Source of the DNA: an uncultured delta proteobacterium
Lineage (GTDB): Bacteria; Desulfobacterota; Binatia; UTPRO1
NCBI GenBank assembly: GCA_963774015.1
Contig: CAVZDH010000001.1
Coordinates: forward strand, 451,064 to 515,063
Direction of reading: 5' to 3'
Length of the DNA stretch: 64,000 bases
Part shown: one piece after another, positions 1-64,000 of the stretch
How the letters are laid out: every line of letters begins with the position of its first letter
How positions within the stretch are numbered: position 1 is the stretch's first letter
Position numbers and translations under genes: made by a program
Notes under the pieces: generated by a model
Told to the model about the DNA's origin: nothing
The model's input: the letters and a program-made list of their open reading frames with translations, nothing else
Database searches by the model: none

Positions 1-16
1 GGCTAGTCGGTCGGAC

Positions 17-1030
17 ATGACCGTGCTCGCCAGCGATCTCCCCGACGTCTTCGATGCGCTCACCAGCTACCAACGCACCGCCGCCTTGAAGGCGGCGATC
101 GAGCTCGACGTGTTCACCGCGATCGGCGAAGGCGCGGCGACGCTTCCGGCGCTCGCGGAGCGCGTCGGCGCGGCGGCGCGGGGTGTACGGGCGCTCTGCA
201 GCCGTCTCGTCGTCGACGGCTTTCTCGGCTTCGAAGCCGGCCGTTACTCGCTGTCACCGGCGGCCGAGATGTTTCTCGACCGCCGCTCGCCGGCGTTCGC
301 GGGCTCGGCCGTCACGTTTCTCACCTCGCCGCACATCGTGCACGGGTTCGATCTCCTGACGGAGGCGGTGCGTCGCGGCGGGACGGCGCTCGGCGCGGAG
401 AATACGCTCGCGCCCGAGCATCCGGTGTGGGTCGAGTTCGCGCGCGCCATGGCCCCCTTCGCGCGCTTCACTGGCAAGCTCCTCGCCAACGTGTTGGACG
501 CGCGCGCGGGGGCGCCGTGGAAGGTCCTCGACGTCGCCGCGGGCCACGGCATGTACGGCATCACGCTCCTCGAGGAAAACCCGCACGCCGAGGTAGTCGC
601 GCTCGACTGGGCGAACGTGCTCGTGGTGGCGCGCGAGCACGCCGAGCAGGCGGGCATCGCGGCTCGCCTGCGGACGCTCGCGGGCAGCGCCTTCGAGGTC
701 GACTGGGGCGCGGGATACGACCTCGTGCTCCTGCCGAACTTTCTCCATCACTTCGACGAGCCCGGGTGCGTCGAGCTGCTCGGGAGAGCGCGCCGCGCGC
801 TCGCGCCCGGTGGGCGGGTCGTGATCGTCGAGTTCGTGCCGAACGACGATCGCGTCGCGCCGCCCGAGGCGGCGAGCTTCGCGCTCACGATGCTGGCGTC
901 GACGCCGGCCGGCGACGCCTACACGTTCGCCGAGTACGCGGCGATGCTGCGTAGCGCCGGGTTCGGGCCGCCGACGCTTCACGACCTCACGCCCGCGCCG
1001 AATCGCGCCATCGTCGCGTCGAACCCGTAA
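17..1030 (+). CDS. Class I SAM-dependent O-methyltransferase (dimerisation domain plus methyltransferase fold)
   Basis: 337-aa ORF; SAM-binding motif region LDVAAGHGMYGI and overall plant/bacterial O-methyltransferase-like layout (CrtF/hydroxyneurosporene-OMT-like). Confidence 0.8.
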   Translation: MTVLASDLPDVFDALTSYQRTAALKAAIELDVFTAIGEGAATLPALAERVGAAARGVRALCSRLVVDGFLGFEAGRYSLSPAAEMFLDRRSPAFAGSAVTFLTSPHIVHGFDLLTEAVRRGGTALGAENTLAPEHPVWVEFARAMAPFARFTGKLLANVLDARAGAPWKVLDVAAGHGMYGITLLEENPHAEVVALDWANVLVVAREHAEQAGIAARLRTLAGSAFEVDWGAGYDLVLLPNFLHHFDEPGCVELLGRARRALAPGGRVVIVEFVPNDDRVAPPEAASFALTMLASTPAGDAYTFAEYAAMLRSAGFGPPTLHDLTPAPNRAIVASNP

Positions 1031-1124
1031 CGACGCGGGTCTCGTCCGAGCTCGGCACGTCGGACGGCATCGGCACCCGCCATCGCTCGACAGCCCGGGC
1101 GGCGCGGTGTAGTCGCCGCGCGCC

Positions 1125-1447
1125 ATGCGTTGGTTGCGCCGGCTCGTGCCCGTCGCGCTCCTGCTCGCGTCGACGCTCCTCGCCTGGGGCGTGCTCGAGG
1201 CGGGTCTCCGCCTCGGCGGGTGGCGCATCGATCTCCAAAGCGAATGGATGCTCGGGGGACGTTTCGGACGCCACATCCCGACGCCTTCTTCGACGCGGGA
1301 CGCGATCCCGCCGAACGCGGCTTTCGCCACCTGAACGAGCGCGGCTACGCGCGGCTCGCCGTGCTGGTTGCGCGGCGACTGACGCACGACGGGACGCTCG
1401 TCGCCGCGGCGCGCATGCCCTGGACCATCACCCGACGGGACCGATAA
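1125..1447 (+). pseudogene. Possible SGNH/GDSL-hydrolase remnant (signal peptide in one frame, C-terminal block in another)
   Basis: Frame A gives signal-peptide-like MRWLRRLVPVALLLASTLLAWG; overlapping frame B gives GFRHLNERGYARLAVLVARRL, resembling the C-terminal His block of SGNH hydrolases; no intact ORF of normal length. Confidence 0.3.
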
Positions 1448-1458
1448 GAGACCGCGCG

Positions 1459-2679
1459 ATGCCGACGGATGCCGAGACCGTTCCCGCGGACGCCGGCGCG
1501 CAATCCGACTACGTGAGCGCGCTCGTCGCCACGTTTCTCGGCTGGACGCTCGATGCGTTCGACTTCTTCATCCTGGTCTTCGTCCTGCCGAGCGTCGCGC
1601 AGGACTTCGGCGTCGACGTGCCGGCGATCGCGCTCTCCATCACGGTCACGCTCGCGTTCCGTCCGATCGGCGCCTTCATCTTCGGGCTCATGGCCGATCG
1701 CTACGGTCGCCGCCTGCCGTTGATGATCGACCTCGTCTTCTATTCGGTCGTGGAGGTGCTGTCGGGGCTCGCCCCGAGCTACGCCTGGTTTCTCGTGCTG
1801 CGCGCGCTCTTCGGCATCGGCATGGGCGGCGAGTGGGGAGTGGGGGCCTCGCTCGCGATGGAGAAGGTGCCGCCGCGTTGGCGGGGCCTGCTCTCGGGTG
1901 TGCTCCAGGAGGGCTATGCCGTCGGCTACCTGCTCGCGGCGTGCTGCTACTTCCTCGTGTTTCCACGCTGGGGGTGGCGCCCCATGTTCTTCATCGGCGG
2001 CCTGCCGGCGCTCCTCGCGCTCTTCGTGCGCATGCGCGTGAAGGAGTCGACGGTCTGGGAGCAGACGCGGCATGCGAGCTGGTCGGCGCTCGGCCGCGCG
2101 ATCGTCGCCGAGTGGCGGCTCTTTCTCTACCTCACGGCGCTCATGACGATGATGGACTTCATCTCGCACGGCACGCAGGACATGTACCCGACCTTCCTCA
2201 AGATCGAGCGCGGCTTCGGCCCGCGGGACGTGGCGCTGATCGCGATCGTCTACAACGTCGGCGCGCTCATCGGCGGCATCGCCTTCGGGCATTTCTCGGA
2301 CCGCATCGGCCGCCGCCGCAGCATCGTGCTCGCCCTCGCGCTCGCGATGCTGGTGATCCCGCTCTGGGCCTACGCGCCGACCACCGCCGGCCTGGTCGCC
2401 GGTGCGTTCGTGATGCAGTTCATGGTGCAGGGCGCGTGGGGCGTGATTCCGGCGCACATCACCGAGCTCTCCCCCGATTCGGTGCGCGGCTTCCTTCCCG
2501 GATTCGCCTACCAATGCGGCGTGCTGCTCGCGAGCAGCGTCGCCTACGTCGAAGCGGTGTTCGCGACCCACACTTCGTACGCGAACGCGATGGCGCTCAC
2601 GGCCTTCACCGTCTTCACGCTCGGCGCGGCGGTCGTCGCGCTCGGGCGAGAGCGGCGGGGCGCGCGCTTCGGCGGGTGA
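1459..2679 (+). CDS. MFS transporter
   Basis: 406 aa, multiple hydrophobic helices, MFS signature GLMADRYGRRLPLM (loop 2-3 motif) and a second FGHFSDRIGRRRS repeat. Confidence 0.85.
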   Translation: MPTDAETVPADAGAQSDYVSALVATFLGWTLDAFDFFILVFVLPSVAQDFGVDVPAIALSITVTLAFRPIGAFIFGLMADRYGRRLPLMIDLVFYSVVEVLSGLAPSYAWFLVLRALFGIGMGGEWGVGASLAMEKVPPRWRGLLSGVLQEGYAVGYLLAACCYFLVFPRWGWRPMFFIGGLPALLALFVRMRVKESTVWEQTRHASWSALGRAIVAEWRLFLYLTALMTMMDFISHGTQDMYPTFLKIERGFGPRDVALIAIVYNVGALIGGIAFGHFSDRIGRRRSIVLALALAMLVIPLWAYAPTTAGLVAGAFVMQFMVQGAWGVIPAHITELSPDSVRGFLPGFAYQCGVLLASSVAYVEAVFATHTSYANAMALTAFTVFTLGAAVVALGRERRGARFGG

Positions 2680-2722
2680 GGTGCAGGATGGTCGAATGCT
2701 CGGGAATCGTCGCAATGAGCCT

Positions 2723-3697
2723 TCATTCCCCCTCGGGAGGCGGCGCCAGCGGATCGAGGACGACGGCGCTTCGCGACGTCGGCGGCAGCACCTCGGCGAG
2801 TCCGGCGCGGATCGCGGTGACGAGGGCGTCGGTCACCCGGCGGCGGAGATGGCTGCGAGCGGTGACGAGCCCGATCTCCCGCACGGGAGCGGGGGCTACC
2901 AGCGGTCGGACCTGGCGCTTGCGCCGGGCGGCGGGCAGGGCGCGCACCACGAGCTCGGGCAGGACGGTCGCGCCGAGCCCCTCGTCCACGAGTCGCACCA
3001 GGGTCTCGAAGCTGCCGCTCTCGAACTGGATGCGTGCCGGGCGTGGACGGGGCTCGGCGCCGCAGTACGAGAGGACTTGGCTTCGAAAGCAGTGTCCCTC
3101 GGGCATGATCCAGAGCTCGCGCTCGCTGAGCGCGGTCTGGCTCACGGTCTTCCTGCGCAGCAGCGGGTCGCCGAGCGGGAGATAGGCGAGCAAGCGCTCG
3201 AGCCCCAACACCTCCTCGCGGAGGCCGGCGACCCGGAGCGGTGTCGCGACGAGCCCGGCGTCGAGCGTGTCGGAACGAAGCCGTGCGATCGCCTCTTCGG
3301 TCTTGAGCTCCTCGATCGCGAGCTCGACGCGCGGATGGGCGGCGGCGAATCCGCCGACGAAGAGCGGCAGGACCGTCGGCGCGAGCGTCGGGATGACCCC
3401 GAGCCGAAAACGGCCCGCGGGCTCGTCGCCCTCGGCCACGACCTGTCCGAGGCGCTCGGTCTCGCGCAGCACCGTCCGCATCTGCGCGAGCGCCGGGACG
3501 CCTTCCGGCGTGACGAGGAGGGGCTTCTTGCTGCGGTCGAAGAGCACCAAGCCGAGCAGACCCTCGAGCTTGCCGATCTGCATGCTGAGGCCGGGCTGGG
3601 AGACGTGGCAGCGCTCGGCGGCCTGACGAAAGCTGTGGGCGTCGTCGACGGCGATCGCATACCGCATCTGGGCGAGGGTGACCTGGCTCAGATCCAT
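2723..3697 (-). CDS. oxyR: LysR-family transcriptional regulator, OxyR-like
   Basis: N-terminal LysR HTH (LAQMRYAIAVDDAHSFRQAAERCHVSQPGLSMQIGKLE); divergently adjacent to ahpC, the canonical oxyR context. Confidence 0.75.
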   Translation of the reverse strand: MDLSQVTLAQMRYAIAVDDAHSFRQAAERCHVSQPGLSMQIGKLEGLLGLVLFDRSKKPLLVTPEGVPALAQMRTVLRETERLGQVVAEGDEPAGRFRLGVIPTLAPTVLPLFVGGFAAAHPRVELAIEELKTEEAIARLRSDTLDAGLVATPLRVAGLREEVLGLERLLAYLPLGDPLLRRKTVSQTALSERELWIMPEGHCFRSQVLSYCGAEPRPRPARIQFESGSFETLVRLVDEGLGATVLPELVVRALPAARRKRQVRPLVAPAPVREIGLVTARSHLRRRVTDALVTAIRAGLAEVLPPTSRSAVVLDPLAPPPEGE

Positions 3698-3828
3698 GCC
3701 GTGAGCCTGACATAAGTTATACTTAAGTCAAATTAGAAACGTTCGATTCGACTTCTGGCGGTTCGGGTCGCATACAGCAGGGGCGGGCGCGGTGCCCGAC
3801 ATCGTCAACGACAGCCAAGGAGGAGCGC
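3698..3828. promoter_or_regulatory. Divergent oxyR/ahpC promoter region with AT-rich near-palindromic element and ahpC RBS
   Basis: AT-rich island ATAAGTTATACTTAAGTCAAATTAGAAA in an otherwise 70% GC context; AAGGAGGA 6 nt upstream of the ahpC ATG. Confidence 0.4.
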
Positions 3829-4392
3829 ATGTCTCTCATCAACACGACCATCAAACCGTTCAACGCCACGGCCTTCCACGACGGCAAGTTCGTCGAGGTC
3901 TCCGACGAGTCCATTCGCGGTCGCTGGAGCGTCTTCGTGTTCTACCCGGCCGATTTCACGTTCGTATGTCCCACCGAGCTCGAGGACCTGGCCGACCACT
4001 ACGCCGAGTTCACGAAGCTCGGCGTCGAGGTCTACGGCGTCTCGACCGACACGCACTTCGCGCACAAGGCCTGGCACGACACGTCGGAGGCCATCAAGAA
4101 GGTGCGCTATCCGCTGGTCGGCGACCCGACCGCCACCCTCGCCCGCAACTTCGACGTGCTGATCGAGGAGGAGGGGCTCGCGCTTCGCGGCAGCTTCGTC
4201 GTCGATCCCGACGGCAAGATCAAGCTTTGCGAGATCCACGACAACGGCATCGGCCGCGACGCGAAAGAGCTGCTCCGCAAGGTCAAGGCCGCCCAGTACG
4301 TGGCCTCGCATCCCGGCGAGGTCTGCCCCGCGAAGTGGCAAGAGGGCGCGAAGACGCTGAAACCGTCGCTCGACCTCGTCGGCAAGATCTAA
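3829..4392 (+). CDS. ahpC: Alkyl hydroperoxide reductase subunit C (2-Cys peroxiredoxin)
   Basis: 187 aa; peroxidatic Cys motif FTFVCPTEL and resolving Cys near C-terminus (EVCPAKW); near full-length similarity to AhpC. Confidence 0.95.
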
Positions 4393-4410
4393 GGGGAGGA
4401 CGCGACCGCC

Positions 4411-5043
4411 ATGCTCGACGACGCGATGAAGGCGCAGTTGACGCAGTACCTCACGCACCTGCGACGACCGATCCGGATCACGGCCGCGCTCGACGACGGC
4501 CCCGACTCCACGGCGCTGCGCGAGCTCCTCCGGGACGTCGCCGCGGCGTCGAGCATGGTGGAGGTCGTCGACGACGACGGCACGCCGGACGACGGGGCCG
4601 GCATCCGCCGTCCCTCGTTCGCGATCCATCTGCCGGGCGAGGCGGCGCGCGTGCGCTTCGCCGGCGTGCCGCTCGGGCACGAGCTCACGTCGCTCGTGCT
4701 CGCGCTGCTGCACGTCGGCGGACACCCGCCGAAGGTCGGCGCCGAGGTGCTGGCGCAAGTGGACGGCCTCGGCGGGACCTATCATTTCGAGACGTACTTC
4801 TCGCAGTCCTGTCAGAACTGTCCCGACGTGGTGCAGGCCTTGAACCTGATGGCCGTCCGCAATCCGAACGTCACGCACGTCGCGATCGACGGCGCGACCT
4901 TCCAGGCCGAGGTCGACGACGCGTCAGGTGATGGCGCCGGCGAGATCATCGTCGACGACCACGGGCGCACGAACGTCCCGGGCGTCTTTGCGGCCGGCGA
5001 CGTGACCACCGTGCACGACGAGTCCGCCGTAGCCTCGCAACCG
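4411..5043 (+). pseudogene. ahpF: ahpF remnant: AhpF N-terminal thioredoxin-like domain joined to the last ~30 residues, FAD/NAD domain deleted
   Basis: N-terminus matches AhpF (MLDDAMKAQLTQYL...RFAGVPLGHELTSLVLALL...SQSCQNCPDVVQALNLMAV...HVAIDGATFQAEVDD) then jumps to the AhpF C-terminal block GEIIVDDHGRTNVPGVFAAGDVTTV; ~300 aa of reductase core absent and downstream frame is nonsense. Confidence 0.7.
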
Positions 5044-5128
5044 GTCTGCGACGTCGCATGTGCTCCCCGGATTGACTGCGTGTGGGCCCTCGGCGAGAAC
5101 TCTCGGCGACGCAACGCCGAGAGGAATC

Positions 5129-6851
5129 ATGGGACGCGACATACTGCTTCGGGTGCTTGCCGTGGCGATGGCCTTCGGCGTGATGGTCGCTGGCGAATCC
5201 AAGGCGATCGCCTCGCCGATCTCGCTGTTGATCCCGCAGTCGACGGCGTTCACGGTGCTCGGTCACTCGTGCGGGGGGATCCAGGAGCAGGCCTTCGCGA
5301 CCGGCTTCGATGTGATGAGCGGCGATCCGACCGGTGACGTCTATCTGCAGACGCGTTGCGGTGGCAGCGGCAGGGGCGGCGGGTACCACACCACGACGTA
5401 CTCCGCCTGGGTCGCGGTGACCTGGGACTTCACGGGGGCGCCGGTGTCGCATGCGGTCCTCCCGTCCCCCCCGGCGGACGTCGACCCGAGCTTTTCGGCG
5501 TTCGATGGGTCCGGGAACGAGCTGTACGACGTGCTCAACGCGGTGAACGTGGCGCCGGCGAGCTGCGCGGTCGGCAACACGACCTATTGCACCTATCGAG
5601 CGTATCTCGTCCTGGCCTCCGGGTTCGTCGCCGCGCCGCGAGTGACGAGCGTGTCGGTGACCTCCGGGCCGGCCGCCGGTGGCACGAGCGTCGCCATCGC
5701 CGGAACCGGATTCACCGGCGCGACGGCGGTGACCTTCGGCGACGTCCCCGCGGCGGGCTTCACCGTGAACGCCGACACCTCCATCACGGCGGTCTCGCCG
5801 GCCGCGAGCGCAGGTACCGTCGACGTCGCGGTCATGACGGACGGTGGCACGAGCGCGGCGAGCGCGAGCGATCGGTTCACCTTCGTTGCCGCGCCCACCG
5901 TGTCGGGGATCGATCCCGACGGCGGTCCGGTCGACGGCGGGACTCTGGTGGCGATCAGCGGCGCGAGCTTCATCGACGTGATCGCGGTCTACTTCGGGGA
6001 GACGCCGGCGGGGTTCACCGTGAACGACGACGGGTCGATCACCGCGGTCTCACCGCCGGCCGAGGCTCCCGACACGGTCGAGGTCAGGGTCGTGACGGTC
6101 GGCGGAACGAGCGCCGATTCGGCGGCCTTCGCGTACACGACCTCCGCCCCGGGCTCGGTCTGCGGCGACGCGATCGTCGATCCCGGGGAGCAATGCGACG
6201 ACGGCGCCGCCGACGGTACGCCCGGCGATTGCTGCACCGCTACATGCACGTTCCGGACGGCGGGCACGGCCTGCGTCGACGACGGCAGCCTCTGTACCTC
6301 GGACGTCTGCGAGGGCGGTGCGTGCACGCACGTCGGCCGCGCCGGCGCTCGCGTGCACGCCGCCGGACGTCGCGGGGGGCGCATCCTTGCTCGTGCGTCG
6401 GCTGCGGTCGGGTCGGAACCAGGTGCAGCTCCTGTGGGGCAAGGGACCGACCGTTCCGCTCACGGCTTTCGGCGATCCCAGCGCCGGTGCGACGTTCCAG
6501 CTCTGCGTCTACGACGAGACGGGCTCCGGCACGCCGGCGCTCGCCGTGACGGGCTCGCCCTCGGAGAGCGGCGGCGGGCACTGGACGCGGACACGCACGC
6601 AATGGAGGTTCCGCAGTGCAACCGGGGCGCCCGACGGCATCACCGCGGTGACGCTCACGGGTGCGACGGTCCCGCTGAAGGCGAAGGTCCAGGTGAAAGC
6701 GACGACCGGACCACTGCCGGTGCCGCTTCCCTGGCGGCACGATCCGAGCGTCGTCGCGCAGCTGAGGACGTCGTCCGGTGCATGCTGGGGCGCCACCTTC
6801 TCGGCTCCGACGGTCGACTCGGCGACCGAGCTCAAGACGAAGTCGGATTGA
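5129..6851 (+). CDS. Secreted IPT/TIG-repeat protein with myxo-type cysteine-rich repeat and conserved C-terminal domain (frameshift near 6320-6350)
   Basis: Signal peptide MGRDILLRVLAVAMAFGVMVAG; three IPT/TIG-like repeats (VTSVSVTSGPAAGGTSVAIAGTGFTGA...); Cys-rich CGDAIVDPGEQCDDGAADGTPGDCCTATC; C-terminal block continues in a second frame (ORF 6318-6851) and is homologous to the C-terminus of the 53759-59008 protein. Confidence 0.6.
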
Positions 6852-7074
6852 GTGAAGCCCCTCGACGACTCGGATCGACGGTGTCCGATCCCGTCCTCCG
6901 CTCCCGCAAGTTCTTGCACGTCGCCCTTCCGGCGGGCGCAAACTCTGGCACGGTCGACCCACGATCGCGCCCGAGCGGCGACGCGCGGCACGGCCGTTTT
7001 CTGGCACTTCGCGTGCAACGGCCGCTTCGCATGAGCGCAACTCCCGTCTCCTGCTCGTTCCTCCGTACGCTCGC

Positions 7075-8178
7075 TTGACGACGCTCATGCTCACGGTGCT
7101 GGCGTTGTGGTTGCTGGCGGCCCTCGTCTATCGCTGGCTCGCCCTCGATGCCGTCGGCCGTCTTTGCACGCCGTCCGCTCCCGCCGTCGCCACGGCGGCG
7201 GCGCCGGCTCCATTCCAGGTGGTGGCGATTCGTCCGTTGCATGGGGCGGCGTCTTGGCTCGAGCCCTGTCTCGAGAGCCTCTGGCGCGAGGCCGCCGCGA
7301 CGCGTACGCCGCTCGTGATCGGTTGGACCGACAGCAACGATCCCGCGGGAGCGGTGGTCGCGTCGCTACAGGCGCGCGCCTCCTGGCCGGCCCTCGTGCG
7401 GGTCGGACCGGGCCCGTCCGGCGCCAATCCAAAGGTCGCGAACATGATCCAGATGACCTCGGGTGTCGCGGCCGACGTGTTGTTGCAGTCGGATGCCGAC
7501 GTGCGCGTCCCTTCGGGATACGTCGCGGCCATGACCGCGCCGTTCGCCGACCCGTCGGTCGGTCTCGCGACCTGCCCCTATCGCAGCGTTCCCGGGTCGG
7601 GAATCGCAAGCCGTCTCGACGCCTTGATGACCAACACGCACTTCCTGCCGAGTGCCTGCCTGGCGGTGCGCCTGGAAGGCCTCCATTTCGGCCTCGGCGC
7701 GACCATCGCCGTCCGTGCCTCGGCGCTGGAGCGCGCGGGGGGCCTCGCGGCCTTGCTCGGGACGCCCGCTGACGACTACATGCTTGCCCGCAACGTCGAG
7801 GCGGCGGGATCGCGGCTCGCGTGGGTGCCGATGGTGGTCGAGCATGCGGTCGACGAGCGGTCCTGGCGCGCCGTGCTGCGCCGTCACCTGCGATGGGCGC
7901 GGGTCACCCGAACCGTCCGGTTCTGGGGCTATCTCGGGCAGATGTTCACGCACGGCAGCGTGCCGATGCTGCTGGTGTCCGTGTACGTCGCGGCGACCGC
8001 GCGGCTCGCCGCCGTGTTCCTGCCGGTCGGCTGGTGGACGTTGCAGATGACGGCGCTCTGGCGTCAACGGTCGGCGCTCGGCTTGCGTGCCCGCGATCTC
8101 CCGCTCGTGCCACTCGCCGATCTCGGCGCGTTCCTCGTCTTCCTGGGGGGCATCGTCGGTCGCGCCGAGCCGAGCTGA
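7075..8178 (+). CDS. hpnI: Glycosyltransferase family 2, hopanoid-associated HpnI-like
   Basis: 367 aa membrane-anchored GT2-like protein (DADVRVPSGYV, ceramide-glucosyltransferase-like) immediately upstream of hpnJ/hpnK homologues. Confidence 0.65.
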   Translation: MTTLMLTVLALWLLAALVYRWLALDAVGRLCTPSAPAVATAAAPAPFQVVAIRPLHGAASWLEPCLESLWREAAATRTPLVIGWTDSNDPAGAVVASLQARASWPALVRVGPGPSGANPKVANMIQMTSGVAADVLLQSDADVRVPSGYVAAMTAPFADPSVGLATCPYRSVPGSGIASRLDALMTNTHFLPSACLAVRLEGLHFGLGATIAVRASALERAGGLAALLGTPADDYMLARNVEAAGSRLAWVPMVVEHAVDERSWRAVLRRHLRWARVTRTVRFWGYLGQMFTHGSVPMLLVSVYVAATARLAAVFLPVGWWTLQMTALWRQRSALGLRARDLPLVPLADLGAFLVFLGGIVGRAEPS

Positions 8179-8189
8179 CCGCGGTGACG

Positions 8190-9284
8190 ATGCCGGCCTT
8201 CGCCGTGGTGCTCTCGGCGCCGTACGGCACGCAACCGTCGGTGGCGGGCCTGACGCCGGCGGAGCGTACGCGCCGCGCGCTCGCGATGCAGCGGCACGAG
8301 GACATGCCGTCGGGCGACGATGCCCCGACGCTCTTCATCGCTGCCGATGCGCTCGTCGAACCCGATGCCATCGCGGCCCTGCTCGCAGCGGCGGCGCGAA
8401 AGGGGGCGGCGATCGCGGCGGGCGACGATCCCGAGCGTCCCGCGGTGATCGCGATGTCGGTGCGCGAGGCGCGGGCGCGTCGGTTGACGGCGACCGATCA
8501 GCTGGCCGGCTGCGCCGCGGCGCTTCGACGCGACGGCGGCGTCCAGATCGTCGACGTCGGCGAGGCGCTGTGTCTGCGGGTCGACCAACCCGCGACCGCG
8601 GCACGGGTGACCCGAATCCTCCTCGCGCGCCTCATCCGTCCCACCGACGGATTCCTCGCCCGCCACTTCGATCGCTACGTGTCGCGCCGTCTCTCCGTGC
8701 ATCTGGTCGCCCGCGGCGTTTCCCCCAACGTGGTGACCGTCGGGGCGACCTTGGTCGGGCTCGCGGGCGCCGGACTGCTTGCCGATGCCCATCGGCTGGG
8801 GCGCGTTCTCGGTGCGGCGCTCTTCGTGATCTCGACCATCTTGGACGGTTGCGACGGCGAGGTCGCCCGTCTCGCGCTCCGCTGTTCCGACTTCGGGCGA
8901 CGATTGGATCTCGTCGGCGACAACGTGGTCAACGCCGCGGTGTTCGCGGCGCTCGCCTACGCGCTCGCGCACGGCGCCGACGGCGGCATCTCGTCGGCGG
9001 TGGTGTGGGTCACGGCGGCGGGATTCGTGGTCGCGACCCTTACGGGATTCGTGTTCTCGAGCTGGCTCGCGCGCACTCGACGCGTCATCGAGCGCGATTG
9101 GTACGAGCGTCTCACGGGCCGCGACTTCGCGTACGTCATCCTCGTGCTCGCGATCGTCGGCCGCCTCGACTGGTTCGTGGGGCTGGCCGGCATCGGCTGT
9201 TTCGTCTTCGCCGCGGCCGTCCTGGCGTATTGGGCATGGCTGTCTCGGCAGCCGATGCCTCCCAGCGACCGCGGCGGTCAGTGA
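8190..9284 (+). CDS. CDP-alcohol phosphatidyltransferase family protein with N-terminal extension
   Basis: C-terminal half carries the CDP-OH transferase motif DGCDGEVARLALRCSDFGRRLDLVGD; N-terminal ~150 aa of unclear fold; ATG at 8190 just after the hpnI stop. Confidence 0.7.
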   Translation: MPAFAVVLSAPYGTQPSVAGLTPAERTRRALAMQRHEDMPSGDDAPTLFIAADALVEPDAIAALLAAAARKGAAIAAGDDPERPAVIAMSVREARARRLTATDQLAGCAAALRRDGGVQIVDVGEALCLRVDQPATAARVTRILLARLIRPTDGFLARHFDRYVSRRLSVHLVARGVSPNVVTVGATLVGLAGAGLLADAHRLGRVLGAALFVISTILDGCDGEVARLALRCSDFGRRLDLVGDNVVNAAVFAALAYALAHGADGGISSAVVWVTAAGFVVATLTGFVFSSWLARTRRVIERDWYERLTGRDFAYVILVLAIVGRLDWFVGLAGIGCFVFAAAVLAYWAWLSRQPMPPSDRGGQ

Positions 9285-10749
9285 AGGGAGGCGGCGGCGT
9301 CGGGGAGGGGCGTGTGCTCGGCGGTGCGCGGTTGGCGCCGTTGCGCCATGAAGGCGAAGAACTCCCGCGCCTCGCGCAACCGTCGGCGCATCACCTCGCG
9401 GTCGCGCAGCATGTCGCGCATGATGCGAAGGATCGGGCGCGGACGCAGATAGTAGGCGCGGTAGAAGCGCTCCAGCGCCTCGTGAATCTCGCCGCTCGGC
9501 AGGTCGCCGTAGGAGAGCACGGCCTCCTGAATGCCGCCGCCCTGGACGAGATCGGCCGACGCCGACCCCGCAGCCAACCCCGCTCGCGGGCCTGACGGTA
9601 GAGCTCCGTTCCCGGGTAGGGTGCGGCGAGCGAGACCTGCAGGCTGTAGGGATCGATCGTTTTCGCGAAGTCGATCGTCTGCTCGATCGTCTGTCGCGTC
9701 TCTCCCGGCAGGCCGAGAATGAAGGTCCCGTGGATCAGGATGCCGAGCTTCCGGCAGTCCCGCGCGAATTGATGCGCGCGATCGATCCGGGTCCCCTTCT
9801 TGATGTTGTTCAGGATCTCCTGACTCCCGGTCTCGAAGCCCACGAGCAGCAGGCGGAGTCCGTTCTCACGCATCACGCGCAGCGTCTCGAACGGCACGTT
9901 CGCCTTGGCGTTGCACGACCACGTCATGCCGAGCTTGCCGAGACCTCGGGCGATCGCCTCGGCGCGCGGGCGATCGTCGGTGAACGTGTCGTCGTCGAAG
10001 AAGAACTCACGTACCTGCGGGAAGAGACGTCGTGCGTGCGCCATCTCGGCGACGACGTGCTCGACGCTCCGGGTCCGGTAGGTGTGCCCGGCGATGGTCT
10101 GCGGCCAGAGGCAGAAGCTGCACCGGCTGCGGCATCCCCGGCCGGTATAGAGCGACACGTAGGGATGCAGGAGGTAGCCGATGTCGTAGTGGTCGACGGT
10201 GAGATGGCGTGCGTAGACGTCGGTAACGAAGGGAAAGGCGTCGAGGTCGTGAATGGGCGGCGCCGCCGGCGTCCGCCGCACGCGGCCGTCGGGCGTCCGG
10301 TGGGCGACCCCCGCGACCTCGGACGCCGGCCGCCCCGCTGCCACGTCGCGAATCGCGTAGTCGAACTCGCCGGTGGTCACGAAATCCACGGCGGGCGCCA
10401 GGGCCAACGTCTCCTCCGGAAGCACCATCGTGTGCGCGCCGACGAACGCGATCTGCACGTCGGGATAGGTCTCCTTCAAGCGCGCCGCGAAGCGACTGTC
10501 GGGTACGACCGAGGGTGTGGAGGTGTGGATCACGACCAGGTCGTGGCCGGCGGCGCGCGCGATCACCTGCTCGACGGTGAGGTCGTCGGGAGGCGCGTCG
10601 ATCAGCGTGGAGTCGGGTACCAATGCGGCGGCTTGCGCGAGCCACGTCGGGTACCAGAAGGAGCGCACCTCGCGCCGCGCCTGGTAGCGCGCGCCGGCGC
10701 CGCCGTCGAAGCCTTCGAACGAAGGAGGATTCAGGTAGAGCGTCCGCAC
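9278..10749 (-). CDS. hpnJ: Hopanoid biosynthesis-associated radical SAM protein HpnJ (frameshift near C-terminus, about 9560-9600)
   Basis: N-terminus MRTLYLNPPSFEGFDGGAGARYQARREV and radical-SAM region GRGCRSRCSFCLWPQ typical of HpnJ; conserved C-terminal block (GGIQEAVLSYGDLPSGEIHEALERFYRAYYLRPR) lies in a different frame (ORF 9278-9577). Confidence 0.8.
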
Positions 10750-10773
10750 CGCGACATCCCGTCCGGGACGGGA

Positions 10774-11814
10774 CTAGTGAACGCCCCCCAGGCTGTCAAT
10801 CGGGGGTACGACATCCGTGAGCGCGCGCTCCGGCGCCGTGCCGGCGAGCGGGCGGGTGGGGGCGAGGGCGAGATACGCCACGAGTCCGACCAGCGCCCAC
10901 GTGAGTTGCTCGACCCGCAGCACGAGCGAGAGCAGCAAGCCGAGTCGAGCGGGCAGGCCCACCAGCGCGACGGCCACCATGCGCGCGCCCTCTTGGGCCC
11001 CGAGCCGTGCCGGGACGAAAAAGGAGAAGAGGTCGAGACCGATGCTCACCAGGAAAATTTCGACGACCGTACGAGCCACGACCGGCACGCCGGCGCCGGC
11101 GAGAAACGCACCCACTTGCACGGCGGCGATGGTCGTCGCGGCGAGGTGGAGGCCGAACGCGCGCCAGAGAGCGCCCGGGTATTCGGCGTGGAAGGCGTGG
11201 AGCCGTCGGTCGAGCGCGCGCGCGCCATTCGCAAGCCGTGCGCCGTACCCGACGCGGGTGAATCGCCGCGTGAGCGAGTGGCCGGTGACGAAGGCTCCGA
11301 GGCGTCCGCGCCGCTGCAGCACGAAGAAGGCACCGACGCCGATCGCCAGCAGGGCAGCCGCCGCCACGAGGGCGAGCCGCGCCGTGGTAGGAAAGCCGGC
11401 GTGGGCGAGGATCACGACCAGTCCGCAGACGCCGAACGCGCAATCCGACAGCGTGTCGGCGAGGCGATCGACGGAGATGGCCGTCACGTTTTCGAGCGCG
11501 GAGACGTGCCCGGCGAAGCTCGCGCGCACCACCTCGCCGCCGATCGTACCCGAGGGGGTCACGGTGTTGACCGCGTAGCTCGCCAGGCGGGCCCAGAACA
11601 TGCGTGCGAACGGCGGGCGCACGCCGGGGCGATAGCACCATCGCCAGGCGACGGTACGGACCGCATGCTCGACGCCGAACAGCGCCACGATCACCGGAAC
11701 GGTCCAGCCGAGCGCGAGCGCTTCGCGCCAGAGCTCCGAGACTCCGCTACGGGCGACCAGCAGCCCGAGCCCGAGACCGGAGAGCGCGAGCAGCATGCCG
11801 TGGATCCAGCGCAT
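10774..11814 (-). CDS. UPF0104/flippase-like integral membrane protein (HpnL-like)
   Basis: 346 aa, 8+ hydrophobic segments, lysylphosphatidylglycerol-synthase-like TM architecture; sits between hpnJ and hpnK. Confidence 0.5.
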   Translation of the reverse strand: MRWIHGMLLALSGLGLGLLVARSGVSELWREALALGWTVPVIVALFGVEHAVRTVAWRWCYRPGVRPPFARMFWARLASYAVNTVTPSGTIGGEVVRASFAGHVSALENVTAISVDRLADTLSDCAFGVCGLVVILAHAGFPTTARLALVAAAALLAIGVGAFFVLQRRGRLGAFVTGHSLTRRFTRVGYGARLANGARALDRRLHAFHAEYPGALWRAFGLHLAATTIAAVQVGAFLAGAGVPVVARTVVEIFLVSIGLDLFSFFVPARLGAQEGARMVAVALVGLPARLGLLLSLVLRVEQLTWALVGLVAYLALAPTRPLAGTAPERALTDVVPPIDSLGGVH

Positions 11815-11895
11815 TCCAGGCAGAGTTCACGGCGTGCGGGTCGGCGTCAACCCGGCATGGGGGCAGGTGCCGATCGCCCGTCTCTCGTGGCCCGC

Positions 11896-12753
11896 TCAGG
11901 ACGGCGGGCGGGTGGACGCCAGTTTTCCGTAGCTCGTGAGCACGACGCCGCGCGCCGCCACGATCGCGCGGGCGTCCGCATCCACCAACGCCTCAAGCTC
12001 GGCCCGTGGCGCCCGCCGCGGATCGTCGTCGGCGGCCGTGGAGGGGTGCAGGTAGATCTCGGTCACGCCGGCAGGAAGGGCGGCGAGCAGCGCCCGCAAG
12101 TGATCTCGCGTCATTCGTCCATCCTGGTAGAGACCCCACACCCGGTCGGCCGTCGCGAGCCCGGCCGCCCGCACCTTTCGGGCCGCATGCCGCCCGAGCC
12201 AGCGAAACATCAGCCAATGACTGAGCTTGTACCCGAGCCGCCCGTGATCCAGCCGCAGATTCAGACGCAGGTCGTCACGGACGACGCGCAACGCCGGGAT
12301 CCGATACTCCGCCGCGCACTCCAGCAGGATCGTCAAGACCTGCGGGTGCATGTGGATGTGCTGATGACCGGTGACGTGATCGAGCCGGAGGCCCGTCGCG
12401 TGGAAGCGCGCGAGCTGCGCCCGGATCTCGTCGACGAGCTCCCGACGAGCACTGCGCGAGAACTGGTAGCGAAATCCCGCCCAGGGCGAGCTCGCCGGCA
12501 GGCGTCCGTCGGCGTCCACGAGGTGGGGGATCCGCGCGGCAGGCAATGCCGAACGTGCGAGCGAGAGCGCGAGGTGGAGCCCCACGGCGAGGCTCGGGGT
12601 GGCATGCGCCGCCGCCACCGCCGGCTCCCACGCGGCGCCGGTCACCATCATGCTCGCCGTCGTGAGGATGCCGCGGCGATGAGCGTCGACGACCGCCGCG
12701 TTGACCGCGTCCGACGCGCCGAAGTCGTCGGCGGTCACGATGAGCTGGCGCAT
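11896..12753 (-). CDS. hpnK: Hopanoid biosynthesis-associated YdjC-like deacetylase HpnK
   Basis: MRQLIVTADDFGASDAVNAAV N-terminus and HxH motif GHQHIHMHP typical of YdjC/HpnK carbohydrate deacetylases. Confidence 0.75.
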   Translation of the reverse strand: MRQLIVTADDFGASDAVNAAVVDAHRRGILTTASMMVTGAAWEPAVAAAHATPSLAVGLHLALSLARSALPAARIPHLVDADGRLPASSPWAGFRYQFSRSARRELVDEIRAQLARFHATGLRLDHVTGHQHIHMHPQVLTILLECAAEYRIPALRVVRDDLRLNLRLDHGRLGYKLSHWLMFRWLGRHAARKVRAAGLATADRVWGLYQDGRMTRDHLRALLAALPAGVTEIYLHPSTAADDDPRRAPRAELEALVDADARAIVAARGVVLTSYGKLASTRPPS

Positions 12754-12935
12754 GAGGCGCGAGGTTATCGACCGCCGACGTGGGCGCCGCAAGCACGTGG
12801 CTCCGTATTGTCACTCGGCTGGCGCGCGGGATAAACGGGGACGCTTCATCCATGGGTCGTCGGCGAAGGTCACTCATACGCGCACGCGGGCGCGGTTTGC
12901 GCGTCGGTCGAGGCGACGGCCGGGGTCCGACGTGG

Positions 12936-14282
12936 ATGGCTGTGCTCGCGGCGGCATGGGTGGCCTGTGTGCCGACGGCCGCGCGCGGCTCGGGACCGCC
13001 GTTGACGTTGTCCGCTGCGATCGCCATGGCGCTGCACCAGAGCGGCGGTGCGCGGATCGCCGCCCTCGAGTCCGGGCAGGCGCAGGACGCGCTCGGCGTG
13101 GCACGCAGCTCCTATCTCCCCCATCTCGTCGTCTCGAGCGGCATCGGCTATTCCAATCGTCAGAACGAAAAGCTCCGCGCCGTCGACGCCGAGGGACACG
13201 AGAGGGTGTACGGCCTGCAGTCGATCGGCGCGCGCGACGGGTGGTTCAACGTGGAGGTGGAGCAGCTGATCGTCGACCTCGAGCGCTGGCGGCGCATCGA
13301 TCAACGCGCGCTCGGCGCGGCGGCGGCCGCCGCCGCGGCGGACGAGCAGCGCGGCGCCGCCGTACGCGACGTGACCGTGGCGTTTGCGAACGTGCTGCGC
13401 TCCGACGAGCTGCGTGCGCTCGCGCTCGAGCGCGCCCGCCAGGCGTCGTGGCTCGACGAGCAGGCCGCGTTCTTGCTGCGTGCCGGTCGCGTCCTTTCCG
13501 CCGAACGCGAGCACGCCGCGATTGCAGCGGAGGAGGCCACGCTCGAGACCCGGACGCGCGACGACCAGCTCGTGCAGGCGCGCACGACGCTTCAGCGCGC
13601 GATCGGTGATCCGGCCCTCGACGTGTCGCGGCTCGATCCCTCGAGCCTTCCAGATCCCGAGCTGCCTTCCGACGATCTCGCGTCCGATCGGATCCTGGCG
13701 GCGACGCCCGCGCTGCGCGTCCTGGATCTCCGCAGGCGCGTCGAGGAGAGCGGCGTCGGTGCGGCGCGTGCGGAGCGCTACCCGACGGTGGGTCTCCGCG
13801 CGGGGTATTCCGACTACGGCCCGAACCGCTACGACAACTATCCGGACCAGGTGGGCGTGCACGTGGCCGTGCAGGTGCCGATCTTCGACGGCAACCGAGC
13901 GACCTACGACATCGCGAGCGCGAGCAAAGCCGCCGAGATCGCGCGTCTCCGCTATCGCAACGAGCTCGAGGACACCCGCGCGCGGGTGCGGGATCTCGCC
14001 AATCGTCTCGTCGCGGCGCGCGAGCGCGCGACGCTCGCGGAGCGGCGTGCGGCGCTCAGCCGCGAGCAAGTGCGGCTGGTGGATCTCCGACTGCGGGAGC
14101 AGCGCGGGACATTGGCGGAGGCGGAGGCCGCGCGCGACGCCTTCGGTCGCGATGCGAGCGCCGCCGTCGACGCCCGCTACGACCGGATCGAGATCTGGGC
14201 GACCGTGATGGCGGAGAGCGGACGGCTGCTGTCGGCGCTCGGAGGCGGGTCCGTGCGCTCCGACGGGAGCGTGACGCCATGA
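12936..14282 (+). CDS. TolC-family outer membrane efflux protein
   Basis: Signal peptide MAVLAAAWVACVPTAARG; duplicated OEP repeats with SYLPHLVVSSGIGYS and RYPTVGLRAGYSDYG motifs; first gene of efflux operon. Confidence 0.75.
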   Translation: MAVLAAAWVACVPTAARGSGPPLTLSAAIAMALHQSGGARIAALESGQAQDALGVARSSYLPHLVVSSGIGYSNRQNEKLRAVDAEGHERVYGLQSIGARDGWFNVEVEQLIVDLERWRRIDQRALGAAAAAAAADEQRGAAVRDVTVAFANVLRSDELRALALERARQASWLDEQAAFLLRAGRVLSAEREHAAIAAEEATLETRTRDDQLVQARTTLQRAIGDPALDVSRLDPSSLPDPELPSDDLASDRILAATPALRVLDLRRRVEESGVGAARAERYPTVGLRAGYSDYGPNRYDNYPDQVGVHVAVQVPIFDGNRATYDIASASKAAEIARLRYRNELEDTRARVRDLANRLVAARERATLAERRAALSREQVRLVDLRLREQRGTLAEAEAARDAFGRDASAAVDARYDRIEIWATVMAESGRLLSALGGGSVRSDGSVTP

Positions 14283-14292
14283 GGAGCGCCGC

Positions 14293-15426
14293 GTGATCGC
14301 GGGGGCCTGGCTGCTTCGCCACCGTCGGCTGGTCACCGCCGCGCTGCTGATCGCGGCGCTCGTCGTGATCTGGTCGAGCCGGCGGCCCGTGCTGGCGGTC
14401 CAGAGTGACGAGGTCAGGCGCGGTCGACTCTTGGTGACGGTCACCACCAACGGGAAGGTCGAGCCGATCGACGACGTCGAGGTGCGGGCGCGACTCGAGG
14501 GGCGCGTGCTCGAGATCGTCGACCCGGGCGTCCGGGTCGCGGCCGGGGAGGTGTTGGCGCGGCTCGACGGTGGGCTCGCCGCCGCCGCGCTCGCGGCCGC
14601 GCAGTCCGAGGAGCGCGGGGCCGAGGAGGAGCTTCGGGCGGCACGCGCCGCGACGGCGCTCGCCAAGGATCGCCTGGCGGTCGACCGGCGCCTCCAGTCG
14701 GAAGGAGCACTCACGCGCGAGCGCGTGACGGAGAGCCTCGGGGAGATGCGCGCCGCCGAAGCCCGGCTCGCCTTTTTGGAGCACGACGTGCCCCTGCGGG
14801 TGGCGGCGCTCGACCTCCGCATCCGGGAGCTCGCGGCCGAGCGCGACGCCGCCACCGTGAGCGCGCCCATTGCCGGCACGGTGTATCGAACCCAGGCCAA
14901 GATGGGAGAGCTGGTCCGCCTCGGGGATCCGCTGGTGTGGATCGCGGACCTCGAGCGCTTGCGGGTGCGGGCCAACGTCGATCAGGTCGACCTCGGCCGC
15001 GTCCAAGCCGGACAGTCGGTGCGCATCGCCTCGAACGCGTTCCCGACGCGGGGCTGGACCGGTCGCATCACCGAGGTCACCCCGCACGTCGTCACGCGGG
15101 AGAATCGCTCCATCGCGGAAGGCCTCGCGGACATCGACCCGCCGCCGGACGGGCTCGTGCCGGGCATGACGGTCGACGTGGAGATCGCCGTGGCGGACGA
15201 TCACGACGTCCTGCAGGCATCCGCGGACGCGATCGTCGGCGATCAGCGACAACCGTTCGTGTATCGGATCGACGGCGGCCGCATTCGACGCACGCCGGTC
15301 AAGATCGGGCGCACGACCGTGGCGGCCGTGGAGGTCCTGGAGGGACTCGCGGCCGGCGATCGCGTCGTCGTGAGCCCGCGGCCGGACCTGGTCGACGGCG
15401 CGCGCGTCGAAGTGGCGAGCGAGTGA
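14293..15426 (+). CDS. Efflux periplasmic adaptor subunit (HlyD/MacA family)
   Basis: N-terminal TM anchor, long coiled-coil region, lipoyl/beta-barrel motifs (APIAGTVYRTQAKMGELV). Confidence 0.8.
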   Translation: MIAGAWLLRHRRLVTAALLIAALVVIWSSRRPVLAVQSDEVRRGRLLVTVTTNGKVEPIDDVEVRARLEGRVLEIVDPGVRVAAGEVLARLDGGLAAAALAAAQSEERGAEEELRAARAATALAKDRLAVDRRLQSEGALTRERVTESLGEMRAAEARLAFLEHDVPLRVAALDLRIRELAAERDAATVSAPIAGTVYRTQAKMGELVRLGDPLVWIADLERLRVRANVDQVDLGRVQAGQSVRIASNAFPTRGWTGRITEVTPHVVTRENRSIAEGLADIDPPPDGLVPGMTVDVEIAVADDHDVLQASADAIVGDQRQPFVYRIDGGRIRRTPVKIGRTTVAAVEVLEGLAAGDRVVVSPRPDLVDGARVEVASE

Positions 15427-16133
15427 CCGTGCCGGCCGCGCATACCGCGCCGGCGACGGTCATCCGCCTGTCGAACGTGGTGAAGAGCTACGGTCGCAAC
15501 GGCGCCAACGTCGCCGCCCTGCGCGGCGTGGACCTCGCCATCCGCGACGGCGAGCTCACGGCCATCATGGGTCGTTCCGGATCGGGAAAGTCGACGTTGC
15601 TGCACATCATCGGACTGATCGACGCGGAGTACGACGGACAATATTGGCTCGACGGCACGCTGGTCTCCGGGCACACGCCCGAGGAGCTGGCCGCGCTCCG
15701 CAATCGCACCATCGGGTTCGTCTTTCAGTCGTTCTTCTTGCTCCCGCAGTTGTCGATCCTGGAGAACGTCGCGTTGCCTGCGCTCTATGCCCGCGATCGT
15801 CCCGCCGACGAGTGCCGGGAGATGGCGCGCGCTCGGCTCGAGGAGATGGGACTCGCGCCCCGTCTCGACCACAAGCCGGGCGAGCTCTCGATCGGGCAGC
15901 GCCAGCGCGCGGCGATCGCCCGCGCCCTGGTGAACCGCCCGCGGGTGCTCCTCGCCGACGAGCCGACCGGCGCGCTCGACAGCCGAACCGCCGACGAGAT
16001 CCTCGACATCTTTCATCGACTCCATGCAGACGGTGCGACGATCGTCATGGTCACCCACGATCCCGACGTCGCCGCGGCGGCGGAGCGCGTCATCCACGTA
16101 CGCGATGGCCAAACGAGCGACGGGCTGGCTTAG
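15423..16133 (+). CDS. ABC transporter ATP-binding protein (MacB/LolD-type ATPase)
   Basis: Walker A GRSGSGKST, ABC signature LSIGQRQR, Walker B LLADEPTGALD, H-loop; GTG start overlaps upstream stop (GTGA). Confidence 0.9.
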   Translation: MTVPAAHTAPATVIRLSNVVKSYGRNGANVAALRGVDLAIRDGELTAIMGRSGSGKSTLLHIIGLIDAEYDGQYWLDGTLVSGHTPEELAALRNRTIGFVFQSFFLLPQLSILENVALPALYARDRPADECREMARARLEEMGLAPRLDHKPGELSIGQRQRAAIARALVNRPRVLLADEPTGALDSRTADEILDIFHRLHADGATIVMVTHDPDVAAAAERVIHVRDGQTSDGLA

Positions 16134-17307
16134 GCTGCTGCTGCGGTTCGCGCTCGACGGTCTCGCCGGACAGCGGGGTCGTTCGGGGCTCACGATCCTC
16201 GGCATGGCGATCGGGACGGCGAGCGTCGTCGGCGTCGTCTCGATCGGGCTCCTCGGTCGCGAGTACGTCGTCGGCTTGATCGAAGGGGTCGGGTCGAACT
16301 TGGTGTTCACCTACAGCCACAATCAAGGCGTCGATCCCGAAGAGATCGGCTTCGAGGACGTCGACGCCTTCCGGCAGATGCCGCGCGTGCGCGACGTCGC
16401 ACCGGTGCTCATCGACAGCCAGGTCCTCTCCGTCCGCGGGCAACCGCAAAACGTCGACGTGCTGGGCACCACTCCGTCGTACGCTCGCGTCCGCAACATG
16501 CTCGTGGTCGCCGGACGATTCCTCACCGACCAGGAGGAACGGAGCGGCGAGAAAGTCGCAGTCCTGTCGCAGGAGCTCGCCCAACGGACCGCGGGCACGT
16601 CGGGCCTGGGCGGCTGGATCCGGCTCTATGACCTCCGCTTCCGCGTCGTCGGCATCTACAAGGAGGGCGTCGAGAGCGCTGCGGCCGTGCAAAAGAGCGA
16701 GGCCGCCGGCATCACCGCGATCATTCCGTTTTCGACGCTGCGCAGTCTCTCGCAAAAGCGCGCGGTCGACGTCGTCTACATGCAGGCCAGTAGCGCCGAT
16801 ACGGTGGCGCGTGTGGTGCGGAGCGTGACCGACGTGCTCCGCGCGCGCCACCGCGACGTGGGAAACTTCGCGGTCCAGTCGCTCGACCAGTACCTCGCGC
16901 TCGCAAAAACCGTCTCCGATACCCTGACGCTGGTGCTCATCGCGATCGCGGCCATCTCGCTGCTGGTCGGCGGCATCGGGATCATGAACATCATGCTGGT
17001 GACGGTCACCGAGCGGACGCGCGACATCGGCATTCGCTTGGCCTTGGGCGCCCACCGCCGCGACATCCTGCTGCAGTTTCTCTTCGAGGCCGGCATCCTG
17101 AGCTTCGCAGGCGGCGTCATCGGCGTGGCGCTCGGCGCCGGCGTTCCGCTGTACCTCGGGGCGATCTACGAGGTCGACGTGCCGGTCTCGCTGGCGAGCG
17201 TCCTGATCGCCTTTCTGGTGTCGGTCGCGGTCGGCATCTTCTTCGGCCTCTATCCGGCTCGCCGGGCCGCGGCGATGAACATCGTCGACGCGCTCGGGTA
17301 CGAGTGA
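16105..17307 (+). CDS. ABC transporter permease (FtsX/MacB-like)
   Basis: N-terminal TM, large periplasmic domain, C-terminal FtsX-like 3-TM bundle (GIGIMNIMLVTVTERTRDIGIRLALGA). Confidence 0.85.
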   Translation: MAKRATGWLRLLLRFALDGLAGQRGRSGLTILGMAIGTASVVGVVSIGLLGREYVVGLIEGVGSNLVFTYSHNQGVDPEEIGFEDVDAFRQMPRVRDVAPVLIDSQVLSVRGQPQNVDVLGTTPSYARVRNMLVVAGRFLTDQEERSGEKVAVLSQELAQRTAGTSGLGGWIRLYDLRFRVVGIYKEGVESAAAVQKSEAAGITAIIPFSTLRSLSQKRAVDVVYMQASSADTVARVVRSVTDVLRARHRDVGNFAVQSLDQYLALAKTVSDTLTLVLIAIAAISLLVGGIGIMNIMLVTVTERTRDIGIRLALGAHRRDILLQFLFEAGILSFAGGVIGVALGAGVPLYLGAIYEVDVPVSLASVLIAFLVSVAVGIFFGLYPARRAAAMNIVDALGYE

Positions 17308-17334
17308 CGCGCGGGGGCCGTCCCGAGGACGCCC

Positions 17335-18102
17335 TCAACGCGCGGCGCGGCCGACGAGCAGGCCCAGGAAGAAGATCCCGGCGGCGACGGCGATCACGAG
17401 AGGGCCCGTCTCCACGTGGAGAAGCGGGGCGGCGAGCGCACCGACCACCGTCGCCGTCACCGCGATCCCGATCGAGAGCGCGCGCATCTGGTGGAAGTCG
17501 CGCGCGAGGTGCTTGGCGGTCGCCGCTGGGATGATGATGAGCGAGCCCATGAGCAACACGCCGAGATAGCGCAGGCCGAGCGCGACGGTCGTCGCGAAGG
17601 CGAGCAGGAAGCCGAGATGGAGCCGGGCGACGTCGATTCCCGCCGTACGGGCGAGATCGGCCGACACGAGCGCGATCACGAGGCGGTGCTGGGCACGCCA
17701 GACGAAGCCGATGACGGCGAGCGCGGCCACGACCCCGAGCACGGTCTCGCGCACCCCCGGCGATGCGGGGGCGCCGAAGAGCGCGTCGATCAGCTCCTCG
17801 CCGGAGGCGAGCATGCTGCCGAGCGCGAGCGCCGCCGAGAAGAGCACGCCGATGATCGTCTCGGTCGGGATGCGCGTCGTCGCCTCGAGCGCCCACACCA
17901 GCACCGCGCCGAGCAGGAGCGCGGCAAACCCGCCCAGGACGGGATCCGCGTGCAACAAGACCGCGATGCCGATGCCGGGGAGCGCCATGTGCGAGAGCGC
18001 GTCGGATGCGAGCGCCATGCGCCGCATGACCGCGATCGCGCCGACCAGCCCGGCCGCCGCCGCCATGGCGACCGGCAGGACGAGATCAGCGATCGCGGGC
18101 AT
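17335..18102 (-). CDS. Metal ABC transporter permease (ZnuB/MntB/TroCD family)
   Basis: 255 aa polytopic membrane protein with ABC-3 family signature layout (GSLIIIPAATA). Confidence 0.8.
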   Translation of the reverse strand: MPAIADLVLPVAMAAAAGLVGAIAVMRRMALASDALSHMALPGIGIAVLLHADPVLGGFAALLLGAVLVWALEATTRIPTETIIGVLFSAALALGSMLASGEELIDALFGAPASPGVRETVLGVVAALAVIGFVWRAQHRLVIALVSADLARTAGIDVARLHLGFLLAFATTVALGLRYLGVLLMGSLIIIPAATAKHLARDFHQMRALSIGIAVTATVVGALAAPLLHVETGPLVIAVAAGIFFLGLLVGRAAR

Positions 18103-18811
18103 CGTGGGGCTCGTGATGGTGGAACTTCATCGGCGTTCCGTAGATCTCCTGCAGCCGCTCGGGGGTCAGGATCTCGACCGGCGGACCGAGGAAGCTCTGG
18201 CGGCGCGAGAGACAGAGCACCGTGTCGGCATGACGGTAGACGACGCTCAGCTCGTGCGAGATCAGCAGAAGCGTGAGGCCCTGATCGTGCTGCAACCGTT
18301 CCAGCAGCGCGTAGATGCTCGCTTCGCCCGGCTCGTCGACACCCGCGGTCGGCTCGTCGAACAAGAGCACGGTCGGACGACCCATGAGCGCGAACGCGAG
18401 CAGGAGGCGCTGGAATTGCCCGCCCGAGAGCGTCCCGATCGTCTGGCGAGCGATGGCCTCGGGAAGCTCCACCCGGGCGAGCACGCGGGGAATCTCGCCG
18501 GGGTCGGTGCGGCCGACGGCGGCTTTGGCCGCGAGCAAGTCGAGCGTCGTGAGCGGCAGGTCGCGCTCGATGTCGAGCTTCTGCGGCACGTAGCCGATGC
18601 GCGTCCCGGGCGCCCACTGGATCGTCCCCCGGGACGGGATGGCGCCGATCAGGGCGCGAAAGAGCATCGTCTTGCCCGAGCCGTTCGGTCCGATCACGGC
18701 GAGCGTCGTGCCCGCCGGGACGCGGAAGTCGAGCCCGTCGAGGATGACGGTATCGGCGATCGCCACGGTGAGATGCTCGACCGCGAGCGCCGTGGCGCCT
18801 CGATCGGGCAT
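18086..18811 (-). CDS. Metal ABC transporter ATP-binding protein (ZnuC-like)
   Basis: Walker A GPNGSGKT, signature LSGGQFQR, Walker B LLLFDEPTAGVD; ATG overlaps stop of upstream rhomboid gene. Confidence 0.85.
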   Translation of the reverse strand: MPDRGATALAVEHLTVAIADTVILDGLDFRVPAGTTLAVIGPNGSGKTMLFRALIGAIPSRGTIQWAPGTRIGYVPQKLDIERDLPLTTLDLLAAKAAVGRTDPGEIPRVLARVELPEAIARQTIGTLSGGQFQRLLLAFALMGRPTVLLFDEPTAGVDEPGEASIYALLERLQHDQGLTLLLISHELSVVYRHADTVLCLSRRQSFLGPPVEILTPERLQEIYGTPMKFHHHEPHDARDR

Positions 18812-19506
18812 CACCGCTGCGTGTCCACGACGCGGCGCCGCCAGCGCTGCAGGAGGATCCACGCGCCGATCATCCCCCCGACGTGCGCGAAGTGCGCGAC
18901 GCCGGCCTGCGTCCCGACCACGCCCTGTACCAGCTCGAGCGCGCCGTACAGGATCACGAACAGCCACGCCGGCATGGGGATCGGCGGGAAGATCAACGTC
19001 ACGATGCGACGCGGATAGAGCATGCCGAACGCCAGCAGGATGCCGAACACGCCGCCCGAGGCGCCGATCGTCGGATGGGGGGTGCCGCCGACGGCTGCGA
19101 GCACCGCGAGCTGCGTCAACGCGGCGGAGACCACAGCGGCGAGGTAGAGCCCCAGGTACCGTGCCGCGCCGAGCGCGGCCTCGACGTCGCGACCGAAGAT
19201 GCGGAGCGCGAACATGTTGAGGAAGATGTGCATGAGCCCGGCATGCAGGAAGGCGTAGGTCACGAGCTGCCACGGGTGAAAGCCGACGACCGCGTCGAGC
19301 CCGGGCACGAAGAAGCGCCCGGGCGGCCAGAGCGCGAAGCGGGCGAGCATCGCGTCGCCGTTGGCGGACTCCACCACGAACACGATGACGTTCAGCGTGA
19401 TGAGCCGCGACGTCACCGTTCCCCGCGGCCGCGCGGGCAGGCGCCAGGCCGCGTCGGGGCGGTCGTCGTCGCGTGAGAGGATGAGAGGGTCCTCAGAGAA
19501 CGTCAT
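18811..19506 (-). CDS. Rhomboid-family intramembrane serine protease
   Basis: HxxxN motif (FLHAGLMHIFLNMFAL), catalytic GASGG (TIGASGGVFGIL) and downstream AHFAHVGG His. Confidence 0.8.
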   Translation of the reverse strand: MTFSEDPLILSRDDDRPDAAWRLPARPRGTVTSRLITLNVIVFVVESANGDAMLARFALWPPGRFFVPGLDAVVGFHPWQLVTYAFLHAGLMHIFLNMFALRIFGRDVEAALGAARYLGLYLAAVVSAALTQLAVLAAVGGTPHPTIGASGGVFGILLAFGMLYPRRIVTLIFPPIPMPAWLFVILYGALELVQGVVGTQAGVAHFAHVGGMIGAWILLQRWRRRVVDTQR

Positions 19507-19751
19507 GCGTGCTCCCGGCAGATACGGCATCGCGCGCGCGAGCACCATCGGCGGCGATGGCGGGGAGCTTTCGCGGGCCGCAAGGCGCGCAGCGTGATCG
19601 GGGTTTCTCGACGTTCGGATGAATCGAGGGCGAGCTTCCCGATCCCGCGAGAGCGGAGCGCCGCCGTCATCGGCCGGGGCCGGCAAACCGATACCGAACC
19701 TCCGTGCCGGCTGGCATGCGCGTTGCTGCCTTCGCTCCTGAAGAGGAGGAG

Positions 19752-21797
19752 ATGATCATGTCTCTTGGAGTGCAGACGAGGCGGCGAGCCTCCGTGCGTC
19801 TTGCGCTGCTGCTCGCCATCGCGCTCGAAGCCATGAGTGTGGGCGCTGCGTCGGCCGGCAATCTCTACGTGTCGCCCGCCGGCGTCGGGGTCGGATCGAT
19901 CGCCGATCCGAGCAGCCTGCCGGCCGCCTTGAGCGCCGCCGCGACCCGGAGCGACGACACCATGATCTTTCTCCAGCAAGGCGTCTACGATGCCCAGGGC
20001 GTGATGGGCTTCGAGCTCGGCGTCGTCGGTAACGCCGTCGCCAGGTCGATCACGCTGTCGGGCGGCTGGAACGCGTCCTACGTCGAGCAGCTCGTCGATC
20101 CCGAGAGCACCATGCTCGACGGCAAGACGACGACGCAGATCCTGAACGTCCTGGTGGACGGGGGGACGGCGCCGCTCGACGTGCATCTCGAGCGCCTGGC
20201 CTTCGAGAACGGGTACGTGTCCGGTGACAGCGGGGCCGGCATCAAGGCGGCCATGTCGGCCGTCGACGGCGGGCTGCTTCGTCTGCACGTCCGGCATTGC
20301 GTCCTGAAGAACGACCATGCGCGCCGGCTGCCGACGCCGCCCAATACGGGCGGCCATGGCGGCGGGATCTATACCGTCGTGCCGACCGACATCGCCGACA
20401 CGCGCTTCGAGTCGAACAGCTCCGACTATCACGGCGGGGCGCTCATGGCCCACTATCTTCCGCCGTTCTCGTCGGCGGCGACCCCCGTGAGCGTCGATGC
20501 CTCGACGTTCGTCGGCAACTACAACGTCGGGTGTTGTCCCAACGGCTCGGCGATCGCGAGCTACGTGAACCTGACCGTCACCGGCAGCCATTTCGAGGGT
20601 CAGAGCGGTGCGGGGAGCCCGATCAACACCAATGGTCCGGATGCCCATCTCGACGTGGTCGGCAGCAGCTTCGTCGGCAACCTGATCACGTACTGGGGAA
20701 GCGCCATCCAATTCTGGAACACCGGCGGGACGATCGCGAGCTGCCTGTTTCTGAACAACCGCGCCGGCCACGGCTCGGACGGCTACGGTGCGATCACGTA
20801 TTACAACGCCGCCGGCGATCCGGAGGACGTCACCGTCACCAACTGCACGTTCGCCGGCAACCGTTCGCTCACCTCCGAGGACGGCATCGGTGGTGCGATT
20901 CACAGCCGCGGTGCCAATCTCACGCTGGCGAACGACATTGTCTGGGACAACGGACCGCTCGGACTCTACAGTCAGGGGGGCGACGCGACCATCAGCGACA
21001 GCGACGTGCAAAACGGCCTCGGCTCCACGGGCTTCGCCGACGGCGGCGGCAATCTCTCGTACGATCCGCAGTTCGTCGGCGGCGGCGACTACCGGCTGAG
21101 CGCGGGCTCCCTGTGCGTCGACGGCGGCGACAACGAGGCACCCGGGCTGCCGTCGACGGATCTCGACGGCAACGCGCGCATCCTGAATGGTCACGGCGGC
21201 GGCGATCTCGTGGTCGACATGGGCGCGTACGAGCTGGCGACGTACGCCATGACGCCGAGCGCGGGGACGATCGGTACGCGCCTGGCCATCGTCGGCGAGG
21301 GCTACGGGCAGAAGAAACCGGCGGTCTATCTGCGCTACGAGTCGAAACCCGGCGTCTTCAAGAAGGTCGCCGTGAAGATCGATCGAGCCGCGAGCTACGA
21401 CACCGCCATTCCCGGACTGTGGACGAAGAAGATGCCCGGGGGCACCTACGAGCTCTGGGTGCAGCCGAAGGTCAAGGGTGCCGCGCCGATCATTCTCGGC
21501 CATTTCACCGTCATGCCGCCGGTCGTCGGTGACGCGCCGGGCACGGGCGCGATCGGTGACGCGATCGCGGTCACGGGTGCCTACTTCACGTCCAAGAAAC
21601 CGAAGGTGGTCCTGGTCCATTCCGTCACGATGAAGAAGAAGAGCTGCAAGGTCACGACGTGGACGATGGACCCGACGTCGGGCGAGAGCTCGCTGCACTT
21701 CGTCGTACCGAAGGTCGCCGCGGGGACGTACATCCTCACCGTGTCGACCCGCATCGGGACGTCGACGCCGGAGTCGTTCGAGGTGGTTCAGAACTGA
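19752..21797 (+). CDS. Secreted right-handed parallel beta-helix repeat protein with C-terminal beta-sandwich-like domain
   Basis: Signal peptide MIMSLGVQTRRRASVRLALLLAIALEAMSVGAASA; AGGAGG RBS 5 nt upstream; repeated NxxG/beta-helix strands (GGAIHSRGANLTLANDIVWDN); lysine-rich C-terminal domain. Confidence 0.65.
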   Translation: MIMSLGVQTRRRASVRLALLLAIALEAMSVGAASAGNLYVSPAGVGVGSIADPSSLPAALSAAATRSDDTMIFLQQGVYDAQGVMGFELGVVGNAVARSITLSGGWNASYVEQLVDPESTMLDGKTTTQILNVLVDGGTAPLDVHLERLAFENGYVSGDSGAGIKAAMSAVDGGLLRLHVRHCVLKNDHARRLPTPPNTGGHGGGIYTVVPTDIADTRFESNSSDYHGGALMAHYLPPFSSAATPVSVDASTFVGNYNVGCCPNGSAIASYVNLTVTGSHFEGQSGAGSPINTNGPDAHLDVVGSSFVGNLITYWGSAIQFWNTGGTIASCLFLNNRAGHGSDGYGAITYYNAAGDPEDVTVTNCTFAGNRSLTSEDGIGGAIHSRGANLTLANDIVWDNGPLGLYSQGGDATISDSDVQNGLGSTGFADGGGNLSYDPQFVGGGDYRLSAGSLCVDGGDNEAPGLPSTDLDGNARILNGHGGGDLVVDMGAYELATYAMTPSAGTIGTRLAIVGEGYGQKKPAVYLRYESKPGVFKKVAVKIDRAASYDTAIPGLWTKKMPGGTYELWVQPKVKGAAPIILGHFTVMPPVVGDAPGTGAIGDAIAVTGAYFTSKKPKVVLVHSVTMKKKSCKVTTWTMDPTSGESSLHFVVPKVAAGTYILTVSTRIGTSTPESFEVVQN

Positions 21798-21815
21798 CGG
21801 GGGCGGCCGCGCGGC

Positions 21816-23060
21816 TCATTCCCGCTTCTCGACGCGCGGCATCGACCCGCTGAGCCGCATGGGTCGCGTCTCGGCGACGCTCCACCCGCTCGCCATCGTC
21901 ATGTAGGCGGTGTCGATGGCGTCGTGCGGCAGGCAGCCGGCGCGGGCGCGGACGATCGGCTCCATCGCGCCGACCGTCTGGGTGCGGACGGGCGGGACCG
22001 CGATCGGCGCCGAGGCCGTGCCCGTGAGGGGCGGCAACGCGAGGCCGCGGGAGGTGTTGCCCGCGGTGTAGACGTCGCCGGCGTCTTTGAAACGGAGCGC
22101 GGCGTGCGGCTTGCCGCCGATGCTTTCCGCGTACGGCGACAGGGCGAAGAGGGAGCTCACCACGTTGCCGGATGCGCCGTCCTCGAAGCGGCTGCCCCAC
22201 TCGCCCCAGTCCTCGACGATCACGTTGCGCATGTCGGCGACGAGGTGCCCGGAGAAGAGCGGGCTTCGGATCGCGCCCTTCGCGATCCACGTATGGTGCA
22301 GCGAGATGTGGTCCGTGCCCGGATACTTGCAGTAGACCGAGCGCGTATCGCCGGCGAAGAAGCCGTACTGCACGGTCACGTCGTGCGCGCCGTACCCGAT
22401 CGAGATGCCGTCGTCGTTCGAGCCGGTCGAGGAGACGTGCGTGACGGCGATGTGGTGAGCGTCCGGGCCCTGGAGACGCAGGTTGTCGTCGCCGTTCCGC
22501 AGGCGGAGATCGCGTACGATCACGTCGTGGGTGCGGATGTCGACGATCGCCGAGCCTTCCTTCATGTCGGAGCCGTCGAGCGTGGCACCGTTGCCCTCGA
22601 GCGTGAGGTTCGGCGCGGTGAGGATCGGCAGCTTCTTCGCGATCGGGATCGTGTCGCGCACCGCGAAGCGGATGATGGCGTTGCCGGTGCCGTTGGCGTC
22701 GAGAAACGCGGCGCGCACGGCGTCTTCGGTCGGCCCGTCGACGACGATCACGCGGCCGCCGGCGCCGCCGCTCGTCGTCGCTCCGAAACCCTCGATCGGC
22801 TCTTCGGCGGCGGCCGGTCGTCCCCGGCCGGCCGCGGGTGCGGTCCCGCGGCCGCTCGGCGTCGCGGCCTTTCGCGCCGTCGTCGGCATCGGCGTCGGCG
22901 ACGGCTCGCTCGGTCGGGCCGCCGCACGCGCGGACGGCGGAGTCACCGGCTGCACGGCCGGCCGGGCACCCGAGGGTGGACCGGCGGGTGTCCGGCTCGC
23001 CGCGCAGCCTGCGAGGCCGGTGACGATCACGATCACGAGGACGGCATCGGAGGTCTTCAT
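21816..23060 (-). CDS. Pectate lyase-like (polysaccharide lyase family 1-like) lipoprotein
   Basis: Lipoprotein signal MKTSDAVLVIVIVTGLAGC; Pro/Ala-rich linker; beta-helix core with pectate-lyase-like motifs (DGISIGYGAHDVTVQY, WIAKGAIRSP). Confidence 0.7.
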   Translation of the reverse strand: MKTSDAVLVIVIVTGLAGCAASRTPAGPPSGARPAVQPVTPPSARAAARPSEPSPTPMPTTARKAATPSGRGTAPAAGRGRPAAAEEPIEGFGATTSGGAGGRVIVVDGPTEDAVRAAFLDANGTGNAIIRFAVRDTIPIAKKLPILTAPNLTLEGNGATLDGSDMKEGSAIVDIRTHDVIVRDLRLRNGDDNLRLQGPDAHHIAVTHVSSTGSNDDGISIGYGAHDVTVQYGFFAGDTRSVYCKYPGTDHISLHHTWIAKGAIRSPLFSGHLVADMRNVIVEDWGEWGSRFEDGASGNVVSSLFALSPYAESIGGKPHAALRFKDAGDVYTAGNTSRGLALPPLTGTASAPIAVPPVRTQTVGAMEPIVRARAGCLPHDAIDTAYMTMASGWSVAETRPMRLSGSMPRVEKRE

Positions 23061-23198
23061 GGCGGGCCCCAGGGTAGCCGCATCGTCCGCGGCCGCACAC
23101 TCCCCCACCCGGTCGTGCCCGCGCTCGCGCGTCCGCCGCCCGGCTGCTACGTGGAGCTCCGAGCCGCGATCCCCCATCCCGCGAGGAGCCTACACGCC

Positions 23199-24380
23199 AT
23201 GCCGTCCCACGCCGTCATCGACTTCGATTCGTCCAAACCGACCTCGCCTTTCTACACCGACAGTCACCGCGAATGGCGCGACACGCTGCGCCGCTGGCTC
23301 GCAAAGGAAGTGGCGCCGCACGTCGACGTCTGGGAGGAGGCGGGGGAGTTTCCCGTGTCGCTTTACGCCAAAGCGGCGGAGCTCGGGCTGCTCGGGCTCG
23401 GGTACCCCGAGCAATACGGCGGCATCTCGGCCGGCATCGATCACTTCCACCACATCATCACGTCGGAAGAGACGGCGCAGATCGGCGCGGGGGGGATCTT
23501 CGCGTCGTTGATGGTGCACTCGATCGGGCTGCCGCCGGTGCTGGCGCTCGGCTCCGCGGAGCTCAAGGCGCGCGTCGCGCCGGCCGTGCTGTCGGGTGAG
23601 AAGCACATCTGTCTCGGCATCACCGAGCCCGACGCGGGCAGCGACGTCGCGAACATCCAGACCCGCGCCGAGCGCGCCGGCGACGACTACGTGGTGCGCG
23701 GCAGCAAGATGTTCATCACCGGCGGGCTCCGTGCCGACTACGTGACGGCCGCGGTGCGCACCGGCGGTTCCGGTCTCGGCGGCATCTCCCTCCTGTTGAT
23801 CGAGCTCGATCGTCCCGGCGTGTCGCGGACGTCGCTCAAGAAGATGGGCTGGTGGTCGTCCGACACCGCGGCGCTCTATTTCGACGACGTGCGCGTCCCC
23901 GCGTCGAACCTGATCGGTGCGGAGAATCAAGGCTTCCTCGGCATCGTGCTCAACTTCAACGGCGAGCGTCTCGGCATGGCGTCGAGCGCGAACGCCTATG
24001 CGCGTACCTGCCTCGTCGAGGCCGCCCGGTACGCGCAGGAGCGCCGGACGTTCGGGAAGCGCCTCGCCGACCACCAGGTGATCCGCCACAAGATCGCCGA
24101 GATGCTCCGCCAGGTGAACGCCACGCAGGCCTATCTCGAGAACTGCGCCTGGCGCGTCCAGCAGGGCGAGACGCCGGTCGCCGATCTCGCGCTCTTGAAG
24201 GTGCAGGCCACGCTCACGATGGAGTTCTGCGCGCGCGAGGCGATGCAGGTGCTCGGCGGCGCCGGGTATCTCCGCGGCAACAAGGTGGAGCGCATCTACC
24301 GCGAGGTCCGCGTCAACGCGATCGGCGGCGGCAGCGAGGAGATCATGCGCGACCTCGCGGCGCGACAGATCGGGCTCTGA
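23199..24380 (+). CDS. Acyl-CoA dehydrogenase
   Basis: 393 aa; ACAD N-terminal, middle (CLGITEPDAGSDVANIQTRAE) and C-terminal (QVLGGAGYLRGNKVERIYREVRVNAIGGGSEEI) domains. Confidence 0.9.
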   Translation: MPSHAVIDFDSSKPTSPFYTDSHREWRDTLRRWLAKEVAPHVDVWEEAGEFPVSLYAKAAELGLLGLGYPEQYGGISAGIDHFHHIITSEETAQIGAGGIFASLMVHSIGLPPVLALGSAELKARVAPAVLSGEKHICLGITEPDAGSDVANIQTRAERAGDDYVVRGSKMFITGGLRADYVTAAVRTGGSGLGGISLLLIELDRPGVSRTSLKKMGWWSSDTAALYFDDVRVPASNLIGAENQGFLGIVLNFNGERLGMASSANAYARTCLVEAARYAQERRTFGKRLADHQVIRHKIAEMLRQVNATQAYLENCAWRVQQGETPVADLALLKVQATLTMEFCAREAMQVLGGAGYLRGNKVERIYREVRVNAIGGGSEEIMRDLAARQIGL

Positions 24381-24438
24381 TCGGCGGATGCCTCGGCCGG
24401 CTTGAGCCGACGCGGGGAAACCGCGAGGATGGTGCGTC

Positions 24439-25068
24439 ATGGCATCCATCCGGGCGATCCTCTTCGATTTCGGCGGCGTCTTCATGGAGTCGCCGTTCGC
24501 GGCGGTGCGCGCCTTCGGTGCGCGCCAAGGGATCGCACCCGAGCGTGTCCTCGAGCTGGTCTTCGGCGCGTACGACAGCGATACCGACCACCCGTGGCAC
24601 CGCCTCGAGCGCGGGGAGCTGTCGTTGCTCGACGCCCGCCAAGCCATCCTCGACCTCGGCGCGCCCGAGCACCGCATCGACCTGTTCGAGGCGCTCGGTT
24701 CGCTCCGCGACACGAGCGTCCGCCCCGACGTGGTCCAGATCGCGCGCGACGCGCGCGCCCGCGGCGTCAAGACGGCGATCGTCACCAACAACGTGCGCGA
24801 GTTCGGCGACGGGTGGCGCGCCATGCTGCCCGTCGACGAGCTCTTCGACGCGGTGGTGGATTCCGCGCACGTCGGTGTGCGCAAGCCGGATCCGCGCATC
24901 TTCCGCCTGGCGCTCGCGCGGCTCGGCGACACGCTGCCAGAGCAGGCCGTGTTCCTCGACGATTTCCACGGGAACGTCGCCGCGGCCGAGCGTCTCGGCA
25001 TGCGCGGCATCCTGGTCGGGGAGGACCATCGCTCCGCGTTGCAGATGCTGCGTACGCTGCTGGAATAG
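24439..25068 (+). CDS. HAD-superfamily hydrolase
   Basis: Motif I ILFDFGGV, motif III K (GVRKPDPRIF), motif IV FLDDFHGNV. Confidence 0.8.
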   Translation: MASIRAILFDFGGVFMESPFAAVRAFGARQGIAPERVLELVFGAYDSDTDHPWHRLERGELSLLDARQAILDLGAPEHRIDLFEALGSLRDTSVRPDVVQIARDARARGVKTAIVTNNVREFGDGWRAMLPVDELFDAVVDSAHVGVRKPDPRIFRLALARLGDTLPEQAVFLDDFHGNVAAAERLGMRGILVGEDHRSALQMLRTLLE

Positions 25069-25100
25069 ATCGCCCGGCTCACGACCCGAGGAGGACACCC

Positions 25101-25460
25101 ATGTTCGTCGTCACCAATCGCATTCCCGTCACCAAGGCCTTCGAGGCCGAGTTCGAGGAGCGCTTCAAGAAGCGCGCTCACCTCATCGATCGCTCGCCGG
25201 GGTTCGTGAAGAACCTCGTGCTGCGGCCGGTCAACCGGCGCTTCAATCATCAGACCGGTCAGATCGAGGAGCGCGAAGAGCAGGGGTACTACCTGGTGCA
25301 GACCTACTGGGAGACCGAGCAGGCGTTCTGGGATTGGACGAACAGCGAGTCGTTCCGGATCGCGCACGGGAACCGCCCGCCGGCGGAGATGTTCGCCGGG
25401 CCGAGCGTGCTCGAGATCCACGAGGTCATCCAGACGACCGAGCCCGCCGGCGCGCGCTGA
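25101..25460 (+). CDS. ABM-domain (antibiotic biosynthesis monooxygenase-like) protein
   Basis: 119 aa; ferredoxin-like ABM pattern (YYLVQTYWETEQAFWDWTNSESFRIAH); GAGGAGG RBS upstream. Confidence 0.65.
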   Translation: MFVVTNRIPVTKAFEAEFEERFKKRAHLIDRSPGFVKNLVLRPVNRRFNHQTGQIEEREEQGYYLVQTYWETEQAFWDWTNSESFRIAHGNRPPAEMFAGPSVLEIHEVIQTTEPAGAR

Positions 25461-25545
25461 TCGGCCCGGCGACCCGGGCGACGGTCGGGTTGACTCCCGG
25501 CAGGCGCCGGGGCGATGCTCGGCCGCGTTCCTCGACCGATCGCGG

Positions 25546-26505
25546 ATGAGCCGACTCCCACGCACCCCGATCACGCTCGCGCCCGCCGTCGCCGACGCGG
25601 CGACGGTCGAGCGTCTGATCGAAGCCCACGCGCCCTACTGGCCGGTGCAGCGCTATTTCGCGAACAGCGCCGAGTACGCCGCCCTGGCGGGAGCGGACGG
25701 CGCGGCGCCGATGATCGTCGCGCCGGTGTTCCGCGGCAACTGGGCGACCGAGGGCCAGGCGGCGCCCGACGTCGAGCCGCTGCTGCATCACGAGCCGTTC
25801 ATCGCGGCGGCGAAGCGCATCTTCGACGCCGCGATCGTGCGGCCGCAGAACGTCTACGTGAACCTCACCTGGCAGCTGCCGTTCCCCCAAGGCGCGGGGC
25901 ACACGGACGTGCCGGCGTTCCGCGGCTTCGATCGCACGCGCTACCCGATCACCTTCCTCAGCATCATGGGCCTGTCGCAGCTCTTCGAGGACGTGCGCGT
26001 ACGCATCGCCACCGCCGTCGCCTGGTTCTATGCCGGCGGCGACGGCGGCTTCGAGTACTGGCCGGAGGGTCCCGAGCGGCCGTCGCGCCTGCACGAGGGC
26101 GCGATCGACAACACGGCGATCGTCGGCGACAACGACTTCATGTGGCACCGCGTGCGGCCGACCGGCCGCCTCGAGGACGGCATGGTGTCGCTCGGCCTCG
26201 ACAGCGAGCTGGTGTGCGCCGGGGGCGAGTGGGCCATCACCGATGGCGGCCGTACCCTGGCGGCGTTCCCGCGCGAGCGGCTGCGGGTCAGCGTCTCGTG
26301 GAAGGCGATCGTCTTCGACTCCGACGCCGATCAGCGTCGCTACGACGACCACGGCGACGACATCGATCTCGACGAGGTCCTGCGTCGCTTCACCGCGGAT
26401 CTGCGCGCGCGCGGCATCGACCACGACCCACCCGCGGATCCGCTGACCGATCCGAGCTTCATCCGCCTGCTGCAGCAGACCTACGTCCGCCCCCCGGCGA
26501 CCTGA
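25546..26505 (+). CDS. Hypothetical protein (no family recognised)
   Basis: 319-aa ORF with normal amino-acid composition (aromatic-rich, unlike the Arg-rich alternative frames); co-oriented with upstream ACAD/HAD/ABM genes. Confidence 0.5.
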   Translation: MSRLPRTPITLAPAVADAATVERLIEAHAPYWPVQRYFANSAEYAALAGADGAAPMIVAPVFRGNWATEGQAAPDVEPLLHHEPFIAAAKRIFDAAIVRPQNVYVNLTWQLPFPQGAGHTDVPAFRGFDRTRYPITFLSIMGLSQLFEDVRVRIATAVAWFYAGGDGGFEYWPEGPERPSRLHEGAIDNTAIVGDNDFMWHRVRPTGRLEDGMVSLGLDSELVCAGGEWAITDGGRTLAAFPRERLRVSVSWKAIVFDSDADQRRYDDHGDDIDLDEVLRRFTADLRARGIDHDPPADPLTDPSFIRLLQQTYVRPPAT

Positions 26506-26682
26506 ATCAGCCGACGACGACGTCCGCCCACGACGCGAGATCGCGCGCCGCTGCGAGCATCGCGCCCTCGATCGGATCCATGAGGTCGCGCAGGATGAGC
26601 TCGAACTGCTTGCGGGGGCCGCCGAGGCGGAAGCTGTCGCGGGTCTTCTCCGCGAGCTCCTCGCGGTGGGCGACGAAACGGC

Positions 26683-27129
26683 GTCCACATCGCCACGACC
26701 TACGGCTTCTTCTTTCCGTGCGAGGCGCCGAAGGCGGAGCGCGGCCGGCTCCGTGACGCGATGGCCGAGCGGATTCTCGATCGCCTGAGCGAGTTTCTCC
26801 CCGACCTCCGCGACTGCATCGTCGAGCGGGCCGTCTTCTCCTCGGAGCATTTCGCGGCGATGCAGGGCGCGACCAACGGCGACTTCACGCACGGGCTGAT
26901 CCATCCCGAGCAGATGATCGGAGGACGCCTCCTCGTGCCGGGGTCCGCGCACGCGACGCCGATCGCGGGGCTCTACCTGTGCGGCGCCTCCTGCCATCCG
27001 GGCCCGGGCGTGACGTTCCTGCCGGGATACGGTGCGGCCTACGAGGTGGCGGAAGCCCTGGAGCGCCGGGCGGACGCAGCGTGGGCTCCGGCGGGACGAA
27101 CGGTGGAGGCCCGCGTCGCGGAGGCGTGA
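26683..27129 (+). pseudogene. C-terminal fragment of a CrtI/phytoene-desaturase-family FAD-dependent oxidoreductase
   Basis: Only ~150 aa; ends with the family-typical C-terminal motif GLYLCGASCHPGPGVTFLPGYGAAYEVAEAL; no N-terminal FAD-binding domain upstream. Confidence 0.5.
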
Positions 27130-27148
27130 CGCGCGCCCGCGATCCGGA

Positions 27149-27553
27149 CTACTCGGTCTTGAGCGGGACTCCGAGCCCCGCGAGGGGCGAAGCGGCCGTG
27201 CGTCCCGCCGCTCTCGTCGAGTAGGCCACGTGGACGCACAGCCCGAGGAGGACGAGGGGCGGTAGCGCGTGGACGAGCGGGTCGTGCAGGACGTGCTCCG
27301 TGATCGCTCCGATCATGACCAGTGCGAGCCCGGCCGCGGCGAGCGGCGTGACGCGCGGCACGAGCATTCCCACCGCGCCCGCCACCTCCGCGACACCGAT
27401 CAGGCGCATGAACCCGACGCCGAGGTCGAAGTGCGCGAAGAGCTCCGCCATCGGTGCCGCCCCGAGGAGCTTGCCGCTACCCGCGAGGGCGAAGACGATC
27501 GCGAGGATCGTGCGATGGACGCTGACGGCACGTTCGTTCGTCGGAAAATCCAT
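27149..27553 (-). CDS. DoxX-family membrane protein
   Basis: 134 aa, four hydrophobic helices, DoxX-like layout. Confidence 0.7.
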   Translation of the reverse strand: MDFPTNERAVSVHRTILAIVFALAGSGKLLGAAPMAELFAHFDLGVGFMRLIGVAEVAGAVGMLVPRVTPLAAAGLALVMIGAITEHVLHDPLVHALPPLVLLGLCVHVAYSTRAAGRTAASPLAGLGVPLKTE

Positions 27554-27604
27554 TGGGTGGGCCTCCTTGTGATTTCTGGTCGTCGTCGCCGCAGCTATTC
27601 GCCG

Positions 27605-28405
27605 TCACCCGAGCCGCGCCGCGATCGCCGCGATGCGAGGCCAGAGGGTGGTCCCGCCCCAACGGAGCACCGCGAGCGCCGGCTCGGGAATCCAGGCGGC
27701 GACCGCGGTTTCGAAGGCCGGGCGCGCCCGCGCGCGCGCGTACCACGCGGCGACGGCGGGACGCGCCGGCGCGGCGACGAACGCCGTCATCTCGAGGTGA
27801 TCGAGGCGCAGCACGTAGGGGAGCGCTGCCGCGTCGGCGAGGCCGAACGACGCGCCGCCGAGCCAGTCCGCCGTGGACAGGGCCGTCTCCATGCGGTCGA
27901 GGAACGCGAGCATCTTCCGGATCGCCGCGGCGAACTCGGGAGCCTCGATGCCGTGCGCGATCACGCTTCGTCGCGCGGCGCGCTCGGCCGGGTCGGGAAT
28001 GGCCGCGATGTTGGCTTCGCGGAGCTCTTCCGGTTGCGACAGCACCAGGTTGCGTGGGCCGACCGCGAACGTGACGACGGCGGTGGCGGGATGGACCGTT
28101 TCGTCGAGCCGCTTGGTCCAGAGCCTCGCGTGGTGACGCTCGCGGGGATCGGCCGGCATCATCGGGGGGTGGGGGAAGACCTCGTCCAGGTACTGATTGA
28201 TCAAGGTCGACTCGATCAGCGGCACGCCGGCGTGCACGAGCGTCGGCACGACGTGATTCGGGTTCAGCCGGACGTAGGCGGGGTCGTGCTGGGCGCCCGC
28301 CATCAGGTCGACTTCGCGGGACACGAACTCGAGCCCTTTCTCGGCGAGGACGAGCCGCACCTTCTGCGAGCAGGTCGAGAACGGGTAGTGGTAGAGCTCG
28401 AGCAT
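27605..28405 (-). CDS. Glutathione S-transferase family protein
   Basis: N-terminal thioredoxin-like GST fold (MLELYHYPFSTCSQKVRLVLAEKG...VVPTLV...PLIESTLINQYL). Confidence 0.8.
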   Translation of the reverse strand: MLELYHYPFSTCSQKVRLVLAEKGLEFVSREVDLMAGAQHDPAYVRLNPNHVVPTLVHAGVPLIESTLINQYLDEVFPHPPMMPADPRERHHARLWTKRLDETVHPATAVVTFAVGPRNLVLSQPEELREANIAAIPDPAERAARRSVIAHGIEAPEFAAAIRKMLAFLDRMETALSTADWLGGASFGLADAAALPYVLRLDHLEMTAFVAAPARPAVAAWYARARARPAFETAVAAWIPEPALAVLRWGGTTLWPRIAAIAARLG

Positions 28406-28407
28406 CG

Positions 28408-30159
28408 TCAGGCCTCCATGTCTCGGGACTGCCGTGCGAGGATGCGGCGCATGACCGCGCCGAGCTCGCGCTGCGGTTCATCCACGCCTCCGGCGCGCCG
28501 CCACGCGACCACGCGGTCCGGACGGACGAGCAGGCAGCCGTCGTCGGCGACCGCGCGTAGACGCGTCCATCCGCCGAGGACGTCGTTGACGGGCTGCCCC
28601 ATGCCGATCCGGACGGTCTCGATCGCGACCCCGAGCTCGGCGCTCACGACGTCGGCCGCGCTGCTCCACGCGTCCCCGTCGACGTCGACGAGAAGCGTGA
28701 AGCGGTCGTAGCCGCAGACGTCGAGGGTCGAGACCTCGGCGCGTTCGCGCTCGAGCCATACGTGGGGCAGAGGCGCACCGGGATGCGTGCTCGGCTGGTA
28801 ATACAGGTCGGCGTCGCGCCCGCGCTCCGGCAACGGCTCGCCGTCGTCGACGACCGCGCCCGACACGCAGTGCTGTCCCATCTCGACCCCGTGGGCATTG
28901 AACTGCCCGTTCATGAGCTCGAGCGCCGACAGGAGCGACCGGCGGCGCCGGGATTCCCCGGGAGCGACGAGCCGATCGATCGCGAGGCGCGCCTCCTCCT
29001 TGGACTGCCCGGGGTGGAGCCCGAGGGCCATGAAGAACGCGCCCATCTCCGTGACGCTCTGGTTCGCGCGGTCGACGACGCGTTTGCCGACCGGCTGGCG
29101 TTCGGCGTCGTAGCTGTCGAGCAGCGCGTCCCCCGCCTTCCCCGACGTGACGAGGGCGAGCTTCCAGGCGAGATTGTAGGCGTCTTGGATCGACGTGTTG
29201 CTCCCGAGGCCGTTCGCCGGCGGATGGCGATGCGCCGCGTCTCCGGCGAGGAAGAGGCGGCCGCTGCGGTAGCTGCGGGCGACCACGTGGTGGATCTGCC
29301 AGGGACTGATCTTGCGGATCCGGACGGGGACCTCCGGATCGCCGATGGCGTCACGAACCCGTTGCAGCACCGCCGCTTCGGAGAGATCGTCCATGGTGAG
29401 GTCCCGGCGCGCGAAGATCGTGCTCCATTCGGTCCACGGCTCGACGCAGGTCCAGATGCTCAGCAGCTCCTCGTTGCCGGCTCCGATCACGAAGAAGAGC
29501 GCGCCGGAGCGGTGCTTGGCGTGGCGGGTCAGGTCGGCCTCGATCCACACCGTCACCGCGTCACCGAGGCCGGCGCGACCGTCGAAGGAGAAGCCGCCCT
29601 GCTCGCCGACGATCGTACGCGCGCCGTCGCAGCCGACGACGTAGCGCGCGCGGATCGTGTACTCGTCGGCGCCGCCGCGCGGCCGTACGCGTACGTCCGC
29701 GTGGCTCGAGCATTGCTGGACCGCCACGACCTCGCAGTCGAAGCGGATCTCCGCACCCAGGTGGCGCGCGGCGTCGAGCAGAATCGGCTCGAGGACGTGC
29801 TGAGGAGCGTTGCACATCGCGCACGGGCTCGCGGCGAGGTAGTCGGCGATGCGGTCCACGCCCGTCCCCCAGGTCATCATGCGGGCGAGCTCTTGGCCGG
29901 CGAAGGAGGTCGCGAACACTTGCTTGCCCATCAGGTGATGGGGCAGCGCGCGGCGCATGACGCGGTCTTCGATGCCGAGGTCGCGAAAGATCTCGACGGC
30001 GCGCTGATTGGTGATGTGGGCGCGGGGAGAGTCGGCCGTGGTGCCGTACTTGGTGACCGTCAGGGAGGCGACGCCGGCGCGAGCGAGCAAGGCGGCGGCG
30101 GTGAGGCCGGCGGGGCCTGCGCCGACGACCAAAACGTCCGTTTCCATGCGTGGTGTCAT
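28408..30159 (-). CDS. FAD-dependent aromatic-ring monooxygenase (PheA/TfdB-type hydroxylase)
   Basis: GxGxxG (DVLVVGAGPAGLTAAALL), DG motif (VVGCDGARTIV), GD motif (RLFLAGDAAHRHPPANGLGSNTSIQDAYNLAWKL) and C-terminal thioredoxin-like domain. Confidence 0.85.
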   Translation of the reverse strand: MTPRMETDVLVVGAGPAGLTAAALLARAGVASLTVTKYGTTADSPRAHITNQRAVEIFRDLGIEDRVMRRALPHHLMGKQVFATSFAGQELARMMTWGTGVDRIADYLAASPCAMCNAPQHVLEPILLDAARHLGAEIRFDCEVVAVQQCSSHADVRVRPRGGADEYTIRARYVVGCDGARTIVGEQGGFSFDGRAGLGDAVTVWIEADLTRHAKHRSGALFFVIGAGNEELLSIWTCVEPWTEWSTIFARRDLTMDDLSEAAVLQRVRDAIGDPEVPVRIRKISPWQIHHVVARSYRSGRLFLAGDAAHRHPPANGLGSNTSIQDAYNLAWKLALVTSGKAGDALLDSYDAERQPVGKRVVDRANQSVTEMGAFFMALGLHPGQSKEEARLAIDRLVAPGESRRRRSLLSALELMNGQFNAHGVEMGQHCVSGAVVDDGEPLPERGRDADLYYQPSTHPGAPLPHVWLERERAEVSTLDVCGYDRFTLLVDVDGDAWSSAADVVSAELGVAIETVRIGMGQPVNDVLGGWTRLRAVADDGCLLVRPDRVVAWRRAGGVDEPQRELGAVMRRILARQSRDMEA

Positions 30160-30256
30160 AGCGTCGAGCCGCGATGCCGGTGCGGCGCCGGCTTTGGCTG
30201 TTCAACCGAATAGTGACGTATTGATTTTCGCTTGTCAAGCGAGTAGTGAAAATTCC

Positions 30257-30856
30257 GTGCACGACCGGGACCGGCAACGCGAGAAGACCCGCCAGCGGAT
30301 CGTGACGATCGCCGTCGACGTGTTTGCCGCCAAGGGGTTTCGCGCCGCGAGCACCCGCGACATCGCGGCCCGGGCCAAGATCAGCCAGGGACTGATCACC
30401 TATCACTTCGGCAGCAAGAACGAGCTCTGGAAGGCGGCGATGGACCGCATCTTCGGCGAGCTTCGGAGCGGGTTCCGCGCCGCGCTCGCGGCCGACGCCG
30501 CGGCCGATCCCGCTACCCGCGTGCGGGGCGTGATCGCGCATTACGTGCGCTTCGTGGCGGCACATCCGGAGCTGTTTCGCGTAATGGTGGAGGAGGGGAA
30601 GCGGCCCGACGCCCGCATGCGGTGGCTGGTGGATACCCACCTGGCGCCGATCTACCGGGGCTTCGAGACGCTCGTGGCCGGGTTGGAGTCGGGGATTCGG
30701 GCGCGTCCCGCGCACGCGTACTACGCGCTTGCCGGTGCCGCGTCGCTGATGTTTGCCGTCGCGCCGGAGTGCAGCCGCTTGACGGGGCTCGACCCCATGG
30801 ATCCGCACGTCGTCGACACCCACGCGGAGATGTTGGCGCGACTGTTCGTCCGCTGA
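30257..30856 (+). CDS. TetR-family transcriptional regulator
   Basis: N-terminal TetR HTH ([44 protein letters not shown]); divergent from the monooxygenase gene; GTG start. Confidence 0.8.
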
Positions 30857-30859
30857 AAC

Positions 30860-31156
30860 GGACACGTCGAAGCGTTCGGATCTGCTCGAGGGTCATCTTC
30901 GCGACCACGCCATGCCCGTCGGTGCAGCGGTCGACCGTGGGATCGTGATTGAGCACGAGTGCACCGTCGGCCGTCGTGCGGACGTCCACCTCGACGTAGT
31001 CCGCACCGTGCCCCACGCATCGATCGCCGGAAGAGCATTCTCGGGGTGGTGCAGATGCTCGCCGCGATGCGCGATCACCATGACGTGCCGTCCCTGCGGC
31101 TCGGCAGCGACGAGGGCGAGCGAGACGAGCGCCGGAATCGCGGCACGGAAGCGCAC
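30860..31156 (-). pseudogene. Glycerophosphodiester phosphodiesterase (GDPD) N-terminal remnant, frameshifted and truncated
   Basis: [45 protein letters not shown] in one frame continues in another as [46 protein letters not shown]; remainder of the GDPD barrel is absent. Confidence 0.5.
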
Positions 31157-31310
31157 GTGGTCCTCTTACCAGCGGCGGACCCGTACCTGCGACGGCCGGA
31201 GGGCGGGCCGGTGGTGGCGCATCAGGCACCGGACGCGCTCGGCGTGGTGCGGAACTTCACGCTGCGGCCGAAGGCGCCGGAGCGGACCGCGAACTGAGCT
31301 CGGGGCGGGC

Positions 31311-32564
31311 CTATCGCGCCGTCGGGCCGATCGGAAGAGACACGGCCGGTCCGCGTGGCAGCCGCACGCGAATCCGCTGCTCGCGCAGCAGAAGGAACGG
31401 CTTCTCGACGACGTAGTGGAGCAGGGCGGCCGCGGCGAACGAGAGGCCGAGATAGAACGGCAGGAAGACGGCAAGCCGCGCGAGGGGCGGCGATGCCGCC
31501 GAGTCGGCGGCGGCTCCGGACAGGACCATGGCGGCGGGAATCAAGGCGTAGTGCAGTAGATAGAGCGTGTACGACAGCCGTGAGACGACGAACAGGCTCC
31601 GGCCCTCGAACCACCGTCGTGGGCCGCCGCCGAGCGCGAGGCCGAGCAGCATGCCGCTCATGCCGAGGGCGAGGACGGCACCGAGATGGACTTCGTCGAA
31701 CACGCCGATGTGGTCGTAGAGCGGTCTTGCGCCGAGGAGCCACGCGACGATCGCGGCGCCGATCCAGAACAGCGCGTGCGCGACCCGTGGATTGCGGGCC
31801 CATCGCAAATGCTCCCGGTCGCGATGCACGAGGGCGCACAGCATCCCCATCGCCAGGCCGTCGAAACTGAGATGGAACGCGCTTCGGAAGAGGGGAAAGT
31901 ACAGCTGGTAGTCGAGACCGGCCGGGGCGCTTCGCGCCACCTGCCAGCGAAAGAAGGTCGGGAGCAGCGCCACCACGCCGACGATCGCGTACTGGATCCA
32001 CCGGCGCCGGGCGCGCAACGCGCCGGCCAAGAGCAGCGGCGCGAGGAGGTAGAACTTTTCCTCCACCCCGAGCGACCAGAACACGACGAGGATGTCGGGG
32101 ACGAGATAATCCTGCATGAAGAGCATGTGGTACAACACGCGCCGCCCGAGATCGTCGGGCGCGACCGTGTAGTACGGCACGCCGCCGGCGGCGACGAGAA
32201 ACAGCACGGCGTAGTACGCCGGGACGATGCGCAGCGCGCGCCGCATCAGATAGTCGCCCGCGCTCCGTCGGTCGAGGATGCCTCCGTAGCGCCGACAGAC
32301 GTGGTGCGTGATGAGGAAGCCGCTCAGCACGAAGAAGAGGTCGACGCCCATCCAGCCGTTGACCAACGGCGTCACGGCGTCCCAGCCCGCGACGGGCAGC
32401 AACGGAACGTGCACCGTTCGGAATGGAACGACGGCGTGACGGAGGAGGACCAGGATGATGGCGAGCGCACGCAGGCCGTCGAGCGCGGCGACCGAGCCCG
32501 CGGGTCTGGTCATGTGCAGGTAGCGTCTCACGGCGCCCAGGCGCGTGGGGCGCGGCGCCGTCAT
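31311..32564 (-). CDS. Acyltransferase family 3 membrane protein
   Basis: 417 aa polytopic protein with family-3 acyltransferase N-terminal motif (LDGLRALAIILVLLRHAV...GVDLFFVLSGFLI); ATG overlaps upstream stop (ATGA). Confidence 0.8.
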   Translation of the reverse strand: MTAPRPTRLGAVRRYLHMTRPAGSVAALDGLRALAIILVLLRHAVVPFRTVHVPLLPVAGWDAVTPLVNGWMGVDLFFVLSGFLITHHVCRRYGGILDRRSAGDYLMRRALRIVPAYYAVLFLVAAGGVPYYTVAPDDLGRRVLYHMLFMQDYLVPDILVVFWSLGVEEKFYLLAPLLLAGALRARRRWIQYAIVGVVALLPTFFRWQVARSAPAGLDYQLYFPLFRSAFHLSFDGLAMGMLCALVHRDREHLRWARNPRVAHALFWIGAAIVAWLLGARPLYDHIGVFDEVHLGAVLALGMSGMLLGLALGGGPRRWFEGRSLFVVSRLSYTLYLLHYALIPAAMVLSGAAADSAASPPLARLAVFLPFYLGLSFAAAALLHYVVEKPFLLLREQRIRVRLPRGPAVSLPIGPTAR

Positions 32565-33697
32565 GCCACCTGGCTCGCGAGCCCGAGTGTTTCCTGCAGC
32601 GGACGCCGGCGCACCTTCCAGATCACCGCGTCGACGACGTAGTGGTGGAAGTTGATCGTCTGCGAGATCGCGAGCGCGGCCAGCGGTCCGACGAATTGGA
32701 TGCCGCCGTACGCCACGGTGGAAAGTGCCAGGCAGACGAGCGCGAAGCGTCCGACGTTCTCGGGCTGGCTGAGCATCGAGAGCAAGGGCGCGCTCGGCTG
32801 GACGCCGCCCGCGAAGCGCTTGTTGTCGTAGTGCCAGACGAAAAGCAGGTACTGCGCGTTGTGCCACACGTTGACGGCGAGCCAGCCGCCCGTGACGCCG
32901 GGAATGAGCAGGTAGCCGACGGTGAAGACGGCGACGTGCGAGGCGAGGTACAGAGTGTGCGCCAGCGGCAGCTCGCCGCGGAACCAAGCGGCGACGCGGG
33001 TCGCGGCGAACGCGACCAGGGTCACGATGGACGCCGCGGCGACGACCGTGACGACGGGCTCCGCGACCGGGATCACGTGGAACTCGACTCCGATGAACGA
33101 CGGCGGCGCTTGCTGGGAGCGGTGGAGAACGCCCCACAAGGGAAGCAAGAAGAACGCAGCCTGGTAGAGCCGCTCGGCGCCGATCGGGTCGGCGCCGGCC
33201 TTGCGGCGATAGACCTGGGCGATGCCCCAGCTCTGCCGCGTGTAGTGCCACCACTGCCAGTAGAAATAGATGCTGGTGAGGATCCACGGGCCGATCGCGG
33301 TCGCGAATCCCAGCGTGCCTGCCAGGAGCACCATCGGCAGCCAGGTGACGAGCCCGCGGTAGGTTTGGAAGCTCTCACGATCGAAGCACAGCCGCGTGTA
33401 GGTGGCGACGACGTGGGGATAGGCCATGAGCCACAGGTCGGCGAGGAAGATGGCCGCGATGAGCGAGCGGTTCACCATGCCGAGACAGCCCGCCACGATG
33501 CCGAGCGCCGCCGTACCGCCGATGAACCAGAGATCGAAGCGTCGGCTCCGCAGCCAGCGAGCGGGCGCGGCCGTCATCGCCATCGGGACCGATGCCGTGA
33601 TCGCTTGCATGGAGGGGCCGGTGCGCTCGACGCACCGCGAGCGCAGGGCAGCAAGAAGCGCACCGGCGTACGCTGCGCATGCGACTCGGCGTGGCAT
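32561..33697 (-). CDS. Integral membrane protein of unknown function (start uncertain)
   Basis: Multiple hydrophobic helices, Trp/Tyr-rich loops (YFYWQWWHYTRQSWG); translationally coupled to the downstream acyltransferase. Confidence 0.5.
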   Translation of the reverse strand: MPRRVACAAYAGALLAALRSRCVERTGPSMQAITASVPMAMTAAPARWLRSRRFDLWFIGGTAALGIVAGCLGMVNRSLIAAIFLADLWLMAYPHVVATYTRLCFDRESFQTYRGLVTWLPMVLLAGTLGFATAIGPWILTSIYFYWQWWHYTRQSWGIAQVYRRKAGADPIGAERLYQAAFFLLPLWGVLHRSQQAPPSFIGVEFHVIPVAEPVVTVVAAASIVTLVAFAATRVAAWFRGELPLAHTLYLASHVAVFTVGYLLIPGVTGGWLAVNVWHNAQYLLFVWHYDNKRFAGGVQPSAPLLSMLSQPENVGRFALVCLALSTVAYGGIQFVGPLAALAISQTINFHHYVVDAVIWKVRRRPLQETLGLASQVA

Positions 33698-33906
33698 CGT
33701 GGCGCCGCGCGCGCCGAAGAGCGCACGACGCTCCGCCGGCGCTGGTTGGTCGGTCGGAACGCGGTGGATGCCGCGGGGCGCGGACGGGCACGCGCACACG
33801 CCGGCGCCGTGACGGGCGTTACGGAATCGACGCTCCCGGACCCGTCGCCGGCGCGGGCAGCAACGGATCCCCCACACCGCAACGGCGCAATATCGGCGTC
33901 AACTGA

Positions 33907-34326
33907 TCACGGTTGCGTCGGATCGGACATGCCCATGTGCGGAGTCGACATCGGCGGCGCCATGAAGAACCCGCCCGGGAGCATGACGTTGTCGATGAAG
34001 CGCCAGTCTTGCGAGTTGCAGGGCTCGGCCGGACACGGGTCGGCGCCATAGCAGGCGAAAGCCATCTGCGCGTTCCGTGGATCGGGGTTTCCGTCGTCGC
34101 CGGTCTCCATGCACCAGACGAAGGCCGGTGGCGCGCCTGACGGGAAGAAGACGTTTCCCATCGCGGTGTGGTCATCCGTGTCGTAGATGATCGCCCAGCG
34201 CTCACCGCCGACATCCTTGTTGATCATCACCCGATGCCCGTCGCGCCCCATTTGCATTCCTGACATCGCCTGCGCGTACAGCGGGAACATCAGGATCAGG
34301 ACCAAACCAATCGCCAATCTCAGCAT
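33907..34326 (-). CDS. Small secreted hypothetical protein
   Basis: 139 aa with signal peptide MLRLAIGLVLILMFPLYAQA; Met/Pro/Cys-rich. Confidence 0.45.
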   Translation of the reverse strand: MLRLAIGLVLILMFPLYAQAMSGMQMGRDGHRVMINKDVGGERWAIIYDTDDHTAMGNVFFPSGAPPAFVWCMETGDDGNPDPRNAQMAFACYGADPCPAEPCNSQDWRFIDNVMLPGGFFMAPPMSTPHMGMSDPTQP

Positions 34327-34530
34327 GACTCACGCACCCCGCTTCACCGCCTCGATCCAAGAGCCGTGCCATGGCCGTCGATGAGGAGATGCCGTGAAAA
34401 ACTTCGGGCGATTTGCCGATCTTGCGAAACCGATGCCTTGCGATTCCCGTCGACGGCAAGGGCCGCGCGTGGGGCCTGGAGGGCCGCCCGATCGCCGACT
34501 GCATCACGTGCATCGCGAGCGAGCGGACGC

Positions 34531-35043
34531 TCAGGGGCAGGTCGTCGGCACCACCGGTGCGCTCGTGGATGTGCGCTTGAGCTTCCACTTGCAGGTGTAG
34601 GCTTGGGGCGGCGAGGTGCTCGAGTAATAGGACGCGCCGCTGATCGATCCGGAGCCCTTCGTCGGCTTGGTCGTGACCTTGAAGCGCCCGAGCTCGTCGT
34701 ACTGCCCCGAGCCGAGGTCGTCGTCGGTCCCGCAGATCGTGAGCATGAGGTCTCCCTTGTCGGGCTTCTTGGAGTCGGCAACGGCGAGGCCGTTGTACGA
34801 GTACGGCGTGCCGGAGAAGCTGATGTTGGCGCCCACCGCCGTACCGGCTTGCGTGATGTCGGCTTCCAGGGCGTCCGTGTAGGAATCCTTGTCGCCCCCG
34901 AAGCTTCCCTTGCATTTGTAGACGCCGGACCAGTGCCCGCCGAGGTCGTAGGCGTACGCAGGTGGCGCGGCAAGAGCGGCGACGAGCACGGCAGCTGGAA
35001 TACACGCGGCGAATCGGATCGATGGGATCATCGGAGCCTCCAT
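34531..35043 (-). CDS. Secreted hypothetical protein
   Basis: Signal peptide (MIPSIRFAACIPAAVLVAALAAPPAYA); Gly/Ser/Thr-rich mature region with 4 Cys. Confidence 0.45.
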   Translation of the reverse strand: MEAPMIPSIRFAACIPAAVLVAALAAPPAYAYDLGGHWSGVYKCKGSFGGDKDSYTDALEADITQAGTAVGANISFSGTPYSYNGLAVADSKKPDKGDLMLTICGTDDDLGSGQYDELGRFKVTTKPTKGSGSISGASYYSSTSPPQAYTCKWKLKRTSTSAPVVPTTCP

Positions 35044-35144
35044 TTCGGTATCGGGTTGGTGAGGTTCTCTACCGCGACGCTCGGGGGAATGAAAAGAACC
35101 GCAGCCGCATGGCGCCGCCGCGCCGACGCGGAGTCAGAGGTTCC

Positions 35145-37178
35145 CTAGAGGTAGGTCAGCGCGTCGGCCGCATCTTTCCGCCCGGCGACGATCATGGCGT
35201 CGCTGTGGCCGATGCGATCGTCGGGCGTCGGCACCCGCAAATGCGAGCCACCACCGTCCTCGGTGCGGAGGAGAAAGACGACCTGGACGCCGTAGCGCGC
35301 CCGGAGATCGATTTCCCGCAGCGTCTTGCCGACGAAGGCGCGGGGCGCCGCGATCTGCTGGACGACGTATCCGTCGCCCATGGCGACCTGCCTGACGCGA
35401 CCCACGATGCTGATGGCGCTCGTCATGCTGCCCGCGAGATCGCGCCGGATGAGCTCCTGCGTGCGGGCGTTCACGAGGTCTTGGAAGTGAAGCGTGCCGA
35501 TCAGCTTCGACGTGTCGGCGCCGTCGACGACGGGCAGCTCCTGGACGTCCGCCTCGCTGAACATCTGCATCGCGACGTCGAGGTCGTCGTCCTCGAGCAG
35601 GCGCCAGCGCGCGGGCACCACCAGATCCGCCGCCACCACGACGTTCTTGAGCGAGTCCTGATCGAAGAGCACGTGCCGCAACTCGAAGAGCCCGACGCTG
35701 CCGAGCAGCTCGCCGTCCTCCTTCTGGACGAAGAACTCGTCGTGGCGGCTCTGCACCACGTGCTCGAGCACGCGCATGAACGGGAGCGACGCCGGCACCA
35801 CCTCGGGCGCGCGGTCGATCAGGTCGCGCACGTAGAAGCTCTTCAAGACGTTCGGGTCCTCCTCCTTGAACGGATCGATGCCGCGCTGGCGGAGCTTCAA
35901 GGTGTAGATCGAGTCGCCTCGCAGCAGGGTCGCGACCAGCGTGCTGATGACGCACGAGGCCATCAGCGGCGCGATCAGGCGGTAGTCGCCCGTCAGCTCG
36001 AAGATGATGATGATCGCGGTGATCGGCGCATGCGTCGCCGCCGCCACCACCGCCCCCATCGTCACCAGCGCGTAGGCCCCCGACGAGCCGGTCAGATCGG
36101 GGAGCCACTGATGGATGAACGTTCCGAGGAAGCCCCCGGTCATGGCGCCGAGAAACAGCGAGGGCGCGAAGACGCCGCCCGAGCCTCCCGACGCGAGCGT
36201 GATCGAGGTCGCCGCCATCTTCGCCACCACCAGCAGACCGAGCAGCGCGGCGGGGAGGGTGCCCGCCAATGCCCCGTTGATGGTGTCGTACCCGACCCCG
36301 TAGACGTTCGGCAGCCAGATGCCCATCGCGCCGACCATGAGGCCGCCGACGGCCGGCTTCAGGTACTCCGGCATCGGCAAGCGCTCGAAGGCGTCCTCGG
36401 CCGCATAGAGCACGGCGATGAACGCGAGCGCCACCAGGCCCGCGATCAGTCCGACCAGCATGTACGGCAGGAGCTCGAAGGGGCCGGCCAGATGATAGGG
36501 CGGAACGTTGAATGCCGGGAAGTCGCCGAGGAAGTGCCGCGAGACCACCGTCGCCACGACGGACGAGATCACGATCGGACTGAACTGCGGCACTCCGAAA
36601 TCCCCGAGCAGGATCTCGACCGCGAACAGCGCTCCGGCGATGGGGGCGTTGAACGCGGCCGCGATGCCGGCGGCGGCACCGCACCCGACCAGTGTCCGAA
36701 TCTGGCGGGTCGAAACCCCGAGCAGCTGCCCGATCGTCGAGCCGAGCGCCGATCCGATCTGCACGATCGGCCCCTCGCGACCGACCGAGCCGCCCGAACC
36801 GATCGTGATCGCCGAGGCCAGCGCCTTCACGACCACGACGCGGGGGCGGATCACGCCGCCGCGCACCAACATCGCTTCCATCACCTCGGGAACGCCGTGC
36901 CCTTTGGCCTCTCGGGCGACGAAGTGCACCATGGGCCCGACGAACAGGCCTCCGATCGCCGGTACCACCAGCCGCCACGTCCACGGGAGGCCCTCGACCA
37001 GCTCGAGGAGATGCGGGCCCGGTCCGAAAAAGAGGCGCTGGAACGCTCCGATGAGCCAGCGGAGCGCGACCGCGCCGAAGCCCCCGCCGAGCCCGCACAC
37101 GATGGCGACGGTCACCATGAAGAGATGACTCCGTCCGATCGTGGTGCGCGCGGTGCTCTCTGCGGGATGTACGATCAT
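35145..37178 (-). CDS. ClC-family chloride channel / H+-Cl- antiporter with C-terminal CBS domains
   Basis: ClC selectivity motifs GSGIP-like (IGSGGSVGREGP), GREGP, GxFxP (GGVFAPSLFLG) and Y-containing helix; C-terminal CBS pair. Confidence 0.85.
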   Translation of the reverse strand: MIVHPAESTARTTIGRSHLFMVTVAIVCGLGGGFGAVALRWLIGAFQRLFFGPGPHLLELVEGLPWTWRLVVPAIGGLFVGPMVHFVAREAKGHGVPEVMEAMLVRGGVIRPRVVVVKALASAITIGSGGSVGREGPIVQIGSALGSTIGQLLGVSTRQIRTLVGCGAAAGIAAAFNAPIAGALFAVEILLGDFGVPQFSPIVISSVVATVVSRHFLGDFPAFNVPPYHLAGPFELLPYMLVGLIAGLVALAFIAVLYAAEDAFERLPMPEYLKPAVGGLMVGAMGIWLPNVYGVGYDTINGALAGTLPAALLGLLVVAKMAATSITLASGGSGGVFAPSLFLGAMTGGFLGTFIHQWLPDLTGSSGAYALVTMGAVVAAATHAPITAIIIIFELTGDYRLIAPLMASCVISTLVATLLRGDSIYTLKLRQRGIDPFKEEDPNVLKSFYVRDLIDRAPEVVPASLPFMRVLEHVVQSRHDEFFVQKEDGELLGSVGLFELRHVLFDQDSLKNVVVAADLVVPARWRLLEDDDLDVAMQMFSEADVQELPVVDGADTSKLIGTLHFQDLVNARTQELIRRDLAGSMTSAISIVGRVRQVAMGDGYVVQQIAAPRAFVGKTLREIDLRARYGVQVVFLLRTEDGGGSHLRVPTPDDRIGHSDAMIVAGRKDAADALTYL

Positions 37179-37406
37179 GGGCACCTCGACGTGCCGGTGT
37201 AACTCGGTCCGGCATAGCAAGCCAACCGACCACCGAGCACGGAGCTGGTGCTTTTCGCCACCCCCATTCGCCAAGCCCTGAGCTTCGGGAGCGATGCGGC
37301 TCGGGAATCATCCCCCGAGGCGGAAAGCTCCGTCCGCCCGGACGCGAGGGTCAGGCGGGATCGTACGAGCTCACGGACGCGTGATGCGCGCTCGCCCGCT
37401 TGCGTG

Positions 37407-38879
37407 CGTCAGGGGCAGCTCGGCGTGAGCGTGACGTCGGCGCTCGCGCGCGAGAGGTCGAGGGCGCCGGCGGCGGAGACGCCGACGCATCCCCCCGGGC
37501 CGGTGCGGAACTTGCCGCGCGCGGTCAGGCTCCCCGCCGGGGCGAGCGCCTCGATGGTGCCGTCGCTGCGCGCCTCGCAGGTGGCGTCGAGGCGTGAAGA
37601 GCCCGGCGCCGCTCTGCGCGAAGCGGATCTCGCCTGCGCCGACTCCGTGCGAGTCGACGTCGAAGCCCGACTTCGGCCCGACGGTGAGCCCGACGCCGTT
37701 CACCAAGATCACGCCCGCTGATCCCGTCTTGGTGGTCGCGACGGCCTTGACGCGGGCATTCACCGAACCGGCGGGTGCCGAGATGGTGACCGCGCCGCCC
37801 GCCGTCCGGCCGCCGGCCTTGAGGCCGACGCCGTCCAACGTGAGATCTCCGCTGGCCGCGTCGCCGAGCACCAGGATCTGTCCACCGTCGCCCTTGCCCG
37901 ACGACGCGTCGAGATCGTGATCGAGCGTCACGGCCGTCGACCCGAGCAACTGAATGAGGCCGCCGTTGCCGTGGTTGCCTTTGGCGGCGACGTTCGACTC
38001 GAACGCGACGGTGGCGGCGCTGACGTCGATGATGCCGCCGTCGATCTTGCCCCTGGCATCGACGCCGCGCGGTCCCACGGTGCCGAGCGGCGCTTGCACG
38101 ACGATCGTGCCGCCGCTCGTTCCCGCCGTGCTCACCTTGCCGTCGAGAACCACGTCGCCGCCGCTGCTCGCGAGCATCACGCTGCTGCCGGGCTCGCCCT
38201 TCTTCGCGTTGATCGATCCGTTCACGACGACGCCGGTCGCGCCGGCGATCGTGACGCTGCTTTGGCCCGGGCCGTCGACGCGGACGTCCTGATCGAGCGT
38301 CACCACGCCGCCGCTGCTGTCGATCTGCACCGAGCCGCTCTGCTCACCGCCGGCGAAGACGCGGCCTCCGATCGTCACGCCGAGGTCGCCGCTGAGCGCG
38401 ATGCTGCCGCCGTCCTCGACCTCGATGACCGCCGAGACTCCGGTCGTCAGCGTGCCGCCGGCGGCGACCGTCACGCTGCCGCCCGGCTTCGCTTTCAGGC
38501 GGTTCTTGACGTCGATGTCGCCGGTCGCGCTCACCGCGATGCTGCCCGTTCCGACGTCGATTTCGGTGTTCAGGTCGGCCGGCCCCGCGGCAGCCGTGAG
38601 CGTCACCGCCGCGCCCGGTCCTTCGATGCGACCGTGCACCTGGATCTCGCCGGCGGTGAGGTCGAGCGTACCCCCTGCCGGCACGGTGAGCGCGCCGCCG
38701 ATCACGAGCGTGCGGCCACCGAAGTCGACCACGCAGGGCGTCTGCACAGTGATGTTGCTGGTCTCGCAGGGGTCGCCCGTGCAGAGGTTGTTGGGGTCGG
38801 CGCACGAGACCTGCGCCGCCGCCCGCGTGGCGAGGGCCACGACGAAACACACCACGGCAATTGATCGAACCTGACGCAT
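37407..38879 (-). CDS. Secreted glycine-rich beta-solenoid repeat protein (frameshift near 37600)
   Basis: Signal peptide MRQVRSIAVVCFVVALATRAAAQ; Cys-rich N-terminal cap; long run of Gly/Thr/Val-rich solenoid repeats; a Cys-containing C-terminal block (ATCEARSDGTIEAL...GGCVGVSAAG...PSCP) continues in another frame to a stop at about 37407. Confidence 0.5.
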
Positions 38880-39035
38880 GCGACGCCTCCTGGGGCAGAG
38901 GGCCCGAAACGTGTCGGCAACCGGATGCCGTGGATGGATGATTCGGACCTACCGTCGACGGCGAGCGCGGGTCAAGAAAATTCCCGACCCGCGTCGAGGA
39001 AGCGCGCGCCATTTTGGCGCAGCCGTACGTGTCCC

Positions 39036-39302
39036 CTATGGCTGCTCATCGCCCCTTTCCCTCAAGGCCGCGACGATCCGCGCCACGGTCGGGGCATCGA
39101 AGTCGCGGCCGTAGGTGCGGTGGAAGAGCCGGATCCGCATTGCGGTCGATTGGTCCGTTCCGGCGGCATCGCCGAGCCCAGCGCGTATCAGGGCGCGCGC
39201 GGCATCGAACATGGCGCAGCCCATCCGCAAGCGTTCGGCCCCGCTTCGCTCCATGACGAGGCGCCGCTGCAGCTCGCGTATGGCCGGAGTGGTGTCGTTC
39301 AT
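39036..39302 (-). CDS. Small hypothetical protein (88 aa) translationally coupled to upstream nucleotidyltransferase-fold gene
   Basis: ATG overlaps stop of upstream gene (ATGA); contains an R-x4-H spacing (RIRLFH) that could be HEPN-like, unverified. Confidence 0.45.
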   Translation of the reverse strand: MNDTTPAIRELQRRLVMERSGAERLRMGCAMFDAARALIRAGLGDAAGTDQSTAMRIRLFHRTYGRDFDAPTVARIVAALRERGDEQP

Positions 39303-39848
39303 GGCCTGACCTCGGCAAGGAGGTCCCGGACGTCCAGCTCTGGGTCTACCGCCCACCGCGCGATGTAGCTCCAGTCGAGCGTCTCGACGCACGCGATGAG
39401 GTTGCGGACGTCCCGCAGCTGGATTTCCGAATGGCTGGGCTTCGCCCACGCGAGCTTCGAAAGGATGAGGTCCTCCGGCGCGACGAGGTCGACGGCCCGG
39501 CCCTCGACGGTGATGGTACGCCGGCGCGCGAACTCCGTTCGACGATACCTCGAGTCCTTGCGCACGATGCAATCGACCTTGATGACGGTCGGGGTGTGAA
39601 TCACGGTGAAGCTCCCGCGGTGCTCAACCCTGGCGGATCATGTCGCGGTCGCAATAGAAGTCGGGCGCGAAGGCGGCCGCGATCGTGTCGATGGTCGCCG
39701 GCCCGATCTCCACCACCAGGTCGATGTCACGCGTCATGCGCGGCTCGGCGTAGACGTTCATGGCCGTCGAGCCGCTCAGCATGTAGGCGATGCCCGCTCG
39801 GTTCAGTCGCTCGACGACGAGCAGCAGGAGATCCAACTCTTCGCTCAT
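39299..39848 (-). CDS. Nucleotidyltransferase-fold protein (pol-beta superfamily-like), apparently frameshifted near 39604-39626
   Basis: N-terminal ORF (39624-39848) has hG[GS]...DhDh-type motif LSGSTAMNVYAEPRMTRDIDLVV; C-terminal part (39299-39604) reads in a different frame. Confidence 0.45.
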
Positions 39849-39918
39849 GGCTCCGCCGGCTGAATAGCCCGTGGCCGGCTCGCACTTCTCGCTCGGAACC
39901 TACCTGTGCAGAGGTTCC

Positions 39919-42522
39919 CTAGGGCATCGTCACCGTCGACGGCACGCAGAAGTCGCGCGGGCCGAAGAAGTCGTAGGCGTCCGCCCCGAACTGGTTCAGC
40001 GTGAACAGCTCCGGACGGAAGGCCGCCGGCCGACCGTTCACCTTGTAACACATCAGGGCCGCGCCCGGATCGACGAGCGGGCCCTCGTCGTTCTTGATGG
40101 CCGGTAGGCAGAGGTGCAGCGGCTGCTTGACGTCGACCACGATCGTTCCGAACTGGTCGGTCACCACGAGCCCCGGCACCTTCGTCTTCGCGCCCGTGAC
40201 CTTGTAGCACTTGTAGTGATCGATCGGACGGGTGAGCGGTGACGCCGGGTCCGTCAGGCTCTTCGCCGTCGGCACCAGCATCCGATCCGGCTTCGCGAGC
40301 GACATCGTTCGCGAGCCGAACTGGTTGTCGACCGTCACGCCCTTCACCTTGGTGAAGCGCGAGGTCTGCTTGATCGTGTAGTAGGTGAAGTGCTCCGGAT
40401 CGAGCGGTGCAGTCGGGTCCTCCCCGTTCTTGTCCGCCGGCGCGCAGATCCGCTTGGGGCGTTTGATCGTGACGGTGCTCGGGCCGAGCGCGTCCGCGAG
40501 CGACACACCGGCGCGGTTCAAGGCCGGGCGGTGGATCTCGTAGCACTGGAAATGCCCGAGGCCGTCGAACCAGTTGCCGAAATCGTTGCCGGGATTCGCG
40601 CTGCCGCTCGCGAGCGTCTCCTCGTGGTAGCAACCGAAGGCGTCGGCGGTCAGCGGGAACGAGCACGTCCAGCCGGATTGCGGCACCTCGCGCACCTGCC
40701 ACGTCCCGGGGACGATACCAGTGATCACATAGGCGCCGGTCGCGTCGGTGACACCGAACGGCTCGTCGGGATCGAGCGCGCCGTTGCCGTCGTAGTCGAC
40801 ATAGATCGTCCAGCCGGCGAGACCGGGCTCGCCGGGATCCCGCCCGCCGTCGCGATCGACGTCGGAGAACTTGGTTCCCGACGTGGTCGCCTCGCGCCAG
40901 TTGCCGAAATCGTTGTCGCCGTACGCCGTCCCGGGGACGAACGTCTCCTCGTGATGGCAGCCGTATGCATCGGCGGTCGACGGGAACGAGCACGTCCATC
41001 CGGGCTGGCCGACCTCGCGCACCTTCCACGTTCCGGCCGCAATGTTCACGATCGCGTAGGCGCCGCTGGCGTCGGTCACGCCGAACGGCTCGCCGGGATC
41101 GAGCACGCCGTCGTCGTCGTAGTCGACGTAGATCGTCCACCCCGGAAGGCCCGGCTCGCCGGGCTCGCGAGGACTGCCGTCGGCGTCGAGGTCCTCGAAC
41201 TTGATGCCGGTCTTGCTGATACCGGTCCAGTTCGCGAAGTCGAAGCCCGTCTGGACCTCGCCGTCTCCGATGGTAAGCGCGTAGGAGCAGCTCGCGGGAA
41301 AGGAGCAGACGAAGCCCGGGTCGCCGAGCTCGCGGAGCGTCCACGTGCCCGGGGCGACGTCGTCGATCACGTACTGGCCGCTGGCGTCGCTCGTGCCGCT
41401 CGGCTCGCCGGGGTCGAGCACGCCGTCGTCGTCGTAGTCGACGTAGAAGGCCACGCCCGCGAGCCCGCTCTCGCCGGGATCGATCACGCCGTCGGCGTTC
41501 GCGTCGAGGTACTTCGTGCCGCGGAGCGAGGCCCCCGCCCGATAGGTGACGTTGATGTTCGTGTCGTTGCGGATGACGTCGGCCCAGACGCGGCCGAAGA
41601 TGTTGGTGCAGTCGCCGAGATTGATGCGGCCGTTCGGGATGAAGAACTGCCCGTGCACGGCGATCGTGTCGGAACAGCTCGGGTCGGTGTTGTACCCGAG
41701 CGTGAACGAGAACGTGGACGGACCGAGGCCGTCGGAGCGGATGTAGAAGCGTGCCAGATCGGATCCCTGGATGGTGAGGTCGTTGTTGCTGCGGAAGTCG
41801 ACGGCGATCCGGACGTCGGTGCCGGCCGTCGTGTTGATGGTCACGTTCCGGCCGATCTGGAGCGAGTGCAGGTCGTAGACGCCCGCACCGAGGTTCAGGA
41901 TGCCGCCGTCGTTGATGTCGACGTCGCCGTAGTCGCCCGGTGGCAGCGTCAACATGAACCCGGGAGGCAGGGTCACGTCGGCGAGCGCGTTCAGCGCGGC
42001 CTCCGAAGGGAAGCCCGGCAGGACCGGTTGGTACGGGCCGCCCGGATGCGTGAACGCGACGAAGCTCGGCAGCCCCGTATCGATGATGGGCGGCGTGAAA
42101 CAGATCGGCCCCGCGTTCCGCACGGAGGATGGCGTGAAGTCGTTGTTGTCGATGACGTTGGTGAAGAGGTCCCACACGCTCGTCGGCAACAGCGGATGCC
42201 CGGGTCCGAGCGTGATGCGGTCGGCGACGGCCGCGTAGCCGTCCGAGAGATGGACGCCGTAGTTCGTCCCGAGCGTGGCGTTCGGATCGCCGACCGTCGC
42301 GATGCCGTTCGATCCGAGATGGCCGCCGCTGAAGAGCCCGCGCCCGGGGATCGCGGCCGTCCCACCCTTCACGTAGAGATCCGTGTAGGCGAAGAGCATG
42401 TAGCCGTTGATGTCGCGCGGTGGCTCCGGCCCCGCGACGCACGGCGGTGGCGCGGCACTGGTACTCCCCGCTGCTCCGAGCAGCACGACTGCCGCAATCG
42501 TCACGGCACACCGGCGCCGCAT
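39919..42522 (-). CDS. Large secreted protein with three SdrD-B-like calcium-binding repeats and C-terminal Cys/Tyr/Lys-containing repeats
   Basis: Signal peptide MRRRCAVTIAAVVLLGAAGSTSA; three ~110-aa tandem repeats (GWTIYVDYDDDGVLDPGEPFGVTDASGAYAI...GTWKVREV...GWTCSFP); C-terminal HYKCYKV / LMCYKV modules. Confidence 0.7.
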   Translation of the reverse strand: MRRRCAVTIAAVVLLGAAGSTSAAPPPCVAGPEPPRDINGYMLFAYTDLYVKGGTAAIPGRGLFSGGHLGSNGIATVGDPNATLGTNYGVHLSDGYAAVADRITLGPGHPLLPTSVWDLFTNVIDNNDFTPSSVRNAGPICFTPPIIDTGLPSFVAFTHPGGPYQPVLPGFPSEAALNALADVTLPPGFMLTLPPGDYGDVDINDGGILNLGAGVYDLHSLQIGRNVTINTTAGTDVRIAVDFRSNNDLTIQGSDLARFYIRSDGLGPSTFSFTLGYNTDPSCSDTIAVHGQFFIPNGRINLGDCTNIFGRVWADVIRNDTNINVTYRAGASLRGTKYLDANADGVIDPGESGLAGVAFYVDYDDDGVLDPGEPSGTSDASGQYVIDDVAPGTWTLRELGDPGFVCSFPASCSYALTIGDGEVQTGFDFANWTGISKTGIKFEDLDADGSPREPGEPGLPGWTIYVDYDDDGVLDPGEPFGVTDASGAYAIVNIAAGTWKVREVGQPGWTCSFPSTADAYGCHHEETFVPGTAYGDNDFGNWREATTSGTKFSDVDRDGGRDPGEPGLAGWTIYVDYDGNGALDPDEPFGVTDATGAYVITGIVPGTWQVREVPQSGWTCSFPLTADAFGCYHEETLASGSANPGNDFGNWFDGLGHFQCYEIHRPALNRAGVSLADALGPSTVTIKRPKRICAPADKNGEDPTAPLDPEHFTYYTIKQTSRFTKVKGVTVDNQFGSRTMSLAKPDRMLVPTAKSLTDPASPLTRPIDHYKCYKVTGAKTKVPGLVVTDQFGTIVVDVKQPLHLCLPAIKNDEGPLVDPGAALMCYKVNGRPAAFRPELFTLNQFGADAYDFFGPRDFCVPSTVTMP

Positions 42523-43110
42523 CCCGATCGCCAGATGATGACGACTGGTGATTCGCATCGTCGACTCCAGTCGCGCGAGGTTTCGCGCCGCTACGAAGAC
42601 CGCATGCGGTCCGTTGAGGGGGCCCGGTGGATCGCTACACTCATTGCGCGATCAGCGGAGGTGTCAAAGGAATTCGTCCACCACACTCACGAAAACGTGA
42701 TCCATTTCGGCATACGGATACCCGAGGATCGTGTCGTCATGGCGACGATCCGTGACGAGCTCCAGCTGCATCGCGCATGCCAACGCGTGACGCTGCCATC
42801 GCCCAGGGATTGTGTCGCCGTGATGTCGCTGCCGTTCTCGAATCGGGAAATTCTCCGCCGCCTTTTCTCAGCGCATGGACGGCGCGCCGCGGCCGCGGCG
42901 GCGCGCGATCACGTGGCCTTGCTACGACGGGGCGAATTGGGGAGTGCGACGACCAGGGAGGTTCCGCGGCAGTGGCGGTGATTTCGGGAACCGCGACAGA
43001 GGCGAGCGGTAGGCAGCGACGCGTGGTTCTTGCAGGCCGCAGTGCTGGCAGGCGGACGCCGCCCGCCATTGCGGCGAGCGGCGTCCCGTCCGTCCGAACG
43101 ACTACTTCTT

Positions 43111-45533
<2,423 letters not shown>

Positions 45534-45757
45534 GCGGGTGCCTCCTCCAAAAACTCGAGGCGGGAAGGGAGGACAGCCCGACCAGCCTCTAAGGTTTCGA
45601 GTGGTTGGCCGCCCGGACGAGAAGGCAAGGACGCCGTGACGTCTGCTTCCCGCGAGCGCTTCTGCGCACTCCCGACGAACTTGCCGGCCGCCCGAGGACG
45701 GGCCGGCATGAAAACCGGCGTTGTCTAGCATCGGACGGGGGGAATTGCGAGAGCGCG

Positions 45758-45767
45758 GCCGCGTGGG
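45758..45767. repeat. Left copy of 10-bp flanking direct repeat GCCGCGTGGG (candidate target-site duplication)
   Basis: Identical 10-mer at 51086-51095; left copy abuts the outer end of the left inverted repeat. Confidence 0.55.
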
Positions 45768-45779
45768 TAGTGTCTCAGT

Positions 45780-46377
45780 GTCTCATTCTGGGAGGGTGGA
45801 ACCCCTCACCTTCAGGTGACGCCTTCAGGAGGCTTGCGGTACGGTGGGCGGCATGCGGACCTACCGGCGCGCGTCGCACAGTGTGTATGAGCTGCACTAC
45901 CATTTCGTGTTCACCACGAAGTACCGCAAGCCGGCGTTGACGGGCGATGTGGCCCTCGAAGTGCGCGGGATGGTGCGACAGATTTGTCGGGCGAACGACA
46001 TTGAGATTCTGGCGGGGCACGTACGTCCCGATCACGTGCACCTGTTGTTGAGCGTGCCGCCGCATCTGGCTCCGAGTCGGGTGATGCAAGCGATCAAAGG
46101 GAAGACCTCGCACCGGCTGCTCATGGACCACCGGAAGTTGAGGGCGGCGTTCTGGGGCCGGCATCTGTGGAGCCGGGGGTACTTCGTGTGCAGCAGCGGC
46201 AATGTGACTGATGAGATGATCGCGGAGTACATCCGGACGCAAGATGCCGAGCCCCAGGACGACGACCGGTTCAAGGTGAGTGAGTGACATGGTCATGAGC
46301 TTGCAGCGCACGGCGAGGGTCTTCAGGCGCCTTTAGGCGCCCGCGAACCCGCCGCCTTTAGGCGGCGGAGGGCTCAG
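45780..46377 (+). mobile_element. IS200/IS605-family insertion sequence (tnpA only), inserted within the left inverted repeat of the IS1-family element
   Basis: Encodes Y1 HUH transposase; subterminal hairpins (left: TCACC-TTCA-GGTGA about 45806-45820; right: GGCGCC-TTTA-GGCGCC 46326-46341 and GCCGCC-TTTA-GGCGGC 46351-46366); boundaries +/- 5 bp. Confidence 0.7.
45853..46287 (+). CDS. tnpA: IS200/IS605-family transposase TnpA (Y1 HUH)
   Basis: HUH motif in YELHYHFVFTTKYRKP, conserved DHVHLLLSVPP and catalytic Tyr region (RGYFVCSSGNVTDEMIAEYI). Confidence 0.9.
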   Translation: MRTYRRASHSVYELHYHFVFTTKYRKPALTGDVALEVRGMVRQICRANDIEILAGHVRPDHVHLLLSVPPHLAPSRVMQAIKGKTSHRLLMDHRKLRAAFWGRHLWSRGYFVCSSGNVTDEMIAEYIRTQDAEPQDDDRFKVSE

Positions 46378-46482
46378 TTTGATTCCGGGCGCCCGATTCC
46401 GACCCGCGCAACCGCCGACGACGTGTGCTAGCTTCCGCGACGATGCCGAAGGGCCCCCCGAGGCGAGAAGCGCCCCGCTGAC

Positions 46483-46671
46483 GTGATCGGCAACGCCGTG
46501 CATGTCATGCGCATCGCGACCGGCGAGGTGGAGGATCAGGTGCGCGACCCGGCGAAGGAGCACATGCGCCAGGGCGGGCTCAAGGGCGGCGTGGCGCGGA
46601 AGAAGGCGTTTTCACCTGAGAAGCGGAAGGCGATCGCGAAGAAGGCTGCGCGTGCGCGCTGGGGGAGTTAG
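46483..46671 (+). CDS. Small hypothetical protein with basic Lys/Ala-rich C-terminus
   Basis: 62-aa ORF; C-terminus GGLKGGVARKKAFSPEKRKAIAKKAARARWG; converges on the PIN-like gene; coding status uncertain. Confidence 0.3.
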   Translation: MIGNAVHVMRIATGEVEDQVRDPAKEHMRQGGLKGGVARKKAFSPEKRKAIAKKAARARWGS

Positions 46672-47108
46672 TCCCCTCTTCGACGGCTTCGACGATGCAG
46701 GGTCAGTAGGTCTGTTTCCGTGTAAACCTTCACTATTTCCCCATCAGCCGAAATCTTGGTGAAGAACGGGGCCGGGTAGCGGTTGATCACGCGGGCCATG
46801 CCTCGCAACCCGTCGTCAAACGCTTGCGCCATTCGGTCGGCAGTCATGTCCGCCCTGGTGAACCCAAACAGGCGAGCCCGTGATTGTAGGATCTCGAGCC
46901 GTTCACTGACGTCGCTGACTATGCCGTCGTTCTTGGTGAGGCCGATCCAACCGCTTCGACCCACAAGACGAATCCAGGGTTCGTCGCCGCCCTCTGGCTG
47001 CTGATCCAGGTTGTTGCCCGCGAACAGAAGGGCGTGTTCGCGAATAGGCCAACCGCGTTCGCGTAACAGAGTCGGGAGTCTCCGACCGAGGGATCGATCG
47101 GTGAACAC
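46668..47108 (-). CDS. DUF5615-like PIN-type protein (putative toxin)
   Basis: 146 aa; N-terminus FTDRSLGRRLPTLLRERGW resembles the DUF5615 (Mut7-C/PIN-like) start; immediately downstream of and co-oriented with a DUF433 gene, the usual partner. Confidence 0.5.
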   Translation of the reverse strand: MFTDRSLGRRLPTLLRERGWPIREHALLFAGNNLDQQPEGGDEPWIRLVGRSGWIGLTKNDGIVSDVSERLEILQSRARLFGFTRADMTADRMAQAFDDGLRGMARVINRYPAPFFTKISADGEIVKVYTETDLLTLHRRSRRRGD

Positions 47109-47128
47109 TCCGGTCTGTGCAACGATCG

Positions 47129-47896
47129 CTAGGCTGCGTTCTCGTAGAGCAACGCGTCCGTGATGTCCGCCAGCGGCCGGCAGTAGTCCTCGGCGAGCGC
47201 CTCGATCGATTCACCGGCGCGTTTTCGTTCAGCCACGATTCGGGTACGGATATCGGTTCCGGCGATCACGGGTCGCCCATAGGCGTAGCGTGGGTGAATC
47301 AGGATGCGTCGGGCACTCGGAGCGGGGCCATCGATCTGGGCTTCTGTAGCGAAGGGAAACACGCCGATAGCGCCTGCCGGGTCGAATTGAATGCGTTCCA
47401 AGTAGCGGATTAGGACGTCACGCATGCCAACCTGGGCAACCGATGGGCTATCGGAGATATTCAACACAACCGCATCTTCGAGCGAATCCAGAAACAGACT
47501 GTACCCGTCCGTCAGCATCCGCGACGTTGCTAACGGATGTTCGGATTTGAATTCCCTGCGCAGATGCACTATTGCGTTGCGTACTTTCGGTAGCTTGATC
47601 CCGTAACGACGCCGTACCGAATCGAGTACAAAAACTTCCACGAGATTCGTAAACGACAGCAAACCGCGTTCGCGGTCAGCTATCTTGATCAGCGGATGCC
47701 ACGTCCGGTGACCGTCAGATACCGGATAGTCTCGACCGTACACCCAGGTGCGAACGGTGCTCGCCGGAACCTTCAAGTAGCTCGCGGCGCTAGCGACTGG
47801 GTAGTTCGGGACATGTCGCGGATCGACATCGCGGTAGCTCAGTATCGTGTCCGCTTTTGGCATCTTGACGTACCTGCACCAAGCATACACGGGCAC
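47129..47896 (-). CDS. HTH plus DUF433 domain protein (putative antitoxin/regulator)
   Basis: C-terminal DUF433 signature RILIHPRYAYGRPVIAGTDIRTRIVAERKRAGESIEALAEDYCRPLADITDALLYE; N-terminal HTH-like segment (AASYLKVPASTVRTWVYGRDYP); central region unassigned. Confidence 0.65.
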   Translation of the reverse strand: MPVYAWCRYVKMPKADTILSYRDVDPRHVPNYPVASAASYLKVPASTVRTWVYGRDYPVSDGHRTWHPLIKIADRERGLLSFTNLVEVFVLDSVRRRYGIKLPKVRNAIVHLRREFKSEHPLATSRMLTDGYSLFLDSLEDAVVLNISDSPSVAQVGMRDVLIRYLERIQFDPAGAIGVFPFATEAQIDGPAPSARRILIHPRYAYGRPVIAGTDIRTRIVAERKRAGESIEALAEDYCRPLADITDALLYENAA

Positions 47897-48060
47897 GGCA
47901 GTTCAAGGGAGAGCCGTTTGCATTCGCTAAGTTAGCGGACTGCCGAGAACATCAAGGGGCTGGTCGTTCTCCGGTCGTGCGTCGAGACGGTAGATTACCG
48001 GGCGACAATCAGGTGAAACTTTTGCTTGACACTCAAGTATTATTGTCATATCATTGCGGC

Positions 48061-48969
48061 ATGAACAAGTTGCCGGTTGCCACGCGGGTCCAGATCCTCT
48101 CGATGCTCTGCGAAGGCTCCTCGATGCGCTCGATCAGCCGGGTCGCTGACGTCTCGATCAACACCGTCGCCCGCTACCTCGTGATCGCCGGCAAAGCGTG
48201 CAGCGCGTTCCACGACGTCACCGTTCGCAACGTCGCTGCGAAGCGCGTGCAGTGCGACGAAATCTGGTCGTTCGTCGGGATGAAGGAGAAGGCCGCGAAG
48301 GCGAAGGCGTCGAAGGACGAGCGACCCGCGAACGTCGGCGACGTGTGGACGTGGACAGCGATCGACGCCGACTCGAAGCTGATCGTGTCGTGGCTCCTCG
48401 GCGGTCGCGATGCAGGGTGCGCGTGGGAGTTCATGACCGACGTCGCGTCGCGGCTTGCGAACCGCGTGCAGCTCACGACCGACGCGCACAAGGCGTATCT
48501 CACGGTCGTGCCCGAGGCATTCGGCTTCAACGTCGACTACGCGCAGATCGTCAAGGTCTACGGCGCCGATCCGAAGGAGGATCAGCGCCGCTACTCCCCG
48601 GCGCAGTGCCTCGGCGCCGAGAAGCTGCACATTCACGGCTACCCGAAAGACGAACACATCTCGACGTCGTATATCGAGCGCAGCAACTTAACGCTCAGAA
48701 TGGCGAACCGCCGCTTCACGCGGTTGACCAATGCGTTCTCGAAGAAGCTGGAGAACCACGCGCACATGGTCGCGCTCTACACGTGCTGGTACAACTTCGT
48801 GAAGATGCACAAGACGATTGGCTGCACCCCCGCGATGGCGGCCGGCGTGATCGACACGCTCTGGTCGATGACCGATCTCGTGGCGCTCGTCGACAAGTAC
48901 GACGACGCGCAGCCGCGCAAGAAGGCGGGGCGTAAGCCGAAGGCGACCGATCCGGGTTCTCAGTCATGA
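48061..48969 (+). CDS. IS1-family transposase (fused InsA-like HTH and InsB-like DDE domain)
   Basis: InsB-like blocks VQCDEIWSFVGMKEK, WTWTAIDADSKLIVSW, LTTDAHKAYL, IERSNLTLRMANRRFTRLTNAFSKKLENHAHMVALYTCWYNFVKMH match E. coli IS1 InsB pattern (VQSDELWTFVG...IERHNLNLRQ...); N-terminal HTH VATRVQILSMLCEGSSMRSISRVADVSINTVARYL. Confidence 0.85.
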   Translation: MNKLPVATRVQILSMLCEGSSMRSISRVADVSINTVARYLVIAGKACSAFHDVTVRNVAAKRVQCDEIWSFVGMKEKAAKAKASKDERPANVGDVWTWTAIDADSKLIVSWLLGGRDAGCAWEFMTDVASRLANRVQLTTDAHKAYLTVVPEAFGFNVDYAQIVKVYGADPKEDQRRYSPAQCLGAEKLHIHGYPKDEHISTSYIERSNLTLRMANRRFTRLTNAFSKKLENHAHMVALYTCWYNFVKMHKTIGCTPAMAAGVIDTLWSMTDLVALVDKYDDAQPRKKAGRKPKATDPGSQS

Positions 48970-49154
48970 GCCCGAAGGTCCGACGAGTGCTCGTCGGCTT
49001 CATTATCAGCTTCCTGATTCTTACTGGCTGCGAGGTCGCTGCGCGACTCTATCTCGACTGGGTTAAGACGAGCGGGGCATCCCGAGCCTGCACTGCACTC
49101 GGCGGCACGTGGGATGCGCCGGCCCGGCATTGCGCGAGCCCGGAATCAAACTGA
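48966..49154 (+). CDS. Small hydrophobic peptide ORF translationally coupled to the IS1-type transposase
   Basis: ATG overlaps transposase stop (ATGA); predicted TM or lipoprotein-like segment VLVGFIISFLILTGC; 3' end overlaps right inverted repeat; coding status uncertain. Confidence 0.3.
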   Translation: MSPKVRRVLVGFIISFLILTGCEVAARLYLDWVKTSGASRACTALGGTWDAPARHCASPESN

Positions 49155-49162
49155 GACACTAG
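49139..49162. repeat. Right terminal inverted repeat of IS1-family element
   Basis: GCCCGGAATCAAACTGAGACACTA is the exact reverse complement of the reconstructed left repeat. Confidence 0.6.
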
Positions 49163-51085
49163 TGCGCCGGTCAAAACCGGCAAGGTGTTGTGGATGAAAG
49201 AGCCACACGATGAAGGAGTAGCGACCCACATCGGCCCCGAGTCATGCGTCGCTGTCCGTGAGGGCAGAGGCGAAGCGTTGACAGGGGTACGTGCAGGCCA
49301 GCCATGGAGCCGCGAAAATCAATTATAGCCTCGGGTGCCGACGCTCTTAGTGTAAGCGGAAGGCAACATCGCAGTGCGTCGATATCGCGAGAGGCGGCGG
49401 ACCCGGCGCGGTCGAAGACCCTGCGCATGCACGGAAACACTTTGCACGGGAACCGGGAGATCCCGCCACCGTCTGGGAGCCGGAGTGGCCCAGACCGCAT
49501 CGGGAAGTCGAGAGACGCAATCCGATGACGCACGGTGACGGGAAGTCGGACACCGCCGTAGTACCGAGAGAAGCTGCCGAACAAAGCTGCGGAACCAGCG
49601 GCGGAGGCGGTGGAGGGAAGGGCGGTGGCCAAGGGGAAGACGCTCGAGCGTAACACGCTCCGGACGCAGAGCCGGGAAGGTGTGCCCAGCGCGCTCGAGC
49701 GGATACGAGAGGCCGCAAGGCAACAGAAGCAGCTGCGTTTCACCGCGCTCCTGCACCACGTCTACGACGTCGAACGGCTGCGGCGGGCCTACTACGCACT
49801 GAAGCGAGAGGCGGCGGCGGGAATCGACGGGGAGACGTGGAAGCACTACGGCGAGCAGTTGGGAGAAAATCTGCAAGACCTGTCCCAGCGGCTCAAACGG
49901 GGAGCGTACCGAGCCAAGCCTGTACGGCGGGCGTACATCGAGAAGGCGGACGGGCGGCAGAGGCCGCTCGGCGTTCCCGTGCTGGAGGACAAGATCGTCC
50001 AGCGCGCCGTCGTCGAGGTGCTCAACGCCATTTACGAACAGGACTTTGCGAGGTTCTCGTATGGATTCCGCCCGGGGCGCGGACCGCATGATGCCCTGAA
50101 CGCGCTGACGGTGGCGATCCAGACCAGAAAGGTGAGCTGGGTGCTCGACGCGGACATCAGAAGCTTCTTCGACACGCTGGAACACAGCTGGTTGGTGAAG
50201 TTCGTCGAGCATCGGGTGGCAGACCGGCGCATCGTGCGCCTCATCCAGAAGTGGTTGAGGGCCGGGGTGCTGGAAGAAGGTCGGCGGACACGTAGCGAGG
50301 TAGGGACGGTACAGGGCGGAAGCATCAGCCCGCTGCTGGCCAATATCTACCTGCACTACGTGTTCGATCTGTGGACCCAGCGATGGAGAAAGAAGCAGGC
50401 GCGCGGACAGGTCATCGTCGTGCGCTACGCCGACGACTTCGTCCTTGGGTTCGAGCATCGCCACGAGGCCGAGCAGTTCCTCGTGGATCTCAAGCAGCGG
50501 TTTTCCCAGTTTGGCTTGGAGCTGCACCCGGAGAAGACCAGACTGATCGAGTTCGGGCGGTTCGCCGCCAGCAATCGCGATCGGCGAGGACAGGGAAAGC
50601 CCGAGACCTTCGACTTCCTTGGCTTCACGCACAGCTGCGGGAAGACGCGGAAGACGGGGAGCTTTGTGGTGCTGCGGCGAACGATGCGCAAGCGGATGGC
50701 GGCGAAGCTGCAGGAAGTGAAAGCCGAACTGCGACGACGTCGGCACACGACCCTTGGCGAGCAGGCGGAGTATCTGCGAGCGGTGGTGCAAGGGCACATG
50801 CGGTACTATGGCGTGCCCCGCAACTTTCCAGCGCTCAACGCGTTCCGCTGGGCGCTCGGCCGACTGTGGTGGCGGTCGTTAGGCCGCCGCAGTCAACGCG
50901 GCCGCATCCCCTGGCAGCGCATGACGCGTATCCTACGTCTGGCACTGCCGCGTGTTCGCATCTGTCATCCCTATCCGTCCTTGGACGCATCTCGTCAGAA
51001 CCTGAGGCAGGAGCCGGATGCGGTAATGCCGCACGTCCGGATCTGTGCGGGGGGCGCCGAGCGATCGGCGTCCCTACCGCGACCC
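49163..51085 (+). mobile_element. Bacterial group II intron (ribozyme plus intron-encoded protein)
   Basis: 5' end GTGCGCC at 49163 (consensus GUGYG); RT/maturase ORF; domain V-like hairpin at 51011-51043; GNRA-capped hairpin at 51050-51073; 3' end near 51083-51085 (CGAC/CC), boundary +/- 3 nt. Confidence 0.8.
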
Positions 51086-51130
51086 GCCGCGTGGGAGGCC
51101 CTCATGGCCGCTGCCGGGGCGGAGAGATAA
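49610..51130 (+). CDS. Group II intron-encoded reverse transcriptase/maturase
   Basis: RT domains 0-7 (RPLGVPVLEDKIVQRAVVEVLNAIYEQDFARFSYGFRPGRGPHDAL; DADIRSFFDTLEH; YADDFVLGF) and maturase X domain; no HNH endonuclease domain seen; computed ORF runs through domain V, so true C-terminus is uncertain. Confidence 0.9.
   Translation: MEGRAVAKGKTLERNTLRTQSREGVPSALERIREAARQQKQLRFTALLHHVYDVERLRRAYYALKREAAAGIDGETWKHYGEQLGENLQDLSQRLKRGAYRAKPVRRAYIEKADGRQRPLGVPVLEDKIVQRAVVEVLNAIYEQDFARFSYGFRPGRGPHDALNALTVAIQTRKVSWVLDADIRSFFDTLEHSWLVKFVEHRVADRRIVRLIQKWLRAGVLEEGRRTRSEVGTVQGGSISPLLANIYLHYVFDLWTQRWRKKQARGQVIVVRYADDFVLGFEHRHEAEQFLVDLKQRFSQFGLELHPEKTRLIEFGRFAASNRDRRGQGKPETFDFLGFTHSCGKTRKTGSFVVLRRTMRKRMAAKLQEVKAELRRRRHTTLGEQAEYLRAVVQGHMRYYGVPRNFPALNAFRWALGRLWWRSLGRRSQRGRIPWQRMTRILRLALPRVRICHPYPSLDASRQNLRQEPDAVMPHVRICAGGAERSASLPRPAAWEALMAAAGAER
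51011..51043 (+). ncRNA. Group II intron catalytic domain V
   Basis: GAGCCGGAUGCGG-UAAU-GCCGCACGUCCGGAUC closely matches the domain V consensus GAGCCGUAUGCGAU-GAAA-GUCGCACGUACGGUUC, including the AGC triad. Confidence 0.6.
51086..51095. repeat. Right copy of 10-bp flanking direct repeat GCCGCGTGGG
   Basis: Identical to 45758-45767; lies just 3' of the group II intron. Confidence 0.55.
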
Positions 51131-51143
51131 GAAGGCGCCACCC

Positions 51144-51644
51144 GTGGACTTCGAGCTCCGCATCATCGGACGCGCCCGCACCCCGTGGACGCGCCGCGAG
51201 GACGCCCCGCACCAGCCCCCGGCGTCGCCGGAGACGCGGGGCATCGTGGAGATCGACCCGCCGTATCGCGAGGCGCTCGCCGATCTCGGGGGCTTCGGCC
51301 GTATTTGGTTAATTTTTCATTTCAACCGCAGCGGCGGCTGGGGTCCGAAGGTCCGACCCCCGCGCGGCGGACCGAAACGCGGCCTCTTCGCGACCCGCGC
51401 TCCGGACCGGCCGTCGCCGCTCGGCCTCACCAACGTGGCGCTCGAGTCGGTCGACCTCGAGCGCGGCACGGTCCACGTCCTCGGCCTCGACCTTCTCGAC
51501 GAGACGCCGATCCTCGACATCAAGCCGTATCTGCCGATGTTCGACGCCTGGCCCGATGCCGGGCACGGTTGGATCGAGCCGTATCTCGAGGCGGGCATCG
51601 AGCCGCGGCTCAAGCGGCCGAAGCGCGTGCTGCCGCGGGGGTGA
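51144..51644 (+). CDS. trmO: tRNA (N6-threonylcarbamoyladenosine) methyltransferase TrmO/TsaA family protein
   Basis: YaeB/TsaA-like motifs (RIWLIFHFNRSGGWGPKVRPPRGGPKRGLFATRAPDRPSPLGLTNV; DETPILDIKPYLPMFDA); GTG start. Confidence 0.8.
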   Translation: MDFELRIIGRARTPWTRREDAPHQPPASPETRGIVEIDPPYREALADLGGFGRIWLIFHFNRSGGWGPKVRPPRGGPKRGLFATRAPDRPSPLGLTNVALESVDLERGTVHVLGLDLLDETPILDIKPYLPMFDAWPDAGHGWIEPYLEAGIEPRLKRPKRVLPRG

Positions 51645-51678
51645 GCGCGTGGCGCCACGGCGATGCCCGTGCGAACGG

Positions 51679-52320
51679 TCAGCGCCACGCCGGGAGGAGG
51701 GCCGGGGTCCGCGCTCGATAGCGAGCGTACTCCTCGCCGAGACCGGCGAGCATCGTCCGCTCCTCGACCCGGATCCGGTAGAGGTAGGCGGGCACGACCG
51801 CGGCGCCGACGAGGCCGAGGCCGAGGACGCTCCCGAGCGCGATCGCCGTCCCGGTCACGGTGAGGATGCTTCCCGTGTAGGAAGGATGGCGCATCCATCG
51901 GTACGGGCCGTGCGAGAGGACGCGCTGATCGTCCTGCACCACGACCGCCGACGTGAAGAACCGCCCGAGCGTGCGGATCGCCACGAGCCTGAGCCCCATC
52001 CCGAGGGCCGCGATTGCGATGCCGCCGGCGACGGTCGCCGAGGCCGGCGCCGGCGTCACGACGTCGCGCGCCGCGAACTGCAGGACGGACGCGAGGTTCG
52101 CGATCACCACCGCCAGGAAGATCAGCAAGGCCGAGCGGCGGTCGTTCGGGTCCGTGACGAGGTCCGCGGGCGACAGCGGCGGTTGCGACGACAGCGTGAG
52201 GAAGGCGCAGACGAAGCCCGCCCACGGCCCCGGATGCCGAAGGTAGGAAGCACCCGCCAGCGCCGGAGCGAGCAGGAACACGGCGGCGGGTATCGCGAGA
52301 TACGTGAGCAGGCGCTTCAC
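51679..52320 (-). CDS. Isoprenylcysteine carboxyl methyltransferase (ICMT/PEMT) family membrane methyltransferase
   Basis: 213 aa, 4-5 TM helices and C-terminal ICMT-type block (LSHGPYRWMRHPSYTGSIL...VEERTMLAGLGEEYARYRARTP); GTG start overlaps upstream stop. Confidence 0.7.
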   Translation of the reverse strand: MKRLLTYLAIPAAVFLLAPALAGASYLRHPGPWAGFVCAFLTLSSQPPLSPADLVTDPNDRRSALLIFLAVVIANLASVLQFAARDVVTPAPASATVAGGIAIAALGMGLRLVAIRTLGRFFTSAVVVQDDQRVLSHGPYRWMRHPSYTGSILTVTGTAIALGSVLGLGLVGAAVVPAYLYRIRVEERTMLAGLGEEYARYRARTPALLPAWR

Positions 52321-53756
52321 GGCTCGCTTCGCTTGTGCGCGCGCAGCGTGTCCTGCATCCGGGCGAGCGCGGTCTTGGTGAGGTCGTGCTCCACCTCGAC
52401 GAGGCTCGCGAGGTAGCGCTCGTAGCCGTCGCGCGACAACTTGAGCACGGTGAGCGGCGTCGACGCAATCACATCGGCGGTGCGCTCTCCACCCGCGATG
52501 AGCGCGATCTCGCCGAAGTAGTCGCGCGGCCCGAGCTCGCGCACCTTCACGTGACGACCGTCCGGCGTCGTGAGCTTCACCTCCGCGGTGCCTTCCTCGA
52601 TCAGGAACAGGTCCTCGCCGGCGTCGCCCTGGCGGACCACGTGCGTTCCCGCGTCGTACGACCAGCGTTCGAGGCACGTCGCCAGCACGGCGGCCTCGGC
52701 GACCGAGAGCTCGCGAAACAGCGTCGTCGTGCGCAGCCATTCCCCGACGTCGAGCAACTGCCGGCGCACCGCCATGTGACCGCCTTGCTCGGGCACTGGC
52801 GTATCGGAGAGCGCGGGCAGACCCTCGGGAGGGCAAAGACTGCTCGGCAGCGGCTTGGCGCCGCCCTTCAACTCGAGGAGCGCGATAAGTCCTTCCTCCC
52901 TCGGTGCCGCGAGCGCAGCCTCGATCGCCGCAAAACGCGTGCTGGAAAGCTCCGACGAGAGGAACGCGTACGGGTAGCGCGTCCGGTTTTGATAGTTGAA
53001 GAACCCGAAGGAGCCTTCCGTGGCGTACGGGATGACGCCGTGAAGTACGACGGTCGGCATGTGAAAGAAGTCCTGACTCTTCTTGGCGACGGCGAGCTCG
53101 AGGTCTCCGACGCACGCCTCGATCTCGTGGTGGAGCGATTCGCTCAGGATACGACACGCCGCCAACAGCAACTCCACCGGGCCTCGCGCCGAGAGCTCGT
53201 CCAGAGGAGGCCGGAAGTGGGTTTTCATCAGGCGACCCGCCTCGCGAACGCGTTGCGCCGGAAGGTCGGGCAAGATGCGCAGACGATCGAAGATTCCGCG
53301 GCCGAAGACCTCCTCGACGGGAAACAGCGGCCGACGCGCATCACGCATGATCGCGGCCGGCGGGACGTCGGCCAGCGCCTTGAACGTCCCATACGCGAGG
53401 ATCTCACCCGTTTCGGCGGCCCCGGAGAGGACATGCACGTCGGCCGGCGTCACACCCGAGAGCGGCTCGTGCCGCAGGCGCTCCGCGTGGATCAACCGCG
53501 GGTCCAGCTGGTGCGCCATCAGGTACTGCGCGAGCCGGAACGTCATGATCGCGACCAGCTGCTCCTCGGTGAGGCTCGGCGTGCGGAGCGCGACCGTGCT
53601 GACGCCGTGGCGGTCCTCGACCCAATACAACGCCTCGGGGTGGCGCCTCTGGAAGAGCTCCGGCAGGCGGATCGCGGCGGCGCGGTCGAGGAGCTCGCGG
53701 ATGAACGCGTCGACCTCCGGCTCGAGACCGACCAGGATGTCGTCGACGGCGGCCAT
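52317..53756 (-). CDS. Cyclic nucleotide-binding domain protein with uncharacterised ~320-aa N-terminal domain
   Basis: C-terminal cNMP-binding fold (ERWSYDAGTHVVRQGDAGEDLFLIEEGTAEVK...YFGEIALIAGGERTADVIA); N-terminal two-thirds matched nothing I recognise; start is 2 nt after the giant upstream gene's stop. Confidence 0.7.
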   Translation of the reverse strand: MAAVDDILVGLEPEVDAFIRELLDRAAAIRLPELFQRRHPEALYWVEDRHGVSTVALRTPSLTEEQLVAIMTFRLAQYLMAHQLDPRLIHAERLRHEPLSGVTPADVHVLSGAAETGEILAYGTFKALADVPPAAIMRDARRPLFPVEEVFGRGIFDRLRILPDLPAQRVREAGRLMKTHFRPPLDELSARGPVELLLAACRILSESLHHEIEACVGDLELAVAKKSQDFFHMPTVVLHGVIPYATEGSFGFFNYQNRTRYPYAFLSSELSSTRFAAIEAALAAPREEGLIALLELKGGAKPLPSSLCPPEGLPALSDTPVPEQGGHMAVRRQLLDVGEWLRTTTLFRELSVAEAAVLATCLERWSYDAGTHVVRQGDAGEDLFLIEEGTAEVKLTTPDGRHVKVRELGPRDYFGEIALIAGGERTADVIASTPLTVLKLSRDGYERYLASLVEVEHDLTKTALARMQDTLRAHKRSEP

Positions 53757-53758
53757 CG

Positions 53759-56700
53759 TCAGTCGGCCTTGGCGGCGAACGTCGTCGCGTCCTGCTTCTT
53801 GAAAGGCGCGCTGAAGACGGACTCCCAGCACGTGCCGGTCGCGTGGTTCACGAGCTGCACGCGCACGGGCGAGAGCAAGGCGGCGAGGCTCGGCGGCATG
53901 TCGAGCCGGTCCCCCTTGCCCTTCACCTGGATCTTGGCCTTGCCGGCGACGAGACCTTCGCGGAGCTGGAGCTGCGCGACGCCGTCCGGCGTGAGGTCGC
54001 CGTCCTTGTAGTCGAAACCCGTCTTCTTCTCGCGCCAGCACGCCTTGCCCTTGGCGCAGAAGCCGCCGGGCGGCACGATCGCCGTCGTGACGAGCCCGGT
54101 CGCGTCGTAGAGGCAGAGCTCGTAGCGGTCGGTGGTGAGCGGCTGCCCGAAATCGGCCTTCGTCGTGACGGCGCCCCTCGCCCACTTCCAGGCGAGCTGG
54201 TCCTTGGCGTCGGGGCTCTTGTCCTTGAGGAGCAGGCTCGCCTTGCCGGCGACGGCCGGCAAGCGGCAGCCGGCGAGCGGCGCCGGCGCGCACTCGCGGA
54301 GACAATCGGAGGAGCAGCCGTCGCCGCTCGCGGTGTTACCGTCGTCGCATTCCTCGGCGAGCTCGAGCACGCCGTCGCCGCAGGTCTGCACGTCGCAGGC
54401 GTCGCCCGTGCCGTCGCCGTCGGTGTCGCTTTGCGAGGGGTCGAAGGCCTCGGGACAATCGTCCTGCGCGTCCGGGACGCCGTCGTCGTCGGCATCGGCG
54501 GGCGTCGTCACGGCGGTCACGAGGGTCGGGAGGCAGCTCGCCCCGCTCGGGCAGTCGGGCGGCGTCGTCACCTCGGGACGACACGTCGCCGGCTGCCGCA
54601 GGATGCAGCGCCGGCAGTCGACGTCGGTCGCGCAGGCGAGCCCGGTGTAGCGCGTGCAGGTTCCGGTCGCGGTCGCGCAGGTGTCGAGGTCGCAGAAGGA
54701 GCCCGCGCCGCAGTCGGCGTCGACACCGCAGGGGATCGCGAGGTCGCAACGCCCGGCGGGGGCGAGGAAGACGCGCGTGTCCTCGGGCACGCGGAGCGGA
54801 TCCTGCCCGCCCGGGTCGACACGGCCGATCACCGTCACCGTCTCGGTGCAGAAGTCGTAGACCTGAATCACGAGGTCGCCGGGAAAGCCCTCGACGCTCA
54901 GGTCCTGGCCGCCCTGCTCGGCCTCGAGCGTCAGGAACGTCACCTTACTGCCGTCGATCTTGTAGGGTTCGCGCGGATCGCAGGCAGCGAGCCGGCACGG
55001 CGTCACCGCCTGGCGCACGTTCTTGAGCTCGCCGCTCACGGCGTCGTAGACCTGCAGCACGTCGTCGAGCGTATCGACGTCGGCCGGCACGCCGACGCCG
55101 CCGTTCAGGTTGGTGGCGTTCTCGGCCGCTTCGTTGGCGCTGAACGCCACGAGCTGCCGCGCGCCGCAGGTGGTCACCGCGGGCGCACCCAGCACGAAGT
55201 CGTCGGCCGCGACCCGGACGCCGGCCGTGCAGCTCGGCGCTCCGGGGCCGGTCGGCGTGCAGGCGAGCGGCGTGCCGGCGAGCGAGTACACCTGCAGCAC
55301 GCGGTCGGTCGCGTCGACGTCGGCGTTCAGCAGCGCGCCGCCCTGCACCGCCTCCGACGTGAGGAAGCCGACGACGTCACCGTTGATCGCGAGCGCCTCG
55401 CCGGCTTGCCCGGTGCTGATCCACGACCCCGCCGTCGCACCCGGGAGGGCATTCACCGCGACGACGTCGTCGCCGGCGTCGCCGTCGCCGTTCAGATCCG
55501 TTCCGCCGTCCGGGCATCCCGTGGTCACGGCGCCCGCCGTTCCGCACTCCGAGACGAGCGCCGCGAGCCCGCTCGTCGACGCCGCGACCGCCGTCGCCGC
55601 GCGCGCGAGGTTCACGACTGATCCGCCCTCCCAGAGCTGCACCACGTCGTCCGTCGTGTCGGCGTCCGGCGGGTTCAACGACCCGCCCGGACACGCGCCG
55701 GTCCCGACCGCCGACTCGGGCCGCAGGAACACCGCCGTCCCGTCGCTCGCCACCGCGACGTCGTCGGCGGGACAGAGCGTCGTCGTCGTCGCGCTCGCGG
55801 AATCGAGCACCTCGAGGACGGTGTCGTCGAGCGCGCCGTCGGCGAAGAGCGCATCGGCGCCGAGGGGGTCGGCGGGGTCAGTGCCGTGGACGAAGACGTC
55901 CCGGAAGCCGTTGGTGTCGTTGCCGACCCCGACGAGATTCGTCGCGTCGCTCAGGAACGCCACCTCGCGGGCGTCGCGCGACAGCCCGAGGAAGCCGTTC
56001 ACCGTACCACCTCCGCCGGTGGCCTCCTCGCCGGCGAGGCCGACGTTCACGCGCGTGGTCACGCCGCTCTCGCGGTCGGAGAGGAAGATGTCGCCGGCCC
56101 CGTTCGTGTCGAGCCCGGCGCCGAGGAGATTCGTCGCGCTGCTGTAGAACGCGACGTACCGCCCGTCCGGCGAGATCGTGACGTCGGTCGGCGGAGCGTC
56201 CGGGCTCGTCCCGCCGGGACCGCGTCCGACGAGCGTCGTCACCCCCGTCAAACGATCGTGGACGAAAGCATCGGTCGCGCCGTTGACGTCTGCTTCTGCT
56301 GTGAGATTGCTCGCGCCGCTCTCGAACGCGACGAAGCGACCGTCGGCGGACATCGTGACGCGAGAGAAGCCGGATGCGCCATTGCTCTCGATGCCGCCGG
56401 GTCCGATGCTGACCCGCTCGTTCGCACCGGTCTGCCGGTCACGCACGAAGACGTCCGAGACGCCGTTGGTGTCGAGACCCGGGTCGAGGAGGTTCGAAGC
56501 GGTGCTCGTGAAGGCGACGTAGCGCCCGTCGGCGGAGATGGCGGGCCACTCACCGGATCCGCTCGGCGGCTCCGCGCCGCCTGGACCGACGTCGACCCGC
56601 TCCGTCGTGCCGAGCAAGCGGTCGCGCACGAAGACGTCGCGGTTGCCGTTGGTGTCGCCACCCGGCCCGAGCAGATTGGTCGCATCGGACGCGAAGACCA

Positions 56701-59008
56701 CGAAGCGACCGTCGGCAGAGAGCGCCGGAATTACCGAGTGGCCGTCGCCTTCGAGGCCGCCGGGCCCGACGCTCACGCGCTCGGTCACGCCCGTCCCGAG
56801 ATCGTGCACGAAGACGTCGATGAAGCCGTTGGTGTCGCCCCCCGGCCCGAGCAGGTTGGTCGCATCGCTTGCGAAGGCGACGTGCTGCCCGTCGGCCGAG
56901 ATGGCGACGAACCCCGAACCTACGAACGGTGTGCCGTTGGCCTCGAGGCCGCCCGGGCCCACGCTCACGCGTGTCGTCGTGCCCGCCACGCGATCCCGGA
57001 CGAAGACGTCCTCGGCTCCGTTCGTATCGCCGCCCGGTCCGAGGAGATTCGCCGACGTGCTGGAGAAGGCGACGTACCGACCGTCTGCCGAAATGCCGAG
57101 GCCTGCGTTCGTCGAGCCGCCGCCCGCGCTCGCCTCGACGCCGCCCGGACCGAGGTTCGCGCGCCCGGTCGTCTGCTGCGCCGCTCCCGTCTCCGGCCGC
57201 CGGTAGAATACCTCGCCGCTCGCCACCATCAGGCCCTGCCCGTTGATCCGCGGCGCCGGGTCGACGACGCGCGGCGGGCTCAGGCTCGCGGTCACCTCGC
57301 CGGCGCCGAGCTTGAAGACGCGCAGGATCGCGTCCGCGCGGTCGTAGTCGCCGTTCTCGTCGCAGTAGTTCTGCGCTGCCTCCGACTCGAGGAAGGCGAG
57401 GACGTCGTTCTCGACCGCGACGGCGGGGAACGAGAACACGCCGTCCTGCACGCGCACGGCGGCGCGGCCCTCGGGCGTACCGGCGAGGCCGCACGCGGGG
57501 AGCGGCGCACCGCCGACCGCGAAGCCGTCGGGTGCGCCGAGCGGCTGCACGACGCCGGTCGCGCGGTCGCGGAGGATCGCGACTGCATCCAGCAGATCCG
57601 TGTCGCCGTTCCGCTGCACGCCGTCGATCGCCTCCTCGACGACGAACGAGCGAAGGTCCGGGCTCGCGGCGAGGCCGTCGAGCGGGACCGGCGTGTTGGC
57701 CTGGATGCTGTAGCCGACGCAGGCGTTGAAAGCCCCCGGGCAGTCGCCCGGGCCGCTGCACGCTTGATAGGGCGTGAGCTGGCAACGACGCGGGGCCGCG
57801 CGGTCGAGGTAGAGGCCGCCGGCCGTGCTCGCGCCGGCAAGGTCGTAGAGCGCGCCGCAGGGCGCGGCACCGCCGCAGTCGCCGTCGGTCGCGCAGGGGA
57901 GCGCCGGGTTGCCGACGCAGCTCGTCGCGCACGTTCCGCCCGGACAATCGAGGATGGTCGCGCAGCGCGCGCCCGCGTTCGCGCCGGCGCTGCACGTACC
58001 GTGGTGGCGCGCGACGCGGAGGATCGTGTAGGGCGCGTCGGTCGAGCCGAAGAAGCGCACGAAGTCGGAGGTGCTCGCCGATTGATCGAGCTGGGGCTCG
58101 AAGATCGGTCCGAGACGCTTCCCTTCGGGCGTGAAGCTCGTGAGGAACACTTGCGCCGGGATCTGCACCGGGAAGCCCACCGGCGCGCTGATCGCGGTGC
58201 TGAGGAGGCGCGGCACCGGTACGCGCGCTTGCGGCACGAGGATGCCTTGCCAGGCGATCGGCATCAGCACGTTGCCGCTCGCGTCGAGCGCGGCGCGGAG
58301 TTCCGGCGCCGTCGGGTTGCAGGGCGGGTCGAGGAAGCAGTCGCGCTGGTAGTCGTTCGGCGGCGGCAGCGCGGTGAAGCTCGCGAACTCGGGGTTCGGG
58401 ATCCCCGTGCCGCAGCTGCCGTCGTTCACGAAGAAGTCGTCGATGCAGGCGACCAGCCCGCTCTGCGCGGCGCACGGCACCGCCGCCAGGTTGCAGGGGA
58501 GCGGATCGGTGCGGCGCGTGACGGCGATCCGCGCCGGACCCGCGAGTGTGCGGTCGTCGCTCGGGGTGCCGACCGCGTCGTCGGTGTCGGGGAAGCGGAA
58601 GCCGAGCTCCACGTGCCCTTCGCGCTCGACCGTCGCGAGCCCCGCGGTCGCGTCGGCGACGCACGCGAGCATCGCGGGCGGGAGGTCGCAGGCCGCGAGC
58701 TGGTGTGCGAGCGCGTCGCAGTCCGCGTCGGGCGAGAGCACGCGGAGCGCGTTCGTGCCCGATCCCGGGAACGCCACCGTCACGACGTAGTCGCCGGTCG
58801 TGAGCGAGAGGCCGGGCGACCCGGCGGCGTCACAGGAGCGGAGCGCCACCGCGACGCGCTCGCCGGGCGCCGCGTAGGGCCGGTCGGTCGTCCCGAGGAC
58901 GCCGTTGAAGGAGGCAGTGGTGCCAGGGATCAAGTTGCACCCGGCCTGCACGATGCGCGGCAGGGCGAGCAGCAGCAGGATCGTCAAGAGCGAACGGGCG
59001 GCCCGCAT
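53759..59008 (-). CDS. Giant secreted protein (1749 aa): TolB-like beta-propeller repeats, thrombospondin type-3 calcium-binding repeats, myxo-type cysteine-rich repeat and conserved C-terminal domain
   Basis: Signal peptide MRAARSLLTILLLLALPRIVQAG; 9 or more tandem ~53-aa repeats (ISADGRYVAFSSTSANLLGPGGDTNGAEDVFVRDRVAGTTTRVSVGPGG); TSP3-like DADDDGVPDAQDDCPEAFDPSQSDTDGDGTGDACD; Cys-rich CGDGVLELAEECDDGNTASGDGCSSDC; C-terminal domain shared with the 5129-6851 protein. Confidence 0.85.
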   Translation of the reverse strand: MRAARSLLTILLLLALPRIVQAGCNLIPGTTASFNGVLGTTDRPYAAPGERVAVALRSCDAAGSPGLSLTTGDYVVTVAFPGSGTNALRVLSPDADCDALAHQLAACDLPPAMLACVADATAGLATVEREGHVELGFRFPDTDDAVGTPSDDRTLAGPARIAVTRRTDPLPCNLAAVPCAAQSGLVACIDDFFVNDGSCGTGIPNPEFASFTALPPPNDYQRDCFLDPPCNPTAPELRAALDASGNVLMPIAWQGILVPQARVPVPRLLSTAISAPVGFPVQIPAQVFLTSFTPEGKRLGPIFEPQLDQSASTSDFVRFFGSTDAPYTILRVARHHGTCSAGANAGARCATILDCPGGTCATSCVGNPALPCATDGDCGGAAPCGALYDLAGASTAGGLYLDRAAPRRCQLTPYQACSGPGDCPGAFNACVGYSIQANTPVPLDGLAASPDLRSFVVEEAIDGVQRNGDTDLLDAVAILRDRATGVVQPLGAPDGFAVGGAPLPACGLAGTPEGRAAVRVQDGVFSFPAVAVENDVLAFLESEAAQNYCDENGDYDRADAILRVFKLGAGEVTASLSPPRVVDPAPRINGQGLMVASGEVFYRRPETGAAQQTTGRANLGPGGVEASAGGGSTNAGLGISADGRYVAFSSTSANLLGPGGDTNGAEDVFVRDRVAGTTTRVSVGPGGLEANGTPFVGSGFVAISADGQHVAFASDATNLLGPGGDTNGFIDVFVHDLGTGVTERVSVGPGGLEGDGHSVIPALSADGRFVVFASDATNLLGPGGDTNGNRDVFVRDRLLGTTERVDVGPGGAEPPSGSGEWPAISADGRYVAFTSTASNLLDPGLDTNGVSDVFVRDRQTGANERVSIGPGGIESNGASGFSRVTMSADGRFVAFESGASNLTAEADVNGATDAFVHDRLTGVTTLVGRGPGGTSPDAPPTDVTISPDGRYVAFYSSATNLLGAGLDTNGAGDIFLSDRESGVTTRVNVGLAGEEATGGGGTVNGFLGLSRDAREVAFLSDATNLVGVGNDTNGFRDVFVHGTDPADPLGADALFADGALDDTVLEVLDSASATTTTLCPADDVAVASDGTAVFLRPESAVGTGACPGGSLNPPDADTTDDVVQLWEGGSVVNLARAATAVAASTSGLAALVSECGTAGAVTTGCPDGGTDLNGDGDAGDDVVAVNALPGATAGSWISTGQAGEALAINGDVVGFLTSEAVQGGALLNADVDATDRVLQVYSLAGTPLACTPTGPGAPSCTAGVRVAADDFVLGAPAVTTCGARQLVAFSANEAAENATNLNGGVGVPADVDTLDDVLQVYDAVSGELKNVRQAVTPCRLAACDPREPYKIDGSKVTFLTLEAEQGGQDLSVEGFPGDLVIQVYDFCTETVTVIGRVDPGGQDPLRVPEDTRVFLAPAGRCDLAIPCGVDADCGAGSFCDLDTCATATGTCTRYTGLACATDVDCRRCILRQPATCRPEVTTPPDCPSGASCLPTLVTAVTTPADADDDGVPDAQDDCPEAFDPSQSDTDGDGTGDACDVQTCGDGVLELAEECDDGNTASGDGCSSDCLRECAPAPLAGCRLPAVAGKASLLLKDKSPDAKDQLAWKWARGAVTTKADFGQPLTTDRYELCLYDATGLVTTAIVPPGGFCAKGKACWREKKTGFDYKDGDLTPDGVAQLQLREGLVAGKAKIQVKGKGDRLDMPPSLAALLSPVRVQLVNHATGTCWESVFSAPFKKQDATTFAAKAD

Positions 59009-59058
59009 CGGGATGTCCTCCAGAGTGCACGAGCGACGAAGCGGAGCCCGAGCACGAA

Positions 59059-59108
59059 GCAGATCGAACCTATCGAGGTGAAAACGTCGGTTCACGCACA
59101 AAGACTGC
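59059..59108. repeat. Left copy of ~50-bp imperfect direct repeat flanking a lower-GC cassette
   Basis: AGCAGATCGAACCTATCGAGGTGAAAACGTCGGTTCACGCACAAAGACTG vs 60071-60120 AGCAGATCGAATGACATCGAAGATTCGAACGTCAGTTCACGCAGAGATTG (~80% identity with small indels); on the minus strand the stop TGA of the right copy corresponds to CGA in this copy. Confidence 0.6.
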
Positions 59109-59383
59109 TCGAACCTTTGCACAGCCTTGGCTCCCTGCCAAAGAAAACGGCGACCAAGAACCTGCGCCAATTTAGTGCAACGAGAATCGCGGTCAGAGTT
59201 CTCGCGAAAAGCTTCGACGGACGTCTCCCCGCCGCTGCCGTCATCATCGTGTCCCGCGGCGTCGGCACCGGTTTGGCGAGGCGAAAGTGTCATCAGTCGG
59301 CCAGCGGTCTCACGGCGAGGTGCAGTGAGTTCTCCGAGCAGGTCGCGGAAGCCCCCGAGCGGTGGTCACGCCACTACCAAAGC

Positions 59384-59767
59384 TTACTTGACGACTTCAT
59401 TTATCTGATAGGACAAGGTCGTATAGCCGGCCCCAGAACCGGTAATCGCGGTAGCTGTGCAAAGGTTCGGGACACACCAAATTTCGCTTTCCTCGTAACC
59501 CACAGTACTGGAAGATAGTTCTTGAAGATTGCAGTCATAAAGCTTCACCGTGACTTGGCAACTCGTTCCCCCCGCGATGGTGACGCACGTGACGGGCTTC
59601 ATCGGCTTCACGGTACGGAACAAATATTTGCTTGTCCCACCGCATGCTATGGTTGCGTCGGCGCCTCCAATGGTTAGCCCTCCAGGAGAAAGGGCCCAAG
59701 CCGCGCGGAAGCTCGTCGCGATGGTCAGCGTGATTGCTACGCACAACATGATCGATCCATGCCTCAT
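59384..59767 (-). CDS. Small secreted hypothetical protein encoded in lower-GC cassette
   Basis: Signal peptide MRHGSIMLCVAITLTIATSFRAAWA; GAGGGAG RBS 7 nt upstream; 6 Cys in mature part; local GC ~55-58% vs ~70% surroundings. Confidence 0.5.
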   Translation of the reverse strand: MRHGSIMLCVAITLTIATSFRAAWALSPGGLTIGGADATIACGGTSKYLFRTVKPMKPVTCVTIAGGTSCQVTVKLYDCNLQELSSSTVGYEESEIWCVPNLCTATAITGSGAGYTTLSYQINEVVK

Positions 59768-60070
59768 TGTGATCTCCCTCTCGGCAAAACGTGTCCGGGC
59801 CAAATACAATAAGCGAGTCGCGACGAACCTCTTCGAACGCCAGGGCATTACGACCTCCTTTTGATTGGGCTGGTGTGTCGCGCTGAGGCGCGTGGTCGGT
59901 GGTTCCATGCTCGATCAAGGGGTGTAGAGTCGACATGAGAATTCTCCGCGGGAACCCGCTGGAAGCGGCTTTGGGCCCCTTGTCCGTCGACGAGGTAGTG
60001 AGGGATCGAGCGCGCATGCGGATGTCTTCCCCAGCGGCGTTCCGCGCAACGCACCAATGCGCAGACGCCG

Positions 60071-60120
60071 AGCAGATCGAATGACATCGAAGATTCGAAC
60101 GTCAGTTCACGCAGAGATTG
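60071..60120. repeat. Right copy of ~50-bp imperfect direct repeat (overlaps the 3' end of the 60102-62771 gene)
   Basis: See 59059-59108; this copy includes the terminal codons (NLCVN-stop) of the adjacent secreted protein gene. Confidence 0.6.
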
Positions 60121-62771
60121 GATTTCTGGATCGTCAACTTTCCGTAGCCGCGGTCCGCGAAGAAGCCGTCGACCACGAAGAAGTACTTGTGTCCGGAGAG
60201 CAACGAGATCTCGGTCTCCTCTCCTTTGCCGCCGTCGGGACAGTCGAAGTTGTCGTTGAAACAGCGCAGCTCCGAGCCCGTGCAGGTGTGGAATTGGGGA
60301 TCCTCGTCGCGGGCATACAGCTCGGTGTCGAAGTCGCTACGGCACGTCGTGAACTCGTAGCACCCGTCGCTTGACGGCGTGAAGCTGAAGACCTTTTCCG
60401 GGCCGGTGGTGCCGGTGACGTCGCACGAGCCGTTCTGCGTCGAGGCTCCCGAAGTTTGGGCTCCGACGATGACGACCGGGTATGGGTCGGCTTGCGACCC
60501 GGGGACCGCGCTCGGGATCGCGTAGGCGTTGCCGCACGTGCCGCCGCCTCCGCAGCCGCCACCGCAGTCGACGCAAAAATAGTCGTACTCGTCGACGACG
60601 TCGCCGCCGCGGGTGTCGCCGTTGTTGCAGCCCGCGTTCGGGAAGGTGCCGCAGTGCGCCTTCACACGTGTCGTTCCATCGACGCGGAGCTCCGCGCCGT
60701 AGATGTAGCCGTTGGCGCCGTTTTGGACCTTGACGTTGAGCACGTTCTCGCCGCAGAGGAGGGCGCTCGAAACATCGGCGAATCCGGTATCCTGTCCGTA
60801 GCTCGTTGCGGACAGGACCGGCTGCCCGTTGAGAAATGCGTCGATGCGATCGTCGGTGTCGTAGAGCCGAAGCGTCGCGACGTGGGGGGTGGCCGTGACG
60901 GTGGGTGTCGGCGTGCGGGTGGCGGTGGCGCTCGGCGTGAGTGTCGGCGTCGGCGTGCGCGTCGCCGTTCGAGTCGGAGTCGACGTCGAGACCGCAGTGG
61001 CGGTTGCGGTCGTGCTCGGAGTCGCAGTGCGCGTAGCGGTGACAACCGGCGTGGCCGTGATCGTCGGTGTTGCCGTCGGAGTCGAGACGGTGGTCGTCGT
61101 GGCCGTCGGCGGCGCGGTCGGCGTGGCGACGGGTGTCGTGCTAGGCGTCGGCGTGCTCGTCGGCGTCGTCGGCGGAGCGTCCGGATCCATCACGACCAGG
61201 AGCGGCGTGTACGCGCTCACCTCGCCGTCGACGCGGGTCGCGAGGCCGAGGGTGAAGGCGCAGGTCGGGAGCGGATCGAAGAACTCGACGTCGAGCTCGT
61301 CCTCCACTTCGGCATCGGGCGTCGGCGGCGGCTCGAGCTCCACCTCGAAGTGATCGGGATCACCTTGACCGTCGAGCAAGGTCACGATCAGCTGCGGCGG
61401 TTCGGTGAGCACGCCGGCAGCGGCTCGCGTCTTCGAGCCTCCGAGCGTGTAGCGGAAGGGGATCTTTGTGAGTGGACCGAAGGCTGGTCGGGAGACGAAG
61501 CTCACGGATCTCGGTGCACCGGGCCTCGCGAGCGGCGCGCCCGAAAGTCGGAGGCCGATCGTGGTCGAGCGCCGGATCGAGCGGATGATCTTCAACAAGC
61601 TGCCGAAGACCGAGTGCGGCGCCGCAATCGCCGGCGCCGCTTCGGTCAGTGCGGGACAAGTGGCAACGAGGTCCGGGGCGATCGCGCCGAGGCCGACCGT
61701 GTCGTCGAGGTCGGCGACGCGCGGTAACGCCTGCTGCGCGCCTTCGGCAGCCGAGCAGCGGGCCCGACGCGCGAGGCAGTCGGCGAGCGTTCCCGGACCC
61801 GTGACCGCCGGGACGCCGAGCGCGGTGCATGCCGGTTCGAGCGCTGTGAGGTTGAGGCCGTTGTCGGCCAGGAGCCGCGTGAAATCGACCACATCGGCCG
61901 CGCACTTGCCGTTTGTGAAGGTTTTCGTGAACCGCGTCAGGAGGCCGGCGATCTTCGCCGGCTGCTGGTTGCACGTCGTCGTGGTTTTCCGCTGGCAGAT
62001 CGTCGCGTCCTTGCTCGTCTGGGCGCACTCGAATGCCTTGGTCGCGCAACGAAGCAGGCTCTTCTGTACGCCGACGAGCAGCGTCTCGAGCGCATGGCTC
62101 GCCGCCTTGGCGCACGCGTTCACGGGCGTATCGTCGGGAGGCACGACGAAACAATCGCCGCAGCCCGGATATCGCGGCAGGCCATCGACCGTCGGCAGCG
62201 GCAAAGGCGCGTCGGGGAGAAGGTCGAGCAACTCGGCGCTGCGGGGCGCGCCGCGACCGTAGAGATCCGCGGCGGCGCGATCGGGGAGGCGTACCAAACA
62301 GGCTGCGAGCGGTGCGATGCCCTGGCAGACGTCGAGGCCGAGATCGCTCCGGCATCGGCTGGCGAGACGCCCGAGGCCGAGGCCTTCCTCTTTCAAAAGG
62401 TCCACGAGGTGCAGCTTCTCGTGACAGCTGGCGTTCGTGACGATCTTCGCCGCGAGCGCCGTCAGCGTCTTGTCGGTGCTCGCGAGCTTCTTCGCACAAC
62501 GCGCCGCCACCTTTCCGAGACACGTCGCATCGTCCCCTTTGGTCTGTATGCATGCCAGCGCGCCTCCGATGCACGTGTCGAGCACGTGCCCACGCTGCTG
62601 CTCTATTTTGGTGCTGGTTTTTGCGATCAACTTTTGACACGCGATCGCGGCTTTGCGTGCGAGCACGGTGGAGAGACCAGCGCTCGCGGTCACTCCGGCG
62701 GCTGGCGTCGTGAGGACGACGACTGCTGCCGCGAGGACGAGGCCGACGACCCAGTTCCTGCTCATTCTCAT
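60102..62771 (-). CDS. Secreted protein with Cys-rich helical N-terminal region, Thr/Pro-rich linker and C-terminal pre-peptidase-C-terminal-like domain
   Basis: Signal peptide MRMSRNWVVGLVLAAAVVVLTTPAAG; ~95-aa TP-rich low-complexity linker (TPTSTPTPSTTPVATPTAPPTATTTTV...); C-terminal Cys-containing beta-sandwich-like region. Confidence 0.7.
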   Translation of the reverse strand: MRMSRNWVVGLVLAAAVVVLTTPAAGVTASAGLSTVLARKAAIACQKLIAKTSTKIEQQRGHVLDTCIGGALACIQTKGDDATCLGKVAARCAKKLASTDKTLTALAAKIVTNASCHEKLHLVDLLKEEGLGLGRLASRCRSDLGLDVCQGIAPLAACLVRLPDRAAADLYGRGAPRSAELLDLLPDAPLPLPTVDGLPRYPGCGDCFVVPPDDTPVNACAKAASHALETLLVGVQKSLLRCATKAFECAQTSKDATICQRKTTTTCNQQPAKIAGLLTRFTKTFTNGKCAADVVDFTRLLADNGLNLTALEPACTALGVPAVTGPGTLADCLARRARCSAAEGAQQALPRVADLDDTVGLGAIAPDLVATCPALTEAAPAIAAPHSVFGSLLKIIRSIRRSTTIGLRLSGAPLARPGAPRSVSFVSRPAFGPLTKIPFRYTLGGSKTRAAAGVLTEPPQLIVTLLDGQGDPDHFEVELEPPPTPDAEVEDELDVEFFDPLPTCAFTLGLATRVDGEVSAYTPLLVVMDPDAPPTTPTSTPTPSTTPVATPTAPPTATTTTVSTPTATPTITATPVVTATRTATPSTTATATAVSTSTPTRTATRTPTPTLTPSATATRTPTPTVTATPHVATLRLYDTDDRIDAFLNGQPVLSATSYGQDTGFADVSSALLCGENVLNVKVQNGANGYIYGAELRVDGTTRVKAHCGTFPNAGCNNGDTRGGDVVDEYDYFCVDCGGGCGGGGTCGNAYAIPSAVPGSQADPYPVVIVGAQTSGASTQNGSCDVTGTTGPEKVFSFTPSSDGCYEFTTCRSDFDTELYARDEDPQFHTCTGSELRCFNDNFDCPDGGKGEETEISLLSGHKYFFVVDGFFADRGYGKLTIQKSNLCVN

Positions 62772-62925
62772 TCGCGATCCGGATGACGGCGCGTCGCTGT
62801 CGCGACGCAGAAGAAACTCTCCTCCTCTCACGAGGTGTGAAAATCGTGGGAACAGATGTTCCACGAGCTTTCACACCACTCTCGTCAGAACGCTCTCGCG
62901 CGGATGCGGGAAGGAGCCGAGACGT

Positions 62926-64000
62926 ATGACGACAACGAAGGTGGCTTCCGGAGCCGTGGGCCTCGCGATGCTGCCGGCGCCAATCGTGAGCGCGGCCATC
63001 GAACGCGGGATGCGAGGTGCGCGCGCTCGGAGCCGGGGCAGCGCCGGATCCGGACGGTTCCTGGCGGTCGCCTGCCTCGCGGTGGCGCTGCTCGTGGGTC
63101 GTCCGGCGGCAGGCGACGCAGCCACCTTCGTGGTGGACAGCACGCTCGACGTCGCCGACCTGACGCCGGCGGACGCGCTCTGCAAAACCCCGGCCGGCGC
63201 CTGCACGCTGCGGGCGGCGATCCAGCAGGCGAATACGCTGGCCGGCGTCGACACGATCGAAGTGCCCGCCGGCTACTATCAGCTGACGATCGCCGGTACG
63301 GGTGAGGATCTCGCCGCGACCGGGGACCTGGACGTCACCCAGAGCGTCGTCATCCGCGGCACCGGAGCCCCCGGAACCGTCACCATCGACGGAGGCTTCA
63401 TCGACCGCATCTTCCACGTTACGAGCGCCGGCGCGACGGTCACGATCGATGGGCTCTGGATGTACTACGGCGACGCGGGCGTGGACGTGGGCGGCGGCGT
63501 CTACAATGCAGGCACTCTCACGCTCACGAACTGCGTGGTCGTGGCGAGCCGGGCAGGCGCGGGTGGAGGCATCGAGAATGCCGGCGTGCTCATCGTCGTC
63601 GACAGCCTCGTAGGCGGGAACACGGTCACGGCGGGTTCGGGCGGCGGTCTCGAGAACGAGTCGGGCGCAACCATGACGCTGCGCCGATCCACCGTGGTGG
63701 ACAACGAAGCTTCCCCTTACGGCGGCGGCGGCATCGCCAATTTCGGATCCATCGAGGTGGCCGAGAGTCTTCTGACGGACAATCGGGTGCCGAGCGGCGC
63801 CGGTGGCGGTGGCTTCGCTACCGCGACGACCAATCCGTCCGTCCTCACGAACACCACCATCAGCGGCAACACGATCGACGGATCGGGGAGCGCCGGCGCG
63901 GGAATTCTCCTGGTGGGCAATGCACCGGCGACGCTCAACAACGTAACGATCGCCGACAACCATGGTGCTTTTGGATCGACGGGCGGTGGCATCGGGGCGA
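62926..64000 (+). CDS. Secreted CSLREA-type N-terminus / parallel beta-helix repeat protein (3' end beyond window)
   Basis: Read directly from sequence (not in ORF track because no stop in window): MTTTKVASGAVGLAML..., signal-like AVACLAVALLVGRPAAG, then ALCKTPAGACTLRAAIQQAN followed by repeated beta-helix strands (GGGIENAGVLIVVDSLVGGNTVTAGSGGG). Confidence 0.7.
   Translation, partial: MTTTKVASGAVGLAMLPAPIVSAAIERGMRGARARSRGSAGSGRFLAVACLAVALLVGRPAAGDAATFVVDSTLDVADLTPADALCKTPAGACTLRAAIQQANTLAGVDTIEVPAGYYQLTIAGTGEDLAATGDLDVTQSVVIRGTGAPGTVTIDGGFIDRIFHVTSAGATVTIDGLWMYYGDAGVDVGGGVYNAGTLTLTNCVVVASRAGAGGGIENAGVLIVVDSLVGGNTVTAGSGGGLENESGATMTLRRSTVVDNEASPYGGGGIANFGSIEVAESLLTDNRVPSGAGGGGFATATTNPSVLTNTTISGNTIDGSGSAGAGILLVGNAPATLNNVTIADNHGAFGSTGGGIGA

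What the first reader, a model, noticed from the sequence alone, without database searches (positions are those of the whole stretch)
52317..53756. cNMP-binding protein with a ~320-aa N-terminal domain of unrecognised family
Only the C-terminal ~130 aa fit a cyclic-nucleotide-binding fold (FGEIALIAGGERTADVIA). The N-terminal region (e.g. VLHGVIPYATEGSFGFFNYQNRTRYPYAFLSS) matched no domain I could name and lacks an obvious HTH, so this is not a Crp/Fnr-type regulator. Ligand-binding domains fused to unknown domains are typical of effector or sensor proteins.
Basis: partly seen in the sequence, partly recalled or inferred. Interest (0 to 1): 0.5.

Follow-up and report, generated by a model that had tools for sequence, protein, structure and literature searches.

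The report
cNMP-gated LuxI-like acyltransferase, new family
This gene encodes a cyclic-nucleotide-binding domain fused to an uncatalogued enzyme domain folded like bacterial signal and lipid N-acyl synthases, so it probably makes an acylated small molecule under second-messenger control, which has not been tested.

Summary
Window 52317..53756 (- strand) is a real 479-aa gene. Its C-terminus is a canonical cyclic-nucleotide-binding (CNB) domain (Pfam PF00027, E 3e-20), with an intact phosphate-binding cassette and no HTH. Residues 1-335 match nothing in Pfam, NCBIfam or PDB sequences, even at E<=10.

The family is rare: about 300 clusters at 50% identity among 1.8 billion representatives. CNB-fused members in the genome collection come only from uncultured genomes (Binatia, Chloroflexota, Actinomycetota and others).

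The linked genes vary by lineage:
- an ICMT/PEMT-type methyltransferase (here, with overlapping stop and start codons)
- an LCM-type methyltransferase
- a GlcD-like flavoenzyme
- MmpL exporters
- ThiF-like adenylyltransferases

A sister subfamily fused to ThiF sits upstream of a hydrophobe-efflux cassette. In one locus it lies next to a LuxR-type receptor gene.

Best reading (confidence about 0.5): a cNMP-gated N-acyltransferase that makes an amphiphilic small molecule. I class it as a new variant of a known kind.

The parts
52317..53756 (-). Complete gene: 479-aa cytosolic protein made of a LuxI/FeeM-like GNAT-fold domain, a conserved linker and a CNB domain
   Evidence: ORF and translation. 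GC3 is 0.87. At least 185 full-length homologues. Full-length AF2 model has pLDDT 93.6 and pTM 0.89.
52866..53675 (-). GNAT-superfamily core (aa ~28-297) of an uncatalogued family. Residues invariant across both subfamilies: Y78, E97, H108, Y122, R142, E148, G152, E172, G174, R175, G217, E220, P262
53223..53246 (-). REAGRLMK (aa 171-178; family consensus RELGRFVKN) at the end of strand beta4. By position and pattern it resembles the WE-x-SRF motif of LuxI synthases and lies where the GNAT acyl-donor site sits
   Evidence: Secondary structure shows a strand at 170-173. E172, G174 and R175 are invariant and K178 is >=90% conserved. E-x-S-R is invariant in the LuxI alignment A5. The equivalence is inferred; no superposition was available.
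52752..52865 (-). Conserved linker (aa 298-335; S305, G312, L316, M328 and R331 invariant among CNB-fused members) joining the enzyme domain to the CNB
   Evidence: Conservation in A1 and A4; in the larger A2 only M328 and R331 stay invariant and S305, G312 and L316 are >=90% conserved. pLDDT is 54-65 when modelled without the CNB and 83-94 with it. Stand-alone homologues such as P0128 keep it. The ThiF-fused subfamily lacks it.
52320..52751 (-). Cyclic-nucleotide-binding domain (aa 336-479): N-terminal helices, beta-barrel and C-terminal helix, with no HTH after it
52464..52517 (-). Phosphate-binding cassette FGEIALIAGGERTADVIA (aa 414-431) with G415, E416, R425, T426 and A427
   Evidence: Coordinates. 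G415 and E416 are invariant; R425 and A427 are >=90% conserved across 108 homologues.
51679..52320 (-). Downstream partner gene: 213-aa ICMT/PEMT-family membrane methyltransferase. Its GTG start overlaps the target's TGA stop (GTGA at 52317-52320)
   Evidence: Junction sequence. Pfam ICMT 1.8e-17 and PEMT 3.1e-16. NCBIfam isoprenylcysteine O-methyltransferase 1.5e-16, below cut-off. The same pair, with overlapping stop and start, occurs in L046 (target 70% identical) and L008.
53759..59293 (-). Upstream gene on the same strand: 1844-aa protein with PD40 repeats and a DUF4215 Cys-rich repeat. Its stop lies 2 nt before the target's ATG. It may be co-transcribed, but it is not a conserved partner
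   Evidence: ORF and junction. Pfam PD40 1.4e-14; DUF4215 1.6e-5, 25.5 bits, just below the 27-bit gathering cut-off. It is absent beside homologues; only a distant relative lies elsewhere in L006.

Best explanation
The gene encodes a cytosolic, cyclic-nucleotide-gated acyltransferase.

Its N-terminal ~300 aa form a GNAT-superfamily fold of a family that no sequence library holds. The closest solved structures are enzymes that take a fatty or aryl acyl group from acyl-ACP or acyl-CoA and put it on the amine of an amino-acid-type acceptor. These are the LuxI-type AHL synthases and the FeeM N-acyl amino-acid synthase.

The C-terminal canonical CNB domain most likely binds cAMP or cGMP. Through the conserved linker it would switch the enzyme on or off allosterically, as cAMP does for mycobacterial Pat.

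The product is most likely an amphiphilic N-acylated small molecule, a lipoamino-acid or a signal-like compound. In this genome it is probably methylated next by the translationally coupled ICMT/PEMT-family membrane methyltransferase. In other lineages it would be methylated by an LCM-type enzyme, oxidised by a GlcD-like flavoenzyme, or exported by MmpL/HAE3 RND transporters.

Shown: the gene, the domain boundaries, the fold, the conservation pattern and the gene linkages. Inferred: catalysis, the acyl donor and acceptor, the nucleotide ligand, the direction of regulation and the role of the methyltransferase.
For: Fold:
- AF2 models have pLDDT 93.6 and pTM 0.89 (full length) and 91.3 and 0.90 (N-domain alone).
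- Foldseek independently ranks TofI, LasI and BjaI first (E 3e-5 to 3e-4).

Likely catalytic:
- Thirteen residues, ten of them polar or aromatic, are invariant across two subfamilies that are only 19-28% identical overall. They sit on helix alpha1, beta2, beta3, beta4 and beta5, the V-cleft region of GNATs.

CNB competent:
- The PBC residues Gly-Glu and Arg-Thr-Ala are conserved.

Context:
- The stop and start codons of the target and the ICMT/PEMT methyltransferase overlap in the window, L046 and L008.
- An LCM methyltransferase is adjacent in 5 loci and fused in P0175.
- FAD_binding_4 is adjacent in L001/L007 (one contig), L006, L010 and L047, and fused in P0125.
- MmpL lies within 10 kb in 17 loci, directly downstream in about 12.
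- ThiF is adjacent in 8 loci and fused in P0259 and about 45 clusters like it.
- A patatin lipase lies nearby in L001/L007 and L006; in L046 it carries its own CNB.
- The ThiF-fused sister subfamily heads a conserved operon with an acyl-CoA dehydrogenase and an AmeABCD-like hydrophobe-efflux cassette (PMC6394551). In L048 it follows a LuxR-type gene with Autoind_bind and GerE domains.
Against: - No sequence-level link to LuxI, FeeM or any GNAT family was found. hhalign of the family profile against a LuxI profile gives probability 0.2%. Pfam finds nothing at E<=10.
- Active-site equivalences rest on secondary-structure position, not on a superposition.
- The canonical GNAT motif A (Q/R-x-x-G-x-G/A) is only partly present (R-E-x-G-R-F/L).
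- No ACP, acyl-CoA ligase, cyclase, MmpL or ThiF gene lies in this 64-kb window.
- Partner genes differ between lineages, so the product may differ too.
- ICMT and PEMT score almost equally, so the methyl acceptor (carboxylate, amine or thiol) is not defined.
- LuxR adjacency was seen in only one of four sister-subfamily loci. The other three have PAS or PAS-like proteins there; L051 shows only a short PAS_8 match.
- There is no experimental evidence and no paper on this family.
Confidence: 0.5

Rival explanations
1. It is a cNMP-regulated protein acyltransferase that modifies lysines or N-termini, a functional analogue of mycobacterial Pat/KATmt with the domain order reversed.
For: CNB plus GNAT is the architecture of the known cAMP-activated lysine acetyltransferase. 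The best NCBIfam hit is the Pat model. Rv0998 and the M. smegmatis enzyme appear among Foldseek hits (ranks 11, 30 and 38). Usp and AMP-binding genes, which are Pat substrates in mycobacteria, occur near single loci L003 and L004.
Confidence: 0.15
2. The domain is an amide- or ester-forming transferase that uses an acyl- or aminoacyl-adenylate (or thiocarboxylate) made by a ThiF-like E1 enzyme instead of acyl-ACP or acyl-CoA. That would be a chemistry distinct from LuxI and FeeM.
For: There is a Rosetta-stone fusion of ThiF with the N-domain in about 45 clusters of ~580 aa, including cultured Aquipseudomonas campi and Pseudomonas sp. CAU 1711. ThiF, often carrying its own CNB, is a neighbour in 8 loci. 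LuxI-type pockets already hold an adenosyl-bearing substrate, SAM (established knowledge).
Against: No ThiF homologue lies in this window or in the ICMT-, LCM- and FAD_binding_4-type loci. No ubiquitin-like carrier gene was recognised next to ThiF in the two loci checked. No GNAT-fold enzyme using an E1-made adenylate is known to me.
Confidence: 0.15
3. It is a bona fide acyl-homoserine-lactone synthase, so this is quorum sensing gated by a cyclic nucleotide.
Against: There is no Autoind_synth HMM hit and no profile-profile similarity. No LuxR gene was seen in the part of the window that was scanned or in the CNB-fused loci examined. The hosts are mostly Chloroflexota, Actinomycetota and Binatia, where AHL signalling is uncommon to my knowledge. 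If the linked ICMT- and LCM-type enzymes methylate a free carboxylate on the product, an AHL would not fit because it lacks one; the methyl acceptor is not established, and the near-equal PEMT score leaves it open. Dedicated MmpL export is not a feature of AHL systems.
Confidence: 0.08
4. It is a non-catalytic cNMP sensor or adaptor, or a Pycsar-type anti-phage effector that responds to cyclic pyrimidines.
Against: The matches cover only the shared CNB fold and are much weaker than those to PKA and PKG. There is no adjacent cyclase, TIR or pore-forming domain. The invariant polar cleft residues argue for catalysis. The gene sits in conserved biosynthetic and export neighbourhoods, not in defence islands.
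Confidence: 0.05

Closest known systems
LuxI-type acyl-homoserine-lactone synthases (LasI 1RO5, TofI 3P2H, RpaI 6WN0, MesI 6WNS, BjaI 5W8x, EsaI 1KZF; Pfam PF00765)
   Different: No detectable sequence homology. The target domain is about 100 aa larger, with an N-terminal helical extension, two C-terminal helices and a conserved linker. It is fused to a CNB or to ThiF. There is usually no LuxR partner. It is linked to methyltransferases, flavoenzymes and MmpL exporters.
FeeM-type N-acyl amino-acid synthases (PDB 2G0B) and related lipoamino-acid N-acyltransferases
   Different: No sequence similarity. No adjacent ACP gene was seen in the loci examined. The CNB and ThiF fusions are not reported for this group, to my knowledge.
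Mycobacterial cAMP-regulated protein lysine acetyltransferase Pat/KATmt (Rv0998, MSMEG_5458; PDB 4AVA/4AVB, 4ORF; NCBIfam NF058543)
CNB-fused patatin lipases (here L046:2966-4855; NTE-like architecture)
   Same: This is another lipid-acting enzyme under CNB control, encoded convergently next to the closest homologue's target-ICMT pair. It suggests a shared module for cNMP-controlled lipid remodelling.
   Different: The catalytic fold is unrelated (patatin alpha/beta hydrolase). It is not present in this window.

Membership tests
Cyclic-nucleotide-binding domain (Pfam PF00027) | HMM score above the curated gathering threshold | tested here: met
   72.3 bits against a cut-off of 27.5, E 3.2e-20, aa 366-450.
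Cyclic-nucleotide-binding domain (Pfam PF00027) | Phosphate-binding cassette with Gly-Glu and Arg-(Thr/Ser/Ala)-Ala | tested here: met
   FGEIALIAGGERTADVIA at aa 414-431. G415 and E416 are invariant; R425 and A427 are >=90% conserved in 108 homologues.
Cyclic-nucleotide-binding domain (Pfam PF00027) | Eight-stranded beta-barrel flanked by helices | tested here: met
Cyclic-nucleotide-binding domain (Pfam PF00027) | Actual binding of cAMP, cGMP or another cNMP | not testable with these tools
   This needs ITC, DSF or a co-crystal structure.
Crp/Fnr transcription regulators | C-terminal winged HTH DNA-binding domain after the CNB | tested here: not met
   The protein ends 24 aa after the barrel's last helix begins. 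There is no HTH Pfam hit. CRP, FnrL and similar models match only the CNB, at 18-33 bits against cut-offs of 266-300.
GNAT superfamily (acyl-CoA N-acyltransferase fold) | Mixed beta-sheet with the alpha/beta GNAT topology and a beta4/beta5 V-cleft | tested here: met
GNAT superfamily (acyl-CoA N-acyltransferase fold) | Motif A, Q/R-x-x-G-x-G/A, in the beta4-alpha3 loop (CoA pyrophosphate site) | tested here: inconclusive
   Only R171-E-x-G174-R175-F/L is present, and the last position is not G/A. LuxI-type enzymes also lack the canonical motif (established knowledge).
LuxI-type AHL synthase (Pfam PF00765 Autoind_synth) | Sequence-profile membership | tested here: not met
   No Pfam hit at E<=10 for the target or for 24 relatives. 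hhalign against a LasI/TofI/BjaI/RpaI profile gives probability 0.2%.
LuxI-type AHL synthase (Pfam PF00765 Autoind_synth) | LuxI-type three-dimensional fold | tested here: met
LuxI-type AHL synthase (Pfam PF00765 Autoind_synth) | Conserved catalytic and SAM-site residues (LasI R23, F27, W33, D44, D47, R70, E101, S103, R104) | tested here: inconclusive
   Only an E172-x-G174-R175-F motif at beta4 resembles E-x-S-R-F. No superposition was available, so other equivalences are untested. R74 is not conserved in the ThiF-fused subfamily.
LuxI-type AHL synthase (Pfam PF00765 Autoind_synth) | Cognate LuxR-type receptor gene nearby | tested here: not met
   None was found in the window genes scanned or in the CNB-fused loci inspected. 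One occurs only beside a distant ThiF-fused member in L048.
LuxI-type AHL synthase (Pfam PF00765 Autoind_synth) | SAM-dependent acylation and lactonisation that yields an AHL and MTA | not testable with these tools
   This needs an enzymatic assay and LC-MS.
FeeM-type N-acyl amino-acid synthase | Fold similarity | tested here: met
FeeM-type N-acyl amino-acid synthase | Sequence-profile membership in a catalogued family | tested here: not met
   No Pfam or NCBIfam hit.
cAMP-regulated lysine acetyltransferase Pat (NCBIfam NF058543) | Equivalog score and an N-terminal CNB followed by a C-terminal GNAT | tested here: not met
   48.9 bits against a cut-off of 460. The match covers profile positions 3-122 of 317, the CNB only. 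The domain order is reversed here.
Pycsar anti-phage effector | CNB fused to a TIR or membrane effector, next to a PycC cyclase | tested here: not met
   PADLOC hits are restricted to aa 355-477, the CNB. No cyclase homologue was found in the window with the class III cyclase query used, and none among the neighbouring genes scanned.

The most novel reading that the evidence does not exclude
This protein and its ThiF-fused cousins form an undescribed family of second-messenger-gated or E1-coupled synthases. They would make an exported acylated signal or lipid by chemistry distinct from LuxI. Intracellular cAMP or cGMP would then directly license production of an extracellular amphiphile in Binatia, Chloroflexota and Actinomycetota. 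A LuxR- or PAS-sensed version would exist in Pseudomonas-like Gammaproteobacteria.
Probability: 0.3. Interest if true: 0.8.

Novelty: new variant of a known kind. Interest (0 to 1): 0.6.

Why it matters
If the reading is right, this is a second, independent case of a cyclic nucleotide directly controlling a GNAT-fold acyltransferase, after mycobacterial Pat. Here the enzyme comes from the signal and lipid N-acyl synthase clade, not from the protein acetyltransferases.

It would define a Pfam-dark enzyme family of about 300 clusters at 50% identity. The family is found mainly in uncultured soil and sediment phyla and is tied to MmpL/HAE3 exporters, carboxyl-methyltransferase-type enzymes and ThiF-like adenylyltransferases. 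That points to an unknown class of exported acylated metabolites whose synthesis is wired to second-messenger state.

The ThiF-fused sister subfamily occurs in cultured Aquipseudomonas and Pseudomonas strains. This makes the chemistry testable without cultivating Binatia. It also gives annotators a fold-based name for proteins now labelled "hypothetical", "CRP-like cAMP-binding protein" or "ThiF family adenylyltransferase".

Tried and rejected
- Sequence searches of the N-domain found nothing: Pfam at E<=10, Pfam on 24 relatives, NCBIfam, and phmmer and profile searches against PDB sequences (the best hit, SmD3 at E 0.028, is chance).
- hhalign of the family profile against a LuxI profile built from PDB sequences gave probability 0.2%.
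- A profile search with a core alignment of both subfamilies reached no bridging family.
- Foldseek against AFDB50 was unavailable.
- An exact look-up of the window protein's contig failed.
- The giant upstream PD40 gene as a conserved partner: rejected. It is absent beside homologues.
- Pycsar or other defence system: rejected.
- A cyclase, MmpL, ThiF, patatin, LCM or FAD_binding_4 gene in the window: none found.
- Ubiquitin-like carrier genes next to ThiF in L003 and L004: none recognised. Only odd Thr-rich small ORFs turned up.
- Literature search for a CNB fused to an N-acyl synthase or LuxI: no relevant paper.
Full report
OBSERVATION
Window 52317..53756 on the minus strand starts with ATG and encodes 479 aa plus a stop. 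GC at the three codon positions is 0.72/0.45/0.87, the same signature as the flanking genes, so this is the real reading frame. Both quoted peptides are present, at aa 414-431 and 237-268. A search of 5.8 billion proteins returned at least 185 homologues, the best-scoring ones full length, at 43-70% identity. This is a conserved gene, not a chance ORF.

THE CNB DOMAIN

THE N-TERMINAL DOMAIN
- No Pfam hit at E<=10 for the target and no consistent weak hit among 24 relatives.
- No NCBIfam hit outside the CNB.
- No significant hit of the family profile to any PDB sequence.
- No bridging family in a profile search.

A profile-profile comparison with LuxI sequences taken from the PDB found no similarity (probability 0.2%). 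Membership of the LuxI family is therefore not supported. Only the fold is shared, plus an E-x-G-R-F motif at the end of beta4 that resembles the LuxI E-x-S-R-F.

FAMILY SIZE, SPREAD AND ARCHITECTURES
An exhaustive phmmer search with the N-domain against 1.84 billion 50%-identity representatives found only 308 proteins at E<=1e-3 (192 at E<=1e-10). In one-genome-per-species data, all 40 loci come from metagenome-assembled genomes. These include Candidatus Binatia (closest, 67%), Thermomicrobiales, Nitrolancea and other Chloroflexota, Gaiellales, Thermoleophilaceae and other Actinomycetota, Gemmatimonadaceae, Vicinamibacteria and several Proteobacteria.

The architectures seen are:
- N-domain plus one CNB (the majority)
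- N-domain plus two CNBs (~620 aa)
- the N-domain alone (~320-340 aa)
- N-domain plus CNB plus FAD_binding_4 (P0125)
- N-domain plus CNB plus LCM methyltransferase (P0175)
- ThiF plus N-domain (P0259 and about 45 further 90%-identity clusters of ~580 aa)

The ThiF-fused group includes cultured Aquipseudomonas campi and Pseudomonas sp. CAU 1711.

Across the CNB-fused and ThiF-fused subfamilies, which are 19-28% identical overall, thirteen residues are invariant: Y78, E97, H108, Y122, R142, E148, G152, E172, G174, R175, G217, E220 and P262. They sit on helix alpha1 and strands beta2-beta5, where GNAT enzymes bind donor and acceptor. This pattern argues for a conserved active site. That step is an inference.

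GENOMIC CONTEXT
In the window, the target's TGA stop overlaps the GTG start of a 213-aa ICMT/PEMT-family membrane methyltransferase (GTGA). The same overlapping pair occurs beside the closest homologue (L046, 70% identity; there followed by a convergent CNB-patatin lipase). It also occurs in a Piscinibacter MAG (L008).

The 1844-aa PD40-repeat gene that ends 2 nt upstream is not conserved beside homologues.

Elsewhere the gene immediately downstream changes with lineage:
- a GlcD-like FAD_binding_4 enzyme in L001/L007, L006, L010 and L047
- an LCM-type methyltransferase in five Actinomycetota loci
- an MmpL transporter directly downstream in about 12 loci and within 10 kb in 17 loci, mostly Chloroflexota

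The MmpL loci belong to a larger cluster. It holds a ScyD/ScyE-family propeller-cupredoxin protein, a ThiF-CNB protein, SnoaL-like proteins, a CrtI-like desaturase, an S8 peptidase and a GAF protein. No MmpL, ThiF, patatin, LCM or FAD_binding_4 homologue, and no match to the one class III cyclase query used, lies anywhere in this 64-kb window.

THE SISTER SUBFAMILY
In four Gammaproteobacterial loci the ThiF-N-domain fusion heads a strictly conserved operon. The order is: fusion, acyl-CoA dehydrogenase, MMPL/HAE3 RND transporter, a ~300-aa unknown protein (381 aa in L048), DUF1329, DUF1302. The last four genes correspond to the AmeABCD-type hydrophobe/amphiphile efflux cassette described in Castellaniella (PMC6394551). 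The P. putida fitness study (bioRxiv 10.1101/2020.07.04.188060) ties DUF1302/DUF1329 genes to growth on fatty esters and notes their cofitness with RND-efflux genes in other Pseudomonas.

In one locus (L048) the gene directly upstream is a LuxR-type regulator with Autoind_bind and GerE domains. In two others (L050, L052) a PAS protein occupies that position, and in L051 only a short ORF with a weak PAS_8 match lies there. This is the strongest hint, though anecdotal, that the domain makes a sensed and exported small molecule.

MECHANISM
The best-supported reading (confidence about 0.5) is a cNMP-gated N-acyltransferase. The GNAT/LuxI-like domain would move an acyl group onto an amino-acid-type acceptor to give an amphiphilic product. 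The CNB, acting through the conserved linker, would tune that activity. The linker is well ordered only when modelled together with the CNB. The precedent is cAMP control of Pat. The coupled ICMT/PEMT enzyme would then methylate the product.

Two unrelated methyltransferase families named for carboxyl methylation (ICMT here, LCM elsewhere) recur as partners. Lipid exporters recur as well. Both fit a lipoamino-acid-like product with a free carboxylate better than an AHL. That reasoning is inference. The near-equal PEMT score leaves the methyl acceptor open.

RIVALS
- A Pat-like protein acyltransferase (0.15). The architecture is analogous, but the GNAT clade differs and the context is not protein-centred.
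- An E1-coupled transferase using a ThiF-made adenylate (0.15). The fusions and neighbourhoods support it, but no ThiF is present here.
- A true AHL synthase (0.08). The fold supports it; the lack of sequence membership and of a LuxR partner argues against it.
- A non-catalytic sensor or a Pycsar-type defence effector (0.05). Only the CNB matches, and there is no cyclase.

NOVELTY
Both components are known kinds: a CNB sensor and a GNAT-fold acyltransferase. A CNB-GNAT enzyme also exists (Pat). What is new is the uncatalogued, LuxI/FeeM-like GNAT family itself, its fusion to CNB or ThiF, and its consistent linkage to tailoring and export genes. I found no paper describing it. I rate it a new variant of a known kind, with interest 0.6. 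The more novel reading is a new class of second-messenger-gated or E1-coupled signal or lipid synthases. I give that about 0.3 probability.

Noticed in passing
window 49197-51130 (+): A complete group II intron. Rfam group-II-D1D4-6 matches 49197-49421 (180 bits) and the domain V/VI model matches 51009-51083. The reverse-transcriptase/maturase ORF at 49610-51130 lies between them, just upstream of a TrmO-like tRNA methyltransferase gene (51045-51644)..
   Followed up: partly
window 42737-43807 (-) and 44982-45731 (-): An H+-translocating pyrophosphatase appears split. One ORF matches only profile positions 556-644 and the other only positions 3-98 of the 645-position Pfam model. This suggests a disrupted gene or pseudogene. 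An IS1-like transposase (47977-48969) and a DUF433/HTH_66 gene (47129-47896) lie nearby..
   Followed up: no
window 53759-59293 (-): An 1844-aa protein with many PD40-like 'ISADGRYVAF...DTNG..DVFV' repeats and a C-terminal Cys-rich DUF4215 repeat ends 2 nt before the target's ATG. A 34%-identical relative occurs only in the Binatia locus L006, not next to the homologue..
   Followed up: partly
L048:4803-13521; L050:7001-15369; L051:7001-15621; L052:7001-15612: Gammaproteobacteria, including cultured Aquipseudomonas campi, carry a conserved operon. It consists of a ThiF plus LuxI-like-domain fusion, an acyl-CoA dehydrogenase, an HAE3/MMPL RND transporter, a ~300-aa unknown protein (381 aa in L048), DUF1329 and DUF1302. 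A LuxR-type gene (L048) or a PAS protein (L050, L052; a weak PAS_8 ORF in L051) precedes it. The fusion is annotated only as 'ThiF family adenylyltransferase'..
   Followed up: partly
L003:5625-5921 (-), L005:5640-5972 (-), L004:16415-16618 (+): Small, extremely Thr-rich ORFs of 67-110 aa. Two share a conserved N-terminal motif (TTFVQTLQTWRETL..EQQTLLD.ILTTATTT) at the same position upstream of the ScyE-like gene in the MmpL-type clusters. They could be precursor peptides, spurious calls or something else..
   Followed up: no
L046:2966-4855 (-): A 629-aa protein with an N-terminal CNB and a C-terminal patatin-like phospholipase (RssA-like) is encoded convergently next to the closest homologue's target-ICMT pair. 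Patatin genes also flank the homologues in L001/L007 and L006..
   Followed up: partly
L003:6282-7919 (+) and equivalents in 19 loci: The commonest upstream neighbour in Chloroflexota and Actinomycetota is a ScyD/ScyE-family beta-propeller fused to a cupredoxin (NCBIfam NF033206, 194 bits against a cut-off of 80; amicyanin-like C-terminus). The scytonemin-pathway family name hints at periplasmic small-molecule maturation..
   Followed up: no
window 39919-42651 (-) and 35145-37307 (-): A 910-aa repeat protein (SdrD_B, SpaA-like and DUF7450 repeats) and a CLC chloride channel with CBS and TrkA_C domains. Several sizeable ORFs with coding-like GC3 have no Pfam hit: 32561-33898, 37371-38948 and 60102-62870..
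   Followed up: no

Follow-up and report, generated by a model that had tools for sequence, protein, structure and literature searches.

A decayed duplicate of a gene junction flanks a small secreted-protein gene and may mark an old insertion

In the 64,000-nt stretch of DNA analysed here (the window; GC 68.7%), two large secreted-protein genes are separated by a short segment of lower GC that carries one small secreted-protein gene, and a direct repeat of ~210 nt lies on either side of this segment. All of the relevant genes are on the minus strand. The repeat unit is a duplicated gene junction, consisting of the end of the upstream gene, its stop codon, a spacer, a ribosome-binding site (RBS) and the start of the downstream gene, and both of its redundant halves, the gene end in one copy and the gene start in the other, are relics. 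We propose, with moderate confidence, that foreign DNA was inserted at this junction long ago and that the junction was duplicated in the process, giving a layout of the Campbell type.

Results

The repeat is a duplicated gene junction

The upstream gene encodes an 889-aa secreted orphan protein (60102..62771, minus strand), and its 3' end lies within copy B of the repeat (60000..60216, minus strand, 217 nt). Alignment places the functional last ~37 codons of this gene at 60216-60105 in copy B, and direct reading places its stop codon, TGA, at 60104-60102. Then follow a spacer of 84 nt (60101-60018) and an ATG (60017-60015) together with a relic of the first ~6-8 codons (MRARSLTT) of the gene for a 1749-aa secreted protein; copy B also contains an RBS-like GGGGAAGAC. 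The gene for the 1749-aa protein itself lies downstream (53759..59008, minus strand), with its 5' end within copy A (58988..59194, minus strand, 207 nt). In copy A, alignment and translation identify frameshifted remains of the final ~35 codons of the 889-aa gene (59194-59090), which are followed by the former stop codon, now CGA (59089-59087) and paired with the TGA of copy B, by a spacer of 78 nt that includes the RBS region GGAGGAC (59086-59009, direct reading), and by the functional ATG (59008-59006) and first codons of the 1749-aa gene (direct reading). In this repeat-insert-repeat layout each flanking gene is kept whole by the adjoining copy. The limits of both copies were set by local alignments, shuffle tests and direct reading.

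Between the two copies, 138 of the 199 ungapped columns are identical (69%), and there are 26 gap columns. The stretch AGCAGATCGAA is found at 59058-59068 and 60071-60081 and the stretch AACGTCRGTTCACGCA at 59083-59098 and 60098-60113, with a 2-nt indel separating the two blocks. An earlier note on this DNA had described a direct repeat of ~50 bp and ~80% identity with its copies ~1 kb apart. Such a repeat is present where it was placed, and with strict scoring appears as a block of 44 columns at ~80% identity (score 33 vs 20.8±2.4; reached by 2 of 500 dinucleotide shuffles), but its size was underestimated, the wider extent of ~210 nt at 69% overall being found with scoring suited to ~70% identity. 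The core of the wider alignment (copy A, 59098->58988; copy B, 60113->60000) spans the spacer, the RBS and the ATG and reaches codon 8 of the 1749-aa gene; it scores 25 vs 9.8±1.5, and none of 1000 shuffles reaches 25. The extension into the end of the 889-aa gene (copy A to 59194, copy B to 60216) is collinear with the core and, taken alone, scores 14 vs 10.0±1.4 (23 of 1000 shuffles). Beyond approximately codon 8 of the 1749-aa gene there is no extension (613 of 1000 shuffles are as good), and the similarity ends sharply.

When the whole window was searched on both strands, the best non-self match of each copy was the other copy (24 vs at most 17), and a third copy was not found; the check for an att-like site that the earlier note had suggested, a search for further copies, thus returned only A and B within the window. 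Among 5421 nearby tile pairs, higher scores occurred only inside genes with internal repeats, several of which are confirmed protein-domain repeats. The longest identical runs between the copies are 11, 9, 9 and 7 nt, and by our own estimate a run of ~10 nt is expected by chance at 69% identity over ~200 columns.

In translation, the gene-end relic of copy A reads RRFLVAVFFGRE vs KYFFVVDGFFADR and, past the frameshift, SLCVN vs NLCVN. It had been claimed previously that one copy is a relic of the 3' end of the 889-aa gene and that the TGA has there turned into CGA; direct reading confirms the change of the stop codon, and the relic proves longer than was claimed, with ~35 codons and frameshifts. 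At the other end of the repeat, copy A reads GGAGGACATCCCG ATG CGG GCC GCC CGT TCG CTC TTG ACG and copy B reads GGAAGACATCCGC ATG CGC GCT CGA TCC CTC ACT ACC, which translate to MRAARSLLT and MRA-RSLTT, respectively. After the relic ATG of copy B, the amino acid is kept in six of the seven aligned codons, and five codons differ only at the third base. Over seven codons, this third-base pattern is not significant when compared with a model that allows the functional copy synonymous changes only.

Assembly and flanking genes

The same structure is present in a Logan contig that was assembled independently (L001, run ERR11523651), which rules out a misassembly. This contig is 99.99% identical to the window across the whole region, and the sole difference is a 1-nt indel near 63035. 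The 889-aa gene is native by codon usage, with a GC content at third codon positions (GC3) of 0.83, or 0.85 in its final 300 nt, and no orthologue of it was found among 5.8 billion proteins. The 1749-aa gene has a GC3 of 0.92, and its product contains PD40 repeats, DUF4215 and the TIGR02232 cysteine-rich repeat (Pfam and NCBIfam). The TIGR02232 repeat is typical of Myxococcota-like bacteria. For this gene, too, no orthologue turned up among these proteins. The only relative of it that was found, by metagenome scan, is 38% identical and lies on a contig (L012) that begins at residue ~430.

The only mobile-element genes in the window are a group II intron reverse transcriptase (RT; at 49.2-51.1 kb) and an IS1-like transposase, 8-11 kb from the insert. 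A search for an integrase had been recommended in the earlier note; neither an integrase nor any other recombinase was found with Pfam among the ~40 ORFs of the window or in the 5.6 kb beyond it. A scan for the repeat pattern in 185,579 species genomes, a set to which the source genome does not belong, gave nine matches, all of them unrelated.

Composition of the inserted segment

The unique segment between the two copies (59195..59999, minus strand) is 805 nt long with a GC content of 0.579. It showed no similarity to either flanking gene or to the rest of the window (tblastn and blastn), and no homologues of it were found in plasmid, phage and viral collections. In 200-nt intervals, the GC content is 0.52-0.64 from ~58950 to 60400, compared with 0.70-0.77 on the side of the 1749-aa gene and ~0.62-0.73 within the 889-aa gene; the insert as a whole stands at 0.58 vs ~0.72 in the adjoining coding DNA. 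From 60102 to 60400 the GC content is low at codon positions 1 and 2 only, and since GC3 is 0.85 this part is native coding sequence and not foreign DNA. The lower GC that had been reported between the copies therefore holds for the interior (0.579) and for the small gene (GC3 0.61), but at 60102-60400 it reflects the amino-acid composition of a native gene.

The GC3 of the small gene is below that of all 37 long coding-like ORFs of the window (minimum 0.66, median 0.86), and the composition is thus not uniform, uniformity being what the earlier note had named as counting against its reading. The nearest GC3 is that of an antitoxin-like (DUF433/HTH) gene, which belongs to a toxin-antitoxin pair located in a mobile-element patch. 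A gene from a donor of ~50-55% GC might have reached a GC3 of 0.61 by partial amelioration, and the insert is probably of foreign origin. At the first and second codon positions, the low GC of the small gene is due to amino-acid composition, as in a homologue (on L002). Short intergenic non-coding DNA of this genome can be as low as ~0.57 GC.

A further ORF of 160 aa (59535..60017, minus strand) uses the relic ATG of copy B as its start codon and runs over part of the small gene in another frame. Since its composition is not of coding type (GC 0.64, 0.52 and 0.60 at codon positions 1, 2 and 3) and no hydrophobic segment follows MRARSLTT, it is probably not a gene.

The small secreted protein

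The small gene (59384..59767, minus strand; GC 0.536) encodes a protein of 127 aa. Direct reading places a Shine-Dalgarno-like AGGGAG (59774..59779, minus strand) 6 nt 5' of its ATG, and the gene is presumably expressed on the same strand as its neighbours. By inspection, the protein has a Sec-type signal peptide (MRHGSIMLCVAITLTIATSFRAAWA/LSPGG), which leaves a mature protein of 99 residues. It contains seven Cys residues, four of which are invariant in the family described below, with no Cys in the mature N-terminus before C42.

With the 127-aa protein as query, a word-indexed search returned nothing besides the query. When 1.84 billion representatives were searched exhaustively with HMMER, two small secreted proteins that equal it in size were recovered at 32% identity (P0006 and P0007; E 7e-8 and 1e-7), together with local matches to strands of cadherin/Big_9 giants, and a profile search added a third homologue (P0011). 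The three homologues are 28-32% identical to the 127-aa protein, with E values of 3e-8 to 1e-7 alone and of 1e-22 to 1e-54 with the profile, and the four members of the family share PGGxT[IV]GG...CGG and the four invariant Cys. The contigs of the homologues are all metagenomic and shorter than 1.3 kb, hence without gene context, and metagenome scans returned nothing for the family.

AlphaFold2, run with the four-row alignment, predicted an eight-strand β-sandwich of the jelly-roll type with a pLDDT of ~90 for residues 30-127. The model is closest to PirA and to Ena/DUF3992, the subunits of endospore appendages, at 9-15% identity. Ena subunits assemble into disulfide-linked fibres by means of a connector at the N-terminus that contains Cys. 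The jelly-roll fold is common to the Ena/DUF3992 subunit and the model, the resemblance being at the level of the fold only, and no Pfam or NCBIfam family, DUF3992 included, matched the 127-aa protein at E<=0.01. The 127-aa protein is real, since it has distant homologues with conserved Cys and a confident fold, and the same evidence rules out a de novo or spurious small ORF. The description of the insert in the earlier note as encoding a small secreted Cys-containing protein with its own RBS is therefore upheld by the AGGGAG, the signal peptide, the homologues and the four invariant Cys. The search has thereby defined a four-member family of small secreted jelly-roll proteins, which is very rare.

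Discussion

The proposed insertion

We propose that in the original state a spacer of ~80-90 nt separated the 889-aa gene from the 1749-aa gene downstream of it. Foreign DNA of lower GC, ~0.8 kb in length and carrying the small secreted-protein gene as its single gene, would then have entered this junction and left a ~210-nt copy of it on either side. Such a layout is just what results when the chromosome recombines by one crossover with a circle that bears a segment resembling the junction (Campbell-type integration), and the crossover could have been made either by a site-specific recombinase, in which case the repeats would represent attL and attR, or by homologous recombination. The redundant halves would subsequently have decayed, the stop codon becoming CGA, frameshifts arising and the identity falling to 69%, and the small gene would have stayed intact with its own RBS. 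It appears that the direction of the event was that of an insertion and that it proceeded via a circular intermediate. Since ~31% of the aligned positions are mismatched, the event would be old, and as far as can be seen the result is an insertion scar and not an active mobile element. Moreover, RecA would require a far higher identity than is seen today, so that either the event must lie far back or the donor copy had diverged beforehand. Since six of the seven codons after the relic ATG of copy B are conserved or synonymous, there is a small hint that one copy arrived already diverged and still coding, as a donor-derived junction. The evidence for this hint amounts to seven codons.

A single crossover with a circle generically gives a repeat-insert-repeat arrangement, in which the duplicated segment is the shared homology and both flanking genes are intact. 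Most known cases of Campbell-type integration concern plasmids and laboratory constructs. The layout found here matches it, but differs from those cases in that the circle, the origin of the circle and the recombination system are all deduced. The earlier note had proposed either an insertion by site-specific recombination or a duplication relic; an insertion accompanied by a duplication relic is what we retain, but site-specific recombination is not supported, as no integrase lies in the window and the identical runs are no longer than chance would give. The lack of a recombinase nearby and of an identical core longer than expected by chance also weighs against the insertion itself, as do the failure to find any homologue of the insert in the plasmid, phage and viral collections, the contribution of amino-acid composition to the low GC of the small gene, and the occurrence of non-coding DNA of ~0.57 GC in this genome.

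Elements bounded by attL and attR at the 3' ends of genes offer a close comparison, including the CIMEs, which are defined by having lost their integration genes and retained attL and attR (PMC5704250). As in such elements, direct repeats here flank DNA of foreign composition, one repeat completes the 3' end of the target gene and the other contains a copy of that end which is displaced and without function, and, as in a CIME, no integrase is left. In contrast to them, the repeats here are ~210 nt long, only 69% identical and interrupted by many indels, and they share no identical core that could be recognised; they extend into the start of the next gene as well, the insert comprises only 0.8 kb and one gene, and neither a cognate integrase nor an empty site or a second copy was found. 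Integron gene cassettes are likewise similar in size (~0.8-1 kb), in having a single ORF and in having repeats at both ends, but here there is no attC core, no match to an attC-like hairpin family, no intI and no array. An integron attC was ruled out since the core motif (GTTRRRY/RYYYAAC) is absent from both strands of 58980-60230, and an integron cassette array was rejected, with only two copies of the repeat in the window and no integrase domain in the scanned ORFs.

Alternative explanations

The same final layout would result from a local origin in two steps, a reading that we regard as rather unlikely. In this case the ~210-nt junction would first have been duplicated in tandem by slippage or illegitimate recombination and the DNA with the small gene would have come between the copies afterwards, or else a staggered break would have been filled in and the foreign DNA ligated by end joining. 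Decay of both redundant halves is equally expected from such an origin, and the lack of a recombinase nearby is in keeping with it, but it requires two independent rare events at one spot, which nothing in the sequence demands, and the gene-start relic, whose differences are mostly synonymous, is accounted for slightly more readily by a copy that was already diverged on arrival. It could instead be that the repeat has been kept for its function, as a module of promoter, 5' leader and RBS that drives both the small and the big gene in the manner of a mobile promoter. Prokaryotic genomes commonly contain duplicated upstream regions in front of unrelated genes (PMC3488235), and both copies have an RBS and an ATG at near-equal distances (81 and 87 nt) from the conserved TGCGTGAAC block. 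We nevertheless consider this reuse unlikely: ~105 nt of frameshifted coding relic of the 889-aa gene have no regulatory reason to be included, and the ATG of copy B is 250 nt from the RBS and ATG of the small gene itself. Putative mobile promoters resemble the repeat in being ~100-nt similar sequences located just upstream of start codons, with non-homologous sequences downstream, in one genome (PMC3488235), but here the coding relic and the first codons are included, hence we are dealing with a duplicated gene junction and not with a promoter module. Mobile promoters were recognised by an identity of at least 80% over at least 50 nt upstream of non-homologous CDSs (Matus-Garcia et al. 2012, PMC3488235), whereas the copies here reach 69% overall and ~80% over 44 columns in their best block. 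Furthermore, the minus strand yielded no sigma-70-like promoter, inspection of the repeat by eye for motifs of the ECF or sigma-54 type gave nothing convincing, and no terminator was detected. Rfam gave no match at E<=1 for the stretch of insert and repeats, and shared RNA structure did not go beyond chance (z-scores +1.4 and -0.9); on these grounds a structured RNA or riboswitch in the repeat was rejected as well, the 'compensatory' pairs coming from two sequences only.

It is very unlikely, in our view, that there was no event at all and that the similarity is due to chance and to common signals (RBS, ATG and signal-peptide codons) around a resident small gene of unusual composition. The 50-nt block alone is of moderate significance (2 of 500 shuffles) after a search of 64 kb by eye, and high-GC coding DNA lifts the background, the 99th percentile of the tile pairs being 31. 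Against this, the core is ~10 sd above the shuffles, the copies are mutual best matches in a search space of 128 kb, three collinear blocks follow in the same order with a near-constant offset (1012-1022), and all of the higher-scoring tile pairs are inside genes with internal repeats. The opposite extreme, that the segment is a minimal cassette which is still mobilisable, similar to an integron cassette or a CIME and excisable by a recombinase encoded elsewhere in the genome, seems to us extremely unlikely. Direct repeats around a single promoter-proximal ORF and the size of a cassette would suit it, and CIMEs by definition lack integration genes and keep attL and attR (PMC5704250). However, neither an attC core (58980-60230, either strand) nor an Rfam match was found, identity between the repeats is only 69%, indels are numerous and no extended core is identical, the window has no integrase, and no other copy was found in collections of genomes, metagenomes, viruses, plasmids and phages.

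Other candidates were rejected outright. Tandem duplication of ~1 kb followed by decay of the interior is contradicted by the interior itself, which resembles neither flanking gene (tblastn and blastn), and by the end of the similarity at about codon 8 of the 1749-aa gene; since the interior bears no trace of the flanking genes, the small ORF is not derived from a decayed duplicate. The two copies are not the TR/VR pair of a diversity-generating retroelement (DGR), given that A is involved in only 8 (copy A) and 14 (copy B) of the 61 mismatches; the only RT of the window belongs to the group II intron, and there is no TR/VR-like repeat near it.

Implications

Returning to the old insertion, if it is true this locus would be a clean, datable case of a single orphan gene entering an operon-like row of genes for giant secreted proteins. 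Neither neighbour would have been disrupted, since duplication of the junction leaves one gene with its end and the other with its start and leader. No new mechanism is revealed by it, and the event would be an ordinary one, an old horizontal insertion scar, in an unusually legible form.

A more elaborate version, which we consider quite improbable when taken as a whole, may be put forward. The insert may be the fossil of a minicassette that homed to this junction without an integrase, the circle having consisted of the single gene and a ~210-nt copy of the junction from a related host. Such a minicassette might have spread among relatives through homology-driven single crossovers, and the duplicated leader might keep the giant gene expressed and place the passenger under the same control. 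The passenger might then be the first of a rare family of secreted jelly-roll proteins, Ena-like and disulfide-bonded, in a Myxococcota-like bacterium, and might serve as a fibre or adhesin subunit that works with the adjoining giant secreted proteins.

One further feature of the locus is a perfect inverted repeat of 16 nt, which has one arm (CGAACCTTTGCACAGC; 59110..59125, plus strand) within the relic part of copy A and the other (59454..59469, plus strand) inside the small gene, at the codons for P-N-L-C-T-A. It is the longest inverted repeat of the window, yet 12 of 100 whole-window shuffles contain one of this length. An IS or MITE was rejected as an explanation of the insert: the only notable inverted repeat, this one, is internal, one of its arms falls within conserved sequence that encodes the C-terminal part of the small protein, and a flanking target duplication is lacking. 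In the predicted RNA fold, the two 16-nt arms close a long-range stem (z-score -0.54).

Relics in the repeat copies

The relic start of the 1749-aa protein gene in copy B, the upstream copy of the repeat, looks better preserved than the relic of the 889-aa gene's 3' end in copy A. It retains the RBS-like GGGGAAGAC and an ATG (60015-60017, minus strand), after which the amino acid of the 1749-aa protein is kept at 6/7 aligned codons, and in five of those six the third base is the sole difference. The 160-aa ORF that opens at this start (59535-60017, minus strand) is without coding-type composition.

Among inverted repeats whose arms lie no more than 500 nt apart, the window's longest is a perfect 16-nt pair, with one arm within the decayed gene-end relic (59110-59125) and the other within the coding sequence of the gene for the small secreted protein (59454-59469). 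In a minus-strand RNA this pair would close a 328-nt loop in which the small gene's 3' end lies. Since an inverted repeat of that kind arises in 12 of 100 shuffles of the whole window, it may be due to chance.

Protein relatives

The small protein also has matches, at its residues 80-123 (…CTATAITGSGAGYTTLSYQI…), to repeated strands of giant cadherin-like/Big_9 proteins, the database proteins P0005, P0008 and P0009 (977-5992 aa, E-values 3e-8 to 2e-5). This match probably reflects a common β-strand motif and not shared descent. For the 1749-aa protein, the sole relative detectable among JGI metagenome contigs is encoded by Ga0335082_10003775 (positions 20-3415), with 38% identity to residues 430-1492; the start of this relative, and with it the upstream region, is lost at the contig end.

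Giant Cys-rich secreted proteins are encoded in a row at 53759-59008 and 62856-64000 of the window and at 1-6716 of L001, an independent Logan contig of the same locus (run ERR11523651). They include CSLREA-like β-helix proteins, PD40 repeats and DUF4215, and several are closed by a similar C-terminal module (…K.S.L..K……L.WKW..G…C.YDA…). The Thr/Pro-rich linker of the 889-aa gene contains DNA-level repeats at 60885-61184.

Other features of the window

A group II intron that looks complete lies at 49197-51083 (plus strand), with D1-D4 at 49197-49421 (plus strand; Rfam RF02005, 180 bits), domains V/VI at 51009-51083 (plus strand; RF00029) and a reverse transcriptase ORF at 49562-51130 (RVT_1, E-value 9e-40). 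Mobile or selfish genes are clustered in a low-GC patch (46500-49000, GC 0.58-0.61), namely a PIN_10 toxin (46668-47108, minus strand), its DUF433/HTH partner (47129-47896, minus strand, GC3 0.66) and an IS1-like DDE transposase ORF (47977-48969, plus strand). At 42737-45731 (minus strand), three ORFs in differing frames together make up one split H+-translocating pyrophosphatase gene, covering positions 3-98, 371-420 and 556-644 of the Pfam H_PPase profile; this is either a pseudogene or the product of assembly frameshifts.
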